From Ruditapes philippinarum (taxonomy: Eukaryota), in contig NW_026853809.1 in NCBI RefSeq assembly GCF_026571515.1, forward strand, positions 124,001-188,000: a stretch of DNA of 64,000 nt, in the 5' to 3' direction. The translations under genes were made by a program, and so were the position numbers. A model generated the notes under the pieces. That model had not been told where the DNA came from. It ran no database searches and saw nothing but the letters and a program-made list of their open reading frames with translations. Shown here piece after piece: positions 1 through 64,000 of this stretch; the stretch's first letter is position 1; each line of letters opens with the position of its first letter.

Positions 1-2090
1 TGTCTTTTAAAAATATCGTCAATATGTCCAAGATGCATCATTTTATATACTAGCGTCTTCATTTTTCTTTTTTTTCTTTTTCTTTTTTTACAAAATAACA
101 GACACAAGAAACAAATAACTTTGCTTTTGGCACTTTAGTTGTCTTCTTTAGAAATTATTTCATTTTTTGTCACAATGCACAATGGAAAAAATTGTACGTA
201 TTTTAAGCAGCCTTCTTTTGAATTATTATCCATAGTTAACTGATCAAAGTATTTATTTGAAAAAAGAAATTCAAATGGGTGCATTAAGTATTTGCCAAGA
301 AATGCTATAACAAACAATTCTAAAAGTAAAGACAAAAAAGATAATAACATCGGAACAAAGAAACGGAAAGATATTTGGATGTAACACCATTTTTGAACCT
401 TGACCCTGCTTAACTTTAAGTATTTAGCCATTGCCAACCGCAAAAATTCCAGGATAGTTTGTACAGCTGTGCAATCTAACCAGGGTCTTTACTGTTGGCA
501 TTGATACGGAAATTTCCAAAAATACAAAAATGGACAAGTCGGTTATGACATTTAGAATGTTAGTTGTTTAAACACATACAAAGTACAAGAACATATATAT
601 ACTAGTAGTTCGTTTTTAAAGATATCAATTATTCTCAGACAAAACAACATGAAACTTATGTTCGTTTATCTACATACTCCTGTCATCACAAAATGCTTAT
701 GCACACCAGAACTGGCGAAGTTTCAAATAAATTCAAAGAAACGATTTGATTAAAAGACAACTTTGCTAGATTAACACTGTACTGTTTTTATTGTTGCACA
801 ATCCAAAATTTAAAGATATACTACGCTCAAATTTGATATTCGAAAATATTGATAATTGATTCACAGTCTCTTTATAAGTAATAGATATACCATTGCTGCG
901 TTGGCGATTTCTGGCTTTGCGTAAATTATACCATAATCACGTGACCTTTCTTATGCCTTAACCTCACGAGACGAAATAAACGGGTTTTGACTTCATACAA
1001 AAGTAGATATATTATGTTTAAAATTCTACAAACTATAGATTGTCAAAATATAAATGTATAGTGTTAAAAAAGGTCATTTCTTTGAAAGAAAATACCAACT
1101 TTACTTGACCCGTAATAGGGAATGCAGCTTCCCATACATAGTTTATTCATTCTTTTATTCAAGTTAGACATATTCAGTTAGAATTTCATAGATTTCAACA
1201 AATGTTTGTGATTTATTTTCACTAAAAGATGAGCATAGTATCTCTATAAGAAAGCGTATACAATATGATCTAATTATTAGATTATAGATAAAGTCCATTG
1301 ATCAGAACAATCACAAACTTACAATTGAAATTTAAATGGCAAGAAGTGCTCCATTATCAGTGAAAATTTTATCATAACTTTTTAATTGGACAATAATGTG
1401 ATCTATAATTGATATGCATATGCATTATATGTGTGTACTTACTCTGCAATACTTTATTATGATATGAATACACACTCCTCGTAAATATATCCGTTAGTCA
1501 TTCACTATGTAACTTCTATAACTGATACCAGAGCTTGTCCTAGAATACAGTCAATCGATGACAGCAAGTTTCAATATAATGTATTCTCACACTTGAAATG
1601 GTTGCTTGAAATATCAATACACAATGCAAGACCACCACAACAAAAGAATGCTATCTCACTTAACGTCCCGCAAGAGATAACAAGTAGAGATTTTGATGCT
1701 AAAGCATCAAGTCGCCGGATAGAAATATGATTGTATTATCATAAATAAAAGAAAATATCAGTTTATTGATAAATTTAACAAAAATTTGAGTAATGTTTAC
1801 ATAAACACGTAATCATTTACTTGCCACAATTATTTCTTTCTTGCTGAGAGTTTTATGCAATAAATTTATGTTATGTTATAATAAAACATCATATTTGAAG
1901 CAAACTTGCTTAGCAATTTTGTCAAGAAACTGTTATCATTATTAAATAAGCAAGTATTGTTTGGCAATATTTACCCGAGACTCAATAATTTCCGGGAGCT
2001 CTTCCGTTTGCTTACATAACTTATTATCATTATTGTTAACGATTTTATTGTAAGTATAATTACATGTATAATTATATTAATTAATACTGC

Positions 2091-2166
2091 TTGATGGCCT
2101 AGTGGTAAGTATGACGAAGTTGTAACCTACATGTAGTAGGCGCAAGTTCGAATCTCGGACAAATCC
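2091..2166 (+). mobile_element. Degenerate tRNA-derived SINE head
   Basis: Pol III A-box-like TGGCCTAGTGG and B-box GTTCGAATC at tRNA-like spacing; no convincing cloverleaf. Confidence 0.45.
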
Positions 2167-2857
2167 TGTTTGTAATTTTCATAAATTGATTTTTATTATA
2201 TCTTTTAACTTTATGAAACATAAGTTGATAAATCGTGTGCTTCACTTTTTTATTACATAATTTTGATAAACGGTCAAGTTTTGCAAAATACAAAAAGTAT
2301 TATAAACCCCCCCCCCCCCCAAAAAAAATCACTTTATCGAACCTACAGTCTTCAATTTGAAACTAACTTAAAATCTAACACCTTGTCACCGAGGCTTGTA
2401 AAGCAAGTGATATGATTATAATTCTACTTGTAATTCTACTTTATACATATACCGTTATACGTATGGTTTTCTTCAGCATCCGATAATTACCGAAAACTTA
2501 TTACCGATCATCAAATATTTGCAAAGTGACTATGAAAATATATATGCTTAATTATTGCATAAAACAATGCAATTCTACTGTAAAAGTGGTGTCTGCATAA
2601 AAAAAAATATTCTTATGCACTATCGAAAAAATATATTATTTAGCTGAAATCAATATTCCTGTCGTAACATACGATAAAGTTAACGTTTAATTGCCTTTCA
2701 GTGCAATAAACTATCAACACAAAGACGGCTTATTAGTTTTCTCCTTGTATCCAATACGATTCTGGCCCCTACTGTCATACCGAGATTTTTCATACAAAAT
2801 TACTTTGATTTGCACTTTATCAGCTGCCAACCATTCACGAATTACCTGTATGATGTC

Positions 2858-2986
2858 TACTATTAATAGATTTTATAACAATAACATACAACGTGTAGTC
2901 ACGTGATTCTGGGAGAAACTGTTACTATTAATAGACTTTATAACAATAACATACAACGTGTAGTCACGTGATTCTGGGAGAAACTG
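2858..2986. repeat. Two-copy direct tandem duplication, about 65-bp period
   Basis: tactattaataga(t/c)tttataacaataacatacaacgtgtagtcacgtgattctgggagaaactg occurs twice, back to back. Confidence 0.9.
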
Positions 2987-3734
2987 ATTATAATAAATAA
3001 GATAAAAAAAAATAGAATACGTCTCATAAGATACAAACAAACAGATAATTTAAAAGTGTCATTTCAAATATCATGCATGATTTATTTATCATAAAATAGA
3101 AACGCTTGACACTTAAAAAAAGGTAAAAGCATCCCTAAATTAAATGACTGGTCCATAGGGATACGTCATTTATTCATTTTATAAAAATTGTAATGTTGCT
3201 TTTTACGATGTCAATATTTGAATATTTCATTTCACTGAGCAAAATTATTGTATGTTTGAATTTTTGAGATTACTGAAAACAATTGTAGTCTTTAATTGTT
3301 CAGTAATTGTTATGCTTTTATTTACAGAAATTAATGCCTTCTCCTACCATAGGTATAATATTAAACTGTTACAAATATAGTCGCCGGTTTCTACCGGCGA
3401 CTAATAATAAAATGGAGGAGAAAAACTATAAATGGCTGCTGTAGTAATTATCTTGTTAACACAGAGGCGTTTGACCGTAATTAATCTAGGATTTAGGACC
3501 AGTCTCTCAATTATTCCATGGTTACTAGTAAATTAATGCTTATGAATTAATTGCGACTTATATCTTCCGGCGGCCATTCTTGACATTTATTGCGATTTGA
3601 GACAAATGATCTTCATCAGTAAAATACTCTTCAGTCTTCTTTAAACAATATTTCAATTATACAAAATATAATGAAGGTATAATATTTAGTAAATAACAAA
3701 CAGATTTGATCAGATATCTCTTATTATTAAAGTG

Positions 3735-3815
3735 TGGAACCAATTATCCAGAAGGACCAGAAATATATAATAAGACAAATGAAGTACAGGACAACTTTTT
3801 ACAGCTGCCACACAG
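3735..3815 (+). repeat. Dispersed repeat fragment; inverted copy at about 63020-63105
   Basis: aattatccagaaggaccagaaat...gaagtac...aactttttacagctgccacac matches the reverse complement of 63020-63105. Confidence 0.6.
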
Positions 3816-5434
3816 CCAGTTGGCAACGACTAAAGTGGCGTGGCTTAGTTGAAATTTCTTTCACAGTGAGGAAAATATTTTTATTATAATAAAACGAGTA
3901 AGACAACAACCTTTAAGGATTCAACTAGGTGTATTTATATTAAATGATTGTTTCTGTAAAAATCCTCAAAATTTTGTAAATTATTTCTGTCGTACATGTA
4001 CAAACTACGGTAATCGTCCTTTGAAATTATGATCCTTTTTTTTGTACTTGAAATTATGAATGCTTCAGCGTTCAAATTTCAAGACAGAGTTGGACTCATC
4101 TCTTATACGGACCTATGAAGTCATGGTTGCAATTTTGAATTTAGAAAAATCCGCAGATGTGTTCATACGGCGGTTATCATGGAACCTTCAATGTGACACT
4201 TTCGTGACATTCCATGAAAAGCGGCGTCTGACCCTAAGTAATAGAAAGCGTGTGCCCTAAACGAGAAAACAATGGGCGGAACTAAACAAAATGGACTTTT
4301 GAAAGGGGATCAGAGTTAATGAATCCTGCGTATCACAGATAAAACGTCAAAAGACAAAAGACGATATTTTAAATAGATACAATTATTTATAGTTTTTGAA
4401 CTAGATATAAAACAGCAAATTTGATCATCATATTAGAATGACTGCAACTATATAGCGAAAAGCGGTAAAAATTTTACAAGCTATGATCCCTTAATGTCGA
4501 TGAAAGCAAGCAATAAAAGAGAATTCAACCTTTTAATGATATTGTTTAAATAGTTTGTAGAAGTTGTGTAAAGTCTCAGGCACAATATTCATCGCACTAA
4601 TTATTTATAAAAGAAGGTACATAATGATAATTCATACCTTTTGAATGGCTTTGCTGGAGATAAAATATCATATAGCTTATGCTAGGGTCACAGATGTTGT
4701 TCTTTTCATTGTCATTCTTGAATAGACCTAGTTTAGACCTAGATTAAACTAATTGATTTTTCAGTACATTTCTTTATTGCTTTTTAGGTATATCTATATT
4801 TTAACTTTCAACATCCGTTTCTTTAATGATAAGCAGTTTTGCATCTTTCCTAATGTTTTCAGGTGATCCAGTTTTGTCGATTCTAAAATTTTCAACGCTG
4901 AAAATTTGATTACTTCTACAGCCAGCACTATGGGGCCATAATATATGTATTATATCGTTATGTATTACTTTTTGTACTACTTAAACTCAAACCGAATCGA
5001 CTATTTGCACTTATGATGAATATTCTCTGTTGTTTTAAGATAATGTTTGTAAAATGCCTAGTAGTTCGAGATTTGTCGCATTATTTTTATAAAGCCTTGT
5101 TTTATACTGTTATAAAGCCTTGTTTTATACTGTTTCAAAGCCCTGCTTTATTTTAAACGTGCCGTAAAGTGTTAATATGTTTGAATTATGCAGACTTATA
5201 CAGTAAACAATATCTCATGCTTCAAACAATATCTCAGACATAGCAAATACTTGTGCACATCTCCAAATGCCTTGTTCAACATGATGAAGATCTGGCATGC
5301 TTTCAAATATATGGGTTTAAATTCTACTTTTTCTGACTAGACACCTGTGTGCACCTGTAATAATATGATGCAAGCAGAACATCTGGATTTTCTTTGGTCA
5401 TATATACCCGGATATAATAATTGTCTTTTTGTAT

Positions 5435-5780
5435 TTTATATCATAGTTTGGAGACCTTTCTGTTGAAAATGTGCTAAATCGTATACATATACATGCTTAG
5501 TGCGTTAACTGGAGTGCAGGTATTTTAGTTACCCTAACTCAAAAGCATATCCATTGATTGGCTCTTTTATTCTGGGGTTTACTCATGTGACGGCAGAGAA
5601 AGGGATAGCGATAGAAATATCATATTCAGATGATCGTTTATTGGTAACTTTTCTTGGAGTTTCATATTGTGACAACATGGGATTTTTTTTTATTTTTGCC
5701 TATGATAAAAAAGAGAAAGAACAGCAAAACATTCAGCAAGCGCATTTACAAATCAGATAGTCTCGTGTTTTGATACTTAT
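5435..5780 (+). mobile_element. Dispersed repeat; inverted copy at about 43230-43612
   Basis: Long collinear similarity to the reverse complement of 43245-43612 (tcatagtttgg.gacctttctgttgaaaatg...atatcatattcagatg...tttcatattgtgacaac...acaaatcaga.a..ctcgtgtt). Confidence 0.8.
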
Positions 5781-6127
5781 GTATCTTGTATAACATACTA
5801 ACATTTAAAGTTGTTAAAATGATATCTAAATTATAGATATTTGTGTAAAGACTTTCATTTTAAAAGGCGCCATTGGCCAATGCAGCTAAATGTGTTTTAT
5901 TCTTTAAACCTGAACCTAACGAACATTTCAATTTTGCAGAATGGACCTAGTCATTGGAAAGTTACAAAATATGTACTGAATTAATAGCGAAAAGTGCAAG
6001 CTCTTGATCTGCATTGGTCGCATATGTAGAATCTGTTGCAGGCTAAATGTTAATAAATCAATGCTGATCTCAGCAATATGAAATTTAATTGCTGTTTTTA
6101 GTGATCTTTCTGCCAAACAATGGAATT

Positions 6128-6362
6128 GAGCCGCGTCACGACAAAACCAACATAGTGCGTTTGCGACCAGCATGGATCCAGACCAGCCTGCGCATCCGCA
6201 CAGTCTGATCAGTATCCATGCTGTTCGCTTACCAACCCTTTTACAAGTAGAAAAACTGATGGCGAACAGCATGGATCCTGATCAGACTGCGCGTCTGGGC
6301 AGGCTGGTCTGGATCCATGCTGGTCGCAAACCCATTATGTTGGATTTGTCGTGACGCGGCTC
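6128..6362. mobile_element. Palindromic MITE with GAG...CTC termini, copy 1
   Basis: About 100-bp inverted arms (GAGCCGCGTCACGACAAA.CCAACA... / ...TTTGTCGTGACGCGGCTC); three copies in the window. Confidence 0.9.
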
Positions 6363-8919
6363 AAATGGTTTTTACCCATCAATCATTGAATGATCAATAT
6401 AACCATCGACGAAATCACTCTTATTAATGAAATATTCTCAGCCCTGGAAACAGTTTAACTATTGACACGCATCTGTGGATTAAATTATCTTGTTATATTT
6501 TGGCTAAAGGTGGTCCTTTGGGAAATTAAATGGAAAGAAATTTAGCTGAAATATTTGCTGTTGCATGTGTCGGATCAAGACACGAGATGTTAAAGCTGAT
6601 CACCACAATTATTTGATAATCGTTTACTAGAATATTTCTAACATTTTGAAGACATTTGTTTTAATTCCAAGCAAGTTCCTAGTTATAAGTGAGATACAAT
6701 TTATATAACTCACTGCATATGTCCCATTGCATAGACTGAAAATATGATTTGGAAGGCATTGCCAATAATACAGAACTCGGTAACACATGGGTAAAAAATG
6801 TACGTATACAATAAACAAGTACGAGATGCAGCAATATAGTTGTATAAATACTCTGCAAAAAATATGTGCAGATTAAATAGATAATGTAAAAAAATAAGAT
6901 GAATAAAAGGACATTCCAACTGATGGAAGGAAATCGTAGGACATGAATTTGTAATTAAAGAACAAACCTGATTTTTAACTTTTTTTTTTAAAAAGTTTAT
7001 GTCAATAAGATTTTACACTGATCTACAATAGAATATCTATATACATGGTATACATGATACTGTTTATAATTAATTATCATTGATAAGTAGTACATTTTAT
7101 ATTGCAGTCTCAAAGCAGCTCAATTAAATATTACATTCTAAGTATTGCGAGATTTTATCTTTCATAGATTATTGAAACTTGTCCGGTTTTCAAAGTTCTC
7201 TTAAATGTTAAACCAATTAGCCAAATATCTATCAAAGAAATTCAACAAGTCCCATTTACTTTCTATTTTACCTCAGAAATCCTTGCTCAATTTTGAAGAC
7301 AGCAGCCAGTTGCATTAAATTTCGGAAGACATAGACAAGAGAAGATTTTCTCGGCAAATGATCAATAACTTTTAACGATTGATGTTGCCGACAACTAATA
7401 ATCTGAGAGTGTCGGCATCACTTTAGAAAACTGTCAGTGATTTCCAGACAAATTGTACTGGTAAACGGCTTCAACAGGCATTAGTTCAGGAGTCAAGAAT
7501 TTATATATTGCTACAAAGAATCTTTTCTCTATACTTTTCTGTTACTTACACATTTTGTATTTCTATATGTAACGATATAAAAATATTACTAGATCTATTC
7601 CCTTTAAGAATTTTGTGAATTTAACTCAATGAACAGCTAAGATTTAAGCACAAAACTGACATTTCAGTTCACTATAAATCAAGGCCAACTTGTACAGTCT
7701 AATAAGACTCTTTATTGCTGGCACACTTGTTTTCACAAAAAGATGCACAGATCCCTGACCTGTCTAATTCTTATTATCAGAGTAGGGATCCATCACTTGA
7801 TAATGAACAGTTGCAAAATAAGAAGCCTGAAAATCAGCAGGTTATTGGTTGAGACAAATAACAATTGGAAGCTGTCAGTTTTGTACAGACAAAAACATAC
7901 TGTGGATGGATTATGAGCTTTATAAACAATCTTATTTTAGTATCTTGATATGTTTTAAAGGTATATGGAATGGTTACATATGATTGATAATTACATAACA
8001 TAATTTATTTAACCTTTGCATTATCCGAAAAGGGAAGCATCCCAGCTATGGTTACACGTGTTTTTTTCCAGGGAAATCTAACTGGCGTGGGTGGAGGGTA
8101 AAAGACGGTGGGCTAAAGAAATGGTGTCTTGTTATATAAAATAAATTCTCAACACATGTATCAGAGTTTTTTCTCAAGTTTGGGAATGGTGTTGGTACTA
8201 GACTAATTGGGAAAAAATGCGTTATTTTGATTTAAATTGGCAAAGAAAAATTTATGCATTTTTCAGCTAAAAATAAAATTAGTTATCATCAATAAAGATA
8301 TCTAACAGCTTCCATTGTCCAAGTAGAACTATTGAGTGGTGATTTATATGAATATGTTGAATTTAAATGATTTCAGAGAAATCACTTGGCCTTGTGGGAA
8401 TTTTGATCAGCCATTTTGGGAATTAAAACATAGAAGTTGGGAATTTTCAGGTCTATTTTCTATTGGGAACAGTACTGTTTTAGGGTAGTAGTTATATACT
8501 GAAAAAAACACTGTATATATCATCATTAATTTTTATCACTCAAAAATGTTCATAATCTGACATGCAGTTTTGGGCCAGTATATTACCTCACAATTAAAGT
8601 CCTACAATGTAAATTTTCATAACTGAATATAATATTATTTTCTATTTCCCTGATTGTTTTTTTTAAAAAGAATGGTATACGAACATAATGAGACTTTATA
8701 CCTAATTTGAAAAAAAAAATTGCCACGCGGACTACGGCTTAAGTCAAGCTGATATTTTAAGATCGTACTTTCTAGGCCAGTGCAATGTGTTTGATATTAT
8801 TCTAAAGACGAGCTATTTGCATTACCTCACCTGCAACGAAAATGGACAATTAAGGTGACTGTTAAATCTGGAAAGTGGTGCCTTTTTATGAAAAATAAAC
8901 AAAATAAAACAAAACAAAA

Positions 8920-8924
8920 GCAGC

Positions 8925-8965
<41 letters not shown>
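8920..8965. repeat. (CAG)n/(CAA)n microsatellite
   Basis: Visible run of cagcagcag... followed by caacaa; no coding context found. Confidence 0.9.
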
Positions 8966-8966
<1 letters not shown>

Positions 8967-11515
8967 CGCAAAAACAACAACAATCACAAAAATAAAAACA
9001 CAAAATAAAATAAAATCTTTATATATTAGCACGAGGCCCAGAGCCTATGACAAGCAGTCATTCTGCAACCTCGTTTCTTACACCTGATATTGCCGGAAAG
9101 GAAAGCATGCGAGCCTGGAAAATGATACATATTATTAAAATACATTTAAGAGTTTTTAAACATAATTATTTTCAAAATAAGCGATAAAATGCAGTATTGT
9201 TATTCGTTTGTTGATTTTGTTATAGTGGGCTGTTCTGCCCTAATTTCATAACTTGCGTTCCAGTAAACGATTTAATACATCTTTATTAGTTTGAGTAAAA
9301 AAAACAAACTTCGTACTCTGATTGAGAGTTGAGGACTTCCGTTTTTATTTCTCCCGACACCAATATGTTTAATATATGGATCCACAAAGTACGTTTTTAT
9401 TATAATTATATCTAGAAGTGTTTAAATTATGATCAACCAATTACTCAAAGTATGAAGTAAAGCATGTTACTTTTAATATCTAAAATGGTCAAGGGGGAGA
9501 ACTGTTGAATCATGTTATAGATTGAAGTTAGGCACGTTTATCGCCAATCACAGCATAATCGGAGTAAATCAGAATAAAACAAAAATACTGGCATAACCGA
9601 CTTTGCGTAGCACACAACTATTATTGTCAGGAATAAACCTGCAGTATTGCATATGCAGCTAGTAGAAGCTTAACATTATATCTTGGCACTCTTACAATTA
9701 CTTCTGATGTGATTACACTTTAATAAAGAATACAAATTGTTGTCAAATATTGTTGGCTTGTTTTCATCGTTTATACAATCAAATATGTCTAATGTCTAGA
9801 ATATTATCGCAAAATGTCTTATTATTACTTTTCCCATATTTGCATATTATAGGGAAAGCAAAGAAAATTACTTAAACAGAGACCGATAAACAAAAAACTC
9901 ACAAAACAACAAAAAAAAAAAACCAACAAAAAAAAAAACCAACAAAAAAAAAAAAACAACAACACAAAAACAACACAACACACTAACCGACCCCCACCCC
10001 AAAAAACACACACACAACAACAAATTAAAAAGTATAAAAGTCATAATGTCCGATGGAAAATTTAAATATTAATAACTTAATTTATACATCTAATGAAATA
10101 ATTTATTCAAGATTGATGCCGCTTTTAAAATTAACCATTCTTTCTTAAACCTCCTAGTGACCGATAAATTATGTTTAAATATATTATAAATCAATCTAGA
10201 TACTTATCACTAAAATTATCGACAGGTTTAATGAAGACATTTATATTGAGCAATTTTATAACGATACCCTTTCGTTCTTAAATAAAGAATTTTTGGTTTA
10301 AATTTTCAAAATTGTGTCAATAACTACATTAATGATAAGTCCGGTGATTTATGGCATTGGTGAATACTTAAAAGTTCAATTTATTTCAAGGGTCTTAAAT
10401 TTAGGACTTTTCTTGTACAACATAAATATTACAGATAGTGTATATAGTAATGATATAGGTAGAAATATCAAAATCTTCAGCTAGGTCTTGTTATTCGGAA
10501 TGACAAGAGGGCGAGCGGGGTTCCATAAATAATGAATATAAGATAGATAAATCACTAATTGATTATTTGCGAATTTTCCTATCGATCTATTACAGATGAC
10601 GGGGGATTTTTCTGTAATCCCTCTTTTTGAATTTTCTTAAGATAAATTAATACGCAAGTTTGGGTTGCTACTGTAAACGTATCTACTGTTGCCAACAATT
10701 TTCACCACTGCACGTGCAGACGATGAAATAGCAATTGTATTAATGCGCGTGTTATTTTACTTTTGTATGACAAAAAAGTGTTAAAAGCTTTAGTTTTGAT
10801 TTGATATTTCAATAACACAGGTACGTTATTCTTTAGAGATAAATTTACAGTTGAAATGGATTTAAAACTTGCAATTTTAAGTAGAAAACGGAAGTAATCA
10901 AATAAATTTTGAAAAATTGATTGCTTTCCAAGTATATATTTAAAAAAAAAATGAAAAGAGATTTTTAAGATACAAAACTGATAAATTTAAGATTTCTTTT
11001 CTAGACTAAATAGCAAAAATAGAAGTAATAATGATTAATAGAATCAATATTAATATCAATTTACAATATAAACTGTGGTCATTTTGAGCTTAATGATTTT
11101 TGTAACTATTAGCTTACAACATTTTAATTTCTATGACTTATCTGTTATTCATTAGTACTTTAAGTTACATAGAATGACTTTAAAAGTTATCAATTTCGAA
11201 TGGTAACAAAATTGTGGTTCGTTTTAAAATTATATTTCATTATCCTAAAAAAAGGCGGAAATGTTTACTAAGTCAATATCGAGCTGTATATAGTATCTTT
11301 TTGTAAAATTTTGATATGTTTAATTTATCTTCATTACTTATATGAAATTCTTTACTGTAAAAATTTGTCAGATCTTATTTGAGAAGATATTCCTTAAGTG
11401 TGGTTTACAACGAGGCGCGGTTGTTAAACTATTGTATCTCCAAAGTGGTCCTATAAATTAAAAGCGGGTATACAAAGGCAAAAGATAGCTCTTAATGTCC
11501 ATTGATTTCATATAT

Positions 11516-11748
11516 GAGCCGCGTCACGACAAACCCAACATAGTGCGTTTGCGACCAGCATGGATCCAGACCAGCCTGCGCATCCGCGCAGTCTGATCAG
11601 GATCCATGCTGTTCGCTTACAAACCCTATTTCAAGTAGAGAAACTGATAGCGAACAGCATGGATCCTGATCAGACTGCGCGGATGCGCAGGCTGGTCTAG
11701 ATCCATGCTGGTCGCAAACCCATTATTTGGTTTGTCGTTACGCGGCTC
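11516..11748. mobile_element. Palindromic MITE, copy 2
   Basis: Near-identical to 6128-6362. Confidence 0.9.
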
Positions 11749-12216
11749 AATTATATTGATATATTCTTCATTCAAACATTAAACGAACTTTGGTATCGTT
11801 AAATATATATTTAATTTCGTTAATTTATTGTTATGTCGTATAAATAACTGTCGTCTGCCAATTGATTTCTCCAGTCATAATAGCGATAATTTGCCAAAGT
11901 GGTATGAGCCAAAAATAAATGTCATTTTATATATGAAGTATAAAAAAAAACATGAATTTTGTAGATGTATTGTTGGAATGAATATATAGTATTTACAAAC
12001 ACTGCGAGGACTTTGGCATTTTTAGCATTTAAGTCATTTAAGTCGGATTTGAAATACAACACTTAAAAGTTCTGTGCAAAAAAATGATCAATAAATGTTA
12101 ATTGAAATTAATTCAAATAACATAATTTAAATAATTGAGATTTAAATTGGAGTTATGAAACGCCTCTTCAATTTGTATGTTTCATAGATAGAACAGTGAT
12201 CAAAGATTCATCACAG

Positions 12217-15200
12217 ATGGCGGACGATATTAAAGAAGGTAATTTATTATTATTACTTTTGTATAAATTATATCATTTTTATTTTCATTTCAGTCACAAA
12301 CTTTGTGAGTTCAATTTTCAGTTTAAAATTGACTTAGAAAAGAAAAAATGAAGAAAAAGCTTTATAAAAGAATATTTTTTATATTATTTTGTAAATTTTT
12401 TTGAATTCATTTATATGGATAAGTACTAGAAGTTTAAAGTGACATTATGCTCATTTTTTTCATTGTCAAATTGATAATGGTGATTCAACAACACATGATT
12501 TTTGAAAATGTTTAGGGTAAAAAATAAATCTACCTAAATATATAAAAATACTGTCTCCCACTATTTTTATAAATTGAAAGTTACAGATACATTCCGACGG
12601 ATAATTACACACATTTCACAGGGACCAGTGAGTTATTTATCGTTCATGTGAAGTAAATTATAAAATTGTAAGAAATTATGAGAAAATGTTAACTTATTTT
12701 GACTTCCACCTGTTCACTCTATATCTACCCATGGATGGGCTTAATGTCACTATAATCAATAATAATAATAAAAAAAAAAAAACATAATTATAATTTTTAT
12801 ATATCAACATGTATCTATATCATGGTTGGAATGCTTTTGCCGTTAGTATAGTGTCAGCGCACCCAGGCTCTATACTGTTAGCTAATTAATATAAATTTTT
12901 ATCATGAAATCTCTAAATTAAATCATGGGTAGTTCCCCCAAGTCACTGATAAAATGATGCAGTTGGCTAAAATGATAAGTATAATGTCTAAAGTTGGGTG
13001 ACCGTCCCCTTTTCTAAAATAAAAAGTCTGCCACATATTCAAATCAATATAACGTATAAAGCCATTGGTACAACTATTTAGAGAGAAAAAAATCTTATAT
13101 GACATAGGAGAAACATTATCAAAATATCACTTAATAGCCATTGCATGTCGACTTATACAAATACAATGGATTCGCAATTGCCGGTTTCTGGGATGTGGGA
13201 TGTGAAAAAAATAGTTCTTTCTCCGTAAAATATCGCACACGTTTGACACTCTTGAAGAACTTTGTGTTTCAAATACAAATGTGATGATTAAAGGAAAGCT
13301 ACTTTTTCTCGGCGTTTGAGCATTTGAAATGAATAGGTGAGACATGTTGCATACGAATATTCATGCACATGGTCTTACGAAATCTCTAAAATGAGCTATG
13401 ACAAATGGAGTTGAAATATGAGTATCTTAAAACTTTCATTGCATAATAAAAATAATGTAATGTACACGTGTCTAAACATAGGGATATCTGTGTTATGTAA
13501 ATTCATTAATTTTCGAATAGGATAAAGGTGGTCTATTGTACTACAATTCAATATCGGCTCTTATCCAGACAAATTTGTATTAATATAATAATTATCAAGG
13601 CATGTTTTGATCCACAAAATATATAACTCAGTGTATTTATAAGGTATAATGAGTATGAAAAGAATTTCAAGATCAATGTCAAATCTTGATTAAAACACTT
13701 AATCTTGTTTGTGTTTATTTTAAAGTGGAAAGGCAAAGTGCTTCGTAATAGATAACATATCTTGATATTATAAGATACACAAAACAATTGTCTAATTTAG
13801 TAAAATAATTATTCGAATATGAATTACATGTGACGTTTTACTGACTTTTTGATTTAAAATTGTTTTCTTATGGAAAAAGCCAGGATTAGTTGACAAAATA
13901 ATGTATGTTTAAAGGGATAAAACAGTTAAATGGATAATGTAATTTACTTCCTTCACTTTACTGACAATAATACATTGTGCTTCTTTTGTAGCTTGTACAC
14001 GTGCGTTTGCTTCCGTCGACGTGAATGGGCGGGGATATATCTCACGTGACCAGATGATATTAGCTCTACGAATATTGAATTTCAACCCAATAGATAGTGA
14101 AGTCGAGGACATGCTACATGAAAACGAAAGTCAAAGTAATAAACTAAAGTTTTTCTTCTATACATTCAGTAGTAAAAGTGTTTTCGCTGTATACATTCGA
14201 TAACAATATGCGTCTCGTATTTGAATAATCAAAGAAGACGGCCACGTGAACTCATAAGTAAGACCTTTATGGGGTTATATCAATTTGACATATTTACAAA
14301 AAGCAGTTAAAAAGGAGACTATGGCCCATTTTTTTCTTAATTACTTAATAATTTTAGTTGCTTTTGTGTTAGATAAACTTAAATGAATGCAATTTCCAAA
14401 TTTCCGAGTTTGAAATATCTCTACATACTGTACAGATAAACAGCCTAACATATGCCATTTCCTTTTTCGTATTTTGTTGTTAAAGCATAATTAACGAGTT
14501 GTTAGCGATATATAAACTAAAAAAAAGTAATATATTTGTTGTTACTTATGTCTAATATTTTCTGCATCTGCTACACCTCGGATAAAACCTTCATATACTG
14601 TACTTGTATATTAAGAACAGTACGTCACTGGCATTGTCAATCATTATTATTGCAAAAGGTTTTTTCTCATTATCATTTCACAAAGCAAAACGTATATACT
14701 TTTGTTATTTTTAACGTATATAGGTTTCACATACGAGGAGTTCGTTAACTTTGTATCTAGAATGAGACTACCTTCTTTGGAAGAACAGAAGATGGATCTT
14801 AGGGAAGCATTTGCACTTTTTGACAGGATGAACACAGGTTTGTTAGTAGTATTACATAAAATTAGATAAAATACGGAGGAATGACATGGATATAAATGAC
14901 AAATTTGCGTCCCGATGTCTCAACAATTTGTAAATTACTTAGCACATTGGATCCCAATCTCTAGTAAAAATTTTAAAGCCTATTGAGCACATTCGGTTCC
15001 TATCTCTAGGTAATATTTTAAAACCTATAGAGCATCTCTAGGGACCATTTTAAAGAATTTATAGAGCACATTTGATCTCCATCTCTATCCTATATAGCGC
15101 ATTGTGTCGCTATCTGTAGTGAACATTTTAAAGCCTATAAGGAGCACGTTGGGTCCCTATTTGTAGTAACATTTTAAAGCATATAGAGCAGATTGGGTTA

Positions 15201-17882
15201 ATATCTCTAGCCCAAAAATAAATGTTTTCATTTTAGCTAATTTATGTTGTTAATTTCTTCATTATGATTACACTCTTTTCATTTATTTCTTTAAGGATTC
15301 ATCTTAAAAGATGAATTTATTGAAATTCTCACACAATGTGGTGAGATGAAGATTGACGAAAAAGAAGCAATGTCTTGGGCTGAAATGCTAGATCTTCACA
15401 AAGATGGCAAGTTAAGAATCTCTGGTATGTATTTTGACGATATTTTATAATTGTGTTGGTGCGAGCTCATATGTTTCAAGTAAATACAGAAGTCCTTAAA
15501 TTCTGTTTCGATCAATTACTAGTGATTGTCAAATGCATTCAGTGGTACATGGCATTCTAATCACCCGAATTATATATAGCTGCGGTCTCACTTACTCCCG
15601 GCAGAGCCCAGGACCATCCCGGTAAGTTACCGGGATGATCCGGGACGATCCGGGGTGAAATTATTGTTGCGGTCACACTTAGGCCGCTATTCCATTTATA
15701 CGTGATCAGTGGTCCGCGTCCGTCATCCGCATCCGTTACCGATTCGTTAATCAAAGAATACGTTGAATCTATTCCTTTTGTCTGTTTACCATCCGCTTCC
15801 GCGACGGCATCCGCGATGTTTCGCAGGATGAGCGATTTTTTACGGACGCGGACAGTCACTGACATGTCTCATCCCTACAAAATGCCTCGAACGAAATTAA
15901 ATACTTTATCGATTTCAAAAGAAAATACTAAAGAAGTCACCAAAAAAGTGGAGGAGAACATGTAAGTTTATGATGCAGCAATGACAGGAAAAAAAACCAT
16001 CTGGTCATCGGTTGCTAAAGAGATGTTATTTGAAAACCTAACTGATATTCAATGTTTGTTACCTAATTCTTTGATGTTACAACTGTTTTTGGTATTAGAA
16101 TGAAATTATATCATATTCTACAAATAATTATCCTCTGTTCGCTATACTTCAATTAAAAGTATATAGAAAATAACGTACCTATGGAATAATACCCACGGAC
16201 ATGCCCGGACACGGATCACTGACGCGGGTCACGGATCACGTACTAATGGAATAGCGGCCTATTACCCCGGCAGCACTACGGTAGTTCCCAACTAACCACC
16301 CAGGATGCGCTCCGGATCATCCAGGCAGAGCCCAGGTGAAGCTACGGTTCATGCCGGTGCTCTACCGTAGCTCTACCGTACCTCTACCGGCTCTATCATA
16401 CCCCGGATCATCCCCGGTTTGTGCCGGCAGAGCTACTGTGCTTCCCCGGTATAACCCCGGTCGTTCCCGGCAGAGCTAAGGATGAAGCCGGCAAAGCTAT
16501 ACCTTCCCGGATCATCCCGGACCACCCCGGTGATATTAAATATTTTATTCCATCCGGGGTCGAATGCCGGATGTTCCCGGATCATCCCGGACGTTGCCGG
16601 CAGAGTTACGGATGTACTCCGGTTGTTCCCGGTCGTACCCCGGTCGTTCCCGGATCACCCCGGACGTCTACCGGGGCTCTGCCGGGGCTCTGCCGGGATG
16701 TAAGTGAGATTAAGGCTCAGAACAAGAAGGAAATTTCACCTTCTAAATTCAATAAAGCTTTTAAGTGATTATAAAGATTAAAGAAACATTTATTTAATCA
16801 AATTCACGTGACTTTAATATTTTGATGCAAACATGTTTGCCAACGATTGTAGCAGGACAAAACGATTTTAAATTACAATACAATACAATATATTGAATAT
16901 AATACTAATACCAATATCAATACCAATACCAATACAATACAATACAATACAATACCAATACCAATACCAATACCAATACAACACGACACAACACAACACA
17001 ACACAACACAATACAATGCAATACAATGTCATGCCAATAATGCCATGCCAATAATGCCATGCCTTACCGTACCGTACCGTACCGTACCGTACCGTACCGT
17101 ACCATACCATACCATACCATAGGAATTATACATACTGGTCGGAGAGATAACTCCGACGCATAGATAACCCCGACACTTGATAAATATAATTGTTATAGCT
17201 TTGTTTTTCAACAAACAAGCACATGATCACCTAATATTATAGGAACAGGACAGAATGTGATGATTTGTTATAATTTGGTAAACTTTTTAATGTTTTTCAA
17301 ATAACCTTAACTTTTTGAAGGCGAAAACTGCTTCAGAATGTTATTTTTACTAAATTATATTAAGGTAGTTAGAAATGTATTGACCACATGCCACTGACTT
17401 GGGAAAGATTTTTTTTTTTAAATATTAAAAAAAAATAGATAAACCATATAAGATGTAAAAATAAATTATTGATGCTGATTTTCCTGTCATTTTTTACTTA
17501 AAAATTTAAGTGTCGACTTTATCTACTGTTGTGGGGTACAAAGACCATGTTTTGTGTACCTCATTCAAGACCTTAAAGAAGTACCAGATTCCATTTTCAT
17601 ACATATTTTTTGTAGTGTAATGTAAAATCTTTGAACTGAACTTTGTTAAGGTGGTTTAATTTTAAATTATACTGGAAGATAATTAAAATATTGCAAAAAT
17701 ATGTGATTTAGTGTCGGAGTTATCTCTCCAACCAGTAAAGCAAACATTATTTAGGTATATTGCTACAAATTTAGTTGCGAATGCATGTTATTATCTTGAT
17801 CATTTCAGAACTAGAAGAATTATTCGTGAATGATGAAGACGCTCAGAGCATATTAAACTCCCAATCCTGGGAGTCAGTGTAA
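12217..17882 (+). CDS. Divergent calmodulin-like (4 EF-hand fold) protein, 160 aa, 5 coding exons
   Basis: Exons 12217-12238, 13992-14135, 14724-14837, 15296-15424, 17809-17882; all GT-AG, phases consistent, 483 nt. Protein: MADDIKEACTRAFASVDVNGRGYISRDQMILALRILNFNPIDSEVEDML...FTYEEFVNFV...DLREAFALFDRMNTGFILKDEF...GEMKIDEKEA...LDLHKDGKLRISELEELF...ESV*. Motifs AF..D, NP...EV..M and LREAF.LFD are calmodulin-family hallmarks. A 5'UTR exon may end at the donor at 10820/10821. Confidence 0.88.
14940..15210. repeat. Degenerate minisatellite, about 45-bp unit, in intron 3 of the EF-hand gene
   Basis: Repeated agcacatt.g.tcc.tatctctag...ttttaaagcctat units. Confidence 0.7.
15682..16259. mobile_element. 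Nested Harbinger-like element carrying a Myb/SANT-like coding relic
   Basis: TIRs GGCCGCTATTCCATT..TACGTGATC / GATCACGTA..AATGGAATAGCGGCC; flanked by TTA and TA-TTA, interrupting cacacttaccccgg of the outer element. Confidence 0.75.
15882..16055 (+). pseudogene. Myb/SANT (trihelix)-like DNA-binding domain fragment with an in-frame stop
   Basis: MPRTKLNTLSISKENTKEVTKKVEENM*VYDAAMTGKKTIWSSVAKEMLFENLTDIQC; the K..W..VA..M...T..QC pattern matches the Myb/SANT-like accessory protein of Harbinger elements. Confidence 0.55.
16876..17120. repeat. Compound pentanucleotide microsatellite (AATAC, AACAC, ATGCC, ACCGT, ACCAT)
   Basis: Successive arrays, mostly of 5-bp period, are visible directly. Confidence 0.9.
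17135..17735. mobile_element. Tc1/mariner-type MITE with TA TSD
   Basis: TA|CTGGTCGGAGAGATAACTCCGAC ... GTCGGAGTTATCTCTCCAACCAG|TA; 23-bp TIR with 1 mismatch. Confidence 0.8.
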
Positions 17883-19533
17883 ACACAATATCGAATACAA
17901 CATAAAGGAGGACAATAGAACAAAGTTCAACTTCTAATTCTGTAAAACAATGTGACACAACAGTGTAATTTATAATATAAATATTAAACAAATACAGAAT
18001 ATATTTTGTACATGTCTTTCATTATTATCTCTTTATGTATGTACATACTGTGCAACACTATTTAAAACAGTAACACACAAATACACATATATGTAAGAAA
18101 ACAACAAATTAACAAACATATCAGGAAACAGTGTAGTACAATTTTTCATATTTTCAAAGACGTACTTTAGTGGTTCGCAGGGTCATACTTCATGCATTAC
18201 ACGATTCTAAAAGCCGTCTCTTTTTTCGTCTCCATATCTATCAAAATGTACATGTCAAGACAAAGAGAAGAAGATTTACAGATTGAATTATAAGTTGATT
18301 TAATACACATTATGAACGGGTGATACTTTACACATTTGCTCACAAAAAACAACAACAACAGCATCTTTTGTCAAGCCTATTTTAAATGAGATTTTACATA
18401 TAGCAAACAAACGCGTATATGTGGATAATACGTAGACTTTTCTTAATATCTAAATGGCTCTTGTTTTCACATATCATTGGAAAACGAATGATTGGACACA
18501 ATATGATATATTAACGTTATTTTTATTTACATACAAAACAATACAACACTTAACTAAACATGAATGTATATTGAGTATAAAAATGTCAAGAAATAAATGC
18601 TTACATAATAAAATTACACAATAAAACTGCCAAAAAATCTGCTTTAATAATTATTTTTCACAATATATAAAGTAAGAATTTAATATACATGTATCTTACT
18701 AAATTTAAAACTGAGCAATTGACAGTTTTGTTATCATTTGTATTTAATTTAATTTGGAAACAAAATTTTGAAGTTTCAAATTAAGGTGACATTCTTCTGT
18801 ACTGCAACTATGGTTTGCATTAATATCAACAATTCTGTTTGCTTATGAATAAAATAACAATCAAATATTCTAATAATGCCTGATGAAGCTTAAAAATTGC
18901 ATAAGTAGAATACGGTTGTTATGTTAATAAATGCACTGAGACAGAATTTATGAATAAAACATTTATTAAGGCGGTAAACTACGTTAACAAAAACTCTTAT
19001 AAAGAAGAGTCATGTATATAAACGGGATAACAGACCGGATTATTTTTATGTAGAATGAATTGTCTCAAGGACTAATACGGCGAAGACCTTTTATTCAATT
19101 CCTTTGATTTCCGAGATGATTACTCCTCATGCGTGTTCCGAATGCAACTTGCTCATCAGCAGTTAGACTGAAACCTTAAGGGACGATGATTTGAACGTAA
19201 AACTTGATATATTTCGTAAATTCTCTTAATCTATTTAGCTTTGTTTATACATGGGTACAGATATATCATGGTATCAAATAAATAAATGACTTTATCTGGT
19301 GGCTTATGGGAGGCAACTCTTCTCAGCATGTAGGTTGTTCTGACCGCGCAGAAGTAACGTCATTAACAACTACGTCATCAAGAAAAAACAACGTGGATTC
19401 TTTTTTCTCTCTTTCGGCGAAGCAGGTGTTATGTTTGTAAGAGCTCTTACAAAAAGCTTTGACAACCATCCATCCCTTCCCTGTTTTCCAAGATCACATA
19501 AATATTATTATGTATATGTTAGTGTTCATCCGT

Positions 19534-19608
19534 GCTGTTCTACAGAAATTAGAAACTTCGACGGGAGCGATAGCGACAGGAGAATGTTTCTAATTTCTGT
19601 AGAACAGC
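19534..19608. repeat. Perfect 23-bp inverted repeat with 29-nt spacer
   Basis: GCTGTTCTACAGAAATTAGAAAC ... GTTTCTAATTTCTGTAGAACAGC, extendable with TTCATCC/GGATGAA. Confidence 0.85.
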
Positions 19609-20587
19609 TAAGGATGAATACTAACATATTTAGTGTCAAACTTTATCACTCACTTATTACGTCACTATGCCGTTCTGGATGAAGATATGAAGTACTATGA
19701 AAAATAGAAGGCGACTATGAACGTAATTCGATATAGTATTTTTGTTCTTCTATGAAAATTAACGCACAAAATTTTTAAAAAATACAGCGTTTTCATTGGA
19801 TGACAAATAAAGTTGGACACTAAGCATGTATAGATTTGAAACATTTGCTGCGCTCTGGTTTTGTTATTTTCCAGGAGGAGAAAGTTAAGTATAAAATCGA
19901 CCAAACTACCAATGTAAGAAATCGGTATGACTGACTGCGTTACTTGCCAATTTGTGATAAATAGAGCTATAACATATGAACTAAATTGCTAAATTTGGTG
20001 TCTACATTTGCATGTGTTTAAAATCTAGTAAGTGATCATAGCATGGAAAGTACCGTTTGATCTGTAGCATTTAAGCTAATAATTGTTTTTTGAAAATTTG
20101 AAATATATGTATAAGACGGACACTAGCTGATTAAAAAGGTCATAGCGGGATTTCTAGTGCTTATTTTATCAATTTGTAAAGCCTTAATATCAAGAATTAT
20201 GATCAATTATATTTGTATTTGCCATATTGCTACTTGCATTTGTTAAGTAAAAAGTGTAAAATTACATTTTAATTAACAGTCTGTCTGAGCCAAACCACAT
20301 GCCAAACTTACGAACAATATTTAAAAAAGAAATAGAATTAAGAAATTTGAAATGTTACATTTGCCAATTCCTTTATTAGGATAATAATATCTGGATAAAT
20401 TTATATTAAAAATTATGATAATTGTTCAGCTGTTTATGCAATAGTATGTGCGAGAGCATGCATATATAAATAATCTGCAGGTTTAACGCATACATCTGTT
20501 GAATTAACATTCCTACCCTGCTGTATTGAAAACTATTCGAAATTATGACATTGTATCACACGACCTTTATCAGTTAATATTCTTATT

Positions 20588-22569
20588 CACGGGGGAGGAA
20601 GTGTTACACGAAGGATGGAGTTCTTATGATAACTTGTTCAGGAGTTCTTGTGATAACTGTCACGGAGTTCGTAGGAAAACATCTGTATATACTACAAAAA
20701 CACTCGTCAAAAATGGTTATTTTCATCTTTCCAAAATGAGTTTATGGTGCTAAATTAAACTTTAATGATTAAGCTTGTCTTACATCTTGTATTATGTGTC
20801 AAAAACTAATTCACAGGCTAATTTTCATCGCCTCTTGCTTCTAATCTGGTAGTTTTGAGTAAAATTTCCAAATTACTTGCCAATTCACAAGTTTTGACCG
20901 GTTTATTTCTGGCATTCATCCTTTCCATACATAATTACCTATTTATAATGCAAAATTGCAAATATAAAGCACCGGCTTACAGATTTATACCCGATTTTTC
21001 AAATGTCCCGGAGTTCTTGTGATAACTCTGAAGATGTCACAGAGTTCTTATGATAACTTTTGTTATTGCTAGTGTGTTTCTTTGGCTAAATCACGGCACG
21101 TTTTGGCGTTTATTATCATTCAATAAGATTGTAAATCATTATGAAATGCAGTACGATCATCCTTTGCACAAAAAATGTGGATAAAACGTTGGTCTCAAGT
21201 GTCTGCAAAGGATAAATAGGTGATAGGCTATCATCTACAGTAAAATTGAACCAGCAGCCATTGATATTCAGCAGTATAATGGCTTAAACAACAAAACAAA
21301 AATGTCTCAAAACGTACACGTTGTTCTCAGTTTCACATGTTTTAAGCAACCACCTTTCTTAAGCAGACAATATATAGGCATGCCTCCCTTACCTAAAGGC
21401 TAAGTAATTTGTATCATTTTATACCATAATAAATAAGTATATAACCAGGATAATTTCCACACCTATGTCTTTAAAAAAGTACGATACATGATAAAAACTC
21501 AACTGCGGTTGACTCTAACTACCAATCTCTCGAAAAAAATTGAACTGTCCCTCCAGGTTCCAGATTTACCTAGAATGGGATTTCAGTTATTGTGCATGGG
21601 CATTCAAACTATAATTCCCCAGGTGTTGCTTGTAAGTGTCGCAAGTTCTCTAATGTAACTTAAAACAACAGACAAAACTCTGAAACATATTAATCAGTGT
21701 ACTATTATAACTGCTGTATTACATAGAAAACAAATGTTTCTCTGATTGATGCAGTAACATAGATGCTGTACTGAGAAAAAATAGACTGTATGCCTGGATG
21801 AAAATGATAAAGGGCCAGAAACCTGCTAGGGGCCGGAAACTGCAAGGAAACCAGTACATAAATCATTTTTCAAGTCTACGAAATCTAAGTCAAACAAAAA
21901 AGAATACTATGAAAAAGAAACAGGGGGAAAGAAAAAATATCTCTTGAACTAAAATTCACTCAAAACCAACGTTATATATCCTATTTTTTGCGCAAAGGAT
22001 GAGCGTACTACATGTCATAATGATTTACAATCTCAATGAATAATTAAAAACGCTAAAACGTGCCGTGATTTAGCGCAAGGAACACACTTGCAATAACAAA
22101 AGTTATCATAAGAACTCTGTGACATTTCAGAGTTATCACAAGAACTCCGGGACATTTGAAAAATCGGCTATAAATCTGTTAGCCGATGCTTTATGTTTGC
22201 AATTTTGCATTATAATTAGGTAATTATGTATGGAAAGGATGAAGACCAGAAATAAACAGGTCAATACTTGTGAATTGGCAAATAATTTGGAAATTTTACT
22301 CAAAACTACCAGATTTGAAGCAAGAGGCGATTAAAAATGGCCTGTGAATTAGTTTTTGACACATAATACAAGATGTAAGACAATCTTAATCATTAAAGTT
22401 TAATTTAGCACCTAAAACTCTTTTTAGAAAAATGAAAATAACCATTTTAACGAGTGTTTTTGTAGTATATACAGATGTTTTCCTACGAACTCCGTGACAG
22501 TTATCACAAGAACTCCTGAACAAGTTATCATAAGAACTCCATCCTTCGTGTAACACTTCCTCCCCCGTG
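20588..22569. mobile_element. Non-autonomous foldback DNA transposon with about 610-bp TIRs, CAC...GTG termini and 5-bp TSD (Transib-like signature)
   Basis: TTATT|CACGGGGGAGGAAGTGTTACACGAAGG ... CCTTCGTGTAACACTTCCTCCCCCGTG|TTATT. Arms at about 20588-21200 and 21955-22569 contain repeated GAGTTCTTRTGATAACT motifs. Confidence 0.9.
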
Positions 22570-22798
22570 TTATTTATCTGTTAAAAAAGAGCCACTTGTA
22601 AAGTAACCGATTTGCGCAATGTTCAATATTTCGCATCGCCTTATGTCGTATTCTTGACCTTTCTTATTTATCGCTTTGCAATATGATAAAAAGTATAAGT
22701 GGTACATTTTAGACACCATACTTAAGTCTACCCAGATAACCAGCGTTTGCATTGATGCACATTAAATTTGTATGCTTTAAGATGCGAGATATGAGAAA

Positions 22799-25700
22799 AT
22801 GTCAGACGAAGACTCAAGGCCTGTAGTTTATTGTTGCACGATTAAACAGTATCGCGAGGATTATCTTTTACAAAATGCTGATATAAAGTTAATAGTGCTT
22901 ACAATAATCACGCTGAATGATGGTTCATGTAAGTAATTTTGTATATAATTGTGAAAAGTATTATATTAACATACTTCTTACTAATGTACATGGTTTATGT
23001 TATATTTTACCCTGTTTGAGGACACGTGCACTGTTGCAAGATAACTAGACGTTAAGTTTATGCTCTATAAAGCTCTTTCAAAATCATTTTTATTTTGACA
23101 CTTCGAAATTTGTGAAGTTAGCAGTCTAGCAGCCTGGCAGCCTAGCAGCCTAAAGAAAACTAAGGATAGTACAAACATGAAAACCGTCGGAAATGAATCG
23201 GTAGCACATACTTAGACTATTTCACGTCTTATTCCAATATCGCGGTCCTTATTTAAACAAGAGGGCCATAATGGCCCTGAAATCGATCACCTGTATATAG
23301 GTCCCCGGGTCGGGGCCAATTTTAACCCAGCGGCTTTTATTTGAACAAACTTGTTAGATGTTTGAAGATGTTTCATGATAAATATCTAAGCTTTAGCTGT
23401 AGAAGATTTTTTAAGTTTTTACAGAAAAACAATGACCCCCTCTGGGCGGGGGCCAATTTTGTCCCCAAGGGCTTTTATTTGAACAAAATTGGTAGACACT
23501 CACTAGAAGATAGTTCATGCTTAATATCTAAACTCTAGCTCTTTGGGTTTTTTAAAAGAAGATTTTTTAAAGATTTTACTATATACATATAAGGAAAATC
23601 AATGATCCATGGGGCGGGGCCAATTTTATTCCCAAGGGCCCTTATTTGAACAATAAATGGTAGACACCCATTAGAAGATGTTTCATGCTAAATATCTTAG
23701 CTCCAGCTCCTAGGGTTTTTTAAAAGAATTTTTTTAAGTATTTACTATATACATAAAGGGCTGCTAGGCTGCTAACTGCGTCAAAATAAAAAAAACACAA
23801 AGTTCAATATTAATAGATACTGAAATAAGACGTGGAAAGGTCTAAGTATGTGCTACCGATTCATTTCCGACGGTTTTCATATTTGTATTATCCTTAGTTT
23901 TCTTTAGGCTATTAGGCTGCTAGGCTGCCAACTTCAGGCTGCTACGCTGCTACGCTGCCAACTTCACGAACATCATTGATCCATATATCAAGTTTCATAA
24001 AAATATTGTCAGTACTATGTGCATTTATTACGGGATCTATTATTTGATCTATTTTTGCGAACGGATAGACTGACTGGCGGATAGACTGAAAGGAGGGAAA
24101 ACCTAAAGTTCCCTTCAACTTAACCGGCAAGGGGACTAACAAAGTGATTCTAAAATGAAAGTCACATAATGAAAAGGAGAAGAAAGGGTTACTTTTTATT
24201 TCATTTCGTAGGGAAAGTGCTCGAACTTGAAGACAAGGTGTACGCTAGCCAGATAAAAGTTATGTTTACAGACCTGTCTGTATTAGCCAGATATAGGGAA
24301 AACTTGGTCAACCTGAGATGGGCACATACTGCTGCAAATGGTAAGTTGATAACGAAAAGAGTGTTTGACGATGATGTATTTGTCGAGCCAGCCAACGTTA
24401 AATTACACCTTCTTCGACGAAGTTGTCTAAAGTCAATCAGTTTGTACTTTATTTTATACTGTATACAGATCAAACATATATTTAGTTTGTACCTAATTTT
24501 GGCAAATAAAGCTCCAAATCAAACGAAATGTAAAAAATATCTTCTAACCAACCCTGAGGAAATGTTCATTACAGTAATTTTATTGTTAACACATGATTTG
24601 TATTAACTAAAATAACGGTTTTGTTGGTACAATTGCAGGCGTCGATGTCTTTATGAAAGCACTTCGAAAAGATGAGGTAGACATTATTCAATTATAATTT
24701 TGATAATATAGTCACGTTACTAAAATTTATACATGTTTAAAACATGATATACAGTGTAATGTTTCATATTAAACCAACTAGCATATTTAACTGATGTACA
24801 CTTTAAGTGTTTGTTAGCAATATCTGGCGACGTTTTTACGTTTTTTAGTATTTTACGTTTTTTGGTAATTCAAGATGAAATAATTAATAAACTATTGCCG
24901 ATCAATATACTGCATAGTTTAATAAGCCATTTTGGCTGATTTACGTTATCTATATATTTGTATTAGCCTTTCCCAAACTTCAAACTAACAAAGACTCCTG
25001 GAGCCCTGAATGCATCTCAAATAACAGAATATGTTATAGGCCATATTATAGCTTATGAGAGGAAACTATTTGAAGCAAAGGAAGCACAAGACAAGAACAA
25101 ATGGAACAGGTATTTCAAAATAATTATGCCATTTTATGTTATTTAACTATATGAGCCGCGTCACGACAAAACCAACATAATGGGTTTGCGACCAGCATGG
25201 ATCCAGACCAGCCTGCGCATCCGCGGAGTCTGATCAGGATCCATGCTGTTCGCTTATAAACCCTATTACAAGCTATAGAGAAACTGATAGCGAACAGCAA
25301 GGATCCTAATCAGACTGGTCTGGATCCATGCTGGTCGCAAACCCATTATGTTGGTTTTGTCATGACACTGCTCATTTGTTAATGAGATGTTGAAATTTTA
25401 TTTAAACAAGCTGTCTGTACCATTTACAAAATTTATCAGTGATTATTATTTCTCATCAGATTATAAAACAATATGAGTACATCAATAGTAGGAGTTTATT
25501 AACTTCTCATGAAACAAATTTGAGAATACGAGTATGTATTTGATAAGGTACTTATCAAAAACCTGTCACTAAGTATGGTAGACTTATTAACTCACTTTAA
25601 ATCCGATAATGTGTATGTATGTGTACATTTTCATATTTTAGTCTTAGACCTTCTTTTTCGTTAAATTAGAATACCTAAATTTGAACATTTCTGAATGTCT

Positions 25701-28700
25701 ATTTCCCATAAATTGTCTACAATATTTTGTTTATAAACATACTTTCATGTGGACAAAGTGCGTACAGGACAACGACTGACCAAGTCGTACTGTATTCTAT
25801 TTTCCCCAGTTTATATCATTCAATTGTCTTCCTTTCAGTGTCTAACTGTTGCCAACTTTATTTTGTATTTTATGTGGTAAAAAGTCGTTTTCGATGGCAA
25901 GATTAAGCTCTAAAAGGAATGTGGTCTCTAAACTAAAATTCCTTAACAAAAAAGTGAAATATTATATGTGAAACCACCTATCTTTAAATTTAGTAAATTC
26001 GACATATTTTGTTTAAGCTGATCTTTTACAAAATGAATCTGGTAATTAATTGTCATTTTGAAAAAAACAATAACCACTACCAACACCACCAACATCAACA
26101 ATAATTGTACACACAGAAAAAAGCAACAACAAATATTATAACGTCTATTCTTACCTTAAAAATGTACCAATATTTTAACGTATTTTCTTACCTTAACAAA
26201 ATGTACCAGTATTTGAACGTATATTCTTACCTTAACAAAATGTACCAGTATTTTAACGTATATTCTTACCTTAACAAAATGTATCAGTATTTGAACGTAT
26301 ACTCTTACCTTAACAAAATGTACCAATATTTGAACGTATATTCTAACCTTAACAAAATGTACCAATATTTGAACATATATTCGTACCTTAACAAAATGTA
26401 CCAGTATTTGAACGTATACTCTTATCCGTACAAAATGTACCAGTATTTGAACGTATATTCTTACCTTAACAAAATGTACCAATATTTGAACGTATATTCT
26501 TACCTTAACAAAATGTACCAGTATTTTAACGTATACTCTTATCCGTACAAAATGTACCAGTATTTGAACGTATATTCTTACCTTAACAAAATGTACCAGT
26601 ATTTTAACGTATATTCTTATCCGTACAAAATGTACCAGTATTTGAACGTTTATTCCTACCTTAACAAAATGTACCAGTATTTTAACGTATATTCTTATCC
26701 GTACAAAATGTACCAGTATTTGAACGTAATTCTTATCATAACAAAACGTACCAATATTTTAACGTATACTCTCATCCTAACAAAGCGTACCAATATATTT
26801 CTAAACGTTATATTTTCAGAGACATATATACTAACAGTCGCTACATACCATCTCTAACAATAGGAATTCTCGGAATCGGGCAAATTGGACAACATCGTAC
26901 GCAAACTGTTAACTCCATGACATTTTCAGTATATATATTTACATAATTCATATGATAATAATGAAGTTTTGCTTATTTATTTAATGTAACGTTTTTTTAC
27001 AAATAAAGGTACAAATCTATTATAAGATTACTACGAATTAGATAACAGTTTAACTACGAAATATTTTTGATTACAGTTGCCAAAATATGTAAGGGATTCG
27101 GACTCACAGTATGGGGTCTTTCACGAAGGGAATCTTCGCCAGAAAACAGATGTGCATATGTGGACGTATTTAGGTAAAGTCCGCCTGATTCTAAAGAAAA
27201 AATATATTTTATTTAGAAACTATTAATTTAATTAATTTAAAAGTCAATGAAACCCCTAAAATGACAAAACTTTTGAATCTCAAAACCTTTTTTAGAGGTT
27301 GGGTTTTAATGTGGTACAAGCGCAGTATTAGTCTTATGGCGACTTTCTAGCTTTACTGGTGGGGGAAGACCTTAGATGACCCTTCGTGCATTATTTCAGG
27401 CACGAGTGCTTCCAAAGGATTACACATTGACCATATAACCGGAACATCCTTTGCTCCTTTTGCATTTTGGTATAAATTACAGTTATCGTGAATAGGTATT
27501 TTGTATTGTCAATACTATGTTTACATGTGACTACTCTGAAGGCATTTTTCACATACATCACTACTTTCTTCAGGTTATTATCGGTAAACATGCTCTTTGC
27601 GAACATATCAAAATAGGTTAAACCACTTGCTTACTCTTTCTAAAGAAGAAAAAAAAATGATACAATGATTTCTGAAGGTTAAGGAGTCTTTAAAAAGGAT
27701 TATATAAGTATATTGTCATAACTGCTTGATAAATACAATCAATCAATCAAGCAAACAAACACTGAATTCTAGTTGAAATATCAGCAACAGCCTAGAATGG
27801 CTAGTACATCATTGCTGTAAGCTATCTTTACATTATGAACAGGACCACAGAACGACTCAATGATCTGCTAGAAAACTGTGATTATATTTGCAATGTTTTA
27901 CCAAGTACACCAGAGACCAGAGATTTGCTGTCTGGAGATGTGTTGAAAGCCTGCAGCTGTAAGGTATGCTCGTCGATACTTCCAACAATTGTTGAATATA
28001 TTCTATTTTGCTTAAAGCGCCGGAATGTAGCTGGGCCTTTTGCTAGGTGTCCTAATTTTTGTTTACATACAAGAAAAGTTAGCCATGGAGGTATGTCGTT
28101 TGTATTGTTTAAACGTGTTTCAGCAATTAAATGTAACATTGTTGAATATTTTCCATTTTGCTAAAAGCATGAAGTGTGAAAAAGGCTTTTTGCTAGATGT
28201 ACCTTGATTTTTGTCTAAGTTTAAGGTTAGTAAGCCGTAAAGGTTTTGATTAAGTCGACTCAATTGCAAAAAGTAAATAAGACATTTTAACTCGTCAAAC
28301 AAAAAAAAAAACATATCTATTTTTTTTTGTATTTCAGAAAAGTATTTTCATCAATGTTGGACGTGGAGATGTAATTGATGAACAAAGTATTGTCAATGCA
28401 ATAAAGTATGATTCCAATCAGTTTCTTATTTAGTATCTTACTTTTATTTCAGTTCTTTTATCGCTTTAACAACTTGGTAATAGCGTTAACATTGACCAAT
28501 TACTAAGAAAAGTAGATAAATACTGAGCCATAATCTGCTGGGACATTGGCTATCGGTAGGGGACTGGGCCAGTCTGTGCATTTGCGCAATGTAAAGCCAG
28601 ATCAGTTATTGTTTTTACTTTAAAAAATTGAAATCGTGGCCATTCTAAATTCAAAGCATAGCAAATCCATTAAACAAATTAAGTAGGTTAAATTCTAATG

Positions 28701-29660
28701 ATGCAGTAATGTTTTTCAATTGAAACATTCTCGTTGAAAATCGTAAATATTTCTAAACATAATTTCAGGAACGGATGGCTCAGTGGAGCAGTGCTAGATG
28801 TTTTTCGCGAGGAACCGTTGCCTTCTTCTAGCCCCTTTTGGAACCTTCCGGGGGTAATAGTAACGCCACATGTATCCGGTTGGTCAGAAGCTGTATCAGT
28901 ATGTTTAAAATTGCTCTTATTGTTTACTTATTTCATTGTGTTTATCAAGTAACGCAGAAATGTGAAAATAACGTAGGAATTTGTGAAAAAGAAACGCCGT
29001 AGCATTGCACATATATGGCTGTAACGAGTATCTATGGTGGCTGATTTGTGTCATATAGTATTTTCGCTCCGTGATGCTCCGGACGTAAACACAAAAATAT
29101 GACAGTCAACATTTTGTCGTACTTTTGCCACCCTTAAAATACGACATGGTACAAGTCAGCCACCATAAGTATCACGGAAGATTAACGGATAAAAAATATT
29201 TTACATAAATCAAATGAAAAGAATGATATATTTGCACATATTCTACGTTATCAGCAAAATTCATGCATAATTTTGACGGTAAATTTGCATATTTTTGCAT
29301 TTGGTGAAATTTGGTGTTTATTTTATACATACAGAATGATTTTAGCACTTTGATAGTTTTTAAAGGTTGAGATTAAATAACATAAAGGAAGATTTGTGAT
29401 TCATTTGTACTTAAAATATTAAAAACAATCGAAAGTTTTACTTGTTATTTTTTTCAAAATGAAAAAAATAATGAAATATTCAATATCATATTAAAAAATC
29501 AACTAAGTTCAGTAATTTGGAAATGCATTATTATAATTAAGTAATATTTTTCTTTTATTAGTACACCAAGAAGATAACAGACTTCTTTATTGACAATTAC
29601 CAGCGTTACACAGAAGGGTTGCCTTTGAAAGGAGTACTTGATTGGTCACAAGGTTATTGA
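22799..29660 (+). CDS. D-isomer-specific 2-hydroxyacid dehydrogenase (GhrA/glyoxylate-hydroxypyruvate reductase-like), copy 1, 343 aa
   Basis: Exons 22799-22928, 24212-24340, 24639-24676, 24967-25109, 26820-26896, 27077-27173, 27843-27963, 28338-28405, 28769-28898, 29562-29660 (1032 nt, GT-AG). Motifs GILGIGQIG (Rossmann), LPSTPET, FINVGRG (Arg), LDVF.EEPL (Glu), TPHVSG (His), C-terminal GY*. Confidence 0.92.
23112..23967. mobile_element. Inverted-repeat element with TAGCAGCC subrepeats in intron 1 of copy 1
   Basis: The arm at about 23112-23240 is the reverse complement of about 23815-23967 (aaagaaaactaaggata...aaaaccgtcggaaatgaatcggtagcacatacttagac). Confidence 0.8.
23256..23758 (+). mobile_element. 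AACAAGAG-headed element with about 3 internal 140-170-bp satellite units (Helentron/HINE-like; bivalve ~160-bp satellite type)
   Basis: Starts aacaagagggccataatggccct; repeated ggggccaatttt...ttatttgaacaa...ggtaga...aaatatct...agaagatttttt units. Confidence 0.65.
25153..25373. mobile_element. Palindromic MITE, copy 3 (small internal deletion)
   Basis: Same family as 6128-6362 and 11516-11748; lies in intron 4 of dehydrogenase copy 1. Confidence 0.9.
26140..26810. repeat. 39-bp minisatellite, about 17 units
   Basis: Unit aacgtatattcttaccttaacaaaatgtaccagtattt(g/t); explains the repetitive 250-aa and 108-aa ORFs. Confidence 0.95.
27295..27415 (-). mobile_element. Truncated SINE, same family as 38189-38422
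   Basis: Shares gctttactggtgg.ggaagaccttag...cgtgcattatttcagg with 38189-38422. Confidence 0.75.
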
Positions 29661-31276
29661 CACTGTAAACGGAAACGTTGTTGTTTATACATCATAGTTT
29701 TACTGTGCTTGATGAAAAGAAACACTGCAATTGGAAATAACATACATGTTTATCTATGCAAAATAACAAACATTGCTATTGAAAATTATACATATTATTG
29801 CAAAAATAATAACAAACATGCAATTGAAAATTACATATATTCATGCAATATAAAAAGAAACGCAGTAATTGGAAACATGTACATGAAGTTGGCGACTGAC
29901 CGTTTATTCCGGCAATGTTTGATCTTTAACATTATGTTGCATATAAAATAAGGATCGCGTCTTTGATGTTCATTGACATATGTCTTTGCTTAATTTGTAC
30001 ATTTTTTGCATATAAATGTCTTTAACATTGAAACATATTCCGTGTTACTATTTACTGTAGTATTTAGATATGTACAGATTTATTACATTTGTAGTTGAGA
30101 AAATATTAAGCTATGCTGACACTTTGTTTTAGAAAAGATTTTGCCTTTAACGTTGTGAAAGATTTAAAATAAAAGAGATGCTAATGCATTTTTTGCGCTG
30201 ACTTCTTTGTGATTGCTTAGACTTTACCGGTATTTCATGTTTGAAGTATGGACCTAATTTCATGATTGAAGTTTATATACACTATGGTTAGGATAATATG
30301 TTTCTGTTATTATATTTTTGTAAACCTTTAAACTATAATTTTTTAAACTTTTATTTCATAGGCAATTTATTATGAAATATGTTTGATTGCTTTTTTATGA
30401 TAAAGGACAAGAAATAATCAATATTGTTTTTCATCAGAATTAATGCCGATATCCTGAGAAGTATCGTCACTTTTGCAAGCATTTTAGAGAGACCCCATCT
30501 CCAAATAAAGTCCTGAATCAGCACTAAGTACAGGTACAATCGCATGAAGTTTGCCATGCAAAGTGTATCAAGGTAATGTATGCCGATCTAAAATGTAGTA
30601 ACCCAGTATAGGTGCCTTTTCTTTGACTTACTTTGTCTCCTTTTCCTACTTGAAAATGCAACTTTAAAAATATATTTTTGGCAGGAAAGGTCAAGTGACA
30701 TCCATCTGCTTAAATATAGCACGAAATCACAAATAGCAATAGCAGTGTCAAAATTCGTCATTAAACTTGATCACGTGATATCGTTTGCAAAGCCATGTAT
30801 ATGTCTGGTCTGGATTACCTTCCCTTTGTAAACACAAAATATTTACAATAGATGCTGGGAACCAGACTATGCTGAGTCACATCAAAATGGAAACAAAAAT
30901 ATGCCACATTCGCGAATGCGATTTTGTACACTATTGTGGCTATAATGAAAAAGTGTGTCACGACCTTTCATATACTGTATGTTTATGAAACATATGTTGA
31001 CCCATATTTTAAATCTACTTCTAAAAATAAAGAAACTTTACGTTGATGTGTTATCTGAAAACATCAAAGATAACATCGTTAAATGTTTAATATTTTGATA
31101 CAAACATTTAAGTATTTTCCTCATAGTAACAGTTGTTTTACCAGTTGATTTTATCAGGCCAATTAAACGCTGATAAAATGTGAATCTGAAGGAAAATATT
31201 TCTTACAAACAAGCAGTTGTAAAAATAGTTTTATAATATAAAATTGATTGTTTTGGAGTTTCAACAAATTAATCAC

Positions 31277-34200
31277 ATGAATATTTACGTAGCAACATTT
31301 TTAGAAAAACTAGGATCCCAACTGGCCTATCTTGTTCCTAAAGAGAACTCTCTGATACATCTAAAATGACAAAACTGACTTCTACACAATGTAAGTTGCT
31401 ATTTTATTACGTTAGACCTATAGAATATTCACATAGTTATTAAGCAAGGATTAATCTTGTTAAGCATACATATGTTATATACATGATTAGATAAAGAAAA
31501 TATTTCTTTAGTTGCATTGACTTTTGTCAGGTTTGGTTACAGGGAATCTTGTCAGGTTTGGGTCACAAGGGACTTTATAAAGTTTAGTTACAGGGGATGT
31601 TGTCAAATTAAGTTGCAGGGAATTTGGTCAGGTTTGGTTACAGATGATTTTGTAAGGTTTGCTTACAGGGGATTTTGTCAGGTTTGGTTACAGGGGATTT
31701 TGTTAGGTTTGGTTACAGGGGATTTTGTCCGGTTTGGTTATTAAGGATTTTGTAAGGTTTGGTTACACATGATTTTGTTAGGTTTGGTTACTGAGGATTT
31801 TGTCAAATTTGGTTCCGGTGGATTTTGTTAGGTTTGGTTACTGTGGATTTTGTCAGGTTTTGTTACTGAGGATTTTGTAAGGTTTGGTAACAGGCAATTT
31901 AATAGTTTGGTTACTGGGATTTTTTTCAGGTTTAGTTGCAGGGGATTTTGCCAGGTTTGGTTATAGATGATTTTGTTAGGCTTGATTACAGGGGATTTTG
32001 TCAAGTTTGGTTACAGGGGATTTTGTCAAATTTTGTAACAAGGGGCTTTTTATCTCTTAATAGCTTATTACATTGAGCACTGTTTTTCTTCAGGTGATTA
32101 TTATCTAAAATACTCTAAATCAATCATTACAACAATTAAAATGACATGCTTACACTTTCTAATAAAGACACGATATACATGTATATAAGTTCTGAGGCTT
32201 AATATGCTATTAAACATTTCTAAACACTTCTTATTAAGAAATAAGTAAGCATATCTACATGCCATTAAAACGGGTGGCAAACGCTTCTATAAGATTCATA
32301 AATAAGATGTGTTAGTTTTTTTTTTATTTATTCTAGATGAAGTTCCTGAGCTTGAAGACAAGGTTTTTGCAAGCAAGATAGAAGTTATGTTTGTAGATAT
32401 ACCAGTGTTAGCAAAATATAGGACGAATCTGGTCAATCTAAAATGGGCACACACCGCATGGAATGGTTCGTCATTTACTTTGTATAACACTTGATGTGAT
32501 GTGTTTCCATTACAGATTCAACTGCGATACTCTGCTAATATATAATCATTTGAAGAAGTAGGAAAAGAATAGCAAGATCTTAAGCAATACCTTTTTAATA
32601 ATAATCTAACTTCGATTTCATATAAAATCTAAACCATAACATAAATATTTCATTTATATCTTTTTATTTTTATAAATGTATCTTTGATAAAATAATGGTA
32701 TTCTTTGTCTTTTCTAATTAAAAAATATTTTATTGTAGAAGAAATTTCCGTCGCGTTTGTGACAGTGTTAGACAATTAATTGATTTCTCATTTCTTCCAG
32801 GAGTGGATATTTTAATGAAAACATTTGAAAAGGATGAGGTAAAAGCTAACATACATTAAGTACATTCCTCATGTAAGCGTTAAATAGCTACAGATTCAGT
32901 GTAAATTTCCAAGCATTCAACATAACAAATACGAATCATGAAAAATACAAAGACCAAAGCAGTAATTATTTTATATTCGTAAGTTGAAAAAACGCTTGTG
33001 TCGTTCCGAACAAATCACTGTTTGCAATCTTCCTTTGGAATTATATGTATACGTTTATTTTTTCAGCCGCTACCAAACTTTATTCTTACTAAAACTCCGG
33101 GCTCCCTGAATGCAGAGCACATTACAGAGTATGTGATCGGTTATATTATAGCCAAAGAGAGGCTTTTCTTCCAAGCCAAGGAGTCGCAGCAAAAGTCTAA
33201 ATGGGAACAGTAAGATTTAGTTTGTTCCTCACATTGTAATTTTATTTTCATATCTAACGCAATCATCAAAACAGAATTATAATTTATATTTTTGCTCAAC
33301 AGAATAAGCTTCTTTTCTTTGAGGATTACTAAATGTTTGTTTCCGAATATTTTTATCTATTTGCCACTCTATGTTTTATGTTATATAGTATTGAATGACC
33401 GACTCCTTATGCCAAGCCTTTGACTTAATCTAACAGTTCTATTTGACACTTTCTGATTGTCTATTTCCTATAAACTGTGTACATTTAAAAGTCGCTTTTA
33501 CCGGAATCGACGAAAAGTATGCCAACCACCATTCAGACGCTCATTAAAGATAAAAGCTTTATTCACATAGGTTAACAATGGGCACATATTCCGTTAACGT
33601 TTTAAATATTCATAAAAATGATAGAAATTTATCAATTGGATAATCTTATGAAATATCCATGGGAAACTAAACCTTAAAGAGGGCTAAAGTTATTAATTGT
33701 GAACATATATATGTTGAAAAATTATATTTTGTTCTACTTTATTATCTGCTATATGTTTTTATGTCATTTAAAACTTTCCAATTACTCAGCAAGATAATTC
33801 GTTTTTTGTTTGTTTTCACGGATGATACTAAGTACTACCAACCTGATTATTTATGGTGTAAGATATCTTCTATAAGACCTAAAGATAGGTAATGCGAGAG
33901 AGTTTCCTTTGCAGAATGATTTATGCTAAAAGTCGAGTCTTGTCCTCTCTAACAATTGGTATTCTAGGTGCAGGAGAAATTGGACTTCATCGTGAGTAGT
34001 AATGCATTGCTTTAACATTAATTTGTTTAAGTTTCCACTCAGCAGAAAATCCCTATTTGCATTAATTTTATATTAAGATTATATTGAATGTTTTTCTGAA
34101 ATGAAATATTTTGTGATCTAAAGACAATAATGGAGGACACAACAATAACATGTGCATGTAACTAAATAATGTATCCTGACAAGGTCCGCAAATGAGATAG

Positions 34201-37200
34201 TAATAATGTTAACATATTTCTTTACTGCACATAAATTTTGAACTATTTTTACAAAACCCTGTTGATATGTTTAAACACATACACCATTTCCTTTACATTG
34301 TTCTATTACAACATAATCAAATGTTCTTTAAGCTGGCATAACTAATCAGTTATAAAAGTTTACACTGTAAAATGTATTTTGAATTTATTCAATTTATGGC
34401 GATATTGTTTTGTTGTTTAAAAGAAAAGAAGATTGTATCCTATGTTTATTTCCACCTTTTGTCTTTTGCCAGTTGCAAAATCATGTAAGGAGTTTAAAAT
34501 GAAAGTATGGGGGTTAACGAGGATGGAACACCCACCAGAAACCCAGAGTCAATACATTGATGTTTATAGGTACTCACTATTTTCTTGCAATGAAAATAAA
34601 TAATACTAATGAGAATAATTTTCTTGAAAATGTTCACTGATTATTAAGTTTCTTTGTCGCTCAGATAGAAAAACATGTGAATATCTCAACCAGGAAATGA
34701 CTGGTATTCTATGAGCACAAAACGTCAAATTTCATTGAATGTGAAAAACAAACTTAATAAATAAGGGCGCCACTTAATAAACGCATTGCTTAACACAACC
34801 CAGCAATACTGGACCACTGGCAAAAAGCCAAGACTGCATGATAATATTTCTACCATTGTGATATTCCAACTGAGTATTATATTACAATATATTAAAGGGA
34901 TATTCAGGCAAAATAATGACAAAAATATCAAAATGATCTTATGTTCTCAAATCACGCTGAAATGACATTTCTGAAAGTTCCAGCATAAATTTTTGTTTAA
35001 AGTCTACATATTTTTGGTTTGAGGCTTAAATATATCCATTTTAATGAACAAAATTTAGACGCCAATAAAATCAACGAATAGTTTTAAAACAAGTCATGTC
35101 ACTAGAATAAACCCTCGAAGTTACAATAAAATATATTGTGGATATTGTAGGATTGAAACAAGTCAAAGTCATTCACTTGACATGTTCTTTAACGTTTCCA
35201 GAGTTCACCGTGACAACTTTTGTGAAATCCTAGTGCTCTAACCTGACCCACGCGGGTCAAGTTAGGAAACCACCATTTTATTTTTTCTACGCAGAAAAGT
35301 TTTGTTCTTTTGACTGTCTAATGTATTAACTTTGGGGGCATTAACAGAATAATGAATGAAAAATCCAAAACTAAGAAATGAAAATTTTGCCTGTGTCTCC
35401 CTTTAAAACACATTCAATGAGAGCAAATGATAAAAGACTTTAGTATGCATAACAATGAAAATTAATAAACTTGAATCATTCCAGGACAACAAATCAACTA
35501 GAGGAATTGCTAGAAAATTGCGATTATATATGTAATATCTTACCAAGCACACTACAGACTAAGGACATGTTGTCTGGTAACATTCTGGAAAATTGCAAAG
35601 CAAAGGTAACAAAAGATGGTCTCAGAAGTTATTTAGCTAACACAATTAACACAATTTTATTTCGATTAAAATATGAAATAAAGAAATACAGAATATGACC
35701 TACATGAAATGAAAAAAAAAATTGTATGTCGAAAAAAAAAAAAAAAAAAACCACAAAAAAAACAAAACAATTAAACATTATAGAATGTTCCATAACGGTC
35801 AGATTGATAATGCAATAAAAATGCACATTACAACAGCGTCAAATAGCATCAATTCAAAAGGGTTGATATGTGTTTATTTGTTTTTTTAAGTGTTGAAATT
35901 TGTTAGGTTTTATAGTCGGGTGTTTTAAAAAAACGCAAGACAATTGTCCTTATCTCGCTCAAATTGTTTTGGTTGTCATTAGAAGGACGAATGAGTTGCA
36001 ATATACGTTTTAATTCTACATTTTCGATTTAAAAGACATCGACTGAATCTGTGCCATATTATCATGTTTTTTCTTCAAATGTCACTTATGTCTGTTCCAA
36101 CCCGCATTTTTATTCAGTGATATGCTTTTAATAAAGAATATACAAACACCGAGATACGTTTGATAGTTGCATGCCAATAAGTTTGTCATTACCTTCATTC
36201 CAGAAAAGTATTTTCATCAATGTTGGACGTGGAGATGTCGTAGATGAAGAAAGCATAATTAAAGCAATTAAGTAAGTTTTCAATTTCCTTCCAAACTTGA
36301 AAAATGATCTTTTCAAAAGTTCTAAAAACTTATTTTGTTTTAAATGATATGTTTTTGCATTTGGATTGAAAATGAGATCAACGAGAGGAATGTGTCGTCC
36401 ATGAACATGTTCTGTTTCACACCTTATAAAAATAACCAATGCTCTTTCAACATCTGCACCACGTGATGTTCCAATAGGACTCATTATTGGATCCAATCTT
36501 ATCAATATTGTTTAATTTTCAACTTCAGAGTCCAAAGAGTCCATATCAGTATCAATACCCTTACAGCCTCGTTTTCATTTCCAGAGTCTAAACTGTTCAT
36601 TTCTTATTCATATCACAACCCATAAACATGTACTAGTAATATTAAAAAACTGAATCCGTAAAGAATGTCCAAGACGACAAAATAAATTGAAAATGTTGAA
36701 GACACGGTTTGATTTAGCTTGTTCATGGACGGTACTGGAAAATGCAATTTAGCGTGTACGCCCCTAGCACCGGTTTAAGCATAATTAAAAATCTAAATAT
36801 GTAAAATGTAAAATTCAGTGTTGTACTCAACAATGTGTAATAAGCTTAAACTATCACACCTGCAACATTTTTGATTTGGCCAATGTGTATGCATAAGTCG
36901 TCAATAAAACCAGCGGTATTCTTTTAAGTATACCGTACACATTTTTAAACATGTCATGTTAAACAGAAACGTCTCATCGTTATAAATTATTTAGAACATC
37001 AAGAACATCTTAACATTTTGTCCGCCGGATTAGCTCAATAGAGGGGGGCATTAGATTAATATTCCAAGTATCGTTAGGGTGTGGTTTAATTTCTCAAACA
37101 AAGAATCGTATATTCATTAAAGTAATTAGTAAATGATGACGATAAAGATACGTTACCTAGTGAGAAGAATGTTTAATCAATTAGTATTGTATGTGTCAGA

Positions 37201-37938
37201 TTGAGACCCAGTTTAATGATAAACTGGATTTCATTGTCTTCTTTAAATTAGTGCACAGAAATAATGTAACTATGCCAAATTACTTTTATGCTTTTTATCT
37301 GTCTCTGTTTGTCTTTTTATCATTGATGAAATCAAACTACATTGATCGCTTTTATTTGCCTTTTAACATATATTAGCAAGCGTCTTTTAATCTCTAGACG
37401 CAATGTAAGCCAATTTGTTATTATCTTCAGTAATGGATGGCTAGGTGGAGCAGTCTTAGATGTATTCCATGAAGAACCATTGCCTTCTTCAAGTCCCCTG
37501 TGGAACCTCCGAGGAGTTATTGTGACCCCACATGTTTCCGGCTGGTCCTCAGATGGTTCCGTGAGTAGATTAAAACGCATCGTATGATACTGTTATCGGT
37601 CTTTTTAAACATAATTTGTTTATCATGAATGAATGTATTGAATACATTAGGAAAGATTCTGTATTTCAATTATAAAAAGAATAATTTTTAAGAACAAGAT
37701 TTGGGTTGGGTAAACGTCTGTTTGATGAAATTTTTTCATCCAAAATCTATTTTCTAATATGTCAAACATTTAGTTTCATTCTAATGTAACATTATGAATA
37801 GTTTATAAATTTGTTTTTGCTTAATTTTCGCTAATTTAGCATATCAGCAATCTGTTGGCATGTTTTGTGGACAACTTAAACCGTTATGTGACAGGACAGC
37901 CATTAAAAGGGACTCTAGATTGGTCACAAGGATATTAA
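31277..37938 (+). CDS. 2-hydroxyacid dehydrogenase copy 2; exon 1 has an apparent 1-bp frameshift (pseudogene allele or assembly error)
   Basis: Exons 31277-31390, 32337-32465, 32801-32838, 33067-33209, 33915-33991, 34473-34569, 35485-35605, 36204-36271, 37431-37560, 37840-37938. Exons 2-10 are intact with the same sizes as copy 1. Exon 1 hits TGA at 31367 unless one A is added to the run at 31363-31366. Confidence 0.85.
31517..32045. repeat. About 25-bp minisatellite (ggattttgtcaggtttggttacagg) in intron 1 of copy 2
   Basis: About 20 degenerate units visible. Confidence 0.9.
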
Positions 37939-38188
37939 TAAATAGACATATGTGCTTATTGCTTGTAAATAAAACACTGCTAACGTTAGTAAAACTTCAC
38001 TGTTGACAATGAAAAGCAAATTATTTATAATGCTTCATTATTCAATGAAAAGCGATCTTTGTGCTCAGTTGAAACCAAATCATCAGCGACTTCCTCTCCT
38101 TTGTGCGAAAGTGGTTATTAAAGTGGTATTTCCTGTCAAGTTGTGTTGAGGTAGCAATCTATTTCTAAAGATTGGCTTAAAGAAGAGT

Positions 38189-38422
38189 TTTTTTTTTGGG
38201 TGTTACGTCACATCGACACAGTATAGGTCATATCGCGACGTTCCAGCTTTACTGGTGGAGGAAGACCTTAGGTACCCCTCCGTGCATTATTTCAGGTACG
38301 AACGGGCAGCTGAGTAGAACCACCGACGTTCCGTAAGCTAACTGGATAGCTTCCTCACATGAAAGAATCCAGAGTCCCTGTCGGGATTCGAACCCACAGC
38401 GATAAGGGGCAAGTGGTTTAAA
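38189..38422 (-). mobile_element. tRNA-derived SINE (mollusc Meta-SINE-like)
   Basis: The minus strand reads B box GGTTCGAATCC, then ...GTGGTTCTACTC...CCTGAAATAATGCACGGAGGG...TCTTCCTCCACCAGTAAAGCTGG; further copies at about 27295-27415 and 52550-52780. Confidence 0.8.
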
Positions 38423-38771
38423 GAATTGTGATTGCCAAATAATTGACAACGAAACAATATATAAAGTATCTACATTTAAAAAAATCAGCCCACTCTTTTT
38501 AAGAATTCAGCGTTACAGATAAAATTCTGAACGATATTTTTAAACAATTATGTTGATCACGTGGAATATTGAGTAATTTTTCATAGTAAAATAAAAATTT
38601 GAACACAGGTATATGTCACAATGTTAACTTGTTATTTTTTCAATTGTTCACTGACCATTTACACTTGGAAGGGCATAATGACACTTTAAACTTACATGTG
38701 TATCTGTAATTAATTGTAAATTAATTGATATTTAAAATGCATTGTTTTATTTCATTGGCAATGTATGTTAA

Positions 38772-38987
38772 CCGCCTCCGTGGTCGAGGGGTTAGAGTCG
38801 ATGACTTCTAATCCAGTTACCTCTCTGGCGTGGGTTCGATCCCCGGGAGATGCTTTGGTAGTTTAGCGCGGAGGAAGGTAGTCTAGTACTGGTGTAACTC
38901 TCCAGGAACGATGGTTAGGAAACTACCCGCCTATATGACTGAAATACTGTTGAAAAGGGCGTAAAATGAAACAAACAAACAAACAAA
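38772..38987 (+). mobile_element. tRNA-derived SINE with (AAAC)n tail
   Basis: A-box-like GTGGTCGAGGGG, B box GGTTCGATCC, 3' tatgactgaaatactgttgaaaa.ggcgtaaa then aaac repeats; absent from the paralogous flank near 47400-47450. Confidence 0.8.
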
Positions 38988-39735
38988 TGTAATTAAAAAC
39001 TGGTATGAACTGTTTATTTTTTTTCGGAAATAATCATTTATGTTGATTTTCTTATTTCGATAATATATAACATTTTATATTATAAATATAGTCTTGTAAA
39101 TACGAGTAATTACATAAACATTGTAGACTAATACGACGCCGAAGTAAACATAAATTTTCAAGGCAAATATTATGAACTATTTCCCCCAGAGTTGATTTAA
39201 TATGTTAAAGGAGATTTTGTCAATTTTAGTTACGGGAATTTGCCAGATTGGTTAAAAAGTATTTTGTAGGTTAATTGGACCAATTTGACAAACTAAATGA
39301 AGCAAACAATTACACACATATACACGTCCATTGTCGAAAAGTCTTTAAAAGAAGATAATAAATATACAAAGCATGATAAGCATGATTTACAAACTAGCAA
39401 AAATGTTGTTTGTACAATATGTAGATTATATAAACGTGATAAACGACTACAAACATGCAATATTGCATGCATGAGTATTAAATACATTTATATGGCACAT
39501 CAATCTGCGTTTTATGAGAATAAAGGTGTTTGAGTAAACTCATTGCATTTGAATAGAGGTCAGAAAAAAAATTGCAATCACACATTTATGTGAATGTACA
39601 TTGTATATTTTGTAAAATAGATCGAAACAATGTGAAATGCATTATAAGTGTCGGGATATTAATTAACAATAAATATGCAAGGTAGTCCCATTTAATTCAG
39701 CGACATGTCTTTATTATATGTAAACACAATTGAAC

Positions 39736-39856
39736 ATGGCGCATGTGTATGTTGCTAGTGAATGGGTGGAAAATATAGGAAAAATGATAAAAAATGTAGC
39801 CAAGTTTAAGGTTACTGTGTTAAACCTGTTTTCAAAAGTTGGTGGCGAATATGCAG
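39736..39856 (+). CDS. Alternative first coding exon (1a) of dehydrogenase copy 3
   Basis: aacATGG start, open 40 codons MAHVYVASEWVENIGKMIKNVAKFKVTVLNLFSKVGGEYA, strong CAG|GTAAT donor in phase 1, matching exon 2. Homologous to the other first exons (VYV.S...E.IG). Confidence 0.7.
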
Positions 39857-40362
39857 GTAATCGTTTTGAAAAAAAATCTTTTAAACGCTAACATATACAT
39901 GTAAATAGTGATTTATAATTTGCATTGGTATAGCATGAATATTGTAACATTTGATTGTAAGTATTTTTTTTATCAAATTATAGATGAAATACTTATATAC
40001 ATATATTTACATTATTTTCACTGGTGTCTTTGATGCCTACTTTCTTCAAAATTCAACCAATACTTAAGAAATGAGAAATAAAATGGGAAGCAGTTCTGAG
40101 ATAAAATTGGCGTTCAAATAACTTATAATGATTTAAAACTTACACGTTCAATGCATTTCACATTGTTATTAGATAATGTGACACTATTTTGTCGCAAGCA
40201 CGCACACCACGTTCTGAGTCGTGTATTTCCATACTGATGCATCAATACATTCATAACATACATGTATTCAATAACCAGAGGTTACGAAGCATTATATGAC
40301 CATCTATTAATTGCAAACCTGATGCTCGATATACTGGATGTTATTTAAGGAGATTATTAATA

Positions 40363-43300
40363 ATGGACAGTACAGTAATTTACATCTCAACATTTTTTGA
40401 AAATATTAAAAAGGAAATTGCAGACTCTGTCCCAAAGGATACAACGCTTGTTTTCCTAAAAACCATAAAGTTTCATCTACTTAAGTGTAAGTATTATGTT
40501 ATGTTATATAATTTTTCTGAAGAAGGCATATTGAATTTTTGCGTAAAAAATTTTGACCAAAAATGTGCAATATATGAAAAATGTCATTTTTAAAAAGACA
40601 TCATAAATGAAATTTTATGTCATGTAATTTTGTAATAGAGAACTCTTCAATATCAATAAAAATATTGGAGTTGGCACAAATTTTGCAAAATTACATAAAA
40701 TTTTATTGCTTGTCATAACCAAAGGAATCAACCTACCTCGTCTGCAATGTTTGACTCCGGCTTGATTAGGAGAATGTGCTTAGAACTAAGAAACGTGATA
40801 TCTGTTGAGTGTTGACTCGATTATCAATGTACATCAGAAAATTTAATTTACCTCAAGATGAGATATAATATATTTTATTCGTTAGACGCAATCTCTTGGT
40901 TTATATTAGATTCAGATGCATATATTTGATATGAAAATAGTGTGTTTATTACCCTTTTTGCCTTGTGAACGAATGAAATAATTTCATATTTTGTTGAATG
41001 TGTCAAAATATGCAAAATAACCATTAATACATAAGTTAAAGGACAAAATTGCCATGTAACTTATAAATTTAATCTTATCTTATAATAAATACAGAGCAAT
41101 AAAGTATCGTATAAAGCATAACATTAATGTGATTATGAATATATCCCTTAAGAGCCCGTTACATTTAGCACTACTTTCTTCAGGTGATTATTATCTAAAA
41201 TACTCTAAACAATATATAGATCACATGTTTGCTCTTTCTGACGAAGAAAAGATATCCTTGTAAATAAGTTCTGAGGCTTAATATGCTATTAAACAATTCT
41301 AAACACTCTTTATTTAGAAATAAGTTAGCATATCTACTTGACATTAAAACGGGTGACAAACTATGACATTCATAAATCAAATACGATTTTTTTGTAAATA
41401 AGTGTTTTTTTTATCTATTCTAGATGAAGTTCCTGAGCTGGAAGACAAGGTTTTTGCAAGCAAGATAGAAGTTATGTTTGTAGATTTACCAGTGTTAGCA
41501 AAATACAGGAAGAATCTGGTTAATCTAAAATGGGCACACACCGCATGGAATGGTTCGTCATTTATTTTATAACAACTAATGTGTGTCCATAATAGATTCA
41601 ACTGTGATACTCTGCTTATTTATAATCTTTTGAAGAAGGAGGAAAAGAATAAAAGAGAACTTTTTAAATATTCGTCTTCGACTTCATATAATTACACAGT
41701 TAAAACCATGAGATAAATATTTCATTTGTATATTTGCACCCTCAATAAGTAAATCTTTGATAAAATAATGGTAGTATTTGCCTTATTCTTATTTGCATTT
41801 CAAATACATCTTATTGCGAAAGAAATTTTTATCGCATGTGGGTCAATTAATTAAGTTATCATGTCTTACAGGAGTGGATATTCTAATGAAAACATTTGAA
41901 AAGGATGAGGTAAAAGTTTACATACATACAAACATTAAGTAAATTTCCTAGAATTAAAAGGTTAAATAGCTACAGATTCAGAGTGAATTTCTAAGCATTT
42001 AACTTAACAGTTATATAAGCCAATTACTGTGGTAACAAATCATGTTAAATAAAAAGACCAAACCAGTGAATAATTGTATATTCGTAAGTTGAAAACGGTT
42101 GTGTCGTCCTGAACAAATCACTGTTTGTTAGCATCATGAAATTATAACGCTTCGTTTATTTTTTCAGCCCCTACCAAACTTTATTCTTACTAAAACTCCT
42201 GGCTCCCTGAATGCAGAACACATTACAGAGTATGTGATCGGTTATATCATAGCCAAAGAGAGGCTTTTTTTCCAAGCAAGGAAGTCGCAGCAAAAGTCTA
42301 AATGGGAACAGTAAGATTTAGTTTTTTCCTCACATTTTAATTGTTTGTTCCCCACGCAATCATCAAAACAGAATTATAATTTTGCGCAACAGATCACGTT
42401 TCTTTTTACTAAATGTACATTTCCGAATATTTCGATCCTTCTATTGTCACACTATACATCCATGCTATATGTTACATAGTATTTGATGACCAGTTGCTTA
42501 TGATTTATGATATGTCTTTGGTTAAAATACTGTGCAATGAGTTGTTCTATATTTAAAACTTTCTGACTGTCTATTTCCTATTAACTGTGTACATTTAAAT
42601 GTCATTACCATCCGAATTTACGAAAAGTATGCTTACCATTAAACAATTCAGACGCTCATTAAAGATAAAAGATTTACATAGACTTAATCGTTTTAGTTTA
42701 GTTAAACGCGATAGAGTGTTAAAGTGTTTTGTTTTGTGAACATATATATGTTGAATAATAATAATACTTTTTTCTATCTGCCGTACATTTATATGTCATA
42801 TCGGATCAGGTGTTTAACACTTCCAAATAATCCAACAAGATAATTCTTTATTGATTTGATTTTACAGATGATACTAAGTACTACATGCTTGCTTATTTAT
42901 GGTATAAGATATCTACCACTATAGATAGGTAATGCAAGAGTGTTTATTTTGCAGAATGATTTATGCTCAAAGTCGAGTCTTGTCTTCTCTAACAATTGGT
43001 ATTCTAGGTGCAGGAGAAATTGGACTTCATCGTAAGTATCAATGCATTGCTTCAACATTAGTGTTTAAGTTTCCAGAAAATCCCTATTTGCATTAATTTT
43101 AAGATTATATTGAATGTTTTTCTGAAATGAACTATTTTGTGATCTAAAGTCAGTAATGACTGACACAACAATAATATGTACATGCAACTAAATAATGTAT
43201 CCTGACACAATGTCCACTAATGAGATAATAATTAATAAGTGAAAGAACATCGTAACACGAGGTTTTCTGATTTGTACGAGAGGGCGTAGCCCCCGAGTAT

Positions 43301-46300
43301 TAATCAGATTGCAGGGTGTTTTGATTTCATTCTCTTTTGTATCATAGTCAAATCTAAAAACACATTCCCTGTTGTCACAATATGAAACCCCAGAAAAGTA
43401 ACCAATGGACGAGCATCTGAATATGATATTCTATCGTTTTCCCTTTCCCTGCCGTCACAATAAGTAAACACCAGCAAAAATGATAATTTCAACGGGCATG
43501 CTCTGGAGTGCGGATAACTTATACCCTCACTTCAGTTAACGCATTGTACATGTATATGTATACGATTTAACTCCGACTCATTTTCAACAGAAAGGTCCCC
43601 AAACTATGATACAAAGTTAAAATATTTCTTTATTGCAAATTTTAACTTTAATTTAAAAAAATCTGGACAAAATTTGATCCCTCAGAAGCATTAATCACAA
43701 CAAAATTACATGAAAATTGCAGACTCGGTTTGATTAAGACTGTACATAAGGGATAATGAAAAATGGTAACCTTCCTCACGCCCCTAAAGCTGGCTTGAGC
43801 GGCATTGAATTTTCATCACTTAAAAGTGTTGAAATCAACCCTGTTTGTATGGTTAAAACACATATACAATTTTCCTTTAAATTGTTATATTACAACATGA
43901 CCAAATGTTCTATAAGCTGGCATTTCTCATCAGTTATAAACGTTTACAAGAGTTTTGAGTTTTTATAATCAATATATTTTGAATGTATTAAATTTAAGGT
44001 GATATTTTGTTGTTGTTTGAAGAAAAGTAGATTGTTTCCTATGTCTATTTTTGCCTTTTGTTTATTGCCAGTTGCAAAATCATGTAAGGAGTTTAAAATG
44101 AAAGTATGGGGGTTAACGAGGAGGGAACACCCACCAGAAACCCGGAGTCAATACATTGATGTCTATAGGTAATTACTGCTTGCTTTCAATGAAAATAAAT
44201 AATACAATGAGAATCATTTTCTTGGAAATGTTCACTGATTGTTCAAAGGTTTTGGAAATTTCTTGATCGTTCAGATACAATTTAAATGTGAATATGTCGA
44301 CCAGAAAAAACGCTGGTATTCTAATTGCACAAAACTTCAAATTTCATTGAATATGAAAAAATATAATCAAGAAGGAAGGACTGCACTTAAAGCGTCGCCC
44401 ATCACTACCAACCAACACTGGACCACCGGCAAGAAGCCAAGACTGTATGGTTAATATTTCTACCGGGTCATATATATATGTGTGATAATCCAACTTAGTA
44501 TTATAATTATAACAATATATTAAAACCCATTCAATGAGAGCAAATGATAAAGGACTTTAGAGTCCATAACGATTAAAACTAATAAAAAATATAAAATATA
44601 AATAAAATATAACTTGTATCATTCCAGGACAACAAATCAACTTGAGGAATTGCTAGAAAATTGTGATTACATATGTAACATCTTACCAAGCACACCACAG
44701 ACTAAGGACATGTTGTCCGGTAACGTTCTGGAAAACTGCAAAGCAAAGGTAACAAAAGATGCTCTCTAACTAGATTTTGTATCAAACAAATTATGAAATA
44801 CAGAAATACAGAATGTCCTATATGTAATGAATGAACCAGATTGTATGTTGAAAACAAAAACAGTAAAAAATGTTCCATGGCTTACAGATTGATATACACC
44901 AAGCGTTCTCATTACTGTATCGTCAAAATAGCATAACTTAAAAAGGGTTGATATTTATTTATATGGTTTACTGGTGGCTTGGGCTTGTCGGGGGCTGCGT
45001 CCTGTGAAAGTTGCCTTTGCCTTGTTGATCTCTATTCTCGTTTTTTATATGTGTTAACAATTGGTAGGTCAGTTTTACAGTCGTATGTTTTCAGAAAACT
45101 CAAGACATTTGTCCTGATGTCGCTTAAAAAGTTTTAAATAATAAGATAACATTACATGTATCATAGGAAGGACCAATTTGTTACAATATACGTTTGAATT
45201 CATTCTACACTTTCGATTTTGAAGACATCGTCTGAGTCAACAGTGTCATAATATAAAAATGTCTTTTCTCCAAATGTCACTTTAGTCCGTTCCAATTTGT
45301 AATCAGTAATATACTTTTATTAAAATATTCCCAAATGCATACGAAATACGTTTGATAGTTGCCTGCTGATATGTTTGTCAATTATTTCATTTCAGAAAAG
45401 TGTTTTCATCAATGTTGGACGTGGAGATGTCGTAGATGAAGAAAGCATAGTTAAAGCAATTAAGTAAGTTTTCAATTTCCTTTATTAAAACAATGAGTTT
45501 TTCGAAAATAGATTATGTATAGTTCTGAAAACGTGTTGGTAATATCTGATCTGTTTATATTTTTAAATTGATAATAAGATCAATAAAGGGCTGTATCGCC
45601 ATATCGTCCATGAACATGTTTTATTTCACACTTTATGTAATATAACCGATGTACTTTCAACATTTGCAGCACGTGATGTTTCAATATAAATCATAATTGG
45701 GTACAATTTTATCAGCATCCTCTGAGTCGAAACAGCCCATACCAAATCAATATCACACCCTTTACAGCCTTGTTTTCATTTCCAGAGTCCGAAAGGTTCA
45801 TATTTAATCTAAATCACACCTCATACGAATACGCCTCGTCTAATATAGTTTTGACGGTTATGTAATCGTCCACTAGAATTCAGTGTTGTTCTCAACATTC
45901 TATAATAACCTTATAATATCAAACTTGCAACATTTCGATTTGGCCATGTTGTATGATAGTATAGTTGGTCGATAGAACCAGCGGATTTTTTAAAAAATAT
46001 TATATACATTTTTATACCTGTCATGTTAAACAGAAACGTTTCATCGAGAAGTATTATTTAGAACGTCAAGAACTTTTCAACATTTGTCCGACGGATTAAA
46101 TAGAGGGAACATCGTATTATTATTCCAAGGAATGCTAAGGTTAGGTTTAATTTTTCCGTGGCATTGATCTCGGCGATTGAATTTTAATACACCTAAACAA
46201 TGAATCTTATATAAATTAAAGTAATTAGTAAATGACAACGATAAAGAAATAAAAAATGGATACTTTATCTAGAGAGAAGAATGTATACTAGTAATCAATC

Positions 46301-47160
46301 AGTATTATATGAGTCATATTGAGACCCGGTTAAATGATAAACTGATTTCAATGTCTTTTTCAAATGAGTGCTTAGAAATATTTTATCTATGCCACATTGT
46401 TATCATCCTTTTTATCTATCGCTGTTTTTCTTTTTATTATTGATGAAATATGATAAACAAGATCAACAAGGAAAGGCAACCCCCACCCGACCCAGTAACA
46501 AGAGCCAGTGCCAAGGAGCCCAGGAGGACCAAAAAATCGAGCTACATTGATCGCTTTTGAACATTGTTTTGCTTTGACTTTTAACATATATTTGCAAATG
46601 TCTTTAAATCGCTGAACGGAATGTAAGCCAATGCGTTCTTATCTTCAGTAACGGATGGTTAGGTGGAGCAGTCTTAGATGTATTCCATGAAGAACCATTG
46701 CCTTCTTCAAGTTCCCTCTGGAACCTCCCAGGAGTTATTGTGACCCCACATGTTTCCGGTTGGTCCTCAGATGGTTCCGTGAGTAGATTTAAACGCATCG
46801 TATGATACTGTTTTCGTTTTGTTAAAGACAAGATACCATTACTGATATTTCTAATTCATTTGAAAATATACTGTATTTCAGTTACAAAATATAGTAATTG
46901 TGACAAATCATAATAAACAAAATTTGTTTTGGTTAAATGTCTGTTTGATAAAATTCTTTTGCCCTTAAACTATTTTCTTATAGTCAAATACTTAGTTTCT
47001 TTCTAATGTAACATAATGTAGAGTTCATAAAATTGTTCTTTCTTTATTTTCGCTAATATAGCATACCAGCAATCTGTTGGCATGTTTTGTGGACAACTTA
47101 AATCGATATGTGACGGGACAGCCTTTAAAGGGGGCACTAGATTGGTCACAGGGATATTAA
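40363..47160 (+). CDS. 2-hydroxyacid dehydrogenase copy 3 (intact; 341 aa with exon 1b)
   Basis: Exons 40363-40486, 41424-41552, 41872-41909, 42168-42310, 42955-43031, 44072-44168, 44628-44748, 45396-45463, 46649-46778, 47062-47160. GAGEIG, NVGRG, EEP and TPHVSG are intact. Confidence 0.92.
43230..43612 (-). mobile_element. Interspersed element inserted in intron 5 of copy 3, absent in copy 2
   Basis: The copy 2 intron reads aatgagatagtaat-aatgttaacatatttcttta without it. Homologous to 5435-5780; has a subterminal GAGGGCGTAGCCCCCGAG hairpin. Confidence 0.8.
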
Positions 47161-48009
47161 TAAATGGACTTATGTGCTCACTGATTTGAAGTAAAACACT
47201 GTTAACCTTAGTAATACTCCACTGCTGACAATGCAAAGCAAATGATTTATATTGCTATATGTTTCAACCCATTGGACAACAAAATCAAGAGCGGCTTCAT
47301 CTCTGTTCAACAATATTGATTTTTACATTTTACTGTGCATGTATTTTCCAAACCGTTACATATCAGCAATTTATCGATAAATTATTAGGAATGTATTGTT
47401 TTTTCCAAATTTACCACTGACTTTGTATGTAATATTTTATTTAAAACTGGTCTGTACTGCAATTTTTTCATCTGTATGGGTGTTCATTTTTTTTAAACTT
47501 CAATACCATATAATGTTTTATATAATAATCGTGTAAATTTGAGTAATAATATAAACATTGTAGGCTAATATCAGGCTAAAGTAATCATACATTTTCAAGG
47601 GCTTACATTATTTACTATAACCCTCAGAGTTGATCTAATATTTATATTATTATACCGTGCATAATCTAGTAAAACAGTCATTAGAAAAAAAACTGCGTGG
47701 CTTATCTTTAAGTTCAAATTATTTTACAATTTGGCATTGATGGAGGGATTTTTTTGCAACTTGTGAAAACAAAATTTCTCAAAGAATTTTATTATATTGA
47801 AGCAATATCTTTACTGTAAAGCGACATTCTTGTGTACAGTTATTGACGTCATATATCGTTAGCTTTTGATGGCGGTGAATTGCCTGCTTATGTCGTTGTT
47901 TGCATATATCACAGAAAAAATAACAATATTTGAACATGTTACAATATAATTCCCTGCCATTTCAAAATCCTGTATGTTGTTATTAAGGTTGTTACCAAAT
48001 TTAAGTGAA

Positions 48010-48317
48010 ATTTTATATTTGTATATAATTATGCTTCTAAAACAAATTTCAAACATCGAATAATATGTAAAATAAGTACTGCAAATATTTGTCCACATTA
48101 TATGTAATCATTAAAACATATGCATTCATTTCTTATTGAAAAGTGTGTCTCAGACTTTACAGAAATAATTTTTTTAATTACCTCCCTTTAATAGCATGAA
48201 ATGTAAATTCGCTAATATATTTACAAAAAATGCTTTTTGGAACTTACGATATTGATAAATCTTCATTTGAGCATTATATTTATGATATAAATCCATAAAA
48301 AATGTGTCACAGGATCT
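48010..48317. mobile_element. Right part of a TTAA-flanked element, homologous to 60411-60767
   Basis: Collinear with about 60460-60771; ends acaggatct|ttaa. Confidence 0.7.
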
Positions 48318-49166
48318 TTAAGTATAAGTCAGAACAAAAAAGAAACTTCGAACATATCAAAAAGAAAATAATTTTCTTGGAAAAACATTTTTTGCCTCTC
48401 AATAAAAGTAATATTTGCTCGTTTCATAAACAATACTAATTCATACATGTATATATTTGTTAAACAAACGCTTAGTCAGTTTTTTAACTACCAACATTAG
48501 TATATTTATACTGACCAGAACAGTACGGTTAATCAATGTGAAAGTATAGGACAAAAGTAGAATAAAGGACTTCACACTGACCTTCGTATTTTCTTAAAAG
48601 GAGATGGTTCAAAATCTAATGATAAAATTTCATTACTACTTAAAATACTTCATATTTCATATGATAAAACCAAGACCTAAGTTTCAAAATATATGTTTGA
48701 TACAATATTTTTTTATGAATTGTGTATACATAGGCAATATGTCTTTTGAAGGATTTATTGTGTTTAAGTCGTTTAATTGCTACAAGTCAAAGGTGCAATC
48801 TACATTGGACTGAACCTTTATGAAATAAACAGCGTTGAACAAAAGTGATATTTTATTTTGTAAAAGCAACATATTTTTTGATAATACAAAACAAGTAAAC
48901 ATTAAAAGGTATTTGAATAATAAGTTAAGAGTAAGCAAAGTATCCGAATTAATATTTAGGTATAATACAAGTAAAAATCTAACAATGAAATGATTAGTGC
49001 TTGATGTTGTCCGCTTTGCACATGACTTTCCATTGTATCAATAAATGTTCTGCTTCCAGATTATTAAAAAGGACGTACACTGTTTAGCAGAAATTATCAC
49101 ATAAAATGTGTTGTAAGGACAGAACGTAAATATGGCATTATCTCTCAGCAAAGACATCGGACCAGT

Positions 49167-52100
49167 CTATTCTCTATCAACTATCTTTGATATTTCCCCT
49201 GTGTATTTAGGCTCGGCTCCCTTTGCATTTGCCTGAAGAACAAAAATAAATATATTAAATATTGTTAAATAGTTTGTATAAAATTTTAAAAGATCAACTG
49301 TATCAACACTTCTATTTAAAGTTTTGCTTTTTAACAGATAGAATAAAAATACATTAATTTTTTCTAAACAATATATACGTTTTTCCTTTCCATAACACTC
49401 TCTCTACAAAATATACTCCTTGCTACACAAAGTTTACTGTTTGTGTGTGTAAAAAGTGCATTTAAATGTCATGATTGTTAAAGAGTCAAAATAGAATGAA
49501 AACGATGCGGAAGTTAACCTAAATTTAGCGAATCTTTTTTTTTTCGTACAAAATTTATTGATTGTGATTTATTTGCTAGTTACTTAAATCTAAGTCATAC
49601 TCATGTACGAGAACACTAATAAGCCATACTTGATATAGTACCAGCACAACTGCAAACATTATTCTTTACGGGTCAGCTTTGTGACTGATAATGCGCGAGT
49701 TTTTGTTTATTTATATCACGTAATGTTAAAAAGGTTAAGAAACCCCCTCATCTCCAAGAAACTTTTGGACTTGTGAGAGGCTAAAAATGGCCCCAGGTCG
49801 ACGTTAAGGTAACGTGTAACCAAGGTTGAAAAGCCTTTGACTCTATCTCAATCCATTGACAAGTTGCAGCACTTTGAAATTAGTTTTGATGGAAAATTCA
49901 ACGCAAACTAGTGATTTTTTGGAAATTTGAGACCTCCCCTCGTTGCCATGGTAACAGGAAATTTAAGATTGGGTATGTCATTACAATGGTTATGGTCCAG
50001 TTAACATTTGTGCCAAGGTTGAACAGTATGTAAGCCTTTGTTATAGTTTCATAGCAATTTGAGCTTGTAACAGGAGGCTTTTCAACAAAAACAACCATTT
50101 TTAACAAAAAGCTCATGAAGTAATGAGTTAAAGTAAAAAGTATCACAAAAAACGAGCAAGCAATGGAGAATTAAGGAATTTCAGACAACATTCTCGACTT
50201 AGGAGCGTTTGTGTTTTTCCACTTTCCATAATACCTCATCAAGACAAATCTGCGATTTCCAACTATTTGCATTTGTTTTATTGCTCTTTTTTCCTTAATA
50301 AATGCAAAACTCACTTAAAGTGACCATATCCGGAATACTGTTAACATGGGTGTTCTTTAAGACTTTAGTAAAGATTCAGCTGCACAAAAACTTATACAAA
50401 AACCCTAAATGATTTTCATGCAAAATGTTGGTATTTCATCCAAATGTGATTGAATGTTGGTTAATACAAAATGTTAATAATGTGACTTTTTTAATATACA
50501 GATATAAACACTTCAGATGTATACTTCTCATATACTTTTCAACTATTTTTTGTAATCATTTGCGTGTTAATTAAATAGCATGCCGGATTGATAAGGAAAA
50601 CGGCGAATAAACCTCTAATGACATAATTTACCATCATACATTCTTGCACATTATATTTGCACAAATAAAAGTATGCTTTTAAATTTACAATTTACAATAT
50701 TATGTTATTAACATGCAGGAATTTATGAAAAATGAAACAAAGGAAGCATGTGAGGGTGCAATATTGATAATAAGAAAAAAAAAAATAGAAAGAAATATAA
50801 AAAGAAATAAGACGACATTAAAACAGCATTAGAGAAGAAAGCTTAAGAGAAAAATAGAAAGTAGAAATACATGTATCAAATTAATATCATGCAATGATGC
50901 ATCCGTTCAAATAGTGTGTGTGTACTTACAACAAACCCTAAACTGTGCAGACAGTTCAAAACATTGAAAAAACCGGCTTTTGAAACTTCCCACAAGTCGC
51001 CTGATTGGAAGGTAAACTCTTTGGCTAAACCGTAGTCGATACATCCTTTGTTAAAGTTCTCGATATTTGTCATGGCGACAAAGGGAGACATAACCTTCTT
51101 TTGGAACTGGATTGGGCTTTTGCCTGCAGCCTTTAACAGCTTGTTTATCAATCTAAAATTGAAACGTAACATTTTGGTTAAAACAATATTATATCAACAG
51201 AAGGAGATGCTGCTTCTCTGTTTGTTTTGTTTTTACGGCTCACGGACACATTTTAGGTCATACGTCGCCGAAACAGGACATATTATTTGGCAAACCTCGG
51301 GTGTTAAAAACTAAAAGCATCATATCCGCTGGAGCTAAGAGATGCATAGACTCTAGTAATTCGAAACCATTTAGTCGTCTGTTACAATCACTCACGGGAG
51401 CTGTAATTCTGATCCCACAACCTTATAAAGGCAACCCCACAACTACAAAGGGAAAAGTGATGGTAGATGCTTATAGAAGAAATATTGGAAAAGTTTGAAG
51501 ATGTAATTTATAATTTATAACATATATACCTTTTACATCGTTATTTTCACAATAAACTATTAACACATTAATTAACCAAATAAAACCTCACAAAAATTTG
51601 GTTACATTTTTTCAACAGTTAGAAAATAAAAGGTGTCATTTTCCTTTCATGAACTTGATATTATTCAAAACTCAATGCAAATATAAAAGTTTGTTATAGG
51701 ATAACACAGAAAATGAATTCTTAATACCAAGATAATTAAGGATATTCTAAAAAAGGGTTGAAAGTAATACTGTTATCTAGAATAAGATAAGATTTTGTGC
51801 AAACATTTGTAATTGGAATAGACTCTAATAGATTTACAAAAAAGAGTTTTGTTCTCAAAGGTTTGGCAAAATAAAACATTTTGCTAAAAGTGCTAAAATA
51901 AATCCAGATGATGTTAAAACTGATCTTTGCAAAATGTTTTGACGGTATGCTAAAACTGGAAGTAATTAGACTTTGCCACAAGTAGAGAGCAAAGTCGGCA
52001 GTGTAGTCTAGTCAGACCCTAAACTGTTGTCTTCATAACTAAATTTACATTTTAAAATTCCCCAAAATTCCCAATGATATTGAACAGTTACAGCAGGTTA

Positions 52101-55100
52101 AGAGTTTAAACAACTGATGTTCTAAACGTTTGTTTTATGATATGAGTAGATACCAAGGTATCATTTAAATAATGTTCAACTTGTTTTCTAACAGTTTAAC
52201 ATATGTAACGAAGCTAAGTCAGGTGGCGAACAAATGTAACTTGTAAATAAAATGCACAGAGGTAAATTCTCAAAACAGCTCTGATTCAGAAACATTTTTC
52301 TTTCAAATTTATATATTATTTTCCATATAAGTCTGAATTAATTGTTTTCAAATGAAAAAATAGTTTTATGCATAAAAGAACTTGCGTATCAGCGACTACC
52401 GTTTTTTGTATGAATTCTCTTTAATATCCATAACCTATTCCGGACTAATTCCGACAATTGTTTTCCTAATTTTCTGTCAGGTAAGTGATACAAAAGCAGT
52501 TACAACGATTTGCGTCATGTGAAGCTCATAATAGACAAGAATGGCATGCCTAGGTGATGAGAAGTTATGAGCACCGACTTAAAATCGCTAACCATTCTCA
52601 ACTCCCGTCTTTTATTTTAAATAGCTATTATCCAGCTAGCTAAAATCGTTCAGTGGTTCTACTCGAGCTTCGCTCGTGCCTGGAATAATACACGAAGGGA
52701 GGACACCTGAGGTCTTCCTCCTCCATTAAAGCTGCAAAGTCTCCGAATTACCTAACAATATTGGTGTACTTTTAAATCACACACACAGCAATAAACATTA
52801 GTAGACAACTTTCAAACGAATTGCAAGGGATTACATTTGATAAATAATTGTCTGCTTGTAAATTAAGAAAATAGAAATGTCACATAAAAAAGTAAGAAGC
52901 TAGATTGCTTGTATGTTTTTGATAAATACTACTTTTAACACAAGTAACACTTATGAAATAAATTGCATTGTATATTATTGTAACAAAAATTGTTAAAAAT
53001 AAAACGAAACTTGCAAAGTTTGAAATAAATTAAATGCTTTTATCTTTTGTTGTTATTTTTTCTATTATATTGTTTTACCGTTTTAACTGTTGTTGGTTAC
53101 TTTTTTTCTTGTCAACATAGTCACGATGTTACAAATATACTCACTTGCATAACATAACGCCGTCTTTTATGTGTAAATTGAAAGTTTTCCAGTTTGGCTG
53201 CTCAGCTTGATCCTTTAAAAGATTAAAAAATAAATAAAAGTACTGACAGGACTGAAAAGTCGAGGAGTTCCGATGGCAGTCACGTGGAAAAAATATAAAA
53301 TTATAAAATGTCTTTCTAGAACATTATATTTACTTTCTGTGGCAAATCACAATTGCACGTGGAAAAACATAAAAGTCTCGTGTAAAATGTTTGTACCTCC
53401 ATATTAATTTCAAATAAGCAAAATTTATTATGTTTCAATTTACAATTAAGTGCGCTAAAGAGTTGCTCCGCCAGAAATACACGGTCTTTCAGTCTTTCAT
53501 TACAAATCACATCACATCACCCAATGATGGATACAATCGGCAAATAAGATACAGACAGAAAAAAGTACACATACTTGTGGAATTGGGTCATGCTCCCCTT
53601 CACAAATTGCATTAAGCCATTGAATGACGGCTGCTGGGGTACCGGCTTTTTCTTCACGGTCATAATTCTACAAAAACAATTGGTAAACCAGGCAATTAAT
53701 TATCATGAAATAGTTTGAATAAGAAAAATTCCAGGAAACTGTTCAATTTAATTACTTGAAAAAACCCATTTAATGGTATTTGTTTTCCCCCAAAAATATG
53801 CAAAAGCTTTTATCGACACAATGCAAAGATTAAATTTTGTTTATAAAAGGAAAAAATGCATTTTGTTAGTATTAGAATTATTACAAAAATCATCAATTTT
53901 GATAGATCAAAAGCGACATTTATCATAAGAAACAGAACTTCCGACTTGATTTAAAAAAAAGATAATATCGGAAAAGCATGCTAACCGTTGTATTTTTATA
54001 TATTAACCTTTTACCTCATATAGACATGTTTTGGTGGATTTTGCCCCCCCCCCTCTCTTTTTTGAGGCCTCAAATAGTGAAAAAATGTCCTATTTAGGCC
54101 CCAAAACACTGTTTTTCGTTTGAGAAATGTTGTTAAAAAAGTGATCACTTTTTCGGCGCCGCCCCCAACAAATTGGTACACCAAGGGGTCGCAGAACGGG
54201 GGATGTGCCCCCTTCTGTTTGGGGAGTTTGAAGGAGGCGGCAGACCCCTTCATCGACAAGAACAATTTGGACATGTGACAGGCTAGAAATGGCCTCAGGT
54301 CGATCTTAAGGTAACGTGTAACCAACGCTGAAAGACTCTATCTCAATCCATTGAGAAGTTGCATCACTTTGAAATCAGTTTTGATGAAAAAAAAACCCAA
54401 TGCAAAATAGTGATTTTTGGCAATTTTGAGACGTCCTCCCGTTGCCATGTTAACAGGAAATTTAAGATTGAGCATGCTGTTACAGAGGCTATAGTCAAGT
54501 TAAATTTGTGCCAAGTTTCATCATTATTGAAGTATTTTTCATAGTTTCATAGCAGTTTAAACTTGTTACAGGAGGTTTTTCAATGCAAACGGCCATTTTT
54601 CACAATATGCTCACGTGGTAAAAGTTTAACTACTTTGCTAAATAAAAAATGGGTAAAGGAAGGTCATTAACTTTAGTAAAATTAACATAGGGAGTGGTCA
54701 TCTTAAATCATTTCTTTTGAAGATTTGTTGGGGTACAGCTAAATTATCTTTACTATCACATACACAACAGTTTGAATCAAACAAATATGAAGTCGTACAT
54801 TTTTTTATGATATTAAAGAAAAAAGCAGAAATGATGAATTGATATCCCCTATTGAATGATTCAGTTAACTGAATTGAAGCTTCTAAGTACTAAGTACCTC
54901 GGAGCAATTTTATTCAAATGTAGAGTTATTGTTCCAACACAATGTACCATTGTTAAATGACATTTTGATGCCTAAAATACACTTTTTGTTTCAGAGCCCC
55001 TTATAAAAGATGACTGTTGAACAAAGTAGTTTTCCTTAACTCTATCAAAATATGAAGTTTTGATCCGAGAAAATTTAAATGTGAAGACTGACAAAGGAAA

Positions 55101-56670
55101 ATATCTCTAACAATTTAAGCAAATCAAGTTTGAAAAATTAAAAAAAAGAAAGGAAAATAACTCAACAATTATGCAAAAAGTTATGGTTTTTTACATTACC
55201 CGTTATTGATAAAATTGATAAAGTTTCAAATTTCTATTTTTGTTTTCAATGGCATAATATGTGATATAAGTGTGGCATTTCGTGGTAGGTGATTGCAGCA
55301 ATAAAAAAAAACAATTCTATTCCCCAAAAATCAAACATAAATATATGAAAATTTATACTTACACTTTTTAAAGTATTTGAAGTAATCAACTTTCAATCAA
55401 TTTCAAAGTTTTAATGTCAGGTGATTAAATAGGACCGACATGTATCAAATAATTCCTTGCAAAAACATGTAAATGAAAGCTAGTTTTGGGGTTCAATTAT
55501 TCCTTACTTTAATAATGTTTAAACACTTAGGATATGTTTTCCTGCTTTTTATTTTTGTCTTTTGAAAGCTTGTCTGTGAAATCCAGGCTTTATACCCTCT
55601 GATACGCTTTTACATTCCCATTTCATGTAGTTTTGCCCATTGTTTTTGAGTTCTATTTCTCTCTATTTTACAAACATATGTTTGTAGAATTACAAACAAA
55701 ATAGACCACACCTTGTTTAATATTTAGACTGTTTCAAGTTTAGATATTACATTTACAATTTTAAGTGTGTCAGTGGGAAGGATGCACGACAATAATGCAC
55801 GATACTCAAAAACTCCTCTAACAATACATCATCATAAAGATAGTCCACCTAACAAATTTATGAAGTATTCGTACTGAAGAAAAACTCATAATTCAATATT
55901 GATTCAACACATGGAAGAATTGATTATTTAGGAAAAATATGAAGTTATTTATTTAAAAACTTTTGTAAAAATTGATATTTCCCTTTTCTTACTAGTATGA
56001 TGATTCTGAAGTCATCTTCAACATACAACTAGACTTTCTGCATTTTTGTTACACTAGTGAGCATTTAGCATTCATTTCTCAAAAGCGTTTCATTAATATT
56101 ATTTTCAATGTTATTCTTATCGTTGTTATCACTAGTAAACGAAGACAAATCAATGCAGCGGCAACAAATATCATTTCTAAATATATACAATTGTGTTATT
56201 GAAGCGGTCTATTGTCCAAATAAATGACCTGACAGACTTGCAGGATGTATGTATTACGTTTTCATTATCTTTTATAGCTTTAAACTAGTTTTAACACTCT
56301 AATGCCAATTCAAAAGCTCATTGCTGTAGTAGTATTAATATATAAAATATAGCAAGTTAGTATAAACCACACTGTAACAAAACCTCCTCTTAGCTGAAAG
56401 CTATTTTAGCAGTTAATTTGCGCAGAAAGCAAATACCAGATTGCTCACATGCTATCCCATGTTATCTAATTATATAAAGTAATTAAACTCAAGTTTTGGC
56501 AGAGGCTTCCACTCATAGCATAAATGATAGAACATATGAAAACGAAATGCGTTCATTGAAACTAATAACTTGAAAACACCATTCCTGAACAGAAGTCTTA
56601 CTTGTTCCATTTTTTGCTCGACAACATAGCCGATGCCCGTCTTACCGGCTCTCAGTTTTTCACCACTCAT
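49167..56670 (-). CDS. Calponin-homology domain protein (transgelin/myophilin/MP20-like), 172 aa, 5 coding exons
   Basis: Exons 56670-56602, 53667-53575, 53212-53145, 51152-50930, 49232-49167 (519 nt, GT-AG). Protein: MSGEKLRAGKTGIGYVVEQKMEQNYDREE...VIQWLN...IKDGVMLCKLINKL...PFVAMTNIENFNKGCIDYGL...FQSGDLWE...VLNCLHSLG...VDRE*. KDG..LCKLIN.L and F...DLWE are CH-domain hallmarks of the transgelin/calponin family. Confidence 0.9.
49762..50120 (+). repeat. Dispersed repeat; second copy at about 54265-54615
   Basis: tttggac.tgtga.aggcta.aaatggcc.caggtcga..ttaaggtaacgtgtaaccaa...cgttgccatg.taacaggaaatttaagattg is shared by both copies, each in a CH-gene intron. Confidence 0.8.
52550..52780 (+). 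mobile_element. Degenerate SINE, family of 38189-38422
   Basis: tatccagctagct...gtggttctactc...cgtgcctg.aataat.cacg.aggg...tcttcctc...taaagctg. Confidence 0.7.
54265..54615 (+). repeat. Dispersed repeat, copy of 49762-50120
   Basis: Collinear similarity to 49762-50120. Confidence 0.8.
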
Positions 56671-57007
56671 TGTTAAATCTAGTTGGAGTTAGGTCAGGAA
56701 AAATCTAAGGGTCTGGAAAATAATTCAAGTATGAACATTATAGGTTCTTAAAAAGAAAAGGATTTGAAAGCTTTGGTAAATAGAAGAAAATGTCAATATA
56801 AGGTAGCATCATCTGTGACTAGCAAGAAAGATAAGCTAAAGCAAGTATGGCAACAATAGTCATGATATTTCGTGTTTTACCTGAAAATTTAAACTAACAC
56901 GTGAAAACAAGAGTACATTGACATGTTGATTGTCCTGTTAGTGATAGTAATGATCTTCAAAGACAACCCAACTATATTATCACTGTCTACACAAAACAAT
57001 CCCATAC

Positions 57008-57070
57008 TTGTTCCAATTTTCTCATTTTGGACAATTCCAACCTTTTGTGCCCGATTGGTGACGCTTGCAT
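57008..57070 (-). CDS. Candidate alternative first coding exon of the CH gene (duplicate of exon 1)
   Basis: Reads ATG...MQASPIGHKRLELSKMRKLEQ|GTATGG, phase 0 like exon 1 (..KMEQ|GTAAG). It has its own upstream ttttcag acceptor at 57109-57110. Confidence 0.5.
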
Positions 57071-59877
57071 CCTTTTTAGATTCCTTAAAGGTAAATTATT
57101 AAGGTGTTCTGAAAAGACGGGACTGGAAATAGTTTTTGCTCAAGAATTTAAACTATTTGATGTTAGTTCATACCAATAACGTATGTGCAAAATGTCAGGT
57201 TTTTGCTCACATCGGTTTTCTGGAATAACGATTATTTATTGAGGAAAATGATCTAAGAATGAAGAGCAAAAGCGTTGTGTATTTATCGTTTTAAAAATTA
57301 ATACTTAAAATTTTTCTTCATCATTGCTTTCATACTTTTGTTTTGAGTGTCCTAGTAAATAAATGTAAGATTTTACTTTTACAAATTTTAAATTTTTAGG
57401 CTTTCGGACCGTTAATGACACAGTCCAGATAATATCATACCATTCAATATGATCCTATTTCATCAAAGTAAGAAAACCACATACCAAGAGGAATAACATC
57501 AGAAATAAAAAAAAACTTGTACCTGCAATCTTCCTAAAAACATGTCAACAAAAAATTAATAGAACTTTTTTTTCATTTTTCCGACAGGATTTTATGTAGA
57601 TGATTTCAAATTTTAAATACATTACAAAATATCTGATCAAAGTTATGATAATGAAAATATAAATAGACATAGGAAAGAGACTTAAAATAGAACAAAATCG
57701 TTGAATCTAGATGCTTTCGTGGCAAAAGAACAGTTTAATTACTGTCATGGGCGTATAAAATTCATGGTTTTGTCAACAAAGATGTTGAATTCGAGGCCTG
57801 TCAGTTTGTGAAAAAAAGTAAAATACATAATAACATGATAAAAATAACTTTACAGCAAACGAAACAAGATTTCGTTGGATCTTAAATTCGCGGATTGACA
57901 TATCCAGTAAAACTACATAGAATAATAATGATTATGAAGTAGAAAAAGGCTTATTCCGTAGAAACGAATCACTTTAAATAACCTGGAATGTATTCAAAAA
58001 GCACTTAATATAAAAGTAAATGTCATAAAAGTAGCAAACTGTTAACAAAGTAGTATTTTGACTTCCATACAAAATACTCAATACAATAGAACTAACAGTA
58101 AATGCGCTAATTTGCAACAGATGCAAAAGGTGGTTCCGGTAACTGGCTAAAGAAACTTATGTAGGACTACACAAAACGAATCCCTTTGAGAAATTAAAAT
58201 AAAAACATTTAAGGGTATATATTTGCTTTACGGTTTCTTGAAAGAATGCTTTTCACGCTTGCATTATATATACTGTAGATAAAATCAGAATTATATATTG
58301 CTTACATTGGTTATAAGTATTAGGGACGTAAAAAATCGATGTAAGTTGGAAAATATTACATCGATTAAAGTAAAATAATAAACATTGTAAAAACATACGA
58401 ACTAATCATGCACATATATAACTGTACAAATACACGACACAAAATGTGCTGATTCAGATACTCTATCTTATTTTACATCGTACGGAAACGTTTAAGGGCC
58501 TCCAGTTAGTGAGACCATGATGTGTAAATCGACAGATCTTAATTCATCTTACTGGTAAATAGACGTTTAATCACAAATAAATTTATTTTATTCACAAAGA
58601 TTTAAATAAAACCATTTCTTTCGCCGAACCTTTTCTCGATATGCTTAAAGTTTTTGTCTCGGGATAAGGTATCTTCTAGTTTTTTTTCAAATCATTGGTC
58701 TTATTGACAAAATTATCTTAGATAAAAAACTTTTTGAGAAAAATCACTTAGAAAGACTAAAATTGTTTAGTCTTTGTGAATAACATGAATTGATTTTTGT
58801 TAAAACATTTAATCAAATTGAACAACCATCAGGTGTCTCTCACCACATGATCGCACTAAATGGAGGCCCTTTAATGTTCCTATAATATCGGCATTTATGC
58901 TTGCGGAAAAAAGAACACCATTCATTTAATATTTCAGTAGTAAATATATATATTCTTATTACAAAATTAAGTTCACTCATTTTATGCCAGCAATTCAAAT
59001 TGATAAAAAATGGAAAAAAAAATATTAAAAGTGTAATCGAAATGAATAAAACATTAGTAAAAACAATATATAAATATATCCTTTATATTTCACAACACTC
59101 CTATCCTTACACTATAATGTTTATTTCCAAATAAATTGCTTTATTGTTTCAAAATAAATAACTAAAAGCACAAACCATTCAAGCCGTTGTACGGAAACTA
59201 ACTAACTACATCTAATCAATTTATAATGAACAGGTAAGTTAGTCGATGATGACATATACCTGAAACTATTCCGAGAATCTTCCAACAGCCGCACTACTTT
59301 CAAAACAATTCACTCTAACATATACTTCAGTAAACAATTCACCTTGGCAAAACCTGTATCTCTCTTACCAATTTTTTTATTAAATATAAGTCTTAAAATT
59401 GCTTCAAATGTATTTTGTTCCCAAAATAAATCGTTGCAACTAGTCAAGAAAAAGTCCACTTTGAAGAAACGAAAAAACAAAATAACAACGTAGGAAGATG
59501 CATTTAAATTGCTCCTACACATTCCGAGCGTAAGGTTGCCATGGAGATTTTGAGATTTTACTTCTTTCTATAAGTGCAGGAATCTCGAGTCCTACTTAAT
59601 GTATTTGCAAAGTATGCGTTCAAATGTAATAAACTGTAACTATTTTAATTAACACAAAATACTTTTTTCATTCGATTTATACACGAAGCTTTTATCTTAT
59701 GGAAACACTCTGAAATCCGTTTCTAGAACAATTTAGTACTAAGCAATGAATGTGATGTCTCTTGCTTCATGGATGCAACAGTTTTTCATGAACGGGATTC
59801 TAACCCACACAGCAAGCAATCATTAAAGTGTTATAAGAATGCGTTTACCACTTGGCAACACTGTCACATCAATGTCC

Positions 59878-60302
59878 CGATTTCATCTTCGTGAATTCAC
59901 AATTTCATCTTCGTGAATTCACAGTTTTAACTTCGTGAATTCACGTTTTCAACATACGGAATTCCCAAATTCAACTTCATAAATGCACGATTTCAGCCTT
60001 TCAACTTCATGAATTCACGATTTCAACTTCTATTTCGCAAATTCACGTTATGCACTTGACGAATTCAGCTTTGTGAATTCACGATTTAATCTTCAAGAAT
60101 TCACTTACACGAATTCACGATTTCATCTTCATGAATTCAACTTCATGAAGTTAAAACTGTTAATTCTTGAAGATGAAATCATGAGTTCGTTAAGTTGAAA
60201 TTTTTAAAGTTCAAAACATAAATTTATGAAGATAAAATCGTGAATTTCGTGAACAATCGCAAATACACGAGAATGATAAATCGGAAATTAATGAAGTTGA
60301 AA
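59878..60302. repeat. About 21-bp minisatellite (tttca.cttcgtgaattcac.a) that switches to inverted orientation
   Basis: Direct units to about 60145, palindromic junction aacttcatgaagtt, then reverse-complement units (gaagatgaaatc, gaagttgaaat). Confidence 0.75.
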
Positions 60303-60410
60303 TGATTTTATTAAAGAAACAGCAAAACCAAACGTAATACTTATTTGGTAAGAATTACTGTGATATAAAAAATATCTTTTTCTACCGAACATTTGACCTA
60401 TTGTGCTTAA

Positions 60411-60767
60411 GGATCCTGTATGTTTTGTGATTTTGTGTATACCATACTTGCAAAAAATTATATATGTATATAATTATGCAAATAAAACAATTTTCAAACA
60501 TCAAAGAATATGTAAAATGTGTACTTCAAATATTTGTGCACATTATATTTAATCAATAAATTATATGCATTCATTTCTAATTAGAAAATTTGACTTAGAA
60601 TTTATAGAAAATTAATTTCTAATTACCTCCCTTTATTTACACGAAATGTTAAATTCGGTAATATTTTTTTATAAATAATGCTTATTGAAACTTACAATAT
60701 TGACAAATCTTAATTTGAGCATCACATTTATGAAATAAAACAATGAAAAAAATGTGTTACAGGATCT
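60411..60767. mobile_element. Short TIR element with TTAA TSD (Kolobok-like MITE)
   Basis: TTAA|GGATCCTGTA ... TACAGGATCT|TTAA; purine-purine termini. Confidence 0.65.
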
Positions 60768-62206
60768 TTAAGTCTGATTATGTTCAAGTAATATTTCAAA
60801 ATGTGAATTCAATCTAATATAATTGTATAATGATATAAAATTGGCTTGAAGCCAAAAAAGATCTGAGAGACATCAAAGTTAAGTTAGATAGATAACTGAT
60901 ACTCCTTTTTCGTATATTCCTGTATTTGATGCATTCTACGTTACCGCTGGTAAAGAAAACAGGCCATTCAAATAAAAGTACACTGGCAGCGTTTCTGCTA
61001 TGTCGATTTGTAACGATAATGATTGTAATTACTTATGCATGTATATGTTACAACCGTTTCTCACAATTGAACTTGTAAATACCATGGAAACTGTTACTAT
61101 CGTTCCAGGTTTAAATATTATGTAGCACGTTCAATATTTTCCGTTATTTATCATTGGCAAACATCTAAAACCAAATTATGTAATACATTTTATAATTCAG
61201 TTTCAAATACTAATTCCAAAGAAAAATTCAACAATCGGCTGAAATACAATATTCGATTGTGAACAAATATGTGCTTCTTCATCAAAGTCCAGTGTATAAC
61301 AGATTTCTTCAAACACTTGAAACCACGTGACCAAAATCCGTGATCACGTAAGTAACGCTCAGTAAAGGTCACACCCATTACGTTGAGATACATGTAATAC
61401 GTCTATTATCAAGCCTCGATTGCTGCATTTCAAATTGTGTCGTTTTGTACAAGTCTGAAAATAAAGTTTCTGTTCTGTTCTGTTCTGTTTTGGGGTGTTT
61501 TATAAGGAGTTTCTTTTCTACTATTTTTTTTCAAAAAAAAATCAGTCATGATTTAACTTGAAATGGGACTTTTATAGGTGTGATTATGTCTCAAAGTTAA
61601 ACTACATTATCATATTTTAAAAGTACATGTATGTCTTTAAAGGTGTTGTCAAATGCAGTCTGGTCGATGTTTCAGTTGTGATTCCTTATTGATTTAAAGA
61701 TACGTGTAGTATGTATCATTATCTTTAACTAATTTAAAGGGCTAAAATGATTTTTCATTTTTTGTTCTACTTTTCTGTCCAATTAGAAGGAATACATTGA
61801 AAATTCTGTTAGACCGTTTTGTCCTTAATAGAGTTTATAAAAAACAACAAGGAAGGGAGGCACTTAATGAACGCGTCCCCCAACACAGGACAACCGGCAA
61901 GGAGCCAAGCATGACAGCAAACAGATCAGAGCATACGGACAAAAAACGGACGGGGTCTTATTATAAACACAGGAAACCATAGAAACAAATTTGCATTTGT
62001 GAAAAAATGCTTTGCCACCGCATTAATACAACACTAAATAGAAAGAACAAAAGTAGATTTTTTTGTCTTTGCCATAATCAATGTCTAGTGAATTTTGGTG
62101 TCAAGGTCATATTTCAGCGCTTCAAATGAAAAACAATGTGCAGATGTGTTTAATGTTCAGATACAAAGGCCATAGTATAATAAATGATTCAAAATAAAAG
62201 TAATCG

Positions 62207-62238
<32 letters not shown>

Positions 62239-62351
62239 AACAAGAAAACAAAATGGCAAATCGACTGGACTGCTAATGAAAACATGATAGGGACTAAGTT
62301 TTTAAAAAATCTAAGTCCAAGAGAAACCATGTCCTTGAGAAGAAGATAAGG

Positions 62352-62474
62352 CAGATTATTCAAAGAACACTATTTGACTGAATTTCCTTGGTTAAAGCAA
62401 GAAGACGAACATAGTTATTGTTATATGTCGGCTTAATCCCGAAAATGCCGATGAATCTGCTGCCTTATTCACCG
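62352..62474 (+). pseudogene. hAT-transposase/TTF-type zinc-finger relic
   Basis: RLFKEHYLTEFPWLKQEDEHSYCY, frameshift, CRLNPENADESAALFTG; resembles the F...FPWL......C..C...F.G motif of TTF zinc fingers. Confidence 0.4.
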
Positions 62475-63479
62475 GTAGATTTACTTAATTATTTACATAT
62501 TTAGTAATCATTCTTGAACCCTGCACTCAACCTCGATTTCTACCTATTAAGTTCAAACAGCTGCTTTTTATTATTCTAGTGTTCTTTGTTAACAATTACT
62601 GATTATAAATTTACCCACAACTATTTACCTTAAGGGCAAAATACTTGTGTAACATATTCTAGGCTCTATCAACTTAAGTAAATGATCATCTCTAGCGAAA
62701 TATCTGTACTTAATTAATTAAGATATAAAAAACAGTTATACAAAACAATGCACCGTCATTTAATGATACATGAAAGCTTATATATACATGACTACAATGG
62801 CTGGCATTGAAAAATTTGACAAAATTGATATTGCTGCATGCACAGTTTGATTGAGCCTGTTCATTGACAGAACTCGAAAATGCAAGTTACCGTCCAAGAC
62901 TCCTAGCACCGGCTTCAGCAGAATCCAACATTTAAACAAGAAAATGGATTTTTTGTTGTGATAAGTACTTCCGAAAGGAACACCCTTCTTCCAGATATCT
63001 ATAAAACAGCAGGTGTCAAGTGCCGTGTGGCAGCAGTAAAAAGTTCCCCCGTACTTCACTTCAGTATTGTTATATTTTCTGGTCCTTCGGGATAATTTAT
63101 TCCAGTGTTTTAAGTGTTGAAAATTGATTACCGCTCAAGACGGTTCTAGGAGGCGTGATGGATGTTGCACTTTTTTCATTATCCCACTTGTACAGACTCA
63201 ATCCATTTGTGTCTTCAATTTCCATGTGATTTTTACTTTATATTGTTAAGTAAATTTATTTGCATACCAAGATTGAAAGACAAACTGAATTTTTAGATAT
63301 ATGTAACCGTTCAGATACAACTATATGTGTATATATCGGCACACAATCTCGCAGACTGTACTATAAATATTTCGCCCGAGTTATACACGATATTAGACTT
63401 TCTAAATATTTTTTTGTAACAATATCAAGCCCATAAAATGAATACAAAGTGATAAAAGTCTCAGGTATGCAAAAACATA

Positions 63480-64000
63480 AACTTGTATCATTCCAGAACA
63501 ACACCGAATTGCCAGAAAATCGTGATTACATATGTAATATCTTACCTAGCATACCAAAAACTAAGGATATGTGAACGTTATGGAAAACTGCAAAGCAAAG
63601 TAACACATTTTTATACATATAAAACGTGTCATTTAAAACTGCAACGTCTAATCTTGATAAGATATATAAAATAGAGAAAACTGAAACCCTAAAGAACGCA
63701 CAAAATTGTAAATGTTGCAGGCTTAGTTTGATTGAGCCTGTTCATGGACAGCTACTGTCATGTAACTTTCGATTTTGTTACTACGTCGTTTTATTATACA
63801 TTTTAGCACCGTATAAATATTACTGAATGTAATATGTACACAGACATTGATACCTTACTCAGTGTTGTATTTCAGATAAATATACATATGGTATGTATTT
63901 GTCTTTTTCAATTTTCTTGTCTCTTAATATTGATGAAAAATAAGTTCACTGATTGCCTATTAAATCACTGTATTTGTTTTGTCTTTTAATGGATGGTTAG
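63480..64000 (+). pseudogene. Decayed fourth dehydrogenase copy (exon 7 relic; start of exon 9 at the window edge)
   Basis: aacttgtatcattccag acceptor as in copy 3, then gaattgc.agaaaat..tgattacatatgtaatatcttacc.agca.acca.a.actaagga.atg...ggaaaactgcaaagcaaagtaaca with indels. The window ends taatggatggttag (NGWL). Confidence 0.8.

Follow-up and report, generated by a model that had tools for sequence, protein, structure and literature searches.

Can one dehydrogenase body be served by interchangeable first coding exons? The question is raised by a locus of the clam Ruditapes philippinarum in which an earlier note saw two ATG-initiated exons before a shared exon 2, and proposed that four such exons (hereafter heads) could be spliced across gene copies onto three bodies. 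Here, we analyse this locus within its window, a 64-kb stretch of DNA, and favor, with fair rather than firm confidence, the reading that copy 3 is one gene with two homologous tandem first coding exons, 1a and 1b, that likely yields two functional isoforms differing only in their first ~40 residues. We also describe a history of apparent body-only duplication at copy 2, which the earlier note did not contain.

Layout of the locus

The window is AT-rich, contains no N, and holds a cluster of three tandem ten-exon genes, all on the + strand (Table 1). Exons 2-10 have identical lengths (129, 38, 143, 77, 97, 121, 68, 130, and 99 nt) and identical phases in all three copies. At copy 3, the coordinates and translations first assigned to the two heads were right, and their spacing, put at about 500 bp, measures 506 nt. 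Exon 1a spans 121 nt (40 codons + 1; donor CAG/GTAATC) and exon 1b 124 nt (41 codons + 1; donor AGT/GTAAGT). Either one, joined to copy-3 exons 2-10 (to 47160), gives a stop-free frame of 340 aa (1a) or 341 aa (1b); equal phase and a frame open into the shared exons are what is expected of tandem first exons.

Table 1. Coordinates of the heads, bodies, and repeats in the window
Feature	Position	Strand	Remarks
Head of copy 1 (type C)	22799..22928	+	43 codons, phase-1 donor; on its own body in Logan protein P0004
Copy 1 exons 2-10	24212..29660	+	Old paralog, 69% aa identity to body 3
Head of copy 2 (type B, older paralog of 1b)	31277..31390	+	Frame broken in this sequence
25-bp minisatellite, 21.2 copies	31522..32050		Ends at left edge of copy-2 tract
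Copy 2, apparent body-only duplicate	32051..39203	+	7153 bp; exons 2-10 at 32337-37938
Remnant of 25-bp minisatellite	39204..39268		Begins one base after tract; only other copy in window
Inverted 26-bp pair flanking exon 1a	39626-39651 / 40142-40167 (span 39626..40167)		18 bp exact
First exon 1a (head type A)	39736..39856	+	40 codons, phase-1 donor; probably the lesser-used alternative
First exon 1b (head type B)	40363..40486	+	41 codons, phase-1 donor; form found in transcript contigs
Segment homologous to copy-2 tract	41142..47641	+	No minisatellite at either edge; putative donor
Copy 3 exon 2, common to both heads	41424..41552	+	129 nt, phase 1-1
Copy 3 exons 3-10	41872..47160	+	Body with catalytic and NAD(P)-binding parts
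Copy 3 exons 3-6	41872-41909, 42168-42310, 42955-43031, 44072-44168	+
Copy 3 exons 7-10	44628-44748, 45396-45463, 46649-46778, 47062-47160	+
Decayed exon-7 remnant, fourth copy	63437..63605	+

Both donors are phase 1 as claimed, but the strength also attributed to them holds for 1a alone: on a matrix built from 24 internal body donors (range 4.2-10.4), 1a scores 5.5 and 1b -0.2. The weaker-scoring donor is thus that of 1b, yet 1b is the head found in transcript contigs. A motif said to unite 1a and 1b is present and weak by itself, the protein similarity between the two being borderline (local score 26, reached by 96 and 49 of 1000 shuffles), and at the DNA level the two exons cannot be aligned. 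The + strand of the window contains 14 arrangements that run from an ATG to a phase-1 donor through 36-60 open codons, three of which are heads. Because such arrangements are this frequent and the likeness of 1a to 1b is borderline, the exon-like shape of 1a proves little; we take 1a as real because it is homologous to the N-terminus of a clam relative and appears in an NCBI protein. RNA structure around 1a is nothing unusual (z -1.44), and no head beyond the four known was found within the 64-kb window.

The two remaining heads needed correction. That of copy 1 is phase 1 as reported, with its start at 22799 rather than at the first ATG (22782). That of copy 2 had been called phase 1 once a frameshift is corrected, and a break does lie at a short A-run; as read, the 114-nt head is in phase 0 and meets a stop at codon 31. 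Apart from this break, every forward join of the four heads to the three bodies is in frame, as the claim of phase compatibility had it.

Head types and their relatives

Each of the heads matches the N-terminus of a clam relative, consistent with homologous elements that occupy the same structural slot. Head 1 groups with Mercenaria P0003 (z 13.9) and Logan P0004 as type C, and 1b and head 2 group with Mercenaria P0002 (z 15.9 and 13.0) as type B. Exon 1a, type A, finds its best match among 202 relatives in the head of Mactra P0005 (score 44, z 5.8, equalled by 0 of 1000 shuffles), with an unrelated protein, P0130, close behind (41 vs 44). This modest match supports 1a as a genuine N-terminus of the family more firmly than it supports orthology. 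Exon 1a is not a young copy of 1b.

Copy 1 differs from P0004 at 8 of 43 head residues and 2 of 299 body residues. In a tree of the bodies, body 1, P0004, and Mercenaria P0003 group with support 74/76, and bodies 2 and 3 with P0002 were held together at p-AU 0.053; the tree leaves the co-descent of heads and bodies undecided. Homogenising of bodies species by species was considered and not adopted, since the tree does not separate these groupings clearly.

Searches for further homologs added little. Exon 4 used alone gave no match, the 50% representative sequences held no further close clam sequence, and the ESM Atlas returned only short unnamed matches to 1a. A metagenome scan found 80 loci at 31-54% identity, which play no part in the analysis. 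Mercenaria P0002 is itself named 'isoform X4' and belongs to a cluster of 8 sequences, at most a lead as to whether other species share the layout.

Transcript evidence for the two heads

We compared four runs with positions 22550-42500: contigs of runs X1 and X2, taken as RNA by guess, and raw RNA-seq of X21 and X23, each sampled at ~4-6%. Since repeats dominated the junction rows, the 1b junction was deduced from contig coordinates. In X1, record 3 (1150 nt) reaches exon 4 at its position 263, so that 95 letters remain for a head, and the depth in the 1b bin amounts to 94.96-95.08 letters at this record's depth once one listed intronic record is removed. Exons 9 and 10 stand at their predicted offsets in the same record (769 and 899), and 16 of 19 listed differences of X1 from copy 2 carry the letters of copy 3. 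In X2, record 13 covers 40351-40486, its match ends at 40486, and it continues for 47 nt, while record 11 starts at exon-2 position 18. Head 1b is therefore joined to the copy-3 body in contigs of two runs. Of the two copy-3 junctions proposed earlier as a check, the one from 40486 to 41424 is thus supported by contig coordinates, and that from 39856 to 41424 is given by an NCBI model, with no junction read among the joints listed for the four runs, all of which are repeats.

That model, P0001, bears the NCBI name 'isoform X2 [Ruditapes philippinarum]'. It is identical to the 1a form over residues 17-340, junction Asp included, and so places the 1a junction already on record in the NCBI annotation. 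Isoform labels of this sort rest on RNA alignments. P0001 is the firmest sign of 1a use, and 1a is likely a minor alternative. The protein begins at the second Met of 1a (Met17) and lacks beta1 and the beta1-alpha1 loop; this late start is a genuine difficulty, whether it stems from sparse reads at the 5' end or from transcripts that do not encode beta1. In run X2 the 1a bin sums to ~790 depth x bases and a fork appears at exon-2 position 17, a hint that fits a second head; because X2 shows intronic cover elsewhere too, the 1a-bin signal may be DNA or pre-mRNA. In X21, ~127 bases fall in the 1a bin vs ~673 in the 1b bin. Neither X1 nor X23 covers the 1a bin, and X23 has no cover on any head or on copy 3. 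No start-site peaks show in the four runs.

These data bear on whether 1a is an orphan head, left behind when a paralog lost its body, with a leaky promoter sending a few transcripts to exon 2 that were modelled as isoform X2 and yield no useful enzyme. The start of the model at Met17, the lack of 1a cover in two of four runs, and the lack of a 1a junction among the listed joints would all be expected of an orphan. So would the birth and death visible in the cluster, where head 2 is broken and a fourth copy has decayed, and the observation that types B and C head genes of their own here and, by their NCBI names, in Mercenaria. Against it, no remnant of a body lies between 1a and 1b, and 1a is intact, its residues 1-10 still Mactra-like. 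In simulations that assume 1a was already bodiless when copy 2 arose, a neutral 1a has stayed intact since that duplication in 6% of cases (15% at half the indel rate, 42% without indels). Together with the history of copy 2 described below, this leaves an orphan 1a unlikely, while still the most serious rival to a gene with two working heads.

The combinatorial proposal of the earlier note, in which four heads would be spliced across copies onto three bodies, draws on the in-frame joins and on the exon lengths and phases common to all bodies. The transcripts point elsewhere: no cross-copy joint is found among those listed for the four runs, P0004 and the X1 and X2 contigs carry heads on their own bodies, and the head-2 bins are 0 in X1, X2, and X23. 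A cross-copy transcript would moreover have to traverse a whole gene and its 3' end. We regard such splicing as very improbable, and a large combinatorial system is not indicated by our findings.

Enzyme family and predicted effect of a head swap

The product is a D-2-hydroxyacid dehydrogenase (2HADH), as PF02826 scores P0001 at 161.7 bits vs a cut-off of 25.1. By the feature set of PMC6303947, the Arg/Glu/His triad, the x-Gly carboxylate loop, and the dinucleotide loop GILGAGEIG all lie in the body. The curated NCBIfam cut-offs, which belong to prokaryotic models, are missed (GhrA 110.4 vs 403, GhrB 120.3 vs 492, and Dhydh_Halo 160.8 vs 400 bits), and the substrate therefore cannot be taken from the database name 'glyoxylate/hydroxypyruvate reductase-like'. 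Membership in the GHRA subfamily was rejected: besides the missed cut-off, the fingerprint [ST]R[ST]X[RK] and the Trp of the beta3-alpha3 loop are absent, body 3 having TRREH and FVDLP where the predicted structure places them. The closest solved relatives by profile and fold are Aeromonas 3hg7, Haloferax DDH 5mh5/5mh6 (Foldseek ranks 2-3), and bacterial GhrA, at 22-29% identity.

Structure models were made of stand-ins, Mactra P0005 for the 1a form and Mercenaria P0002 for the 1b form. In both, beta1, alpha1, and beta2 are predicted to lie inside the head (residues 3-33 and 4-31; mean pLDDT 94), in agreement with the view that the N-terminus forms the first strand, helix, and strand of the substrate-binding domain. 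Up to eight regions can contact the C2 substituent, the beta1-alpha1 loop among them, and Arg14 of this loop points to the active site in Haloferax DDH; PMC6303947 describes general rules of specificity in the family as unsettled. It is plausible that a head swap would shift 2-keto-acid preference, and the altered loop would likely tune that preference rather than switch it; most pocket regions belong to the constant body.

The reading we favor then runs as follows. Transcription of each head would begin at a promoter of its own, as no acceptor is demonstrably in use for either, and the phase-1 donor of the head would be spliced to exon 2; the two open frames and the 1b form are observed, and the promoters and the use of 1a in vivo are inferred. 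The head would supply beta1-alpha1-beta2, so that a swap would alter the beta1-alpha1 loop, and perhaps the kinetics with it, but not touch the catalytic triad, the carboxylate-binding loop, or the cofactor site. Control by tissue or stage is the other likely gain from having two heads.

Probable origin of copy 2 within a minisatellite

The copy-2 tract is flanked on both sides by one minisatellite. Its right-hand remnant matches the array at E 1.9e-7 (score 73 vs a mean of 17.4, sd 3.4, over 1264 windows), the next unrelated match standing at E 0.09. The two halves are ~10 nt out of register, and the tract edges show no target-site duplication. With the tract removed, the donor of head 2 comes to lie 1193 bp upstream of the 1a ATG. 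The simplest reading is that a body copy was inserted into one minisatellite array.

Bodies 2 and 3 are 95% alike as proteins and share their introns, in which the copies show 12-19% mismatch in aligned bases and 153 gaps. Between the bodies pS is 0.14 (29/202.8), vs 0.61 (12.5/20.7) between head 2 and 1b (Fisher p=1.4e-5); by these sequence differences, the head of copy 2 is judged far older than its body. This age gap and the minisatellite flanks are both observed, and because of them we consider it likely that three heads once stood before one body and that head 2 was later given a body of its own. In this history head 2, 1a, and 1b would have lain within ~1.9 kb upstream of one body, until a 6.5-kb body-only copy entered the minisatellite downstream of head 2, turning that head into a separate gene. 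Tandem duplication followed by deletion also fits the flanks and begins from the same three heads. The flanks do not date the arrival of 1a next to 1b. They bear on an orphan 1a all the same, since they put a bodiless head 2 at 1.2 kb before 1a, so that shared bodies would have existed anyway.

An assembly artefact, in which merged haplotypes or paralogs mimic the tandem layout, is the least credible of the alternatives. In its favor, only about half of the sampled words are shared by DNA runs carrying the region, and the break of head 2 lies at an A-run. But the intron divergence of copies 2 and 3 given above, the sharp tract edges within one minisatellite, the absence of N, and the failure of 1a and 1b to align as DNA are all at odds with it.

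Copy 2 appears to have worked for some time as a gene. Its line took at most 11 replacements vs ~50 expected under neutrality, so both copy 2 and head 2 were likely functional after the duplication, and dN/dS between bodies 2 and 3 is 0.14. Copy 2 was thus likely under selection for most of the time since it arose, as far as these substitution counts tell. It seems to be decaying now: nine of 13 polarised changes fall on its side, some at conserved sites, a skew that fits recent decay. Exon 4 as expressed in X1 and X2 is copy-2-like, with one difference from copy 2 where copies 2 and 3 differ at seven sites. Either gene conversion or chimeric contigs could explain this, and the case for selection on copy 2 is weaker for it.

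Significance and comparison with known systems

If both forms are made, copy 3 offers a natural domain-swap experiment, with two enzymes that differ over 40 residues only, a stretch containing one substrate-pocket loop, and it would carry alternative first coding exons on a metabolic enzyme into bivalves. The locus also provides a readable snapshot of an alternative exon turning into its own gene through body-only duplication. Its main value lies in this passage from three heads to two genes and in the clean biochemical test that the two isoforms offer.

A wider and more doubtful extension, to which we give slightly less credence than to an orphan 1a, is that an ancient array of swappable beta1-alpha1-beta2 modules (A, B, and C) has been retained for one dehydrogenase in venerid and related clams. 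Such modules would confer 2-keto-acid preferences tissue by tissue, the heads would evolve much faster than the body, and body-only duplications breaking in intron 1 would sometimes make separate genes. Were this true, the cluster would be a miniature invertebrate UGT1A caught resolving into paralogs.

The parallel that the earlier note drew with UGT1A and protocadherins is overstated. According to PMC1885805, the UGT1A, GCNT2, UGT2A, and clustered protocadherin genes have variable first exons before constant exons and undergo birth and death of heads, features they have in common with the clam locus, and in UGT1A-type enzymes the variable part likewise borders the substrate pocket. The UGT1A, GCNT2, and UGT2A clusters are there called vertebrate-specific. 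As the same article describes them, however, clusters of this type hold three to >12 variable exons, each large and coding for an entire acceptor-binding or extracellular region, and their promoters have been demonstrated. The clam gene, unrelated by descent, has two 40-codon heads with one pocket loop: a head of ~40 aa supplies one of up to eight specificity regions in place of a whole substrate-recognition domain, and the copy-3 constant region has two variable exons now (three inferred earlier) where the class has at least three. The gene is UGT1A-like in layout and outside that class by exon size and number.

Tandem duplicated alternative first coding exons are a class already known, and this gene is a probable further case. 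Martinez Gomez 2021 (PMC8373072) counts 39 N-terminal events among 236 human tandem exon duplication events, and these too are homologous tandem 5' coding exons used one at a time from alternative promoters; here the setting is a bivalve and a 2-hydroxyacid dehydrogenase, and the word 'dehydrogenase' is absent from the main text of that article. In agreement with the earlier note, a literature search that reached mostly open-access articles found no paper describing the layout in this enzyme family or in bivalves. CtBP2/RIBEYE (PMC9907507) is likewise a gene of the 2-hydroxyacid dehydrogenase family in which alternative starts alter the N-terminus, but as described there RIBEYE adds an unrelated 572-residue extension and does not swap homologous core elements. 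Chelicerate sDscam genes (PMC4835542) likewise carry tandem 5' cassettes with alternative promoters in an invertebrate, but these form large receptor arrays, not enzymes. The proposed history of copy 2 resembles the separation of splice isoforms after duplication in PGM1/PGM5, RNF128, and CALU (PMC4494069, PMC9741552), where an alternative exon becomes the sole form of a paralog and one copy, as in PGM1, can retain both exons. In the cases described there whole genes duplicate and then lose exons, whereas here the body alone was seemingly copied into an array of heads, and the scars can still be read.

Heads and bodies of the tandem copies

Comparing the first coding exon (head) and the remaining exons (body) of copy 1, the first of three tandem D-2-hydroxyacid dehydrogenase genes, with the copy-1-like Logan protein P0004, we found that 8 of 43 head residues differ, as against 2 of 299 in the body (Fisher p=1.3e-6). 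Either heads would be far more variable than bodies even among near-identical forms, or P0004 would carry a second head of the copy-1 type (type C).

In transcript contigs from two runs exon 4 is copy-2-like and the remaining message copy-3-like, which would reflect either chimeric contigs or gene conversion from one body to another. Copy 2 itself looks to be in decay, since its head frame is broken, conserved sites are altered, and coverage of its head is absent in three of four runs. Part of a fourth copy, including pieces of intron, survives as a scrambled remnant, in which, by eye, exon 9 seems to start at the window end.

Repeats and neighboring features

Exon 1a, the first of the two copy-3 heads, is flanked by an inverted pair that has no further copies in the window and ranks top of its type among 181 windows compared, having been chosen post hoc. 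One possibility is a shared promoter element, another a pair of transposon ends; folding of the RNA there revealed nothing unusual. The high-copy repeats in copy-1 introns are an element with 168-bp units and long inverted ends, a palindromic element that recurs at 6118 and 11511, and a minisatellite with a 39-bp unit. A small multi-exon gene looks calmodulin/EF-hand-like by eye, and a Pfam search with one of its exons alone returned no match.

Coordinates of features in the window
Feature	Position	Details
Small multi-exon gene	about 12219-17882	by-eye inspection
Inverted duplicate	20588-21201, 21957-22569	615 bp; 93% identity; directly upstream of copy 1
Copy-1 head	22799-22928	
High-copy repeats, copy-1 introns	23109-23970, 25145-25377, 26140-26796	three elements
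Copy 2	31277-37938	
Exon 4, copy 2	33067-33209	
Exon 4, copy 3	42168-42310	
Inverted pair around exon 1a	39626-39651, 40142-40167	26 bp; 18 bp exact
Fourth-copy remnant	61880-64000	exon 7, intron pieces, exon 9 start (by eye)
Exon 7 of remnant	about 63490-63600	

Signs in other bivalves

The Mercenaria relative P0002 is named 'isoform X4' and belongs to a cluster of eight sequences; this may conceal alternative heads in a second venerid clam. In Mya, P0008 ('isoform X2') lacks a segment equal to the symmetric exon 2, which suggests that intron 1 lies at the same position there as in Ruditapes philippinarum.
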